The notes beneath the pieces are model-generated. The model was not told where the DNA came from. It did no database searches and worked only from the letters and a program-made list of their open reading frames with translations. The position numbers were made by a program, and so were the translations under genes. From Phoronis australis (taxonomy: Eukaryota; Animalia; Phoronida), in the NCBI GenBank assembly GCA_002633005.1, contig NMRA01000352.1:230626-294625 (forward strand): a stretch of 64,000 nt of DNA. Reading direction: 5' to 3'. Position 1 is the stretch's first letter; each line of letters begins with the position of its first letter. Shown piece after piece: positions 1-64,000 of this stretch.

Positions 1-282
1 CCTTTTTACATAATTTCGTAAAAAATAAAAGAATATACATGTGCTGCATATAAAAAGATTCGTCTCATTGAGACAAACATGGTCGTATGTATTATATAAA
101 ATTTGGATCTATTTCTACAGAGATATTGCTGTTTAAGTGTGTTGTTATAGCATATAATAGAACAGGCTCATCATGTTTGATGAAAACAATGGATTACACA
201 GCTTAAAAGGTAAAGAGCAAAGACACCACATTAGCTCAGAAATAAATACATCTGAGCTAGGAGGAAATTTCACATCAAATCA

Positions 283-452
283 CAGGATCACATTGGTGGA
301 TTTGGGGGGGCAAAGGGGCCTGGCCCGTGGCCCCCCTTAAACTCCCATATTTCATTTGGCAGTTTGAGGGTGCAAATATCTTACGGGTAAAATCCTGCGT
401 AATACTCTGCCCTGACCCCCCCTCCTATCTAAAAATCCTAGATCTGCCCCTG
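283..452. mobile_element. MITE-like element of a GGCGGATCTAG...CTAGATCYGCCCCTG family
   Basis: Ends in CCTAGATCTGCCCCTG and has G/C-run internal blocks. Related copies at ~12753-12929, ~14888-15118, ~25723-25958 and from ~63728. Confidence 0.5.
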
Positions 453-1390
453 AATACTACTACATGGGCAACACATCATTGCCTGACAGTGACAGGGGGC
501 TGGGGGAGGCTATAGCTCCCCCACTTTTTTCAGTGTTGGGTGCCACTCACGTACTATTAGATCGTATCATGGCAAAAAACATCAGAAAGCAGACAAAAGA
601 CCATTTGGGAAGACAAATCACTTTTAACATGAAGGATTTCATCATTTACGCAACAAAAACTTTGTAACAACTTTATTTCGAACGGTGAAGTTGCGATGCC
701 ATTGAACTTCAACGTAGCTGCTGGTGGCGCTGACATGCGGCGACTTAGTGAACGAACGACTGCTGTTTGAAAAGTGCCAATGTTCAGCAGTTTGACAGAA
801 TTTCTGAAAATGAAAGAATTACCAATTGAAAGAGTGATAAATTCCTCATCTAAAAATCGGGGGGGCATATTGCGCAACTGGAAAAACATCAATCTCCCGA
901 CGGACCAAAATTAGGCCTTCCGGACGATCGAAAACTCGCCATGAAAACTTGGCCTTGACTTCGAGAAAACAACTTGAGGAGATGCGCACGCATCTAAACT
1001 ACATCCTGTCCAAATTTCATTTGTGTATTTGAGAGTATAGTGCTCTTTTGGATAGGAGGAACAAGAGGTATTTTTTCGAAAGTTGATCGCATGGCGGAAA
1101 ATCGCTTACAAAAAATGATTTATCAGCGATAATTTGAGACAAAAAGATTACAAACTTACAAATAAAGACTAAGGTTACGATTTATAACTCAAAATTGTCT
1201 TATAGTTAACTTTGAAGTCTGAAATCGGGTAATTTACCGACGTGGGTTTTACACGGAGGCAGATATGGAGCACCGTGACCTACTTTTTGATTGTCCTCCC
1301 TATATTAGTACTGAAATGTGCTATATCAGTTTTACTCAGAGATGATCATGACGGTAGGCGCATTTTTCATGAACAAGCTTGTATGTGATG

Positions 1391-2399
1391 CAGGGCTTCA
1401 TCTAGGATTTCGAACATAGGGTGTCCAAAATGGGGTTCCCAATATTCCAGGGCGTCCATGATTCCAACGCCGCATTACCCCCCCTCCCCACCCCATTCAC
1501 CAGTAACCCCCCCCCCCACACACACAGTGAGTTTTTTTACAATTAAAAAATGCGTTGAACAAGGCTTTTACACCTAAGTTTACAAAAACAGCTCCCTTTT
1601 ATTGGGCTTTTTTAAGTACTAAAAAACTGTTGATCAAGACTTTTATGTTTAAATTTACGAAAACAGCCAAATAGCTTACCAAACGGGTATTACAGATATT
1701 ACAGATATTGGTTGAACGATGAGTGCACTGTTTTTGGTCATCTCAAGTCAAATTCTGTTATAAAGTTTATTATATCAACTTCACTAGCTTTATATTCTGT
1801 ACAATGAGTCATCAAAGCTGCAGTTACCAACAAAAGAAAAATGCACAGATGATGTGTGGTTTATATTTTGACAACAGGTGTCACTGCTGCTCCATTTTAG
1901 ACGCACATAGAAAAGCATGAAACAGGCGAAAACTCAAACATTTTAAATGGGGATATTTTTGCGGCACATCATATTATTAAAGTAATGACATTTATTTTGC
2001 TTTTGGTATTTTTAAAAAAAGATGAAGTACATGAAATTACAGCTCTGAAACACCAGTTTGGAGTTGAGCAAGGTCCATGTCCCTATATAAAGTACAGACT
2101 GGCAGTGGCATGTGAGTCTATTGAAAGCAGACACTCTGGCAACCAAGCACGTGCTCATGATTGACAGGTCTACCAAGTAGTTGGAATATTGCAACATTTT
2201 AAATACTTTGTATATTTCTTTCTGAGTTGAAAGGGCCAACTTCCCGCTTTGATTAACTGGTGTCTTAGTAATCTTTCAATGTGGGTGTCCAAACTGGAGA
2301 AATTCTGATTGACAGGGCGTCCAAATGATACATTGGGCGTCTACATTAGTGCTAGGGTGTCCATTTGGACGCCCAGGACGTAGGCTGCATGAAGGCCTG
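1391..2399. mobile_element. Non-autonomous hAT-like DNA transposon in U2AF1 intron 1
   Basis: Imperfect 11-bp TIRs (CAGGGCTTCAT ... ATGAAGGCCTG) and a perfect 8-bp TSD ATGTGATG at 1383-1390 and 2400-2407. Subterminal GGGTGTCCA/GGGCGTCCA motifs are repeated. No ORF. Confidence 0.8.
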
Positions 2400-2458
2400 A
2401 TGTGATGATGAGTGTACTGGATTTCATTGAATTCTCATGTTGAATGCATCTATTTCAG

Positions 2459-4976
2459 AGTCAACTGTTCTTTCTACTTCAAAATTGGTGCTTGTCGACA
2501 TGGTGAAAGATGTTCACGACTTCACAACAAACCAACATTTAGCCAGGTACTATAGCGAAAAAATAACTGAAGATGTTATTCAATATTTAATTCCAAATAT
2601 CCAGACTGTGTATTCATTGCTTTTGACCTCCCTTTACTTGACGTACCTTCATGGGAAAACTAATGACGACAGCAGAAAATCACCTTGTCAGCCACTCGGT
2701 AAAGGCAAAATAACCATTGTCGCAATCTTCAGAATCAAGAAATTCAATTTTGGCTTTAATTTCAATGTCTCATACTTTGGAGGCTGTCCCAAACTAGAGA
2801 ATATTTATTGTAGATTGTTGTAACCATAAAGCACCTCAGATTCGTGTAGAAAATGAGTGATAGCCTCTTTAGAAAGCTTTCAATTCGTAATCTTCTATTT
2901 TGCCTATTTAATTTTGCAGCATATCTAACTCTGTGTGTACACATTGTGCTTTTCTTTTCAGACGATTGTGATTCCTAACCTCTATTTGAACCCACAGAAC
3001 TCTGCTCAGACGGCTGATGGATCGCACTGTAAGGACATTCTATTTCCTACTTCGGTCGTTTCAAAGTTATACTTAGGTTGGCTTCGCAATGGATGGTTTG
3101 TCAAAAATGTCTGGAGTTCATTCACACAAACTTTCAAAGTTCCTCGATTGAGATATTATGTGTTGTATTCCATTTCAAAAACAGGCAATTTCAAGCAATA
3201 ATTTTCAAACAAACCTTCAAAGATTGTCCCTTTGGGCTGATGAGCTGTTAAAGTTATGTAGGACCCTAGGAAAAAGCCCAAATTTGGCTTACGTCGCATC
3301 ATCATATCTCGGAAACGGCCAAGTGGGATTTACATGACACTCACAGAAACTATGCATTATTCCTCGTTCTCCAAAGCTGTTCAGAATTGTTTTTAAAACG
3401 GCAATTTCACATGAGTGGTTATCAAAAATAGGACTTTTATGATATGAAAACCTCGACAGTTGCATTAAGCAAAAACAAAAGGATGATTTATAAAACTGTT
3501 GCAATATTTTTGAGATCTCATCTTGAAAAGACACGGTTAGTGACCAAATAAATGACAGATGGTATAAAGTCAAAAATGTAAGTCTACATTCGGAAATATA
3601 CACTTCTACAGGTCTAGTGTTTATATTTCCTAGATATTTGACTAAATGCAGAGACTTGTCGATAAAGTTCCACATAACCTTAAGACTCTGTCTGCAACTT
3701 GAAGAGTGGTATAAGAGTGAGGAAAGTTGTGTATTTTTGACAAATGGCTTTGGTCATATACAACATACCACAACCTGTTACTATGGAAAGTGGTCTGTGC
3801 ACCATAAGCTGTGAGTAAATCTCTCAGTACTCGTGCAATGCTTTGCAAATCTTGAAATGTGGTAATAGTACTTGTAATTAGTGGGTATTCTCTTGCAGTT
3901 ATGTAATAAGACTATTTCTAACTACTATTGTTATGCAATGTGAAGTATTAGGTTTAGGGATTGTCGGCTCAATTTAGAGTTTGAGAATGGTGAGATGATC
4001 TACTTGGTATAGAAACAGCAGTTGTATTTTTGGAGCAGAATTCTAAAAAAATATTCGTCAAGTTCAGTATAATGGTTAGCTGCATGGAGTTATTCATATT
4101 CGTGTGTTTTAAGTACACGTTGAATTGCATTTTTCAACAACTCGCTATTGTGGTGAGTGAACACGTGTCAAACCAGTTTTATTGCTTCCAGTTGTCGTTA
4201 GTGACGTGGAAATGCAGCAGCACTACGATGAATTCTTTGAGGAGATCTTTGTTGAACTGGAGGCTAAGGTACGTAATTATGCCATACATTAATAAGCAAC
4301 TGCAAATACACTAGGTGGTGCTAGTGGAGCAACCATCTTACCTACAATACAGTGCATGCCAAAAATAATCGGTCAAAATGACCCAGAGTTTGTTGTCAAA
4401 AGAGCTGAGCGCGAGGGAAATATCGTGTCTGATTATTTTTGGGGTGTGCTGTATTGTGTTGTAACGTTTCCTTTCCAGCGTGAAAAACATTCATATCAAT
4501 ACAGAAACCTTATGGTTTTGGATTTTGTAATAATTTCTAAAAAGTCTGAGATGTCCTCAGCTCGTATTATATGAGGCAGCACATATCATTCCGACAATTG
4601 TTTAAGAAACAACTGTATCATCTCGCCTTGACTATCAGTCGCAGGTATAAACTTGAGCACCTAAATTTTTCATCTCCCACACTCAAGGAAATCTTCTTTT
4701 GCGATGCACTTTTCCTCAAAGTATTTAAAACACAATTCTGAACACACCTATCCCAGTAAAATTGTTGGCATTGATGATCAAATTGCTGGACTTGGCAAAT
4801 TGTTATTGGCATACTCGGGACTAGTACCTCACTGAACACACGGAATTATGCCATTTGCTTGTTGCATTTTTGTCTATGGGGAATTGAAATATTGGAACCT
4901 TTTCTACCACACTGGTTTTCATGCAGGTAGTGCGCGCGCATGCATGCCCCTGTGCACGCACACACACGCACGCACG

Positions 4977-5014
<38 letters not shown>

Positions 5015-8000
5015 AATGAATCATAACTGTAGATGTTACAAGAAATGACTGCCTTGCTTTGCACTATTTATTGAGTGCATTACTATAGAGTAGATTTTGT
5101 GTTCAGGTAAACTGCATTGTGGGTTTAGAGATGAAGTTTTAGCGGATGTATATACATTAGGTATATGAGCAGTTGAATCAAAGTCACATGTTAATTAGAG
5201 CATGATGCAATATCATTGTGTTACTTTACAGGATTTATTAAATTTAGCGCAATAGAAGTATGCGCATTGTAATTTCGCCCGATTAGCTGGATAAAAACGG
5301 AAATTAAATTAGGCCTTTTACTGTAATGAAGTCTGTCTCCATGATAAGAATCTCCTCTCCTCGATAACAATTTACTTCTATTGCCAGCAAGAATATCAGT
5401 GACTCAAGAAAGCGCTTCTGAGATTAATGGGGTTGGACAACCCTAAAAGTGCGAATTGGAAAATGGCACTTGTATGCGTTGCTTGTGACTTGTGTTGGTA
5501 CTAGAAATAGAATCCTGTCAAGGTAAGAGAGAGAAAGGCCTGATATTCAGTTTTTGTTTTTAGTCAACTGAACAGGGTCAAATGTAGCTTTAAATAATGC
5601 ATGTTGTTTTGGTTTTGTTGCAGTATGGTGAAATAGAGGAAATGAATGTCTGTGACAATTTGGGTGATCACCTGGTCGGAAGTGTCTACGTCAAGGTGAG
5701 CCTACATTGTTCCATCCGTTTGGTGGAAGGATATCTGTCATGTAATGTCTTCCTTTTGTATTCAAATGGCGCTGAGTACATCAGTTTTCAAAAAAGTTGA
5801 CGAATTCCGTCCAAAATTTTCTATTAGCCTTTATGTTGAAAATCTTGAAGAGAATTGGAAAAAAGTCATTTTCTGAAAATGATTGCAAAATTAGCGGAAA
5901 GTCTGACAGACAATTTTGGCAAACACATGTGAAAAGTAACTGTTACACACCGGAGTGAGTGCATGCTGTTAGAAAAAACTGTCTCAGCTGAGTTCTTTCT
6001 TCATGCAGGCTGTGTTTGTCACTGCACTGTTTTGATTTTTTTTACAAACTAGGCAACACAAATTTCTGATATTCTCTAGTCACTTCTCTCAAATAAGATT
6101 CCTTATGAAGCTGGTAAGTGTGCTGTAATGCAGATAATAATGTTCTCTGATTGACCTTTAAACGGATTGCAAAACGTCATGATATGCACAAAGGATTGTG
6201 GGAATTCATTCAGCCTACATGGTGACTTGTTCCAACTGAACTGTGTCATCATAATTGCGATTATGATTCTTTGGAGTTCTTTGGCGTATTTTCCTAACTT
6301 TGAGGTACAGTTTTGCATTAGAGAGACATTGACACCTCCTCAATTTCGTATGGGTTTAACATATTTTGCGCCATTTAAATGAATCAAAAGCACCCCTCGA
6401 AGCATACCAAGTGTAGTGCAGTAGCAGATGCATTTTTATGCGCCCACATATTTGTTTGTGGACGCATTATGCCGTCATCTCCGTCCGTCCGTCTGGCGTC
6501 ATGCATCCGGCATCTGCTGCTCTATCTCCTAAACCTTTTGACATACGTTCATAAACTTTAGCACATATGTTCGTTTTATTTGTACTATAGGCATCTATTG
6601 GTGAGATGATGCTATCCCGTTTTTGGATGGATTCGAGGTACTTTTTACCACCTAGTGGCCATTTTTCCTGTTTTCAAGTCTTGTTTTTTAGCGTCCACCC
6701 CTCGATCAACCAAACCATTCTAAGAATGAGTTTGAAAATTGGCGTGTATGTTTTCTGTGTGAAGAGGGCAGTTGTCTATAACGAATTCAACTACTGTGGC
6801 GTCTCTTAGTGATAGTTTTGTTTTGTTTTGCGCCCATAGCTACATCTCCTTAACACACTGCATGATCTTTATTAAATTATATTTATATGAAGTTAACAAC
6901 GGACAACATCTTTCAGGCCGATCCAATGAATGCTGTGCCCCATAGTGGCAATTTTATTTTTTTCTGTTTTCCTTCGTTTCTCTGAAGTTCTGACAGATTT
7001 TTTGGAAATTTGGCAAATAGCTTTCTATTAAAGAAGCGGTGTTATTTTCCTGTTTTCAGGTGGATTGGATGTTTTTGCGACATCTAGTTGCTATTTTTAT
7101 GAAACAAATAAACAAGCATAGGAGCACACCATTTGCGGTGCATTCGTGGGCGCATTTCAACGCTCCATGGTGCTCTTGTATATCTCTGTATTGCTCTTGT
7201 ATATCTCTGTATTGCTCTTGTATATCTCTGTATTGCTCTTGTTATAAGAAGGCAGAGACGACGTGTGATGAGATAAGTGTTTACAAAGGTATCCCTCTTG
7301 GATGTACCCTAAACTTGTGGGTAAACGCTCTTACCCGGGTAATCACCCATCCCCACCTTTTTGTCAATTTTTGGTTTAAGTGGTCACTGCTTGGGTAATC
7401 GCCCATCCCCCATTTTGTGCCAATTTTCGGTTTAAGCACCCCTCTGCTTGGGTAATCGCTCTCCCCACGTATCATCAGCTACACAATTTAAGCGCCCAGG
7501 GCTTTAACCCGCGAGTTTACGGTAGTTAGCATACCATTGTTGTGCAATATGTCATTGTTCTGGCCGATCACTGAACGAGTAGAGTCTAAGCACAAGTCAT
7601 GTCGTTGAAATGTAAGCCTGACATAGTAAAAATGACGATCTGCTGTCTAGTTTGAGGTGGACAATATGAAGGCAGTCCAGCCATCTTACAAGCATTCACA
7701 TGACATGATTTCAATATGCAGATCAGACGTCTAATCAACTTTCTCATCATGTTGCTCATGAAAGCTGTGTAACAGGGGACAAAACTAGATTTATTCCATG
7801 ACCTCTTACAAGAAGCATGTTGCTTGCACCAAAGCTTAACCTAGAAATTTACTTGCTAGGTGTTGTGATGAAGATTGAAATGCATATTGTTTAGAGATGA
7901 TATTGTTGCAGCCACCGTCAAATCAGAACATTCTTTACTACTTTGTTAAGTGTGGAAAGCAAAAAGGAAAAAGCAGTTTCAACATGGTGAAGTGCTGTGT

Positions 8001-9884
8001 GTGATTTATTATTTTCCTTGAACTGTGCCTAAAATTTTACATCTGACTCTGTTTGCAAGTTGCCTTGTGGCAGCCAAGTCACACAATGCTTTGATGATAA
8101 GTCTCAAAGTGGAACCAGTTATTTTTTTAGCATAATTTCTGTTGGATTTGTAACTGTGCTCACTGGTTTACCTGTCCTTTAGTTCCGTAATGAAGAAGAT
8201 GCAGAAAAAGCTGTTAACGAGCTCAACAATCGTTGGTTTAATGGTCGTCCAATCACAGCTGAGTTGTCTCCAGTGACAGATTTCCGAGAGGCCTGCTGTC
8301 GTCAGTACGAAATGGGGTAAGTGTTGTTCCATAACCATTGCTGACTTGTTTTCCAATTTTCTCTGTTCTGAACATGTGATAAAGTGGCATTATTATTTTC
8401 GCGATTATTGTTGAATGGGATAGACATTCACACTCTGTTTACGCTATAACTCCAGAATGACTCACTTTAAGTCGATATACCACCATGAGCTCAAGTCGCC
8501 ACGTTTGATCGTTTACACTCCATGTTCGCTTTATCCTGACTGGTTCAAATTGCCTTGAGTTCATGTTGATACTACCAAAAACCCGAGTCATTTTAGGTGC
8601 TGCGCCGTTTGCTAGAAGAATCCTGTCTATGTACGGATCCTTTTGTCCTGTGAAGAACTTCCTTTACAAAATGGCGGGCTTCTCTTGTTATCGAGAAGAG
8701 TACTACTGATGTGAATTTTGGGTCAAATTGGACAACAGCATAGTCGTTCAATGGCAATTTTGTTTTTGTTTGTTTGTTTTTTTCTATCTGTCAAGCTCCT
8801 TGATGGATGTTCATGAAATTTGCAAATAAATTACTATAACTTAGCCCAGTTCAGCTCATCGGTTTGTTGTGTGAACATTACATCAATATTATCCACCTTG
8901 TGATTGGATGAAAACAGACATGGTTGTTCTGTAGTGTACGAACTGACCGTACGTAATATCCCGTTGGCCGTTTTAATTTTTTCAATAGTGCCTTTTGATG
9001 ATTCCTGACTTTGAGAAATGAGCATTATTGTTTTCAACCCTCTTTTCGTTTTCTTCAGCCTCTGTTTATCAAATTGCTCAATAAGTGGGGTCCAATTGTT
9101 TTAACGCTTCCTGGTGACAATTTTTTTCATCCACAGATGTATCTCATAAACACCTTGTAGGATCTTGTGAAGTTTCGAAAACAACATGTGACAACTCCTT
9201 TCAGATGAATCTGACTATCACTGTGCCTGGTGGTGTTATTTTTGTTTATTACCTGTCCCTGATATCTTCGGATGACAATGGAAATGAGTCTCTAACTTTG
9301 TACTGTCTTTGTTTCCCACTTGTACTTTGTTATGTATTTTTCTTGTATTTTCTGTACTTGTGTGAGCTAAATAAATAAATAAAAAGTATTTGGAGTTCCT
9401 GGATGGATTTTTGTGAAATGTGACAATTAGATTTCTATTAAGGAGATGTCAAGGCCTTTTCGTTTTCAGACTGGTTGGAAAAAATCTGCGCCACATAGTG
9501 CCGATTTTTTTATACTAATTAACAACCCCGGAAGCATGCCGTTTGCGGTACTCTTGTGAGCCCATTTCAGCGCACTACTTGTTCTTTTTACAGTGTTTGT
9601 TCTCTCAGATTATTGAAATATGTTAATAATTGCGTTGTATAATTTCCAGTGAGTGCACCAGAGGGGGCTTCTGCAACTTCATGCACTTGAAGCCAATCTC
9701 TCGTGAACTGCGCCGTGAACTATACGGACGTAGCAAGAAAAATGGTCGTCGCAAGTCAAGATCGCGCTCACCTAATCGTCGAGGATCACCTCGTCGCAGA
9801 AGGTCAAAGTCGAGGTCACGTAGCCGCGAACGCGGTGGCGGTGGCGGTGGAAGGCGAGACAGGGAGAGATCCGGCCGTTTCTAA
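2459..9884 (+). CDS. U2AF1: Splicing factor U2AF 35 kDa subunit, 5'-partial (exon 1 lies upstream of the window)
   Basis: GT-AG exons 2459-2546, 2962-3028, 4192-4268, 5624-5695, 8183-8316 and 9650-9884 splice in frame. Product: [173 protein letters not shown]...RS/poly-Gly tail...SGRF*. This gives two CCCH fingers, a UHM and an RS domain, matching U2AF35. Confidence 0.97.
4955..5012. repeat. (CA)n / (CACG)n microsatellite
   Basis: Directly visible; in a U2AF1 intron. Confidence 0.95.
6433..7180 (+). mobile_element. DINE-1/Helentron-type non-autonomous element (HINE-like)
   Basis: Starts in a T-run. 5' subTIR ATGCGCCCACA is followed by a nearby inverted copy (TGTGGACGCAT), then (CCGT)n, then CCYCCTAGTGGC core repeats, 3' subTIR GTGGGCGCAT and a GCTCTTGT end. 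A longer family member is at 28630-30327. Confidence 0.65.
7171..7242. repeat. 21-bp tandem repeat (TGCTCTTGTATATCTCTGTAT) x~3.4
   Basis: Directly visible at the 3' end of the DINE-like element. Confidence 0.9.
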
Positions 9885-12800
9885 ATTTGATGACCCGACT
9901 TCGTAGAACTGTATACGTGTTGTACACCAGTTCACCATATCAACAACTTCTGTGAATATTGCATTGTATCAAAATGTGAACCCACCAAATGACATATTCC
10001 CTATTAAGAAAACCTTTTTTCTAGCAAAGGATTTTCAGCAAAATATCTCTCAGTCGCAAACTGAGGGAGCGTTTTGAGGCGCCCTCATACAGATGCAGGT
10101 GCCTGGGCGTCTTCTGCCCACTGCTGTATCTTACACTCCTTGCAGGATCTTTATTAAATTTCATAGATGTGTTCCTATGAAGCTGATGAAGGATGCCGGT
10201 GACTTTTGAATGAATACAACTATTGCTGTGCACCTTGTGGCATTTTATTTTTCACTTGTAGTTACCTAGCTCCTTTAAAGGTTTTTGATTAAAAACACGA
10301 CTGTATTTTCTGTTGCTCAGCTTGATATACCAGTACACCTGCTCATACCCTCTGTACAATTTTGACGTTTGTGATCGTATCGAGGACGTGGCTGTTGTTC
10401 GTTTTTGAATGAACCTGACTACTATGGCTGCCTGTATTAGCAAATTGTCATTGCTTTATTGTGTACCAAGTTCTTTGATAGATCGTCATGAAATTTGACA
10501 TGTGCTCATGAGAAAGACAGTAGAGAAGGTAGTGAGAAGACGGTACACTAGTAAAATGTGTATGAAAATTAGCATGTCGTTCTCGCTGACTTCTTCAATG
10601 GCAAATGGTTGTAAGCATCATAGTACACCAAAGTAAAACAATAAGATGGTGTTATGTGCGAAAAAGGGGGTCAGGGAAATGGCAAAAGGGAGGGGAATTG
10701 TGCTGTGACTCCATAAACCTGGAGTAATGGATAGTAGGTCCATCATCGGGGTTGAGATTGGATGTGGCTTTGATGGTTACTTCTTACTGAAATATAACTA
10801 GACGGGAGACTCACGACCACCACCAGGACAATGAGGTCATCCACAAACATCTGCCGAGGAATGAGTCAGCAAGGATGAAACAGCTGGCATCTTTGTTCAG
10901 TTTATCATCTTTTTGCTACTTTTTACTGTTTTATTACTAGTATTTTGCACTGCTTTAGGTAATTGATTGCAACTGGTCTTGAGAAAGATGCAACTGTTAG
11001 TTTTTAGATGGATCAGACTTCCACGAAGTATTACCAGTAGTAACAAGACTTTAAATTTCCTCTCTTAAGAGGATTTCCTTTTTTGGTTTCAATTTTCTTC
11101 TTTATTTGATTTCCAGTTTCCTCTTTTTCAGTTTTGACTTCATGCAAAACGTTAATTTCAGTTAAATTTTACAACACAAAAACATTTCCGTCGCACAAGA
11201 TAAATTTGTGGAACTATACATCACCTGTAAAATTTTTCTTTTTTTGTCATTTGTCATTCCAAACCCTGTAGTAAGTACGAGCACATTTTAAATCTTAACT
11301 GTTGACCATGCCTCCGGTGGGCACATGTCAATGGTGTGCTGTGCTCTTGTTTTTATATCTTGTAATGGAACTGTCTACGTAGTTTATGTGTACATACATG
11401 TACATCAATTTTTAGTTCCTTAAAACAAGTAGTTTTTGTATACAATATGCCAATGTACTGTTATAAACTCTGCATATCAAATGTGTAGGCTTTCCTAACC
11501 CTGGTGTTACCTTGGCAACACATTTTGCAATGTTTGTTGTATTTTATGTGTGTAAGAAATCATGAACAGAATCTGGTCTTTTAATCCACACTGTCCTTGC
11601 ATAAACGTCTCATGATACTACTCTCTCGCTTTGCAGTTGGTGTGAAAACACTCGATACCTAGGGGCCATTTTTTGTATTTGAAAGTTTGCAAGAATAATG
11701 CATGAAAGTCAGTTTGACTATCGAAATTGTTTTGTACCTACCAACATTTATAGAAATAAACCTGATAATCTTGACTGGTCAATGTAATCCATGGTTAACC
11801 CAATTCAGCAGCACTCGTACTTTCATGCTCCTTACTATGTTGATTTATGGCTGGAACTAAACAGTAATGCTATTTTGGCTTATTTACCCAACCTACCGAT
11901 GTACTTGCAGGTAATTTGTAAATGTGAAAAAATGGATGACCCTTAATTAATTGCCTTTAAATTTGTTGAATCCTTGTGCATTGGCCATATTGAGGGGTTT
12001 GGTGTAGAAATTGGACCATATTTTATGACTTTTCGCAATGTTTTGAGCTTCTTCAACAAACGATTTTTAATCGACTAAATCAAATTTGGCAAAAGTAGCT
12101 AGTCTTACTATTACAGCTAATAAATGATGTGAAGTGTCCTGTCACGCAATGCAGTATGGGTAATAATTTGAAGTTCACTGTGGAGTGGCATTTGGCAGGC
12201 CACAAGTTATTGAAGAACCCAATTTAGAACTTATTTGATGTTCCTAGGCTCGAAACATTTCATGGAGATAGATGTGTACATTTAGCGCTCTCGAAAAGCA
12301 AAAATTAGTTTAAGCAGGGCTTGGAAATTCCCTCCTATTAATAAGAGGATTTCCTCATTTTTGGATTTCCGCATTTGATTTTCAATTTCTTCTTTTGTCG
12401 TCTCTTTTTATCATAATATTTTGACGTTTGACGTTCAGGGCGGCGGAGGGCTCACCTGAGTGCGAGGCGGCTATATAGTTAGGTCTATTCAGGCCTATAG
12501 GCATGGATCAGTCTGGAATTATGGCCGATGCCTCATGAAAAGTGATATACGACGGCGCGCGCTCGGCGACAAATTAGAGGAAAAAAGCCTTGGCTATCCG
12601 CCCGCGCCCCGGACGCCCTGTTGGGCCCGGAGTCCCAATCGTTGACGACCACGCCACTCCTCGATCAATGCCCCCGGCCAACGCCCGCCCCCGCTGGGAG
12701 GGCAGGGTCCCACTGGCCGGGCTGCTAGGCCGCGGTCTCTACTGAAACAGTGCAGAGGCGGATTTAGAAGGGGGGGCAAGGGGCCGGCCAGGACCCCCTA

Positions 12801-13771
12801 AAATTCTCCTAGGTTGGATTTGGGAGTTTGTGGTGCGTATGTACGACGGCCAAGATCCTGGCTACTTAAATACTCTGCCCTGCCCCCCCGGGAACCCAAC
12901 TTAAAATTTTAGCCGGACATTCGCCCCTGCAGTGCCGCCCTCGTCCTCTACAATAAAATGCTGAGCAGTGCTGTAGTGGTAAAATTAGAGGTAAGTAGGC
13001 GCCCAAAGCCCACCGTATCACCTCGAGCACTGAAACATAACTTACGGTGCGTAGGCGCTACGTTAATTCAAATGCTGCGCCTATGTACGTGCGCCTCAAA
13101 GCCCCACTACACATATGGCACTGATGCTGAGACGGTGGCACCAGACCTCCAGTCGCTGGTCGAACACAAGACATGAGCTTAAATGTAACCTGAGACGGTC
13201 ATGCGGTGTTTCCATATACCTCAGTATTTTTAAGGATCGGATTCTCCGCAATAATCTATGCCCAAAATTGTGAGTAACAAATAGCTTCACGTCTACAGCA
13301 ATTTCCAGGCCTAGGTTGCGCGTTCAACCGGTTGCCCTTCGATCCCTGCCCCCTGCCCACGGAGGGATGGGCGGGCTATAGCCCACACCTTTTTTAGTGC
13401 CAGTGCGCCGCCCATGTAAAACGGGGATTCCCCGTGGCCCGGGCGCCGTCAACGCAATGATCCGCTGGCCTAAATCGAAACTAGCGGGTACAAGCCTACA
13501 TGTCCTACGTAATGCACGACGGATTTCTAGTTTCACAGCTGTTGACGAACTCCCCGTCGTGGCACTGTAACTTCAGTTTCAACTCATGATTTAGCAACAA
13601 CAAACGACACTGCACCTTACTATACATGGATTATAATTGGAAACCCGCCAAAATTATTCAGTCACCACTGCAAAATCATCCATTTACTGCCTACGCACTG
13701 AGCAGCACGTAGTGTGGGTCAAGACACTCCCAACCAATCAAAACTCTTGCATCGGTTCAATGACCTATTTT

Positions 13772-13890
13772 TGCACACGGCACGCTTCATGCGTTGGCCT
13801 TATCTGCGGTATTTGTACCGTGACACAATATTGCACATGACAGTGCGCCCGGCTTTTGCACACGACACCCTAATATACAACAAATATAAG
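13772..13890 (+). promoter_or_regulatory. Metallothionein promoter: three metal response elements plus TATA box
   Basis: TGCRCNC cores at 13772 (TGCACACGG), 13844 (TGCGCCCGG) and 13857 (TGCACACGA). TATAA at 13885, ~120 bp upstream of the ATG at 14005. MREs are MTF-1 binding sites (established). Confidence 0.85.
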
Positions 13891-14004
13891 GACGAGTTTC
13901 GCGATTGCCATTCATTAACACAAGCAGCTAACGCTACCAGAAGTGTAACGCACTGTGTGTGACGACGTTCAGTATATTGACAACGCGTAGTTTTAATATC
14001 GACA

Positions 14005-17000
14005 ATGGCAGATTCAAGTGAGTAGGACCACCGCGTACGCACTTTGATGTGTATTAATATCTCTAATTTAGCCTAAATTTACACTTTCTTATACATCACA
14101 TTCCGTGTTATTGAGTTATTGTATAATTCTTAAATTGAGTTTAAGCAGGTTTCTATCTACTGGTGATGCTTACGGCCGCTATTGAATTCAGCCGCTCACC
14201 TCTAAAAGTGACCGACGATTTCGGAAATAAAGTTCGCTGATACTGGCGCTCCCTTGATCACCTACAGGTGCAGTCTAACTGTTTTCAGGTAAAACATGTA
14301 CGTGCGAGGCCATGTGCAAGAAGGACGTCCCCGCGTGTACTCCTCCTGCCAAATGCGAGGGTCCGTGTAAATCATGCAAATGTGCAGGTAAATGACGCGA
14401 TCCTTAATTATTCATGATTAAAAATACAGTCTTGCAATTACTGTCATTTACTGTCACATAGGCCGCGGTGCGCCGCATCTGTCTTTGATTTTCTTGTAGG
14501 AAGCTGGGCGGAAACCAGCTTTTATTTTTTTAAAATCTGTTCAAAGTAAAAAAATACTGACTAAACACGTATATCTCGTGAAAAAATAAAGACAAGTAAA
14601 TAAGAATAATATTTTGTTAGAAAATTTAGAGATAACGGACTTAAAAGATATTTGCACATAAGTACAGCCTGGTAAAGGTTTACAGTTACCTTAAACGTCA
14701 AGCCTAACGCCAAAACGCAAGTTCCCATGATATCATGGTTCTACCAACACGACATACCGATCTTTTTTCAAAATAAAGACCTAATGTTAATTTAAAGTTA
14801 AAAATTTCAATTTCTAGTGCTGTGGGATAAATGGATGCCTCGCATACTTAAATAGCCGTGAGAGAATATTAAGTTCAGTATCTAGGACCGGTAGCGGATG
14901 AGGGGGGGGGGCTCAGACCCCAGGTCGCGGCGGAATTGTGTTCCCGTTTTTTTTTTCCTTATTTTTTAGTCCACCGACAGAATTTGCGAACAGAAGGAGA
15001 AGGCCCACACCCTCAGCCCCCGCAACTTTCGGGCCCCCTGTGCACATACAATCGCGCTTTGCCCAATTCCCCGAGGCAACATGTTGGGCCCCCCTTAGCC
15101 GCGTATCCTAGATCACTGAATAACCTCGATACCGTCGTAGACTGTATTTATGAACGTGTATAGATACATGTATTCTGTATTGCGTTCCTTTATTTTGTAT
15201 TATACACGAAGGTATCTAGCGTAATCATTATTATGGTGCTGTCCCCTTATTCATTGGTAACTACTAGCCACGACAAGAATGAATGAAGTGCTTATGTTTG
15301 TTCCTCTCACCAGGTGGCGACTGTCAGTGTGGTTGCGGATGTGACTCCAAGACCGCCTGCAAGTGCCCCGTCACGTGTTCATGCATCGTAAGATGCGGTT
15401 GCAGGGGTGAGTCATTTCTATCAACATCCCAACAGTTATCGCTGCATTGCTCATCGGGAGATTTCAAAATAATTTCTCTGTTCAAAAAAGTTCCTAGTGG
15501 GGATCAGGGCTCATTAGTTCGTAACACAGAACGAAATCCATAGTTTTCGCAGTATTCTTTTCGCAGTATTAGTTTCTGGATGAATACCGCAGGAAGTTCA
15601 TTAAGACGTTTTGAATATTTTGTCAACAATTTTGACGGAAGGTGAAAAAGGCGATGACATCGGTTTTGGAAGCGGAGACTGATGGTCTGACGCAAAAAGG
15701 TGCTTTGAAGCCCGGAGGCACAGTGCATATTTGTGCGTGAAACAGCTTGGTAGTAGTTTTTGCCTTGGTGAACTATGTTTGTCAAGATGTGTTATATTTA
15801 AGTCCCCGGTGTTCGTGTGTGTCGAAGGTGAAAGTGTTAATGTCGGCTACTGGTTTATGCGTATGTATTAATTGTCTCTCCCTCGCAGTATCCATTAGCA
15901 GCGTCTTTTCAGTTCTCGTTTAAAGCAATTCTTTTTTTGCAAACTGTAGTTACTTTCTCACCAGCCACAATATTCACTACTTATTCTATGGTTACTCCGG
16001 TATATGGTGTGTCATCTGCCCGACTAAGAGTCACGTGACATTTGTATATGTGTCCACTTGCTGCTTTTTAGTTGATTTGCGTCGACTGGGAATTCAAATT
16101 TCATGTATTCTTCTTGTTGTTCACTCACTAGGGGGCGCCTGCGAGTGTGGGTGTGGCTGTAGCTGCTGCGTGCCATGTTGTTGCCAGATCACGTGTTCCT
16201 GCAAATCCAACTGCAAATGTGCTGGTAAGGACCTACTCTAGCTGTTGTACTAGACAAATAGTTTTGTAAAACCCTTGCTATGCAACGACTCGTGGTGGAG
16301 AGTTTTACCGGTCTTCTAGATTTTTCATCACACGTCCGGTGAACGTGAGGGTGATTATTGTGCCAAATATGCTCTTTTAACTCAAAGCTTACTACGTTAT
16401 CGTCTATAGTCTAATATATGAGAAATTATTACAGTAAGTTCATAACTTTCAACGGGCAAACTGGTCACTGCTGCTACATTCTGGTATTTACGCGCAAGAA
16501 ATCCATGTGCTTAAAATGCATGGGTTCACGATAAAAATCAATGCTGGTGACAATGCCTCTGGCGAGGAAGAACACTGGTGTTTTTTGCCTCGGATGTCAT
16601 ATTATGCTCAATGATTTTTTTCTACAGGTGGCAGTTGCCAGTGTAGTTGCGGCTGTGACTACAAGACCCCCTGTAAGTGCGCGAACGCCTGCTCTTGCAA
16701 ACCGGCCCCGTGCTGTGAACCAAAGTGTAAATGCGCTGGTGAGTTGATGTTACGGGCTCCTATGAGGCCAAAAGCAAACAATGTTTTAAATGACATGCCC
16801 GGTCTCCGCACAATCACGTCGTTGCAGCTCTGAAACTGGTTTGAATCTGGTAAAAAAGTTGATAAAATAAGATCATAAAACAACGTCACCACTTTTGCCC
16901 ATCAGAGGTGGATTTACCTTCGAATATGTGCGCAAGTAAAGATATCGTGCCACTGCATCAATTTTCAAAAAGGCGAGAACCAATTATAATTTTTGGCTGT

Positions 17001-20000
17001 AGTGTTGTATTACCTATAACCATTTTAAGGTGTGTGTATGCCAAGGCAATGTCTGCCTGAGGTATCCTTGAATTGTTTACTACATGAACGTATTGTTGTA
17101 AAGCTACATGCGCTTGTTTTTGTGTCTGTAACCAAATAAACATCAAACATTAAAGTTTTAGCATGAATTCGCATTTAGGCAACGTGAAGTTCTCAATTTC
17201 CAACTCGCGTTATTTTCATTTTTGTCAATAGGTGGCAGCTGCCAGTGCGGTGTCGGTTGTGACTCCAAGACCCCGTGCAAGTGCCCTGACACCTGCTCGT
17301 GCATATCCGTATGCAAATGCGCAGGTGAGTTAATATTATGGTCTCCTATGAGACCAAAACTGGGCATAGTTGGTTCTGGTCTGTGCTCCTTCTTACTTTG
17401 AAACCTGCGCCTCACTCATTAAAGAAAAAAGCGTCCACGGATCCATTTCAGACGAAGCCTCGTTTTTTTGAATTTCACCACAAACGCAGACAAGCAACTG
17501 GTTTTAAACGCCCTGTCACCACCTCCCCCCATCACTGACAACCACGTCGCTGCATCGTTAAGTAAAGAGTGATTTGAGTATAGTAAAAAGAAAGAAAGCG
17601 GTGCCCGACTTTCGCCAGTTTCCGTTGGATTTGCCCTCGAAAATTTGCGGTGCCACTGAATCAATTTTCAAAAAAGACCGGGGTTTTAAATTGGAGCATG
17701 AATTTTCCTTTACACAACTTTAAGTCCTCATAATTTCCCTCTCTTTTGTCCTGGTTAAATTTCTAAAATAGGTGTTGGAATGTCGTGCAGTTACCCAAGA
17801 TTAAGAAGAGTAAAATATTATAAAGTAAAACGATGAACGTAGGAACCAAAATATATTAAAATATGACTGACGTTCGTCGTTTTACTTTATACTATGTTAC
17901 TCATTTTAAATTTCTGTCAATAGGTGGCACCTGCCAGTGCGGTGTCGGTTGTGACTCCAAGACCCCCTGCAAGTGCCCGGACACCTGCTCGTGCATATCG
18001 AAATGCAAATGCGCAGGTGAGTTGATATTATGGTCTCCTATGAGATCAAAAATGGGCATAGTTGGTTCTGGTCTGTGCTCCTTCTCATTTTGAAACCTGC
18101 GCCTCACTAATTAAATTAAAAGAAAAAGGTTCCATGGATCCATTTGAATCGAAGCTTTGTTTTGTTTTGAAAATCACCACATTAGTCAGGTGGATTTGCC
18201 TTCGAAAATGTGCGCAACTAAAAATAACGCGTCAATTTTCAAAAAGGCCACCACCAACTATGTTTTTGGCCGTAAAGTTGTATTACACACCTGTAATCAG
18301 GGAGTCGGTATTGGAAGGTGTGTGTAGGCCAAGGCAATGTCTTTGTGAGAGTGTCATCCAGTCGCTAAATACATTTATTTCATTATTGTAACCCTGCAAG
18401 CTTGTCTATACCAAATGTGTTTACATGTTCGCTGCTGGGCACTAAACGTTGAAATTTGAGCATGAATTTTCCTTTACGCAACGTGAAGTCCTCAATTTAA
18501 CTTGTGTTAATATAATTTCTGTCAATAGGTGGCAGCTGCCAGTGTGGTGTCGGTTGTGACTCCAAGACACCCTGCAAGTGCCCCTACACGTGCTCGTGCC
18601 TATCGAAATGCAAATGCGCAGGTGAGTTAATATTATGGTCTCCTACGAGATCAAAACTGGGCATAGTTGATTCTGGTCTGTGCCCCTACTCATTGTGAAA
18701 CTTGCTCCTCACTCATTAAAGAAAAAGCATCCGCGGATTCATTTCAGATGAAGCCTCGTTTTTTGAAAATCACCCTAGACGCGAACAAGTAAAGTTTTAA
18801 ACGCCATACCATCAACTTTCCCCCCACACGAAGATAACCACGAAGCTGCATCAATAAAACTGATTTGAGTATCCTAAAAAGAAAGAAAACGGCACCACTT
18901 TCGCCAATCTCACTCATGTGGATCTACCTTCGAAAATGTGCCCAATTAAAAAAATAAAGCATCAAGTTTCAAAAAGGCCACGACCAACTATGTTTTTACC
19001 GTAAATTTGTATTACACAGCTGCAATCAGGGAGTAATTGAAGGTGTGTGTAGGCCAAGGCAATGTCTGTGTGAGAGTGTCATCGAATCGTTAACTACATT
19101 TAGTCCATTATTGTTACCTTGCAAGCGTGTCGATACCAAATGTGTTTATGTGTTCGATACTGAGCATTAAACATTGAAATCTGAGTTCTCATTTACATGA
19201 AGCAGTCATCAATTTAACTTGTGCTGTTTTTATTTCTGTCAATAGATGGTAACTGCCAGTGTGGTGTCGGTTGTGACTCCAAGACACCCTGCAAGTGCCC
19301 CGACACGTGCTCGTGCAAACCGGCTTCCTGCTGTGAACCGAAGTGTAAATGTGCTGGTGAGTTACCGTCATGGTCTCCTACGAGGCTATAAGGGCATAAC
19401 TTGCTTCTGGTTTGTGCTCCTACTAATTTTGAAACCTGCGCCTCACTAAAGCAAAAACTTCCACGTATACATTTCATGCGAAGCCTCGTTTACTTTTAAC
19501 AAACACACGCACGCACGCACGCATGGTTTTAAACACCGAGTGCCATCAGCTCCCTCACCCCCTCCGGCCCCCCTCACAAACAGCCATGTCGCAGTAGCAC
19601 TGAAATTGATTTGAGTACGGTAAAAAATTACGGCCTGGTTCCGCCAATCTCAGGTGGATTTGGTTTTTGGAAGTGTGCGCAACTAAAAAATATCGCGCCA
19701 AAAACTCATCAATTTTCGGAAAAGGCCAGAATAAGTTAATATATGCTTTAGTTGTCAGAGTGTTATATTGCACACCTATTGGCAAGGAGTTTATAAAGGT
19801 GTGTAGGGCAAGTCATTGTAAGCTTACTTTGTGTTTACACGTTCTCTTTTAAGTAGTAATCGTTAAAATTTAAGTATGAATTCTCATTTACGAATTGTGA
19901 AATCGTTGATTTCTCACTGGTGATATTTTCGGTTTTGCCAATAGGCGGCAGCTGCCAATGTGGTTGCGGATGTGACTCCAAGACCCCCTGCAAGTGCCCC

Positions 20001-20579
20001 GACACCTGTTCGTGCATATCGCAATGCAAGTGCGCAGGTGAGTTGCTGATAAAAATTTTAGTCTCACCCACAGACGCATTACTTAACGGTTGCAGTCTGG
20101 TACAAGAACAAAAGGCTTAAAAATCCTTGTGTGTGTCGTTTAGGCAAAGTGAATTTGGTTCAATACTCTGAAATTCTCAGTTTTCGGATTTAATTAATTT
20201 GTTAAGATAACAAACGTCGGGTTCGCGACTGACCCTGGTGAAAGTGTGTATAACTAATGAACATCAAACTAAGTCGCCACTATTTTCATTCTTCAGGTAA
20301 AATTTAAAATGGCGTTATATGCGTGCTTCCTGTCACAAATTCTGATGTTGGGAATTTGCCGTCATAAAAGTGGTCCTATCTTGTCATTTACTTGGCTTAA
20401 AAGTAATCTCTCAACAGTTAATACTTCAGGTCTAGCTCATAGAATTTCATGTCTTGTATTTAGGGTTTTGATGAAATTATTTTTAAAATTTTGTAGCAGG
20501 CGACGAGTGCAAGTGTGGAGTAGGTTGCAAGAAGGACACTGCTTGCCCGTGCAAGGATGACTGCAGCTGCCGCACTTAG
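14005..20579 (+). CDS. Large multi-domain metallothionein (MT-A), ~324 aa, 98 Cys
   Basis: Exons 14005-14017 (MADS), 14289-14387, 15314-15406, 16132-16224, 16628-16738, 17232-17324, 17924-18016, 18529-18621, 19246-19356, 19945-20037 and 20497(or 20500)-20579. All introns are GT-AG and phase 1; 975 nt open to TAG. Typical module: GGSCQCGVGCDSKTPCKCPDTCSCISKCKCA. About 30% Cys in CxC motifs, almost no aromatics. MRE promoter; AATAAA at 21115 and 21185. Confidence 0.9.
16560..20060 (+). repeat. Tandem exon+intron duplication array, 6 units with ~600-720 bp period
   Basis: Exons start at 16628, 17232, 17924, 18529, 19246 and 19945. Flanking intron sequence is also repeated, e.g. GTGAGTTRATATTATGGTCTCCTAYGAGAYCAAAA and AATTTTCAAAAAGG. 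Confidence 0.9.
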
Positions 20580-21938
20580 AGCGCCGCCTTTTGATGGAGC
20601 TGGGGAACCTCGGGGTCATGGTTTCCTTTCTCGATTCGGAATTTATCTGCTCTGTCCTCGTTATATTCCATCGGTTTAATTCCAGAATACATAGTCTTCT
20701 TATCTATTGAATACTGTTTATGTTGTATAATCATCCCCTATCTGCTTTTATATACTTGCCTGGTTCCCTTTACTAAACTTGTCAGTTCTCTTTGAAAAAC
20801 AGTAAGGTATATGTTATTCATAGACAATGGTCAAGGTGGCCATGAGAGGTTAATTGTTGAATAGACGTGGCCATATAGAAGCAAAGTTCAGTGTCTGTGT
20901 AACTTAAAGTTTTAAACCTCTTCCTCTAAAGCTTGTTAAACATGTGTTATGTTAATGACCTAACGAAATGTTTTGTAATTAGGAGTGTCGTCTGCTGAGC
21001 TTTCTAGATTACACTGGGAAAAATCTGTTTCAGACGACTTCAAGTGTAAACCTATTTAGCTCAGCACACAAAGACATTTACTACTCTGTATAAATACAAG
21101 TACTGTATACACACAATAAAATTATCACAATCGACAAGAATAGTTCCTTACTTGTGTTATTAAACGCTCAATTATGTTCTCATCAATAAAAGTATACTTG
21201 GTCCAGTGCATGCATTGAGAACGTCATGCGAAAAATTAAATAGAATTTAATCTATGGTTATTCTATCCAAAAGTAACCACTGAAAATAACGTCAATTTTT
21301 TGAAATTCAAAATTTACAAAATGTACTTACAAAAAACCTTTTCGTAAACACAATGACGTCATTTCAAACGCTTCACGCATTGTCTCTTGACGTACATTTA
21401 GAAGTGTATGGCACCCTCAAGTTGCCTTGAACTTTCGCCTCCTCTGGAACACCTCTGGTATTTTAGTTGCCTAAAATTTCGTTTAGAGGTGAACGTTATT
21501 CTTACCTCAGTCACACGGCAAATCATGTGACTTTCAAACTGTAGAATAACTGACAGTCACGTTTGAGGGCAAAGTTAAGGCTCGAGACTACCCGATGTTA
21601 AATCAAAATGCGCCCTCCTTTGTCAATGACTAGTGTGAAAACGGTACAAGCTGCCGCAAGTTCATACAAGCAAACGTTCACAATGAATTCAAGAAAATTC
21701 GGAAAGAAAAGACTTGTGTAAAAACACAAAATTTACAATAATATTTGGTATTCACATCCTGATGCACCGTATGTTGGTGACTACTCATGGCAGTCTGGAA
21801 CTCTACAGAAACAATCCATTCAGTTGCGCTGAGCAAGCCAAGACAAGGTAACAGTCACCTTGCATCGACGGAACGGAAACTAATATTCTACGTTTTGAAG
21901 TCCATTTTCAAAAGTTCAACCCTCACGTTCCCATTTTG

Positions 21939-22662
21939 TCAAGACGTTCTGACTGGCTGAGAAGTTCTGAGAGCGAGTTTGTTGTGACAGTAACTTAAAG
22001 TGGCACACATGATTGGCAAATCTCCTTAGACCAATGCGACAACTCATATGCAACGCGTTTCATAAATAGACAACCTTTAAGCTTCGCGCCAACTAAAGAC
22101 AAACAGTGTTAACTTCAATTGCTCGATGGGGTCAGTGGCGGCTACTGCAGCAGTCGCTACAATCTGTCAATATTCGTTTTCTAATTACCCAAACACCCGT
22201 GAGGAGTCAGTGTGACCTAGTGTGATAGGTGCCCGCTTTCTGTCACGAGATAGGGTTCGAGTCGCATTGGGCCCTCACTTCTATGGACCCTTGAGTAAGG
22301 CCTCTAGCTTCTTAGCTCGGTTTTAACTATATAATAAAGCCCAATATGGTTCGAGGTGATCAGTGCAATGGGCCCACGTGCGCAGCCTGTGTACGTCTGG
22401 TACAACGGTACGGTACCGCCTGTAATTTTTATATATTTATACCCAAACACCCAGTATTAGCCTAAAAGTGGCACGTGTTTGGATAACGTTTTCTTACTCA
22501 AACCTCACTTCTTCACTACCATAAACTGTCTTGAAATTGGTTGCTATGGAAATGGAGATAATCGCATCTATTTATGAATGCAAACAAAATGAACTTAGTT
22601 TAACTTAACACCACAAATAACTCCGGAAATCTTTAACAAACTTGACAACGTGGCGAAAGGTA
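21939..22662 (-). pseudogene. Relic 3' exons of a Got1-like gene, carried in the segmental duplication
   Basis: 22609-22662 (TFRHVVKFVKDFRSYLW; donor reads TT instead of GT) and 21939-21993 (YCHNKLALRTSQPVRTS*) match 33552-33605 and 32962-33016 in length and frame. No upstream exons are present in this unit. Confidence 0.6.
22201..22410 (+). mobile_element. tRNA-derived SINE-like repeat
   Basis: A-box-like TGACCTAGTG and B-box GGTTCGAGTC. The body is shared with copies at ~53940-54040 and 54841-55040. Confidence 0.6.
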
Positions 22663-22748
22663 CTGAAAAGCAGCGAAAATAACTAAAATGTACTTTGTTA
22701 AGCCAAATCAACATTACTTTCTTCTGCTATATTTTACTAATTCCTTAA

Positions 22749-24045
22749 AGGAGCATGCCACCCAAAAATCACCTATTTTGTATCAATTTAGATCGAGTAG
22801 TTCTACTCCATAACGACACGTACGGTTGCGTTACCTGACACCTGACGGCAGACGGAGGTGTTGAAACTATCTAATGACGTAATTGGTTTCACACGCAGTC
22901 TGTTCAGTAGTTCACAACACGGGTTACTGGTGTCAGCTTATCGCTTGAATTCATCGTTTAACACAAATAAATCATCAAACTTCGATGTAAAACCCTTAAA
23001 AATACACCGAGTTCTTATAAAAACGTGTTGTCTGATTTCGCTGTTATGGATTTATTGTTATTTGGACACACCGTAGCCAACAAAGTTCGGCAGGCCAATA
23101 AAGTCCGTAGCAGGAGTTTGGGGTCTTTTCGGAGATAAACTTTCGAAGTATTTTCCGTGAGATACAGACAGGAGAACCTAGATCTGTGTTGTTTAGACTT
23201 GTGATCTTTTGAGTTCTAAACACAAAACGCTTGTTATAGTGGCCAGTGGCTCAGAGCCCCGGCAATCAGGCCCGTTTCGAAGCCGGCCGGATTGACTCGT
23301 TATCCCGGCCTGAGTGGCTTGGAAACTGATCAGACATCACGAACATAAACCAGCCAAAGTTCAGTGGAAACTAAACTTCCAGTCAAGAAAATACTATACT
23401 AGTGAGCCAAAGTGCACGTGATTATGTTGGTGAATTAGCCAGGAAACTGCAAATCTACTTACTCGTCGGGGGCCGCGAATTCAAGTTCCGCTTTGGCCAC
23501 AGCACCGTCAGGGCAGAAGCTCTACATTGACAATCATTATTTGAATAATGTAAATGTAAATAAAGATTCCCCTGATACCTTGTCGTGGGATGGCAATCGA
23601 GTTGTTTCACAAAAGTTTCTGCCAGTGAACACTAAATTAGCATGAGTTCACACGGACTCGGTGTCTCGTCAATTAGTTTTATTGCACCTAAAGCCGGTAA
23701 CGCAGTGATTTATTCATTGCTGGCCCCTCAAATCATTTGCACTCACGAACACTCCAAAGGCATTACAAATTGCATCTAATGAGACAGACTTTGTTTTAGT
23801 TTTATATAAGTATTGGTTAGGGTGAGAATAATTCATTTTGAAACAGAACGCTCATGTAATAAACGTCAACATGGCAACTCGCAATCCCGACTTAGGCAAG
23901 CTAGAGTTTATCAGTCCCGACGAAGACTTCACAGGTGGATCGTTAAGTTTCACAGGCTATCAATTCGAACAGGAATACGGTGATGAAGAAATGCTAGAGA
24001 GGCCCCGTGAACAAGCTCCGGCAGACAACGGAACTTGCAGGTGAA
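22749..24045. mobile_element. Kolobok-like element, right end not found
   Basis: TTAA|AGGAGCATGCCACC left end. About 1.3 kb is collinear with 45876-47100. Absent at the equivalent site of the second duplication unit (~33680). Confidence 0.6.
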
Positions 24046-26473
24046 CAGAAATGTCAGTGTCTCGGGGATACTCTTGAGATCGCGAAGGGTCTTGAAGACT
24101 TCGAGAAGTCGTTGAGCAACTATGTAGTAACGCTTTTCGAGCGTCAGCAGAGAACGTTTTCTACGACAAGAAAAGTAAAAATGTCACGATCATCTATGGG
24201 ACAGGACATATTCAGGAACTTGAGCATTCTGAACAGACACAAAGAACAACTGCCTAAAATAAACCTCGTAGATATATTTGTAACGCAAACAACTTTGGAA
24301 AATATTAGCTCTGTCAATCAAAACATACAATCAACGTATGCCAAATATATCGTTCACCTCCTTGTTCGTTGTAGAGTCGGATAACTAGGACAATCACGTA
24401 CAATAATTGCAAGCATCGTAAACGACTAAAGAAAAAACAACTTTGAAATTTTTTTCTTCTGTCAACTACTCAGTCCTGTCATATAAAACAAACGTGTGTC
24501 TTCTTTTCGATGTTATCTTTTAAGAAATTAAAATTTCTTGCTGTAAATAAAAAATACACCTGACAACTGGACCGGGAGGGGGTACCCGAGCATTTTTGGA
24601 CGGCTGTGCCGCTCTAAAATTAACAGACCAGCCCATTTTCGCACAGTTTTGCGTTAAAATTAAAAAAAAAAACTCACTAGAGAGAATTCTGTCAAAAATG
24701 ATACCTTTCAGGCAGCACGTCCCTTATACCTCTTTTATGTGAGTACGCCCCCCACGGTAACTGGACCATCTCACTGGCAGAGGCTTACAGCACCGGATAT
24801 TAGCTCCCCACTTATTTCAGTGCTGCGCCGCCAATGCATGGTTTATGTCCGTAAAAACCTCCGCACTCTATACAGGGTCGGCTATCACGTAATATAATTT
24901 TTTTAAAGTTTGTGACTGAATCCTATTTTTACCCCTTTGAATGATTTTGAGTTGCTAAGAATTGAAGCTACACAAGACATTACGAATTTTTACAGTTTTG
25001 ACTTTTTCAATAAACACTTCTATATCTTATCAACAAAATAAACTTTGATAAAGGTAGGCTTTTCTTACGACCATGGCTAAAATATATTTATCATAAGTGC
25101 CACGTGAGCTAGTGATCCATATTTCCCAGAACGGCAACAGGTTGCGGAAATTGAACTTGTTTTGTCGGACTACGACGATGGATCGAAAATATCAGTAACT
25201 AACCGTTTTGATTTGTAAACTTAGCTATTCAGTAGAAACCTGAAAGATTCACTGTTCGTTTTCACGTAGGCCTACAGCTTCTAATCAAGGTAGGGCATTC
25301 CATATCTAACCGATAGGCCTAAATAGAAAACTTAGCAAGTTCACTGCTCGTTTTCGCGCCCAATTTCACCGGTAGATACAACCCTACGCTGTATCTGCAG
25401 TCAAATCAGCACGCGTTCAGCATGCGCTCAACGGAGTTCAAAGTGAGGTCATGACCATTTGGTTGATAACGTTTCAAAATTTTCCGGGGACCCAGAATAA
25501 ATTCAACCCCGGCGGCTGTTATTGTTTCCATACCTACATTAAGCCGGTGAAGGCACGCCACACGTCTTAGTATTTAAAGGACCGGGTTCTCCGCAGCCGG
25601 CCACAAAGTGCGAGGAGTACAAATAAAAGGCATGACTTAATTAGTTAGGTTTCACGAAATTCCCGGCTTCATAGGTGCGGCCGGACCGGGGGGTTGGCCA
25701 ATGAGATTAAAAAGTGGGAATTTCAGAGGCGAATCTACAGGGGGGGTTCAGGGGGTTTAAACCCCCCCTCGGGACAGGATCAAAAATGAAAACTGGAAAA
25801 AATATCGCCAAAAACGAAATTAGCTACTAAAAATCCCAAAAAATCTTACACGGGAGGAGGGAAACCCTCTCGCAACCTTCCTTCTCCTCGGCGCTACGCG
25901 CCTCGGATTCTTTCGAATCCTAACCCCCCCCCTTACTGAAATCGTAGATCTGCCACTGGATTTTCCCTGGACGATGACGCCAAACTGACTGAGTCGCAAA
26001 TCAAATCCTCTACGCAGTGGTAAATTCTGTGATCTGCTGGACCAAATCAGGCGAATTTGGCCGATACCTAATAATGCACAGATTTTGACAACAGTTTCAC
26101 ACCTGTTGACAGACTCCACCCGACGATCAAGTGATAGTAGGCTGACATTGACACTGATGTCTAACGCGCCGTGCGACTAGAAATCGCGATTTTCAGGGTC
26201 GTGCATGGCCTTTCAATTTCAGCTTCAACTCATGATTCAGAGACAGCAAACGACACGGCACCTGAACACGTGAAATTTCAGTTGACGTATATGTTTATAG
26301 GCCTACTATGTAAGGATATAATCGGAAACCAGCCAAATAACCAGTCACCTGAAAAACAATCATTACTGCCTGCACAGCAGAAATCATGCATGCGTAGAAT
26401 ATTTGCATGGACTGTGTGTCAAGCCACTCCCAACCAATCAAAACTCATAAAAGATTGGTTAAATGACCCATGT

Positions 26474-26764
26474 TGCACTCGGCACTCTTCGTTCATACGT
26501 GAGTGCCGCGTCTGCATGTGGTATTTGCACCGTGGTGACACAAAATTACCTGCCGGTACCTCATGACATAGTGCGACCGGCTTTTGCACACGGCACCCTA
26601 TATGTACCTCTGCAGTGGAGTTATCTCCCTTTTCGCTAAAGTGGCGAACACCATTGGAATGCTCGATATTTTCAGCATCTCAATGGAGACATGTTGGGTT
26701 ATCACTGAATGGCAACTGAAGAATGGAAGCCTCCATTGAACGGCGCGTAGCAAGGTCTATATAA
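26474..26764 (+). promoter_or_regulatory. Promoter of MT-B: two intact MREs, one mutated MRE, TATA displaced by a ~150-bp insertion
   Basis: TGCACTC at 26474 and TGCACAC at 26585. The middle site reads TGCGACC. TATATAA at 26758. Collinear with the MT-A promoter. Confidence 0.75.
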
Positions 26765-26860
26765 GGGCGTTTCCAGTAATTGCCATTCACTGACAAAAGC
26801 AGCTGCAAACGCCAGCAGACGAAGTGGAAAGTACAGTGTGACGACGTTCTGTTATCGACA

Positions 26861-29800
26861 ATGGCAGATTCAGGTGAGTGGGACCACCGCGTACGCACTT
26901 ACATTTATATTTTCTTATTCAATTCAATATAACTGTCTAATTGTTTATTTAAATCTAACCAGATTTTTATTCATTGATGATGTTTACCGTCGCTATCGAC
27001 AAATATTCGGGTACAAAAGTGTCAAGTAAAATTTCTTGCGAGATAAGGAGCTCTTAGTAATCTCAATATTGAACACGGTTCACCTCAAAGAAGTGATACG
27101 CTCCCTTGATCACCTTGGGTTCAATCTTAACTTTTTCTTCAGCTAAAACGTGTATGATCGAAGCAGTGTGCAAGAAGGACGTCCCTGCGTGTACTTCTCC
27201 TGCCAAATGCGGTCCGTGGGAGTCTTGCAAATGTGCAGGTAAAATGATACAATGCTCATTGTGAATAAACACAGGCATGCAATAAATTTAAACAGTTTGT
27301 TTACCGTCACATCATGTCGCGCCGCATCTGTCTTTGATTTTCTTGTAAGAAGGTGGGCAGAAACCAGCCTTAACTTTTAACTTCGAGGATCGCGGTCGTT
27401 TGAGCTGCAACAGGTGACTCCAGAACAAGGGATTCCGGCCTGTTTCGGCCAACACAAGGGACTTTTTTCTTTTTGAAAAACATCATGCCGAATCAATTTT
27501 CAAAAAGGCAATCCAGAACTGATTATGCGATTTTTGTTAGCCTTAAATCGTCAAGCCCAACACCAGAACTTATTGCTATGATGTACTACCAACACGACAT
27601 AACAGATTTTTTTTCAAAATAAAAACTAAATGTTCAAATTTTAAGTTTAAATTTACAATTTCTAGTGCTGACTGGCATAAATGGCTGCCTGGCATATTTG
27701 ATTAACACCGAACTGCGATTAGAAACACAACCCCGATCATTACGGGACATTGTAAATTGAATTTAGACACAACAACATGTGTAGATATACTACTTTACAG
27801 CAATCAATTTGCCCTCAGTACAGTTATCTCCCTTTTCACCAGTGCTGAACACCATGGGATACTTGCCTCCCGTTCAGTAACGCTAGGACCTCGCTAAAAA
27901 GCAAGACTTCGCGAGATTATGTGAGATATTGCCGTGTATTTTAAATGAGAACATGTGACTTTGACTAGGTTTTAGCTAGGTCCTAGCGTAGGTCCCAGTG
28001 TCTCAGTACTGAACGCACGCCAGGCGCTGTTCAGTAACGCTAGGACCTAGCTAAAATCTTGTCAAAGTCACGAGTTCTCATTCAAAATACACGGCAATGT
28101 CTCATGTAATCTCTAGTCTTGCTTTTTAGCGAGGTCCTAGCGTTATTGAACAGAAGGCTGATGCTCACTGGAAACAACAGCTGGGTAATCACTGAATGGC
28201 AGGCTAAGAATGACAGCCAGCCTCCTTTCAGTTGAATGGCGCGTATCGTAGGAAGGTATGTACGAAGGTATCTAGTTTAACCATTATTACTGTGGTCTCC
28301 TTGTTCGTTGGTAACTACAAGCCAGGATAAGAATGACGGGCTTATGTTTCAACGGTTCCTTTCACCAGGTGGCAGCTGTCAGTGTGGTTGCGGATGTGAC
28401 TCCAAGACCGCCTGCAAGTGCCCCGTCGCGTGTTCATGCATCGTAAGATGCGGTTGCAGAGGTGAGTGGTTTCTATCATCATTTTTATTGTACAGTTATC
28501 GCTGCATTGCTCTGAAAATCTTAAGTAACATCGGGAGATTTCAAAAACATGTGTTCGAAAAAATTCCTATACTGGGGACTACGACGCATTTTCGTAACGC
28601 CAAGAATGAAATCCATAGTTTTCGCAGTATTTTTATGCGTCCACATATAAATATGACGTTCGTTCGTCCTTCCGTCCGTCCGGGCGGCGTCCGTCCGGCG
28701 TCCGGCGTCCGGCGTCCGCTGCTCTGTCTCCAAAACCCTTTGACATACGTTCATGAAATTTGGCACATATGTTCCATTCTTGAATGGGACGGCATATGAG
28801 CGAACTTTTGGACGGATCCGACTACCGATGTGCCCCCCAGTGGCAATTTTAGTTTTTTACGCTTACCTAGTATCTTCAAAAGTCCTGAACGGATTTTCAT
28901 GAAATTTAGTAGGTGTTAGTGAGATGACGCTATCCTCCCGTTTTCGGATAGATTCGACGTAGTTTGCGCCACCTAGTGGCCATTTTTACTGTTTTCGAGT
29001 CTGTTTTTGCGTCCACCCTCTATCAACCAAACCGTTCAAAGGATGATTGTGAAAATTGGCATGTATGTGCTTACTATAAAGAGGACGGCTGACGATGATT
29101 TTCCGACGATTTCGACTACTGTGGCGCCTCCTAGTGACAGTTTTGTTTTTTTGCGCCTATGGGTGTATCTCCTAAACCGTTCGCAGGATCTTGACGAAAT
29201 TTCGTAAGTATATTTATGTTAATAACGGACGACGACAACTTTTGGACAGGTCCGACTACAGGTGTGCCCCCTAGTGGCAATTTTATTTTTTAAGTTTACC
29301 TTTGTGTCTTTAAAAGTCCTGAACGGATTTTCATGACATTTAATATGTAGGCACCTATTAGTGAGGTGACGCTATCCTCCTGTTTTCGAATGGATTCGAT
29401 GTAGTTTGCGCCACCAAGTGACCATTTTTAATGTTTTCCCCTCTATCAACCAAACCGTTCAAAGGATGATTGTGAAAATTGTCATGTATGTGCTTACTTT
29501 TATGAGGACGGTTGACTTGATTTTCCGACGATTTCAACTACTGCGTTGCCTCCTAGTGGCAGTTTTGTTTTTGTTGTGCCTATGGCTGTATCTCCTAAAC
29601 CGTTCGCAGGATCTTTACTTAATTTAAATAGCAAATGTATTTATATGATGTTGACTACGGATGACGACGACTTTCGGATAGATCTGACTACTGCTGTGCC
29701 CCCTAGTGGCAATTTTAGTTTTTTACGTTTAACTCTGCATCTTCAAAGGTCCTCAACAGATTTTCATAAAATTTTAAATAAAGGCATTTATTGGTGTGAT

Positions 29801-31653
29801 GACGCTATCTTTCTGTTTTTGGATGGAATCTAGGTATTTTGCACCACCTAGTGGCCATTTTTGCTGTTTTCAAATCTTGTTTTTGATGTCCACCCCTGTG
29901 TCAACCAAATCATTTGAAAATTGGCAGATATGTTCTCAGTGTGAAGACTACCTTTGATGATGGTGACTGACTACTGTGGTGCCGCCTAGTGGTAGTTTTG
30001 TTTTGCGCCCATAGCTGTATCTCTAAACCCACTGCAGGATCTTTACTAAATTTAGTAAGTGAATTTATATGAAGCTAACAACAGACGACGACGACTTTCA
30101 GGCGGATCCAACGGACACTGTGCCCACTAGTGGCAATTTCATTTCATTTTATTTTGTTTTCCTTTGTTTTTCTGATGTTCCTTGACGGATTTTTATGAAA
30201 TGTGGCATGTTCCTGTTTTTGGATGGATTGTATGTGGCCATTTTTATGACACAAATAAATAACCCTAAAAGCAGACCATTTGCAATGCATTTGTGGGCGC
30301 ATTTCAACGCTCCGCGTTGCTCTTGTTCTAGTAGTATTAGTTTTGGGTGAATACCCTAGAATTTATTAAGACGTTTTGAAGATTCTGTCAACGATTCTGA
30401 CGGAGGGTGAAAAAGAGGATGACATAGGTTTTGAAAGCATAGACAGATGATCTGGCGCTAAAACAAATTCGATAAATTAGGTTTTTCATAGTTTGGGACG
30501 ATATTTAAGGTAAAAATTCACCTACTAGGAACTTGTTTGTGGTTGATTACTCGGACATTCCATCCTCATCTGAAGGTCTTTCAACTTATGGATTATCCGC
30601 GCTTTGTTGAATGGGGTCATGACCACGGACTAGCTGTAGACCTTCGTTTCGGTTCACGGTGGGCTTTCTGTTCCTGATAAAGACGGCNAATACTTCGAAA
30701 ATTCTCATTTTCGGATTTAACGGATTTGTAAACACTCCATACACAAACATCAAACTAACTCAGTACTATTGTTATTGTTCACGTAAAAATTAAAATGACA
30801 TTGTGCGCGTGCTTTCCGACGCAATTTCTATTATTGTTTTTTCCACAACAAAAGTGGTATTAAATTGTCCCTTGCTCGGTTTTGATGCGATCTCTGGAGT
30901 CGGTAAGAACTAAAAATTTGTTACAACTTGGGGCGAAGCTTATAAAATTTCATGTCACGGCGTACCTAAACTGGAATTTTATAAAAAGAAATAACGAACT
31001 GACAAATATGTAATGATGTCTTCAATCAATGCGTGTGCACACTTAGCAGCAAGTCCAGGATTCGAACCCCGGTAAGGAAATATGTCTTTTCGGACTTGAC
31101 AATAATTCACGCGATTTGATCAACATACACGTAAGGCCTATACGAAGACTTAAGGATTCTTATTTAGACGAGTTGTCACTAGAGTTATTTGGATGTCCTG
31201 AAATAAGCTCCAATATGATTGCGGAACAATTTGAGACTAGTTTCATAACTGCAAGAGGCCCTTGAAAATCAAAAACTGCTTTAGACAGAAAGCCCGGATT
31301 TAATGCCAACTTGACATACGTGCGAAAGTAAGCGAACACATAAATTAATACCTTCACACAGGAACTATGATAATTTGGTAAATGGTAAAATTGAATTGTT
31401 CTAATTTATTTTCTTGATCATGCTTTTGGTTTTCATGAAACAGTCACAGCGGAATTATATTTTCATTTTGGTGTTGTTAGGGTTTTAATGAAAGCATTTA
31501 AAAAATTTTGCAGCAGGCGACGAGTGCAAGTGTGGAGTAGGTTGCAAGAAAGGCACTGCTTGCCAGTGTAAGGATGGTTGCCTCTGCCGTTTGATGGAGC
31601 TGGGGAACATGGGAGTCGCCTTCTCAACTTCGGTGTTCGCAAAATTTCGTTAA
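26861..31653 (+). CDS. Metallothionein paralog (MT-B), ~113 aa as assembled; possibly decaying or incompletely assembled
   Basis: Exons 26861-26873, 27143-27238 (KTCMIEAVCKKDVPACTSPAKCGPWESCKCA), 28369-28461 (GGSCQCGCGCDSKTACKCPVACSCIVRCGCR) and 31514(or 31517)-31653 (GDECKCGVGCKKGTACQCKDGCLCRLMELGNMGVAFSTSVFAKFR*). These correspond to MT-A exons 1, 2, 3 and 11. 23 Cys. Confidence 0.72.
27865..28158. mobile_element. Two ~150-bp MITE copies in inverted orientation
   Basis: Element with CGTTCAGTAACGCTAGGACCT...AGGTCCTAGCGTTACTGAACG inverted ends. Forward copy 27865-28024, reverse copy ~28027-28158. Single copies at 50203-50356 and 51925-52083. Confidence 0.75.
28630..30327 (+). mobile_element. 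DINE-1/Helentron-type element with expanded internal core repeats, in MT-B intron 3
   Basis: TTTTTATGCGTCCAC start, (CCGT)/(CCGGCGT) microsatellite, about three ~420-bp internal units with CCYCCTAGTGGC motifs, and a GTGGGCGCAT...GCTCTTGTT end. Absent from the equivalent MT-A intron position (~15555). Confidence 0.7.
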
Positions 31654-32961
31654 ATGACCTAGGTGGTCCTAGATGCCAGAATGAGTTGATATGTTGGGCC
31701 TGATGGTTTACTTACTCGATTCAGAATTATCTGCTGTTCGCTGTCATGTTCCGTTGGTTTGATTCCAGTCTTCTTATTTATTGAATACTGTTGATTTGTA
31801 ATTATACCTAACTGCTTTTATATGCTGTCCATTTGGTGATAATAAAATTGAGTATGCTTTGAAGAACGCTTAAGTTTTATTGTGACGTGGCCACGTACTC
31901 GTACGTAAACAGTTCAGTGTCTGTATAATTTTAAGTTTAAGACCTCCACTTCTAAAGTTTGTGAAACAGGTATCATATTTTAATATGACCCGATGGAAAG
32001 TTTTGTAGTTACGAGAATTGTCTTCTGAGATTTCTGGGAAAATCAGTTTCAGTTTACTTCAAATGTAAATTTATTTAGCTTGGCACACGAAGACTTTGAC
32101 AACTAAGCAGAAGTAAAGTACTCTATATAAACTCTAAAATCCATCGGAATCTCAAAACTTCCTTGTCTGTGTAATAAAACGCACAAGTATATTCTACTCA
32201 ACAAAGTGCATGCATCGATAACGTTATGCCATAGATTAATTTCTATTTAATCCATGGTTATACTTTCCAAAAGTAACCACACACAATAACTTCAAGATTG
32301 TTCAAATTTACAAAATGTTCTTGGAAAATCCTTTGCGTAAACACAATGACGAGATTTCAAACGCTTCACGCATTGTCTCTACGTACATGTACAAATGTAA
32401 AGCACTCCCAAGTTTCCTTTGAACGATCGTCTCCTTCAAAGGACTTCTGGTATTTTCCCCTGAGGAGGTGAACGTTATCTGTTTAGTGTACTTCAGTCAC
32501 ACGGCAAGTCATGTGACTTTCAAATTGTAGAATGATTGACGGTATGACCAAAATTGGCAAGTGCGCAGGCAACGTCCACATCTGAAGGCAAATTCAAGGC
32601 TCGAGGATACCCGAGGTTGAATCAAAGTGCGTCCAACTTTTTCAATGAGTGTGAAAACAGTACAAGCGGCCGCAAGTTCATAAAAGCAAACGTTCATAAT
32701 GAGTTCGATAAAGCTAAAAAAGACTTCTGTAAAAGTACAAAAATAAAACATACAGAAATATTTGGTATTCAGAACCCTATGCACCAAATTTAGAAGTTCA
32801 AGAGTCCGGTGGATCCCACGCTGGAACGCTTCCAATACACTCTAGTTATTGCACTGAGCAAGCCAAGGCAAGGCAACAGTTACCTTGCTTCAACTGGACG
32901 GAAACTAAATATTCTACACTTTTGGAGTACATTTTAGGTTCATCCTCGCGTTCCCATTTGG

Positions 32962-35900
32962 TCAAAACATTCCGACTTGTTCGCAGGTTCTATGAGCAAG
33001 TTTGGTGTGACAGGGCCTTAAACTGACAAATGGTGAAGCTTTCAAGTGATATTTGACGGCACTTAACCAAGCAAAACTAGTTATGCCTACAGAAGCCCAG
33101 TCCGCTTCAGCGACGAACAATTTTGACCAGTATTAATCGATGTCTTCCAGGATACCAGGATGTTGTGCTCCATCCACTAGAGAGTCGGTGATCGACCACG
33201 AAAGATGCACTGGGGTTACAAGGGCATCCTTTAGCATGTCTAGGAAGCGTGGCATATCCGCGTCAGAACGTGTTACTCTAGAGTACAGCCTACAAGAACA
33301 ATTTAAAAGGCGTTCACGATGAAACATATTACAGGCACCCCCCAAGACATACATCCTGTTTTATGACTTAATAGCTCAGTGATTTATTGACCAAAACATG
33401 AAATTGGCAGAGTGATACTTATTTGGATAATGTTCTCATACTCAAAACTCCCCTTTTCACCAAAATAACTTGTCTTGGATTGGCTACTACGAAAATGAAG
33501 ATTATCGTATTTATGTATGAAGGTAAACCAAAGGATCTTAGTTTAACTTACCGCCACGTATTACTGCAGAAATCTTTGACAGACCTGACAACCTGAGGAA
33601 AGGTACTGAAAAGGAGGAAAATTAGCAAAAGTACTTCGTTAGGCCAAAGCACCATTACAGTCATCTGCATTATTTCGTTACAACAGATAAATTTAATATA
33701 CCACTGCGTAGGTGGCGGTGGTTTGAAATTATACATAACGATCTTCCCTCACAATACAAGAAACTACACGTCCAGTACATGTGAAGACGCGACCAGTACT
33801 TATGTTCTTTGAGCGCAGTTGAAATTGCTTCAGAATTTTAGCAGCATGTAACAAGATCACTGCTGCGTCTTGTGGACCCAAAATAGTTGGACTGTAGTTA
33901 GCGCTAGAAATCTTCATTTATGAAACGGAAATGGTGAATTTTATCCCACAATGCAACATCCCAACGTCACCGCGACCCATCACTTCGGCTGGGAAACGCT
34001 TACAAGCTCCCGAGTGAAACACTTGCTTTTCGTGGTGCTGCGTTATTTTGCATTTCTCGCTTGGTTCCTACGGCAAGCTAACACAATCATGAAATGGAAA
34101 CATACTATTTAGCTCAATAAAACTAGCCAGATTTAGAGTTCGCAAATTTCACTGATATACCGTGACATCACCTCAGTGGAAGCCATACCAGCCATTGGAG
34201 CTCAGCCTTTAAACTGCCATGAGTGGGGCCCACATGTACATGTACATGTACATGACACACGTCGCATATGTGCACATACGGGGAATTTGGGATACAGTCA
34301 GGCTTGCTACATACCACGTACTATTATGAAGCTCAACGTCTAGCTTCTATAAGAAGGCGATTTATGCTTCAGCCGTTACGTACTACACTCACTGGCATTA
34401 GTTTCTGCCCGTAAAAACCTCTGCCCTCTATACAGGTGCAGGTTTTTGAAGGCATCACGAACTGAACACAGAGTGCCCGTTTTGTACCCTTTTGACAGGT
34501 TTTAAATTGTTTTGAATTGAAACTAGACACGATTTTACGAGTGTATACAAAGCTTCGATTTTTTTCAATAAACACTTCAATTCCTTATCAACAAAATATA
34601 TTTTGAAAGAAGTCGGTTTTTCGTAAGACTAGAGCTAATGAATATGTCTCGTAAAAAGTGCAACGTGACCTACATTTCCCAGAATGGTCACACGAGAAAG
34701 AAACTGAACTTGTTCCTGTCGGATTACGGCGATCGATCTTAAGCAATAATACCTCATTGTTTTAATTTGTGAACTTAACCATTCAATAAGAGGTTGGAAA
34801 GATTAGTGTTTGTTTTCACGCCCAGTTCCACATGACCGATTTAACAAAACATAGGCAAAGATCGCTGCTCGTTTTCACGCCCATTATCTCCGGTAGCGAC
34901 AAACCTACCTTTCATTCTGCCATCAAATCATCCATCTGCGCTTTAAGTTCAAGTTGAGGTCATGACCTTTTGGTTGGTTATGTTTCAAAAGTTTCCGGGG
35001 ACCACGATTAACTTTTCTGGCTTTAGAAATTTTGGTAACTGAATCAAAGATAGCGATTCACTTCGATGCAAGACACAAAAATGTGGCTTAATTTAAATTT
35101 TAGCTTTCTCAATTGCCAAACTCGAGTCCAGCAACTTTAGAATATTTAAAAAGCAAATGGAGCAACATTAATATTTCAAAAATTTACACTTACCCTGTCA
35201 AAAAGTATATCCCTAAGACTTCAAAACACATTCCAATTCTTGGAAATCCAAACAGAACAGCAAGAATACCAAATTGGGTTAACTGAAACCCTTTCTCTGT
35301 TTCATTAAGGAATGATTCGAACTGGATTAGGTCAAAAGCAACCACAGCAAATCCAGCTACAAGTAACATCTGAAAAGAGATCAACTTATCATGTCATAAA
35401 ATGCGTTTTGAAAAATCTAGGCCTGCTGCGCGGCAGGTTTTGTGAATCAAAATGCCTAAGAAACTCCACTGCCCAGTTGCATGATCCTAAATAGAGACTT
35501 GACTAAGTTCCATAAATCATTTGCGTATTCGTGTCGTTCTTTACCGACAGATGTAATTAACTTTTTCTGTCAGTGTATCCTTATTATTATGATATCCTCT
35601 TTGACTGTTGACATTTTGTTATAATATAATTAAAAAATGATCAATGAAAACAATTAGAGACTTAGTCATTTAATTAGTGGCGTTGCATGAGAAGATACCA
35701 ATTTATTTTCAATAGTTTGATAATTCAATATTAAGTTCATACGGTCCAGTGTGTATCAAAGTCAAAAAACACAACATAAATGAAAATAAAAATAAAACCA
35801 TTGAGAATGTTTCATGCAACCGGGCATATGAGCACATGTATTCAGAGCAAAAGTTCTGGGACTTTGGAAAAAATAAGGAATGTAGAAAATCCACATTGTG

Positions 35901-38900
35901 TTCATGTATTATATAACTTATTGTATGATATTGCAAGCTTCGTGATCACAGTAGAATTATAGACCCTCTTTGGTTCATGATCACACGTCTGCATCTTCGT
36001 GCTGAATTTGAGATCGAACCTGTAGGTACATTCGTAACACACTTCTATAGGCTCAAACTTCACGGAAATTCCCAAGGTGTTCCGCATGACTTTGGTACTG
36101 TGTCAGAGTGCGAACAATATGGAAAGTAACGTAAATTTTGATGAGTTTGCTAAAACAACACTTACGTGTATCAAAATCAACAATGTATGATTCCATGGGA
36201 ACAGTAAGCCAGGGAGCGCGGTGAACAGTACAACTCCTGACATTCCGAGACATATCTGGAGTTTTGGACTGTAAGCAACATAACACAATTATATGTCCGT
36301 TGGAATACAAATAAATTTGTAGAGATGGCATGAGAACAACGTTATAGAGCTTGCTACACCGACTAGGCTAGGCTAGGCTAGGCGAGGTGGTTTACCCCGC
36401 GCGGTCTTTTAGGACATCAAAGGAATTGTGGCGACAGCATCAAGCATCAAGTGAAGCCTAATTCACAAAGACGAGCCCAAGTTGAGTGAGAGCGTAAATC
36501 TTTGTTAGAATGTAGGGCGCCTGTAAATATTTCCACCAATAATTAGGTTTGAGGTATTGGAATCACGAATGGTACGGCAATGCACTGTCTGCGGGTGATC
36601 GCGGTGAGGGAGGTGTAATTTGTACATGCAACTTATAAGCCACGTGCGGCTTATGGTTTTACAGTAATAGCTATAAGTCAGTATAACTATATTCAGTAGA
36701 AGTGAAATAATCGGTGCATGAAATGTGGTGCACCTTTGCTTCTATTTCCGCAAAATCTGCGTTGTCAGTAACCCTTTACCTCGCTGGTTGTTGAACCATA
36801 TCAGACCTTCAGGAAATTTACTTGCAATAACCTCAGTTGAGTATAAGTTAGGTGTTCAGGTATAACGTCCAGCAAACAAAGCGTTCTGGTAATAGTTAAC
36901 CTCCAAACTCTGCATAAGCGAGTAGTAATAATCAGTTTATCGGATTTTCCAAGCAGATTTGGCCATTGAAGGAAAGCGAGCAATGTACAGTTATGCCCCT
37001 GACCTAGACTGAGAACGTTATGAGCTTTCCGAAAACAATTTAGTTTTAAGTTCACGCTTAAAATCAATCAAAAGTAAGCATGAGTATTAAAGTGAACACA
37101 ACATGACTCTAGTACCTCAAAATAAATTTTATTATTATATCTTACTTGATTTCAGTTCCTTTAGTGCACAGCTCATAAAGAAACACGCAAAAATTTAAAA
37201 AATAATTATTATGCACAACGTCATGGGTTGAACACAAGTCGTTCGCCAAACTGTTTGGATCAGAGACAAAGTGTATAGAGTGAAGAGAAAGCAAAGTACA
37301 TTTAGCGTCGAGAAGGTTCGTAGAGGGATCAAAAGATGAGTTTCCGGAGGCTTCAGTAACAGCAGCCAGGCGGAGAACGTCTGTTCCGAAGGACACCAAA
37401 GTTGCGCAGAAGTGGCATCGCTTCGTGGGCCGAACGAGAGTGTGGGACGTCATCGTGGACCAAGCGATTCGGTCCGGGGTCACTCTGTGTTCTGCCCACT
37501 TTGAGGACTCGCGTTTCGACTCCAGTCACAGGAGACGTTACGATAAAGGACAATATTTATCATTCAGAGACATCAGCTCAGGATCGTCTGTTGGCTGACT
37601 GGGTTGACTCGCCGAGCCCGAGGCCGCTTCTCCCGCGGGAGGATCCAGTTCGTAAGGCTCAAAGTAGAAACGTACGCAGCCGGAAGCACATTAAACTGGT
37701 TCTCGCTTTCGTGCAACCCCATTTCCTCATCCTGGCCACCATTCCCGTACGTTTTTTCATAGTATTCGTTCAATTCTTGCTCATAATCGTCGTCGCTTTC
37801 AAATTCCCTGCTCTCCGCCATTGTTCAATGCTATTCACTGAATCTCTTGTGTTCAACCATGACGTCACATGGCGGGAAATGTGAAAATTGGCAAAATTGA
37901 AAGAAAAATCAAAATTTCGAGCTAATTGCACAAAGTAAACATGGGTTTAGCTAAATTTTACGTCATACATATAGTCTGTGGCCACCGGTAATTCAAAATG
38001 TGCAAAAATCCGTATGAGGAAGCTGGGCACTTCTGGAAATCAACTTCTCATCTTGCACTTCAACTTAGTAATTAGTGAATAAAGGCTTAGCAAATTAATT
38101 ACGAGCGCATCACAGTCTAGAAACAAATAACGGAAATTATCACAAAAACTAACAGCTGCTCACTGAGATTTTGCACTTTTGCTCAAGCTGGAGATTTAAT
38201 TATTTTCCGAAATTATTGAGTGAAGTCTAAGACCAAAACGCCTGACTTGAAAGTCTGACGTCACTTTTCATGAAACAGGTCCCAAGACTCATTCTCAGAT
38301 GCTGCTTTGCCGAGACCTGTGGAACCAAGTTGAAGCTATGGCCATACGTGTTCTTAACAGGAAAACGTGAATTTTTCTATATTCAGCATGAACATTTTTC
38401 CTTCATCCAGGCCACAATATTAGCAAGACACTGTTCGATTCACACAATTGTCTGAGAGTGACGTCATACAGGTTTACAGGTATTTCAATGTACATCAAAC
38501 ATCTTAAAATTAGTTAGCAGAATGTGACGATATCAAAAAGTATCAGCTACGTGTAACATTTCAAAGTGCGCATCCACAAACTACGTGAATGGATGCACTA
38601 AAACTATCGTTTTTTAGAAATGACGGATCGCGCCAACGTCTTGTACTTTCAAGTTTCTTCTGTCTAATTTAGTTTCTTCTTCATGCACGGAAACAAAACC
38701 TAAGGGTCCGTTCCATAGACGAGATACAATTGTGAAAACGCAAGGTATCATCCCGCATTACAAACAAAGCAATGATTAATGTTGGTTCACTGGCGAGTTG
38801 CGTCTACGGATCTATGCCTGCACGTCTTTCAATTTCTTTGCTACGGTTTCAAAGCAGTAACAACAAATAGAAGTGGAAACAAATAAACTCACTCGTCCGT

Positions 38901-41900
38901 AAAGTTGTAGAAGTTCGAGAAGTGCCTGGCATGAGTTTTTCTGTAAATAATTAGACACCTTAAAGACATTTGACAAATGGGACAATAGGTACGCACTAAA
39001 CAATTCTTCTCTTGGAGTGTTTTTAACCCAGTGAGTTTTCATAAAGTGATATTGCGAGCCCTACAGCAGTTACGGAATATTAAACGCGGTTCTACCTTCT
39101 TAGCAGATGTCAACAACCACAACATCGTATTTAACATCAAATGATTATTGAAATGACAGAGCCGTTAGTGGTCATCAAAGGTTTTGAGCAAAAAAAAACT
39201 AAACCGGTCAACAAATTCTGCTCCATAGGCAAACACCGAGTCCAGTTCAACAAGTAATACCTCGATATAGATAAGCAAGACCTCACGAGATTCCGCGAGA
39301 TATCGCCGTATGTTTTCAATGAGAGCACGTGATTTTGGTTAGATTTTCCCCCCGCGAGTCGGCCATTAACGCTATTTCTCTACTTACGCCACAGCAACAA
39401 ATGCCCCAAGCAGGAGCAAAGAGTAACCAATCACAGGGCTGAAGATCACCATCATTAGCGGAGGGCTCAAGATCGCTACAAGTCCTTTGATGTTGAGAAG
39501 GGGGGCCACCCCAACGAAATTTATAAGTCCAGCTATGGCAATTGACTGGAAAAAACAAGAGACGTCTGTGAATTCCATGTTACTGCGTCAGTTTTATCTG
39601 CAGCTCGATAACGAGCCTATCAACAATCTGGCACCAGCCTACTCACGTATCCTCACAAGTACAGCAAGCGCAAGTTGACCCAAGCAGCTTTCTCCGTCGC
39701 TTCGGTCGGGAAACAGGTTAAAGTGGTATTTGCAACGGGAGGACTTGAAAATCAATTCCTGCAAAAAAGCGCCCAGTGATCTTGTAGGAAGATCTGTTTT
39801 GTGGTGCAGTGGGAATTCGTTGAGTTGTCCAATACTTCAATAGGCGGTCTACCAACGCAGCCTTTCTCGCTTGCACATGGCAACACTGAGAACTAAATTT
39901 ACACAGCTTACTACGAACGCAGTTCACGGGTCCGTGAATATTTGCCTCGCTGTGTACGGGTGAGCGAGCTATAGTTGAGCTATAGTTCACTTGAGACAGA
40001 CAGCTCAGCTCGTAGCCCTCTGTCTGTTCTCAGAGGTAGAAATGTTTGAGGCCAGAATATGAACGGAGTGTAAGAGCATTGTGAAACATAGTTTGGCTGT
40101 TTATGCAAATATATTCTATGTAGACGCTTTTTGTCATCAAAGGACATTTTTGTCCGATTCGTACACTACGTTAAGACATATTTATTTGCCATTCAGGAAA
40201 CTACATTCACTCCAAAGTGATGACAGGGTGCGGCGGAGGAACTTTCTAGCTTGAACAAAATTGATAGTTTAAAGGACTTAAACGGGAATTTTAATCTTTT
40301 TGAAAGCATTTTGGTCAATTAGGCACATTAAGTCACTCATAAAGGATTTTTATTCTTTTTCATTGAAACGAAACTCAATGAATATTCGTCAAAACGGAAA
40401 TGTGACGGTGCATGTGAGCAACTCGCAAAATGCAAACACCGGCTTTAACAGTCTACAGAATTAGTCCACGTACTTTCCCACAAGTATATACTTACACAGC
40501 CCAAGCAGAACAGTGAATCAGCGATAACAAGAATGCTCAGTGGCCAGCTCAGTCCCACAGTTGCTAGTCCGAGAGCAACTAATTCAACAACAGTCCGGAC
40601 GGGTTGACAACTGTCAGAAGCAATAACAATTTTTTAGCACTGTTTTGTACGAATCCCGGGGTCTAAGCTTAGTAATCAAGCACTTATTGCTTGACATAGC
40701 ACTGATTCCTAACACGAATAAGCCAAGTCGCCTTTATAAAAGTTCAGACATTCGCCCGTTATTTCAGTGCAATTCACACTCGGCCGGTAAGCAGGAAATG
40801 TCTCCCCAATGCGCTTGAAGTCAAAAGCAATTTTCAGTATCGGCAGTGAGTGATCGGGGAATCGTCACTATGGTCGTATTTATTCTACTTTTTGAAAGGT
40901 TTTCTCAGCACACAGAAACTGAAAAGGCGTTTAAAAGCAAATAAAAGCTTACCAATTGTGCAGATTTTCGCTAAAATTTACTTGCTTAACTTGTCACACA
41001 ACCTAGTCGAACACATACAGCAGGCCCGGGCCCAAGTCCCGCCGATTCTGCACTGAGACACCGGTGCAGCTGAGAGTTGGCTCAAACGAGCAGTCACTGA
41101 GCTACTTCGCACATCACAGACACCCGTAATCGCATCCGGGGCAACTCCGGTATTATCGTAACCTCTAGTTTCCCCTCGTACGTGAACGTAATCTGTGCAT
41201 GCGCAAACTTGAGTCGTACGACCAATAATTTTGAAGCTTGAAAGTCACATGACTTGCCTCCTGACTAAAATATGCTCTCCTGCAGATAGCGATCACCTCC
41301 GAGTGGGAAACTTAAGGCTACTTGAATACTTAAAGTGCTTCAGATGCAGTACCCATCCCACTTCATAGTCGTCAATCTTGTCATGCAAATTAGATTGATC
41401 ATCTTGAAAGCGTTCGAGTTCCTCGTGAAAATCATTGTTGGGTAATGAGAACTTGATAAACATGAGATGCTCATGACGTCACAAACTCGACTTGGAGAAT
41501 TGAGATTCATCATGAAAAGGCGATTCAGCCGTATCAAGCATTTCGGAAATTCAAGATACAATGGAAAACGAAAATATATGCAAATTCAGATATACATGGC
41601 GCTATAAAAATACATTCCCAATTCAAATGACTATATCTGCGTTGTTTACAAACTTACGAACATTCATGATTACTTTGTTTAAATTCACACAGAAGTAACA
41701 AAATAGGAATGAAGTCTTCAAACCAAAATAAATGGATTATTGTTTAACTTTGGGATAAGATTGACTATCTTTGCTATTCCTTGACGTTATTGAGTTGATA
41801 GAAGCATTGCACGATAAAATTTCGTTGTTCAAAACTGAAATATTTGTTTTGCCAATCCCATGCATATAAAGCACGCGACGTCTCGAGCGTCTGTACGTCC

Positions 41901-43575
41901 CGCCACAGAATGTCATCCACGGGAACTAAACTTGAACATCGGGGGTTGTACTGAAGTGTCAGGACATTTTTGGGAACCCCTGAAGTATGAAATTTACTTC
42001 CCAAAACTCAAAACACCAAAAAACATATGATTTGTACTTTAAATGTCGCTTTGCAAGTTTCCGGGTAGGATTAACGGACTGTGGTTATTCCGTGTTAAAT
42101 CGACGGAAAATTGGGAGTTGTGACAACGAGCGCCTAAAATAAAGTCGAGTGCACAACAGAACTTCTCGGCGGAGTTGCATGTGTGTTTGTTACTGTGATT
42201 TGCTTGACTTTTCTCAAAATAAATAAGGCAAACGAAGAAAAAGCTAAAAACGAACTAGTTGATCCTTTCAAATGAGAATTTTGCACAAGACAGTTAAAAA
42301 CGACCCGAAGTAGCAGGGTTGTTTTTGTTGTTGCGTAATCTCTACCCACCCGTATAGTTCCGCCGTTGGGATTACATCGGAGGCTAGGTCGCTGCAAACA
42401 GAAAAAAAATATTATCAATGTGCCCAACTTTTACCTTCACGCGCTTGCTTACAGCTATACACTCGAAGAACGTTTTCAATGTGCACCATCGAGATTGGAC
42501 CCCCGGTGTAAAACAGATATCCTGCACCATGAACATTTCTCAGTAAAATACTTAGGATGAATTGTCATATGAATCATTTTAAACTGACGGCCACTATCAA
42601 GTCACAACAAAGAAAGGTAATAACCAAAATTTTCGCCATTACCCCTGCAATGCGTTCCATAGACCCATCATTCTTGCCCATAAGCAACATTATGCAAGAT
42701 CACGCAAAATCACACGAGTGTTTCTGGAGTACTTTTCATGCCTTAACGCAGTAACTACATAGCAAAAGGCCGGCAACTAGAGTGATTGGTCGGTAAGGTT
42801 GAAATATTGAATTAGGAGTTAGAATTCAGGATTATGTTAAATCACAGAATTCAGTGTTTCTGTTTCATAAGCGAAGATTCCAGGCTTAGCTTTGGGTGAA
42901 CGTAATACTGTCCTCAAATGTTCTACCAGATAAACATTAATTTCACAAAATTTGAAAAACATGCATGCCTGTAAATCCATGAAAATGTATCACCAGGTTG
43001 ATATCGCCCACTGCACTCTTTTATTGTTTGACATTGTGTTAAAACCAAGGTGTTCCATCGAAATTGGAATCCCGTTGTAAAACAGATATCGTGAGTCGAA
43101 AACAAAATCTCGCACCTTTAAAACAGCTAATCAGCCCAAAAATACAAAACCCGACCTATGGTTTTAAAATACAAAAAACGAAATATTAATAAAAGCGAAT
43201 GGTCTGCCTTAGATCTATTTCACTATTCTTGTTGAGCCGACGACGAAAATTTGACATACGTGTCCTCGTTGAACTGTGATTCTGGCTAAGCTTATTTGGT
43301 ACACCTCATATCTCAGATACTTTCCGCTAGGTTGCATTCACCAATAAAACCCTCCAAAATGTCAGTGTCGTCTGTCTGCAGTGAGCAGCCCCACGTGGAT
43401 ATGAAAAAAAAAAAAAACGAAAAACGTCGCCTTTTAAAGGAGCTACGTATACATTCTTCGTACAAGAAATTCTTTGGCAGCCCTTACGACACCCCCTGAT
43501 CCGCTTGTGGCATATAAACAGTTGCTTGTCTTACCGGACTTCTTCATTAACGTCCTGGGTCTGTCCATTCACCGA
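32962..43575 (-). CDS. Tandem (double) Got1/Sft2-like membrane protein, gene Y; start exon not identified
   Basis: Exons in transcript order: 43575-43535 (tentative), 40610-40496, 39545-39388, 38940-38893, 36268-36166, 35369-35194, 33605-33552, 33016-32962. All GT-AG and phase-compatible; 750 nt open to TGA. Second domain PKLQICLGMSGVVLFTALPGLLFPWNHTLLILIH|MLLVAGFAVV...FGILAVLFGFPRIGMCFEVLGIYFLTG|TFPQVV resembles GOLT1 as recalled (QKIGMGL...|VLFVAGL...LIGWPLIGMIFEIYGFFLLFR|GFFPVV). Confidence 0.7.
37340..37830. mobile_element. Degenerate transposon relic: THAP fragment on + and a convergent acidic ORF on -
   Basis: 37383-37510 (+) reads VPKDTKVAQKWHRFVGRTR...VTLCSAHFEDSRFD, a THAP P-W-CxxHF pattern, frameshifted upstream. 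Minus ORF 37573-37821 is acidic. Same layout as 45876-47499. Confidence 0.55.
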
Positions 43576-44242
43576 CTGAACAAGAGATTGCCACCTACTG
43601 GCCAAATTTTCATCGTTTTGAAGATCGCAGAGACTCAGCTGACTGTCCCCGGTTACCAACCTGGAAAGTACCACATAACGTATACTGTAGTTGACAGATC
43701 TTGGAAATCACGAAATTATAGGCACGGGGAATCTCTTTCGAATAGCAGTACACTGCACTGGAACGGCTTTGTCCATAGACATCTAATAAATGTCTATGGT
43801 TTTATCAGAAGTGTCGCAGCTTGTGAAATCTTGCACACAAGGAACGCATGTTAAAGGAGAAAAGGATATTTTTGATATACTTCTGTGTTAAATTATCATT
43901 TTCCTGATTATCCTACGAGTATTCAACTGTTTAACTGTTTTGGTACTGCCAAAAATGCTAAGCGTAGATCTGTAAGTCATTTCGGTGTTATATATCCCCG
44001 TCAAACATGGATAATTATAAATTAAAAAGAAAATATTTCCGAGAAAACATAGACAAAAAGAGAAAAATTATGAAGCTCATGTAGACTGCTGGAAAGCATT
44101 TCCAAGAATAGGTACAACCCATAAGTGTTTTGGAAAATGATCAAATTTAGTACACAACCTCCGAGGTGTGCAGCTACGTCTGTTACACCACAAAAATGAC
44201 AAGGTTATTTTAAGAGTCTGTTAAACCAAGAAGTACCTGTTA

Positions 44243-44713
44243 NNNNNNNNNNNNNNNNNNNNNNNNNNNNNNNNNNNNNNNNNNNNNNNNNNNNNNNNNN
44301 NNNNNNNNNNNNNNNNNNNNNNNNNNNNNNNNNNNNNNNNNNNNNNNNNNNNNNNNNNNNNNNNNNNNNNNNNNNNNNNNNNNNNNNNNNNNNNNNNNNN
44401 NNNNNNNNNNNNNNNNNNNNNNNNNNNNNNNNNNNNNNNNNNNNNNNNNNNNNNNNNNNNNNNNNNNNNNNNNNNNNNNNNNNNNNNNNNNNNNNNNNNN
44501 NNNNNNNNNNNNNNNNNNNNNNNNNNNNNNNNNNNNNNNNNNNNNNNNNNNNNNNNNNNNNNNNNNNNNNNNNNNNNNNNNNNNNNNNNNNNNNNNNNNN
44601 NNNNNNNNNNNNNNNNNNNNNNNNNNNNNNNNNNNNNNNNNNNNNNNNNNNNNNNNNNNNNNNNNNNNNNNNNNNNNNNNNNNNNNNNNNNNNNNNNNNN
44701 NNNNNNNNNNNNN
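44243..44713. other. Assembly gap (471 N)
   Basis: Run of N. Confidence 1.
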
Positions 44714-45875
44714 CCGAGGGATTTAACCAACTTAAAAACTTTTTCTAGGCATAACCAGAAAATCATAATTCAGTCACTGAAAACGTATCATAAATCGTAA
44801 ATAGTCGACATGGAGGCTATCAAGAGAATTGCGTTTCAAAGAACACAAACTTTAGAAAGATCTGAAAATAGATAGATTTGATGAAAAAGTGTCAGTTTGT
44901 TTTATTTATTCAATGCCTTACACGGTGTCGTAATGTGTAAGTCACACTTCAGGGTCTTGTTCGTGAAACTGGAAAGAAAGTAAATGATACTGGACCACAC
45001 ATGTATCCACCTGCCACGTTGATCTAGTTTTATTTTAAATTTTTAAACATTCAAGTTATTAACATATTTTAAATTTACAAACAAGTTGTTAACACATCGC
45101 TCCCAGAGATATCTTAACTCTCAGCCATCTTACTTTCACCTGAGTCTCCATAGGTATCAAGTCCATTCAACTTCTGTCAAATTCACGCCATTGCCAAGAG
45201 CAAGAATTCACCATAGGAGATGCGCGTGCATGGCGAATTGTGAACTGTTGGCTATTCAACACTAAATGTCAAATTTTCATTTGTCTGTTGAACAAAATCG
45301 AAAATTTGAGAAAACTCGTAAAAAGGTCATTACTGGAAGCCAAGTAGAGAATTGGTGATTTGCAACGATTTACTTGCATTATATCTGCGGCCAAAGCCAA
45401 TAACTTCAAGAACTCATTTTTTTCCAACAAGAATCACAAACATACTTTTTCGTCGATCCTACACTTTATAACCGAGCGCATCCCTTTAACCAGATTATAT
45501 TTGAAAAAAGTGCATATTTCCGACAGAAACAAACAAATGGAGATTGGGAGTGCAAGTAAATAATATTAGGCTACAATTTTCAATCCAAAACATCACTATA
45601 AGTATGATAACATACAGGGGGCTCTTTTATGACTTGTAATGTGAACAGCATTTTATATCAACGAGATTAGAGTGATTGGAACCACAAAACTATTTAAACT
45701 CACCTTCCCACGCAGGAGCATAAGTCACAAACGGCCTGGGACACCCCTTGAACATAGCTGACCACTCGGGAGGAAAAACTGAAACAGTGTAGGTTTAAAC
45801 TGAAAGACACGTATCCTTTCGTCAATCGCCAGGAGTCATCTATAAGCTGACCTCATAAGTTATTCATGGATTTAA

Positions 45876-47499
45876 AGGAGAATGCCACCAAAAACAACCT
45901 ATTTTGTATCAATTTAGATCGAGTTCGGTTGGGTTACCTGACACCAGACGGCAGACGGAGGTGTTGAAATTATCCAATGACGTCATTGGTTTCTACACGC
46001 AGTCTGGTCAGCACTGAGTTCACAACACGGGTTACTGGTGTCAGCTTAGCGCTTGAATTCATCATTTAACTTCAATAAATAATCAAACGTGTTGTTTTAT
46101 TTCGCTGTAACGAATTATTTGGTGTTTGGACATACCGTAGCCTACAAAGTTCAGAAGGCCAATTTACCAAGGTCCATAGCAGGAGTTTGGGGTCTGTTCA
46201 GAGATAAATTCGAAGTATTCTTCCGTGAAATACGGACTGGAGGACCTAGAACTGTGTTGTTTAGACTTGTGATTTTTTGAGTTCTAAACACACAAAACGC
46301 TTGTTATCTCGACCAGTGGCTCGGAACCCGATCAGGCCCGTCGCGGCCGGACTCACTCGTTATCCCGGCCAGTGGCTCGGAACCCGATCAGGCACTTCGC
46401 GGCCGCCGGGACTGGCACGAACATAAACCAGCTTGAGTTGGAAACTAAACCTACAGTCACGAAAATACTAATAGTGAGGCAAAGACAAAATGTGAATTAG
46501 CCACGAAACTGAAAATCTACTTACTTGTCGGGGGCAGCGAATTCGGGTTCCCCTTCCACAGACCGTCAGGGCAAAGGTTGTACAGTAACAATGATTTCAA
46601 TAATGTATTTGTATTTCTAAATAAAGATTCCCCTAACATGTGACCATAGCATATAAAATCAAGTAATTGTTTCACAACAGCTTTCTGTCAGCAAACACTG
46701 AATTAGCATGCGCTCACAGGGCCTCGGTTCCCGGTCAATTACCTTTATTGCATCTAAAGCCGGTAACGCAGTGGTCTATTCATTGCTGGCTTCTCAATAT
46801 TTGCACTCACGAACACTGCAAAGGCATTACAAATTGTATCTAACGAGATAGACTTTGTTTCAGTTTTATATAAGCATTGGTTAGGATGAGAATAATTCAT
46901 TTTGAAACAGAACGCAGAATAATAAACGTCTACATGGCAACTCGCGCGGCGCCAATCCCGATTTAGTTAGTCAAGAGCTCGTCCGACGAAGACTTCACGG
47001 GTCAGATCGTTAGGTTTCACAGGCTATCATTTCGAACCAGTATACACTGATCAAGAAATACTAGAGATGCGCCGTGAACATGCACAGGCAACGGAACGCA
47101 TGGATAGTTCTTCGGCAAGTCGGAATTCGTCAGAGATATCACTGTCGACGAAATGCAGGCCACAGACACGGAGATGTTTCACAGCCTCATACTTGCTATT
47201 AACAGCGTACCTTTCATTCTTCACTACCACGAGCCATTTCGGGCTCTTGAGGAAGTCGAAAAAACGATATACCCGCTTTCTCCGCAGCTTCATAGTTCGG
47301 ACAAGTGGGTACGATACACCGCAATATAGCGGCATTCACTCTGCAGACGAACCACTGACGTTGCTGCGTCGTTTCTCACCTTCCTCACAGGTTAACGCGA
47401 CACCTCTCGGCAAGGTGAGGTCGACCGTATAAGAGGCGATGTGGATATAGACCCATTAAGACGGTAAAAAAGACTAATTAAATCAGGTGGCATTCTCCT
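45876..47499. mobile_element. Kolobok-like non-autonomous DNA transposon with THAP relic
   Basis: Perfect 14-bp TIRs AGGAGAATGCCACC / GGTGGCATTCTCCT flanked by TTAA on both sides (45872-45875, 47500-47503). Minus ORF 47051-47335 (MPLYCGV...YRFFDF...KWL...RVCGLHF) is a decayed THAP domain. TTAA TSD with RR..YY termini and THAP are Kolobok traits. Confidence 0.75.
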
Positions 47500-50202
47500 T
47501 TAATGACAAAGCGAAAACGAGGCTAAGCGAGTAGACAAACCTAATAAAATGACGATCCAGGCTTCAGACAAGGTCCTCGACACTGGACGAATATGGTTGT
47601 GTCATAGGACAAGATACGGGATTACATGCTGACTCTAAATCTTTCGACCACTGGGATGAATAAAGACTTAAAGATTCTTTTATCTGCAACAGCTTAGTAC
47701 CTCAATGTGAGATGTTCATTTTCGGAGACCTGGCGTTTTAAAATACTAAACTTCGACGAAACTTTAGGGTGGCAGACGTCTATTGGTAAACTGATTTATA
47801 TTAATGGTTCGGTTCTTCAAGTTACACACTTTTCGATCCCGTCTGTGTAACTTGGAGCGGATATCTCGACATTGGTCATTGTTTTATATTCATATACATC
47901 CAAACACGACTCTAGTATTATTATAAACTTTCATCAGTATACATCAGTCATTAAATATTAAATGAGACCCCGAAATCCCGGGATCTGCTTCTTGAAAAGT
48001 GACTAAGACAGACATTTGGTCTTACTCTCCTTCTTCACATTGGAGGTTCAACCAACTAACTATGAGAAAATCAATCTGGAAATAATTTATCAAAAATACC
48101 GTAAGTATTTATCAGTTGGGAGAATGTTCTCATATTTTGGATTTTGTTAAATAGGATTAGCTTATTTCTTAATTTCTCGTCGGTTGTCGATCTATACCTT
48201 CTACGTACCTCATCATATAATTAGGTAATTCTGATGCGGATTGGTAAACCCTGTGGAGGAAGTTACCCACAAGCTCGGTAAAGCTGAAAAAGTAAAATAA
48301 TAAGGATGGAATGCAAAAATCGATGCCATGTGTTACGGCCATTAGCAGTGTAGTCCAAAAACTGCGATTAGAAAAAATCCTAGTTTCAGGCTATGTAGGC
48401 AGCGGACTAGGGAGATGCGTTTCCGACCAATATCAATTAATTTAGAACACTAACCAATGGCAGACAAAATTCGTTGAGGCTAACTTTTCCACAGTATTGA
48501 TGTTTCTGAAGGGCAGAGACAAAGCAGTGAAATTTCGGCTGAAACCGTGTACCTGCTAAATGAAAACCAAAAAGCAGTCGAATGTTTCGTGGTGAAATTC
48601 AAGATATTGGACATAAAGCGGTTAACAATAAAGATCACAATGGTCGACCTCTGTCAGCCAAAGCTAGCAACAATGTTCAAACGGTTAACGGCTTGTGGAA
48701 TACCGGAGAAAACCAGCTGGTTGTCCCTAACACGAAGTTAGCGTTTGTAGGTTATCTGTTGGGAGTATCCTCTACACGAACCATAATGTGCTTTCTTGCA
48801 AAATGCAGAGTATATACAGTCAGACTGATAGCAAAAAATGGAAGACTAGGAAGTTGATTGGACATCTGCCACAGAATTGAAAAGGCCCTGTCGTTGCTTC
48901 TTAGTGCACAGACCAAAGTGGTAAACATTGGTGTCAAAAGAATCTCCCATGCATTCTATATACACTACCGGGAAAATACTGAAAGGTTGTAAAACAAAAA
49001 TTAAGGATCAACTGCAAAACTAGATGCTTTTTGGAATAATGTGTAATGACAATTCATGTCATTTTATGAAAACTCGTAGTTTAACCTCGTCATTGTTACT
49101 TTGCATTACCTGGGACATTCGGGTATTTAGACATAAACATGAAATGATACGGTATTGTAGGGTTTTTTTTCTCAGTCCTTGTATTCGCTCTCACAGGCAT
49201 TTGTTCAGTTATCGAATGTTTCACATACCAAGTCGTTTGAAGTTAAGGAAGACGTAGGACAGTGAGATCGGTTGTCACCTACAAAATGTTATTTTTTTAC
49301 AAATGATTAGACCTGCAACTTAACAGATGTCACAAGGGCAGTAGCAGTGGTACGCAGATTTTTGTTGCATTCTCCGTGCGGCTTATAGCTTTTGTCAGTA
49401 AATGCGGCAGCTTACACTGTAAGCTGGGGTCACGAACAAATAGAGTTACAAGTATTAAATAAAAAAAACTTTGAGAAAAAATCTCCATTTCAGGAAAATT
49501 GGTCACCCTGTACTTTCGAATTCGCGGTTTGCGATTCTGTTATCGACTACTTTCCCTCTTATTAAATATATTGGTGATAATATTGGGGATTTTTTGGAAT
49601 ATAATTTGTCGTCTCAGTTTCTGGCGAGTCGGCTAGCAGCGGTTTCTATGTATTGTCAAGGTTATGTAGCACCCTACAAAAATGTCCAAATTTCAGTACT
49701 AACTTTTGACTTAAACGTTACAATAACGTGGCTCAGTAATGCTAATACAAGGTTAAACATTGCTTCAATGTTTTTGAGTGTGTTAGCTGAGTAATTTTGT
49801 TTAGTCCTTAAATATTGTTGTTTATAGAGAGCAATGACAAAATGGTGAAAAATCACACATGCCACGTGACATAATATGACCTAAATTGGCGGGAAAAGCT
49901 ATTACAGGCAATACAAAAAATATCCCAAGATTGCCTAACCGTGGATATCGGAAGCGTTGTCTTTAGACAAGAGATTAATGTATAAACACACGTTATGTTT
50001 CAACAAAAATATAATAAATATTAACCTTTGCTGCACGTTTGTTTCGTTTCCATCGTAGCTGAAAATAGGAAGAATTAGTTTTAATTTGTGTCAAAGACAT
50101 TGCATATACATGGGCAAGAAGAGCGAACAATGGTTACACCAATGAGATAAATATAGCTTGTGTAATGTAGCTCATTGGGTTACACCATAGAACTGTAGCC
50201 TT

Positions 50203-50356
50203 GCCTCCCGTTCAGTAACGCTAAGACCTCGGTAAAAAGCAAGACTTCGTGAGATTACGCGAGATATTGCCGTGTATTTTAAATGAGAGCACGTGACTAA
50301 AGCTAGATTTTAGGTAGGTCCTAGTGTAGATCCTAGCGTTACTGAACGCACGCCTG
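50203..50356. mobile_element. MITE (CGTTCAGTAACGCTAGG family)
   Basis: Same sequence family as 27865-28024; inverted ends. Confidence 0.75.
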
Positions 50357-50757
50357 GAATGCCAACTCTCGCACGTGACCTAAGTATGCTATTATTAAAG
50401 CTTGGGGACCCGAGACTAGCCGCGAGAATTTCCACTAAGATGACTTCCGGATGCCTGCTCGACTGAGTTTTGGTCAAGAGCTGTAGTCATGAAATCAAGC
50501 CTAATTTCATAATTGTTTCCATGTTGTTATTTTTGTTCATCAAGCGAGACTCTTGATGTACGGTTCCATACAATCAGCTATTTCTCGGCAAAATTAGTCA
50601 ACCAACCCAATTACACCTATAAGCATCGACCTATGGCCCTGGGTGGATAAAAGTAGTATTTTGGCCTCTGACATCTTTTCAGCTCCAGTCAAAGTCTTAA
50701 AAGCAAGAGTGTTTACATAACTTTTGAACAATTACTCTCAATTGCTTAGGTACAGTA

Positions 50758-50940
<183 letters not shown>

Positions 50941-51924
50941 ATTATTACTGTTTTCAATCGTTTCTAAAATAATCCATTTGTGCAATGTTTGCATGTTGAC
51001 CAGATGCCGTTTTTTGTTAATTCGATTTCTAAGAAGTAGGCCTACTATTATCTGTAGTATTTACTTATACCCGTGAAATAAAATTTAAAAAATGAAAAGT
51101 TTACGTTGTAAAAAACCCAATCCAGTACTTCGTGTTGCTGACAGCGTACAGTGCATTTGCCAATTGCCCCCGGCGCTCTTGGCAGAATGTCCCACTTTTT
51201 ATTTTTTTTTGGTGCCATCCCGCCACATCCCGTGCTGCAGCGAACATTTCAGCCTTACGTTTTGGCTTACACCCAGATGTTCCGCTTTTTATCTTAAACT
51301 CCCACTTTTCAATCCGCTTTTTCGTTCTTGGATGTTTCCCGAGACAACTATGTCTAAAATAACATTGTCCCTTTTTATGACTATTGTTATATTCCAGAAC
51401 CCACTTTCTTTAGTGACATACCAATCGTAAAAATGTGTTTCAATGTCTATTGTTTACGGTAACACACACTACATGTATCAGGATCATTAAATTTTATTTC
51501 TAAACTGTTATGGAAAGTCCTGAACTATCCTTAATGCATTTCAAAGCTACGAGACAGATGTGTGCCCATTTTTTTTCTATCATAAAACCTTTATCTGCAA
51601 ATTTCGGATAAAAATTTGTAGTAGCTTATCGCATTTTTCGTAAATGTCACCGTATTTTGTGAAGAATGTGACTATCAAACGGCACCAAAGGTCCAATCAA
51701 TTATCATATATATAGATGCGGATGAATTCTTGACTAAATTGTCCACATCAAGCTTTCTTATGACATGGCTCTTATGCAAATCGATTGAAAAACGGCGGAG
51801 TTGCTAAAAGTTCTAATGAAAGAAAATTCCATAGCAAGTACACACTCGGAACTAACGAATGCAAACAACTTTGACGCATGGGCGGAGCAAAGTCAGCGAC
51901 CGCAAGTTCAGTGTTGGTATTCCA

Positions 51925-52083
51925 GCCTCCCGTTCAGTAACGCTAGGACCTCGCTAAATTAAAAGCAAGTCTTCGCCAGATTACGTGAGATATTGCCGTG
52001 TTATTTAAAGGAGAACACGTGACTTTGGTTCGATTTATGCTAGGTTCTAGCGTAGGTCCAAGCGTTACTTAACGCACGCCAGG
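51925..52083. mobile_element. MITE (CGTTCAGTAACGCTAGG family)
   Basis: Same sequence family as 27865-28024. Confidence 0.75.
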
Positions 52084-53025
52084 TATAGAGTTCAACGGTT
52101 ACATGTAGGAAAACGTTTAACAAATATTATGAAAGAGCATACTTCAAGGAATCCACATGCAAAAATTTACGTCATTTGCTCCTCCTGTTAAAAACGCGAC
52201 CGCAGAACGATTGAAAACGTGTGAACATGCGCCACAGCCGCCATCTTGAAAGTGACTTCCGGTTAAACAAAATTTTATAAAAGCTTATTAATAGCAACAA
52301 ACACGTTACCAGTTTGAAACTGATTGGTTCGCAAATGCGCCCTCTAGAGGAGAAAATGTTTTTGACCAGATATCGGGGTGCGCCACTTCCAATATTTCCG
52401 CCATATTTGACCGGAAGTCAACGATTTTCCGCAAAGTTGTAGCACATGTGTTCTATAATAATCGTACCAAGTTTCAACTCTGTATGTCAAAAAATGCGGC
52501 CTCTATGAGCATTTGAATGTGAAATCGGAAACAAAATGGCCACCACGTCCGCCATTTTGAATGCGATCATGACCAAAACCAATAGGCTTCCAGGACTTAC
52601 CGATCTACACGTCGTGTGCAAATTTCGTAAAAATCGGAAGAAAATTGCGACCTGTAGAGTGCGAACAAAAAAACTTGACGACAGAGCAACATAATAAAAA
52701 CCAGAGTGAGGAAGAATGATTAAGGAAAATGAAAAGCTGAAAATGAACGGAAACACCCAATCCCATGAGTTCATAAGATGTCGTGTCCGCCTTCCCTTCT
52801 AATCCAACAAGACAGAATGGTTGTTCCTTACTTCAGTGGTTCGTCGACTATCTGCGGAGTGACGCTGATCGATTCAAAGAGTGTATGGACTAGACCGCCA
52901 AAGAAGTTGTCATTTTGGAAATCTTGAATACTGGGTAGCTCGTCATTTTGTATGGTCCGCCTGAAGTGTTTAAGCAAACAGTAATGTTGGTGACACTTTT
53001 ACATGTATTCACTAATCTGTTTTAT

Positions 53026-53244
53026 TGAAATCAAAATGTTGCAATGCCGTGCAGTTACCGACGAAGAATGAAAATATAAAATAGTAAAACTAGTAAAACT
53101 AAAATGACGAGCGTCGGTACTAAACGTATCGAGCGATGCGCTCTTTCTCAAGGGTGTAGCACATCGCTCGATACGTGGGGATATTTTAACACATTTTAGT
53201 ACCGACGCTCGTCATTTTAGTTTTACTAGTTTTACTATTTTATA
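53026..53244. repeat. Fold-back element with perfect 50-bp arms and 13-bp flanking direct repeat
   Basis: Arms at 53075-53124 and 53195-53244, with an inner 14-bp stem CGTATCGAGCGATG/CATCGCTCGATACG. TAATCTGTTTTAT occurs at 53013 and 53243. A related copy is at ~17770-17895. Confidence 0.8.
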
Positions 53245-53593
53245 ATCTGTTTTATAGAGGTAATCGATGATCCTATGATGAAATATGATTCGGTAGAATT
53301 GTAATAATACATGCACTCATCTCGAAAACATGTGATCAATTCTCAAGCAATTGACACACTATAATGGCAAAACGGTGGAATTACGTGGTCAATTTCAAAA
53401 AAAGTAAAGCATTCTGTCTGATACTGGGTTAGCAGGGATTAGAAATAAGCGTAGTAGGCCTAACTGCTAAAAACGTTTGTTTAAGGTCGAGATTTCTTTT
53501 CACCAGTAACAACTATAACGAGGAAATAAGAAAACAAATATTTATAAATTTTTGTGTGAACAAATACATGTACGTAATATGAATGTAACTCAC

Positions 53594-56500
53594 CTCCACA
53601 CGTAACTGAGTAATTCTGAAAATGCCGGGTAAACTGCAGTGAGGACATGGACCATTATAGGGCAATGGCTAGAAGACAGAGATGAAATATGATCCGTTAG
53701 TGACGGCCGTCCCGCAGAAATAACCAGTTTTATTCTAGAGGTTTCCTACAAACTACTCAAGAAAGCGACGACCTCTTAAGGGACCTTTCAAATATGTGCA
53801 TGCGACTTTTTGCGTAAGTAACTTGGTGGATTAGATGAAACCGTGTTTCTTCCAGGTCAATAAAAGAGTTAAAAAACACTAGACATGGACCAGTGACCAG
53901 AATTATCCCGTAAAAATGTGCAAGATATTTTTGGTTTAGGGAAGGCAGTGTGGCCTAGTGGGTTGAGTATCCGGCTCCTGTTCACGAGTCCCATCAAACC
54001 CCAATGCTTGACCCTTGAGTCAGCTCTTTAGCCCCAACCCCAAGCCCGGTTTTAAGTTGCTTGTATGTCTATAACGGTGATGTATTCATTGATAAATGAA
54101 AATGGTTTCAGGTATTTGGTGCAATGGTTCCAGAAGAACAGCCTGCGCACGTCTTGTGCAACGTGCATCGGACTACCTGCATTATTTTTATTTGTCGAAC
54201 CAGATGGTCTTCAAGTCATGTTGCATGGTACGTTTTCCGATTACATTCTCATCAGATACAGTCATTCCTTGGAATGGCAATATTGTGCGACTAACCAGCT
54301 ACTGACAGTTTCACACTGGCACATGCGGTCCCAATCTGAGTGGAAGGACAAGGTTCAGTGAGGTCGAGGTTACCTGGTATTTCCGTAGATAAGCCCATGG
54401 GCGTGTATTCGGAAAATGAAAATTTTGAGGCGTTTTAGCAACACCAAATAAACGCCCGGGCGTTTATTCGGAAAAGGGGGCGTGTAAACGGAAAGCTATT
54501 GTTTTGCTTGACTTGACACTCTTTTACATAAAACTACGTTTTTAATTTTTTGTTAATAAATTCATAGTTCGCCAACGCTCGTTTTTTATAAATGATAAAT
54601 GCTCCAAAAAACTGAATTTGTGACAAAAGTTGACGCTGATTGGGCTTTTAAGAGGAAAATTTCCAAATAAATGTCCCACTGTCTGTACACTTGACACCAC
54701 AAGTTGTAACACCAAATAAACGCCCATGGGCGTGTATTTAGCATAATTTTCCGAATAAACGCCCATGGGCGTTTCATCGGGTAGACTTATCTACGGAAAA
54801 CCCCAGTACTCAGTTTTTAACAGGACATACTTAGCTGTTTGAGGAGGCAGTGTGGTCTGGTGGGATAAGTGTCCGCTTCCTTTACCCTAGGGTGAGGGTT
54901 CAAGTCCCAACTGGTGCTCACTACTATACCATTGAGTCAGGTCTCTAGCTCCTCAGCTCGATTTTAATTAAAAATATTAAGAAAGAATAAAAATGAGTCC
55001 AGGTGATTAGTTCCATGGGCCCACATGAGCGGCCTGCGCTGTACTAGACAGTCTGCAATCGTTTTTTATGCCCACTGTAGCTGTTTCATTTTGTGTGAAA
55101 TCGTTAGGCTTGATTTATTTGTAAATTGACTGGTTAGTCAAATATCTGGGTGACCTTTCTTTCTCTGCTGTTTAATGTAAGCTGAATATAGCCGTTTGAA
55201 CACACGGAAATGCAAAATACTTCAAAGTATTGTAATACATGTAGTCGCGGAAACAAATACTACCACAGCGGCACAATTGTAAAATAAAACCGAAATCATG
55301 CTCACAAACTAACGTTCATTGTCCCACAACACTTGTATGGCATTAATGGTGTCAAAATCCATTTTCAAATTTACCTCATCATGTAAAATACACCGTATCC
55401 CTGGACGAAAATGCCAAGCAACGGAAATCCAAAAATTAGCATCAATATTCCAAAACACATAATTCTGTGTCCTTCCAAATTCATCATTTCGTTTACCAGT
55501 GATTTGAATTTAACAAAACCACACGCATAAACGAGTCCAACAAGAACGGCTATCTGAAAGAAAAAAGAGAAATATCTTATTGAATGGGGCTTATTTCTCG
55601 AACACTGGATCTTTTAGTCGTTCTTCTATCCAGCTTGAAACAGACTAACAAAAAAGGGTTCACAAAACAAGGTTTTCCTATGCACACAGAAACCAAAAAA
55701 CTGGAAGAGTTTAACGCCATTTTCGTCTTCCAAATTGGCAAAAAAATTAATCCTACACACAGATACTCTTCTAAGCCTATTGCACAAAAGATCGATTCGT
55801 CCACTATGTAACCTCTGTTTACATCATTGGCAGAAGCAAGCGCAAAACACATACAAAATATGACTGTTCCTGAGTAACAAAATTAGGCTACACTGGCCTT
55901 GGGTGGGAAGAAAACTGGACGTTCGTAAAGAAAGGATGCGTCTAAACATAGGAAAGACAGACAAGAAATGGAAAGGACAGGAAGGCAAGACACACAACAT
56001 GGAATGACGGAAATGACTGAGCGTAAGAATGGATAATGGTTGATAGGAGTGGAGCCTTTGTTTTAGCGCCGAATCCAAACATTCAATCAATGTTAACTTT
56101 TGAAATCGTAAGCGGTACACATCGTAACGAAGTCACGAAATGAACAAGGCACATGAAATTTAATTTTCTAAAAGCATGTAGTATATCGCGAGTGCTGTGA
56201 CCACACGTTTTGGCGAACCTGGCGTCAGCGGCTGAGAGAATGAAAATTTGCCAAATCATTTTAGTTGGAAAACTTGCACTTTCTCTCTTTCTGTCGATCA
56301 CCACTCATTCTATCGCCACTCATTTCACCGACCTTCCGGTCTCAGCCATATGCACCCACACTTCCACCCACTCCTCTACTCTCCGGTAACCACCACTATC
56401 ACTGCTCTTCACCGGTAACCACAATTTATACACACACAAACATCTCTCGCACCAATTTCACCCGTCCCAGTTGCCACCATTCCTCCCCGCGTAAGGAACT

Positions 56501-59500
56501 TGTTCCTTTTCTGAGTATTGCGGCTGTCGATACAGCTTCTCAAATGTTCTTCTCGTGTTTTTTTTTCCGTTGGATACTACACTATATAGATTTTCCTTGT
56601 TTTGCTGGTATTAACCACCAATTCTCAAATCTTGGGGGGAGGCGGCAACTTAAGGTCTATGAAGACAAACCACACGCGACACGACAGGATGGAAGAGAAC
56701 CAATAACCGGATGCCACTGATTGCAAATTATCTCTTCTTTGCTTTAAACGAGTAGTTACAAGTTACTAATCAGAGCTTTGGTATCATCTTGTTAAATTTT
56801 CCAAAAGGTCACGATCAGTTACTTCTGCAGATACCATTACCAAACAACATCATGATATTAAAATAAGAAACTGTACCCTTCTCTAGGCATTGTATACACA
56901 CATCATATAAGCAAAATTACGTACTAGTGCAAAACGCTTAAACGTCCATAAACATCTACTAAGCGTGATAGCGTTAACACCCCGGATTTGCTTTGTAACT
57001 CAACTGGTATGCAAATTGTTCGGTAAATCAAAAGATGCTACGATTCAGACAGAATGACAAACAGAAAACAAGGCAAGTTCAAAAATACTAATCAAGCACA
57101 AATGAAGCTCAATTGTCGCATAGTGTGTCGCCCAGAGATTAACGTCGCGCACCAGAGCATTCACTTCTTGAACATTGCATGAGTGCATGGTACTTGAATT
57201 CGTACAACAAAATAATATCGAAATACTTTGCGTCTCGAACCCCCCCGCCCCGAAAAACAAGATCAACTTGGAAGATGAAATTTGGCCGGATGCATCTCAA
57301 TGACGCAGCAATGTTAGCACGAACATTTGTCAAAATCAACGATTCGTTATTTTGTTGCAAAAAATTGTAAATACATTGTAGTATTGTTGTTGATGAGAGC
57401 CCTTAGTTTAGTTTTCCATGTCGTGTCCTGTAAGTTGACAGAGTCATAATGCCACTTCAAAAAGTGACCCGCCGGAGACACAATAATAGGATTTCAAACC
57501 TATGTCTAACATTTTAGGGAACAAAGAACTATTCATGCTTTTCTAGGAAACGAACAGCCTTACTAAAATTCCGGTTAGTCTAGTATGATTCAAAGGCAAT
57601 TAAGATGACTATGCAACTACTCCCAGCGAAGACCCTGCCGTTACCAATAATGCTCACACTTTCAGTCCATATGGCAAACTGCTCAGACTACTGGTATCCA
57701 TGCGCGCATCCAGCCTAAAATGTGGAGGGAGCTCAAATTTTTGAGAATGTGGACCTTTTTCTAAGAAAACGGGGTACGTTCAGAGCTACTGTGATTTGAG
57801 CATCTGCCATTTTAGTGACTTTTGTCTCGTTTTCTACTTTTTCGAACTTTTTGTGTCTTTGAGGCCGACCTTTTTGCCCATTTCGCCACTTGGGAGGACT
57901 CGAACGAGCCCCCCCCGAGCCCCCCTGGGTGCGCGCATGGTATATTTATACAGTTTTAACTCTTGATGTATTTTGACAATGAGTCGACACCGTGTAGATG
58001 TAGGTGAAAACAAACTCCAAGACACTGTGGCAACATTAGCTGTGTGACCTTCGCTTCTATCACATGAAGCCATTACCATCCGATCTGGGTGCAACTTTAA
58101 AGTAACGACATAGGCCAACATTGTCGCCTGGTTCGATCTAGTGAAATGTACAGTCGGTCTCAACTAAAGCCTCAGCTGAAAACGATTCACTAGCGACCAA
58201 CTGTGGCAGCGCTGCCTGAAAATGCTCAATTAAACGAAAGCCAAACAGTATCTCCTTCCCATTGCTTACCCCGCCTTTCCCATTCCTTTTCATCCTTCCC
58301 GTTCGAAGGTCATTCCTTACTTTATTGCATCACTAAACCAGTAATTTTACCGAGGTTTTGGTTAGTCTGACAACTGCAAGCCTCATAATAGCGGCACAAG
58401 AAGATACCACTTGCCTGACCAATAGACTGCATCACTGGATTGAATAGGAAGAGTACGCCGAGGAGTGTATTCGCAAATACTACAGCCGCCATCCCAAGAC
58501 ATATCTGGAATCGTAGACTGAAATCAAAATAGACCGCAATCGTAACTGGTTTTTGTTATTTAGCACAGAAAAAAGAACATAGAGTGGACAAAAATTACAA
58601 CGCGTGAAAGCCAAGGGGTGACGGCTTCTTAAACTGACAAATATCTGCACCGAAAGATTAGATGGGCCAAACATGGCATGTGATATTCAGGAGAATTTAA
58701 AAGAGGGGTAGTTTTCATACCCTACAGCTGTACAGCAGTGCGAAAGTATACATCACAGGCAAAGATACACCTCAATAATAGCAATACTTGAATTAAACTT
58801 AGGAAGCGATACGAGCCAATAGTACCGTCCTGGATTACACTGCGACACTCGAATCTAGCTGGTCTTACCCACAATGCCGCAAATATTCGTCAGTCACATT
58901 TGCTGTCTTGTTTACTGTCATTGGAATTCCACACGTTATTTTTGTTGTTTCTGATACTCTATTCGTCCTTCCAACGCTAACAAAGTTTTACTGGTAGTGC
59001 TGTGGGCTGCAACTCTGCCATGAAAAAATTTAATAACTGGACAAATACCCGTGGAAGCGTGATGTGAAGCTCTTCGCCTTCCCGATGTCAATGAGAGACA
59101 AGTACATGTCCAGCAACTGGGTCAAACAAATTCGACGGATTAAATTTGAACGGAAAAGACAGAATTATCCTACTTGAAGATACCCGTTCAATTCCGGTAC
59201 TACTGAACGGCTGAAATTCTGATTTTTACACCGCTCTTTGCCGATTTCCGACATGATCTGCGAAAACATGCCTGATTTCCAACACGAGGTCACGCGCTTC
59301 CTTATTTCCGTGTAATCAGGGACGGCCCTATTGCTGCGAATAAGGAAAATATTCAGGTGGCCCCTAGGGGCATCCCGGCGTATTCCTGTTGGGACTAAAT
59401 CTCGAGAACGCGAAGTATGAATTATTAATCGAGAGCGATGGGCTGGTTGCAGAATAAAGTTGAAAACTTTGAAGAAAAATAATTGCTTTCAACTTCTAAT

Positions 59501-62500
59501 ATGACATATACGTTTCCGAAAGTGTTTCATCAAAAACTATTATTCGAAAATGGGCCTACAACAAACGAAGATGACAATCCAGCTGAAAGTAATCGGCTAG
59601 AGCTAGATTACGGTCTTGAAATAGAGAGTATTGAATGTGTACGTCCTGATACTGATTTCTTGTTCAAAAAATGGACACGCGACGTTTGCAGAATCACAGT
59701 CGCTCACTTTCACGGCATAATGCTAAGGGAAACAGGCATCTCCGAAGATTTTGTAATAGTAGAGCACAGAGGGGCGTTTCGTGACAGAGATTCGTTTAAG
59801 TATTTAAAAGGATCGTCGCTAACTTTATGAAAATGGAAACAAGTAATTGCGTAATTATTTTGGCACTAAAAATTAAAGCGCGCTGTCCAAAACACCCCTA
59901 CCTAAGGAATAACACGAGAGATCAGGCCTGTGAGCGAGCAATGGGATACGTCTGGAACACGCATACAAAGGTCGATGAGGAGGAAGTAATATATGCCCAC
60001 GTGAGAAGATTTCTGCCCTGAAACTGAAATATAATTTCCGTATTCTAACTCAAACATAGCTTTGATATTTTCTGGTCTACCGGCGAGTGCATGACGTACA
60101 GATAGAAACATACTCACTCGCTTTGGAAGTTGTATAAGTCTCTGAGACGGTAAGCATGATATCTGGAAGCAAAATAACGTATCCATGACAAATGTAAAGA
60201 GAATTTGAGAAAAACAAAAACAAAAACAAAAAACAAGGAGTACAGCTTTGAGTAAAATCGACAAAAAAGATTAACCTAATTTCTTTTTATGTGAAATTTA
60301 TCTTTTGCAAGGAACGAAGTGCACAGGTACGCTACGGCAAGGGTGTGGCATGAATATGCAATGCCAGTGATGAATTAATGGAAAATCTTCTCTCATCCTG
60401 CATTTTACGTTATCGTTTCCTTTTATTCTAGATATGTTGCTTACCCTGCTATCCCGATTGCTCCAGACAGCAACATTAAAGCGCCAATTACTGGACCAAA
60501 CATTGCGCAACCCAGTGCGGAGGCCACGAGTGCCAGGAGGCCCTTGCCATTGACGAAAGACCTGATTCCAACGAAATTTACAACCGCCGCTAGCAATGAC
60601 ACCTGAAAGAAAGAAGTAATTGTATGTTTCCTGGCCAAACACAACATGATTGATTTAACGAATGCAGGTTCAGGGTTTCAAAAAGTTGCCGTTTCTTACA
60701 CCACAATACATGTATCTATAAATGTCCAGGTGTGGGGTGGCGGGCTACCACAATTTCGAAGGAAAACACCAGCCAGCGGTGGCTCTAAAGCCGTATGAAG
60801 ACAGCTTTTTGACCGTGACCTCCCCAAATTTATCCTCGAAGTGCCAGCGAGTTAAGCAAGGTTACTGGAATTGTCTACATCGATGTGCAGACATTTTTCA
60901 CAAATAAAACGCATTAAAGAGGGGGAGGGGGTTAAGGGTCTCAAGAAAATGTTTCTTCAGTGATACGCTACGTTACGCTCTCTGGTATTACTTGTTTTCA
61001 GTTGTACCTTATCGTGGTGAACTAGGAGTTTGTACACTTTGAAACAACATAGTCTCAAAATTCAAACCGTTCTGTCACAGACCCTGTTGTAATTACAACA
61101 CGACGACTGCAATACATGTTTATAGGGGATCTAAAGTTCACAACATTAAATTTTATACCAATCAATGTACCGTTAAGATCCAACCGGGATGTGTAGAATC
61201 GCAGATTTTTTTCTGTCAATAACAAGCAGACACTTCAATCTGATTGGTCACACAGAAGGAGAAGGACAACACATTGAGATACAGTAACCATCTCAAACGA
61301 TAAAGTTTCGAATTTATTTCAAGATATCACCATCACGCAGTAACAACACACCATGACATCAATGTCATATTTATCTCATTGGGGGAAACTGATCAACGCC
61401 ATCTTGAGGCTTGGAGACGAGGTTGCGCATGGTGAGCATTACCTTGTGTTGCCTTTTGCCAGATCGGCAGAGTTCAATAAATATCACTTGCAATTAAAGC
61501 GAAGATTTTATGCAGCATAGTGGAACGGAAACAGTGAATTCAATCCCACAATTCATCAGTTCAACTTCACCAACCAATCACTTCAGTGACCTCCATTTTG
61601 TTAGGATAGGAAAAGAGCTCCAGAGCATACTACGTAAACACTCGCTCTTCACTCTCGTCATTTTTTATGGTCTTGCATTTTCCCTGAGCAAAAAATGCCT
61701 ACATGTACGAAACACTCTAACTAAATTACATTGCACGTACACGACCAAGTCTTGAGGCTCACCCTTGTGGTATGTTACAACGTTAGGAGAAATTCCAGTG
61801 GCTCATACCAAGGAGTTTCCTATAGTAGTTATCGTGCCGCCCAGTAGCGTATGAGCAACGTCAAATATGAAGCGCGGGAACAATGGGGGAAGAGCGCCTT
61901 TTGCAGCTATTTTTACGTTTCCTAAGGAACTGACTTGTAATCATTGGTGATTGTAGTGGGAGAGTGGAGAGTTTTCCTTGTACCGGCATGTCACTAAGAA
62001 ATTACGAAATGCTGTAAAATTTGATGCGAGAGTGCATGAAAATAGGTTACAATGTTGTGCGCGGAAGTGATGAATTGCCTTGCTTTCTTCTTCTTACTTA
62101 TGTAACACCAGATGAATAAAACAATTATCTGTATTGCTAATAGCCTGGCGAATTCAATAGGGAACACATGCGAAATTGTTGGGTAGAAACGAAAGCAGCA
62201 GTGGAGTTGGGAGCACATTTTGAATGAAAAGTTGGAAAATGCCCAAGATAGTACAGACCTAACTAAAAGGGCGTGGCCACCAGCCATTATACAAAAGTCC
62301 TTTGGGGCATGCATGCACAAAACGAGGGCCAAATGTTATCACCACCTTAGCACAGGTTGTTAATGGTCAGTGCATCTACCAACCAAACCGTGGCGCTAGG
62401 AGGGCCTTATCACCCATGTGGAACACAGCTTGGTTTTTATCTGTTTAGCACTCCTCTCATATTTACCCCCTGGGAGGGGGTCAACACCCATTTGGCATCC

Positions 62501-63436
62501 ACTCGCATCTGGTTTTTACCTGTTTTGTACTCCACTCATTTACCCCCTGGGAGGAGGTCAACATCCATTTGGCACCCACCGTGTTTAGCTCTCCTTCCAT
62601 GTACCCCTTTGAGAGGGGGTTGGCACCCACTTGCACTCCTCTCATGCACCCCCTGGGAGGGGGTCAACACCCAGTTGGTGCCCACTTAGTTTTACCTCTT
62701 CAGCATTCTTTCCATGTACCCCTTGGAAGGGGTCAACAGCCATTTGGCGTCCACCTGGTTGTTGCCTGTTTTTCACTACCCCATGTACCCCCTCCCGCTG
62801 TCACCTGGGGGCAGCTGCACCGTGAACCCACAGGACCAATTACTAAAATTGTGTAGTCCATAGAGGTATCAAATGTAAATAGGAACGTTAATTTGCCTGA
62901 TTAAAAATTCAAACATGAACCAAAGCCATGACTTTTGAAGGGAGTTTCAAGAGAATGAAAACAAAAATCTTACAGTCCACACTTTAAAATATTGACTTTA
63001 ACAAACATTTTCATTCTCATTTGGTTACAAGTGAATGTAAATATACTTATTTTACCCACTGTTAATCACGCAGTATATTTACTGCACGACGAAGTCATTA
63101 AAGGATGATTTTATTAGTCTTCACATGGTTCGGATTCGGTTGGTTTTGCTCAATCGCCACTTGGACGCTAGTTTTTTCGACCGATAACCATTGCTGCGAA
63201 TGGCAAGATGGCGGAGTGGGAGCTCATGGTGTACTACACTCCTTGCTTATACTCACAGCGCATTCTTGTAGTTCCATGAGTCACGACTTCTCGCATCCAG
63301 ACTGCGTTGAACACGGTTATAAGTCCATGAACTTACCATGCCAAGAGAGAACATTGTTCCAGCCCAGAAAAGAAGACCCAACGCCGCAGCTATGAGCCCC
63401 ACTGCAGCTAATGCCTTACTACGTTGGGCGGTTTGA
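53594..63436 (-). CDS. Tandem (double) Got1/Sft2-like membrane protein, gene X; 5' and 3' ends not identified
   Basis: Exons 63436-63337, 60602-60445, 60162-60118, 58517-58415 (GC donor), 55553-55375 and 53668-53594 are phase-compatible and open. They are exon-for-exon paralogous to gene Y (158/158, 45/48, 103/103, 179/176 nt). The 179-nt exon IAVLVGLVYACGFVKF...FGILMLIFGFPLLGIFVQGYGVFYMM matches the GOLT1 pattern and its phase 0-to-2 exon as recalled. Confidence 0.72.
54371..54809. mobile_element. MITE-like element with long imperfect TIRs
   Basis: TTTCCGTAGATAAG ... CTTATCTACGGAAA ends, with repeated palindromic AAACGCCCATGGGCGT motifs. Confidence 0.6.
54841..55040 (+). mobile_element. tRNA-derived SINE-like repeat
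   Basis: A-box TGGTCTGGTGG and B-box GGTTCAAGTCC; homologous to 22201-22410. Confidence 0.6.
62440..62800. repeat. Degenerate minisatellite (CCCCTGGGAGGGGGTCAACACCCATTTGGCA core)
   Basis: About five imperfect units visible, in an intron of gene X. Confidence 0.75.
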
Positions 63437-64000
63437 CTACAAATACAACAGACAATACACGTTTCTCAGATTACAACAATGGAGAACATCCCTGCCTTAG
63501 GGCTAATTTCCATTAAACTCATCGCACTTATTTTTTAGTTCGCAGTGGGATTTTAAAAGATTGAGTGCACTTTTTATAAAAAATAACCCACAGTAAACAA
63601 CCTGGGCAAGAAGTGCAAGACATCAAGATGTGTCGAGTAGAATCTAAGAAAAGTAATTTTAGATTTCTGTTTAAAAACAAGTTTTGAAAAGTTAATCAAG
63701 TGCTCTACTATAATGTTGAGGGACACCATAGGCGGATCTAGGGGGGAAGGGGGCCAGGCCCCCCCTTGGCTACCGCACTACAAAACAGCAAGAGCGTAGG
63801 GAAATGGTGAGTTTATTAATTAACCCCGGTAATAAACATTATACGGCGGAAACAATATTGAAATGTGTGCAGTTTTAGTGTGTTTGGGGGGGGGGGGCTC
63901 AGATCCAATTTCAAGTGTCAAATTCGGATCACGGCTCAATCGTAACGGAACTATGGATAAGTATAGGCTCTCCCACAATATCCCTGGCGACCGGCAGTGG

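Follow-up and report, generated by a model that had tools for sequence, protein, structure and literature searches.

Long metallothioneins (MT) have arisen many times, so that size by itself is unsurprising. AbiMT4 of Alinda biplicata (319 residues, 85 Cys) consists of nine beta3 domains and one beta1 domain, and binding of 30 Cd ions was measured (PMC7826182, PMC11645667), three Cd ions per 9-Cys repeat having been measured in this ten-domain snail MT (PMC11645667). BscMT1 of Botryllus (365 residues, 105 Cys) contains nine repeats of 12 Cys, with a measured content of 36 Zn ions and a capacity that scales with repeat number (PMC8476144), while OdiMT2 of Oikopleura is 399 residues long and varies between populations from 3 to 7 repeat units (PMC8283569). 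In the papers cited here, the domain that is repeated in long gastropod and arthropod MTs is the N-terminal one (beta3 and D1a, respectively). In these papers the mollusc beta1 domain and its arthropod equivalent D1b, with the 9-Cys pattern [CxC]x3-6[CxC]x3Cx5-6[CxC]x3-5[CxC] (PMC7826182; PMC13168519; PMC12800444), mostly occur as a single terminal domain; beta1 is listed as doubled in a few bivalves or as alternating with beta3 in Neomphaliones (PMC11101346). No long chain of beta1 domains and no description of an MT from nemerteans, phoronids or brachiopods were found in a literature search that had most subscription journals outside its reach. A brachiopod MT has reportedly been used as an outgroup in work on snail MTs.

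The gene described here, located in a 64,000-nucleotide stretch of DNA (the window), is a spliced and expressed gene, probably for a cytosolic multi-domain MT that consists of an N-terminal stub and nine copies of beta1 and would be a metal sink grown by unit duplication. A preliminary description had placed this protein of 324 residues among the largest animal MTs; it is indeed large and close in length to AbiMT4 but falls below OdiMT2 and BscMT1. The definition of a classical, small, two-domain MT of less than 100 residues does not fit it. With the published beta1 and D1b domains, its repeats have in common the pattern [CxC]x3-6[CxC]x3Cx5[CxC]x3[CxC], the C-terminal position and, as judged by eye, similar non-Cys residues. 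With AbiMT4 it shares size, a chain of 9-Cys domains and the expected stoichiometry, whereas AbiMT4 repeats beta3 and has an intronless gene (PMC7084494), as opposed to repetition of beta1 with one exon per repeat in the giant MT. Like BscMT1, it has nine tandem domains, but the ascidian 12-Cys pattern was unmatched. OdiMT2 is similarly very long and modular, with the variation in repeat number within a species that is suspected for the giant MT (see below), but its Cys pattern is unrelated and, according to a figure legend, its introns do not delimit every repeat (PMC8283569). Amphioxus MT2 resembles the giant MT in having intron 1 after four codons, phase-1 introns and a tandem pair of MT genes (PMC8476144; PMC3419175; PMC5412396) but has just two or three domains of a 9-Cys pattern that was unmatched here; identity with amphioxus MT2, raised by the position of the first intron, was ruled out by this pattern. 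The multi-domain MTs of Biomphalaria and Crassostrea are multi-exon, exon duplication has been proposed for them and three proximal metal-response elements (MREs) occur in Biomphalaria, but their domains are few and of other types (PMC5578137). Thus, the recurrent design of long multi-domain MTs was already known, and what appears new is the repetition of beta1, nine copies of which make up nearly the entire protein although beta1 is thought to be a single, stabilising terminal unit, together with exons that are out of step with the domains.

Gene Structure and Expression

Eleven exons joined from the window gave a sequence of 975 nt that encodes 324 residues, 98 of them Cys, followed by a stop codon. 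All ten introns were GT-AG and all were in phase 1, and internal exons measured 93, 99 or 111 nt. Exon 1 (13927..14017, + strand, as are all others) comprises the 5' UTR, four codons and 1 nt (ATG at 14005, coding 14005-14017). Exon 2 (14289..14387; 8 Cys) encodes the 6-Cys N-terminal stub and the opening CxC of beta1 domain 1. These are followed by exon 3 (15314..15406; 93 nt, 10 Cys), exon 4 (16132..16224; 93 nt, 13 Cys), which is the module diverging most, and exon 5 (16628..16738; 111 nt, 12 Cys), which carries a CC-bearing insert of 6 residues. Exons 6 (17232..17324), 7 (17924..18016) and 8 (18529..18621) each have 93 nt and 9 Cys, exon 9 (19246..19356; 111 nt, 11 Cys) has an insert like that of exon 5, and exon 10 (19945..20037) has 93 nt and 10 Cys. 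Exon 11 (20497..21133) encodes the final 7 Cys of beta1 domain 9 (coding 20497-20579, stop codon 20577-20579) and continues into the 3' UTR, where an AATAAA was noted at 21115. The exon set, protein length and Cys count of each exon were identical to those of the preliminary description, and its claim that eleven exons splice into a single ORF was borne out by RNA junctions.

RNA data consisted of three stranded runs with the same species label (X2, X3 and X4; reads of 151 nt) and contigs of run X1. Junction reads were noted for nine of the ten introns (introns 1–5 and 7–10) among 15 of 32 joints listed, with 10 to 222 reads per junction and run (for example, 141, 117 and 222 reads for exons 1 to 2 and 50, 54 and 95 reads for exons 2 to 3), and the strand of all such reads in X2–X4 was that expected for a gene on the + strand. 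Coverage of the introns was near zero except at repeats. Intron 6 had no junction row of its own among the same 15 of 32 joints, and a 93-nt back-joint from the end of exon 6 to the start of exon 6 was noted instead (14, 13 and 61 reads). Splicing of intron 6 likely shows up as this joint, because a variant at 17930, present in nearly all RNA reads, makes exon 7 begin with the same sequence as exon 6. A single 460-nt contig of X1 covered exons 1–5, and another contig of this run stopped at 21133, just past the AATAAA; 5' ends of reads accumulated at 13927 and 13932. Since reads were only 151 nt long, no molecule that covered exons 1–11 was seen in these data. None of 12 exonic RNA variants checked, from 40 shown with 193 further variants beyond these, resulted in loss of a Cys. 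The giant MT gene is thus real, spliced and expressed. A tandem acceptor was noted ahead of exon 11 (window positions 20494-20499), the first AG of which was used by reads with the gain of one Ala; a similar tandem site is present in the paralog described below as gene 2.

Domain Architecture

Eight published Cys patterns, including beta1 as given in Table 1 of PMC7826182, were run against the spliced protein. The beta1 pattern had nine non-overlapping matches that tiled residues 34–322, the last ending 2 residues ahead of the stop. Five of these were exact and the other four contained extra Cys; repeats were 28–29 residues long and separated by linkers of 3 or 9 residues. In 2000 shuffles of the protein, by comparison, the maximum was two matches, which occurred four times. 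The 98 Cys were accounted for by 81 in the cores of the domains, 7 extra within domains, 4 across two linkers and 6 in the N-terminal stub. The beta2 pattern had two matches only, which crossed domain borders and did not tile the protein, and the remaining six patterns had none in the spliced protein. These included gastropod beta3, the absence of which indicates that this is not a beta3-repeat MT, and the four patterns of amphioxus MT1, amphioxus MT2, ascidian 12C and vertebrate beta.

One intron was located inside each beta1 match, after the opening CxC, so that an exon contains the final 7 Cys of one domain, a linker and the opening CxC of the next. As judged from the Cys patterns, the metal-binding unit is thus likely to be the beta1 domain that spans an intron rather than the exon, giving a stub followed by nine domains. 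The ten modules, one per exon, of the preliminary description stand as far as the exon is the repeat unit, but the beta1 domains are out of step with these exons. An MT in which each exon forms a 9-Cys cluster of its own, with a permuted register and ten domains, would agree with the exactly 9 Cys in each of exons 6, 7 and 8, with the exon as duplication unit and with a spacing in these three exons equal to that in the middle of the mollusc alpha pattern (Table 1 of PMC7826182). We consider it unlikely, as this register leaves the last domain with 7 Cys, places the 6-residue insert within a domain and as a whole matched none of the eight patterns, compared with nine matches of beta1 in the shifted register. 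The latter accounts for the mere 7 Cys of the last exon and places the inserts of exons 5 and 9 in inter-domain linkers. It also fits gene 2, in which two Cys of the stub are lost and the CxC that opens domain 1 is retained. On the strength of these three features of the sequence, the intron-straddling beta1 register is favoured over one domain per exon. Non-Cys residues at the domain starts also resembled, by eye, those of chiton and caudofoveate beta1 in Table S2 of PMC7826182.

Protein Properties and Predicted Function

The protein was 30% Cys and contained 38 Lys, 3 Asn and 2 Tyr but lacked Phe, Trp and His; CxC motifs numbered 45 and CC motifs 5. In the Atlas, the top result for both queries was a metallothionein cluster at 0.83–0.84, values which, being less than 0.9, constitute a lead only. 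Profile searches of single modules, which the preliminary description had put forward as a check, failed to connect the protein to known MTs: none of seven single exons, nor either of two exon-spanning ORFs, matched Pfam, and the amphioxus, ascidian and vertebrate patterns were unmatched as noted above. No homologue was found among longer proteins (87 residues or more), in a set of 1.84 billion representative sequences or among PDB sequences with queries that were pieces of 26–50 residues of biased composition, which makes these negatives weak. Queries for similarity and fold were single-exon pieces, which under the beta1 register are not whole domains, and an AlphaFold prediction for one exon was of low confidence (pLDDT 55, pTM 0.28).

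This lack of an MT profile or sequence match would also be expected of a Cys-rich structural or redox protein, either disulfide-linked or a thiol buffer, without stable metal clusters, and a centipede protein with Cys-rich repeats has been ruled out as an MT (PMC12800444). Such a protein is nevertheless quite improbable here given the exact beta1 spacing, the non-Cys residues common, by eye, to mollusc beta1, the partial retention of MRE sites in both paralogs and an N-terminus without a hydrophobic stretch (maximum hydropathy 0.1 over N-terminal windows) and hence without a signal peptide.

As an MT, the protein would act as a high-capacity metal sink. By analogy, each beta1 domain would wrap three Zn or Cd ions, for a total of approximately 27, or up to approximately 30 with the 17 spare Cys, because 9-Cys domains bind three divalent ions and Cd30 was measured for AbiMT4 (PMC11645667). 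The earlier proposal of an MT that binds roughly 30 divalent ions is, to the extent of this analogy, upheld by 27–30 ions from nine beta1 domains. An excess of Lys over Asn is associated with Cd preference in gastropods, a rule that failed in tunicates (PMC8476144) and may not carry over to the Lys:Asn ratio of 38:3 in the giant MT.

Growth by Duplication

Identity among module exons 5–10 was 78–94%, and exon-plus-flank units were 70–89% identical when aligned. Introns 5–9 were mutually homologous whereas introns 1–4 and 10 had no shared sequence, which indicates recent tandem duplication of units of 600–750 bp atop older duplications. Substitutions among exons 6, 7, 8 and 10 were mostly synonymous, with pN/pS of 0.13–0.27 in the six pairs; exons 5 and 9 differed with pS of 0.57 and pN of 0.10, and pN/pS was 0.36–0.40 in pairs with exon 3 and 0.59 between exons 3 and 4. 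Growth by whole-exon duplication, as earlier proposed, was thus supported in that the homologous units comprise both exon and intron. Unequal crossing-over may have copied these units, each with one symmetric phase-1 exon, and each copy would add one complete beta1 domain though no single exon encodes one. A genomic record of chain growth is preserved here in the homologous exon-intron units and in exons out of step with domains. The giant MT also permits tests of beta1 as an internal repeat and of exon versus Cys register as the boundary of a cluster. Over-assembly of the array was rejected because all exons and introns are distinct; if the array is mis-assembled, under-assembly is more likely.

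The Downstream Paralog and Transcript Forms

A tandem paralog, gene 2, was located approximately 6 kb downstream in the same orientation (26861..31653, + strand; exons at approximately 26861-26873, 27143-27238, 28369-28461 and from approximately 31514). Its non-coding parts were 69–86% identical to those of the giant MT gene. Splicing of gene 2 was evident from 103–135 reads per junction in X2 and X3, compared with 0 at those junctions in X4. Its last exon was joined in RNA to an exon-7-like module (170, 177 and 2 reads) absent from the assembled copy, and no direct join of its exon 3 to its last exon was noted among 15 of 315 joints listed. At least one module exon of gene 2 is therefore missing from the assembly, with the single N at 30688 as the likely break. 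The frame of gene 2 in the assembly extends approximately 18 residues beyond the position of the stop in the giant MT gene. That the two genes are alleles assembled in tandem is unlikely, given the limited identity of their non-coding parts and the difference in expression between runs. A repeat with a unit of approximately 433 bp occupies 28640-30330, in the third intron of gene 2, with a related copy at approximately 6500-7180; heavy RNA coverage of the former came from other copies.

Exons used as alternative cassettes or as parts of shorter transcripts, the 324-residue form being rare or absent, are very improbable, for although every internal exon is frame-symmetric, so that skipping is tolerable, and joints were noted from exon 7 to 9 (89, 56 and 67 reads), 3 to 8 (36, 58 and 0) and 7 to 11 (56, 63 and 2), the latter two follow gene 2 expression, the exon-7-like module joins the last exon of gene 2 itself once gene 2 is included in the reference, the 7-to-9 joint is possibly mis-mapping between near-identical exon ends, and depth was even (146–189) over exons 4–8 in X4, a run with almost no gene 2 expression.

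A departure from even depth was noted further downstream. Thus, depths in X4, estimated from bins, were 156, 189, 146, 154 and 157 for exons 4 through 8 and approximately twofold greater for exons 9 and 10 (356 and 329); point depths were 154 for exon 8, 325 for exon 10 and 165 for exon 11. In addition, a back-joint that linked the 3' end of exon 10 to the 5' end of exon 9 had 78, 62 and 109 reads in the three runs. Because of this doubled depth and back-joint, the sampled animals may well carry a second exon 9–10 pair, encoding a protein of 392 residues, 119 Cys and eleven domains, as either a longer allele or a pair collapsed in the assembly. A 3' UTR depth of up to approximately 260 speaks against this reading, and both signals could alternatively arise from a third paralog not seen here or from circular RNA. 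If repeat number does differ between individuals, this would be the second such case after Oikopleura.

Promoter

Promoter sites were identified by the MRE consensus TGCRCNC and by the TATA consensus. Three MRE sites of the giant MT gene (13772, 13844 and 13857; 13772..13863, + strand) are situated no more than 160 bp from the RNA start, and a TATA-like box (13885..13889, + strand), approximately 40 nt 5' of the RNA ends, aligns with that of gene 2. By a Poisson estimate, the probability of three MREs in one given 200-bp interval was 0.001, yet among the 65 MRE sites of the window there were four overlapping clusters of three in 200 bp, that is, three partly overlapping ones besides that of this promoter. 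Sites 1 and 3 were retained upstream of gene 2 (26474 and 26585). The giant MT would likely be metal-inducible via these sites; MREs are, however, a limited guide to induction, because Cd did not induce the multi-domain MT gene of Biomphalaria, which has three MREs (PMC5578137).

In the gene 2 promoter, an insertion of approximately 150 bp (26600-26760), with weak similarity to fragments of repeats at 27816-27859 and 28164-28218, lies between the MRE sites and TATA box, and the middle MRE is also altered. Judged from sequence, these two changes could have altered the inducibility of gene 2.

Source Lineage and Remainder of the Window

Upstream of the giant MT gene, six coding exon pieces of U2AF1 (U2AF35) were found at approximately 2460-9884 on the + strand. 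A tree of this one short gene was made from 48 rows, namely 30 named and 17 unnamed sequences, from 120 listed of 750 matches, and that of the window. These rows included no named brachiopod, phoronid, hemichordate, amphioxus or arthropod. The window sequence fell into a group of annelids, molluscs and a nemertean that was separate (support 95/96) from the echinoderms, the vertebrates and an acoel, and it was outside the mollusc group (93/92), with its shortest path, among the rows taken, to the nemertean Tubulanus. No identical U2AF1 was present among the best 120 of 750 matches. The tree indicates that the giant MT gene likely comes from a non-mollusc lophotrochozoan. If this animal proves to be nemertean, phoronid or brachiopod-like, the range of beta1 would extend into a sparsely sampled region of the tree.

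A broader picture can be offered tentatively, as one that falls somewhat short of probable: an MT of a non-mollusc lophotrochozoan phylum from which none has been described, composed nearly entirely of beta1, an ancient domain that in other animals is a single terminal copy, which grows domain by domain by means of an out-of-step exon and is still changing in length, such that living animals have an eleven-domain form (approximately 392 residues, 119 Cys) that rivals the longest MTs.

Several minor features were also noted. Beyond the MT genes, 284 ORFs scanned against Pfam had four weak matches. THAP-domain fragments at 37284-37598 (+ strand; E 1.5e-5) and 47051-47375 (- strand; E 1.3e-4) are probably transposon remnants. 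An open frame of 115 codons with the appearance of coding sequence (59483-59830, + strand) had no Pfam match and a PDB match at chance level only. The assembly contains a gap of 471 N at 44243-44713. Two copies of a 1.3-kb element, 76% identical to each other, were located at 22745-24034 and 45872-47097, the first of which drew RNA reads on both strands.
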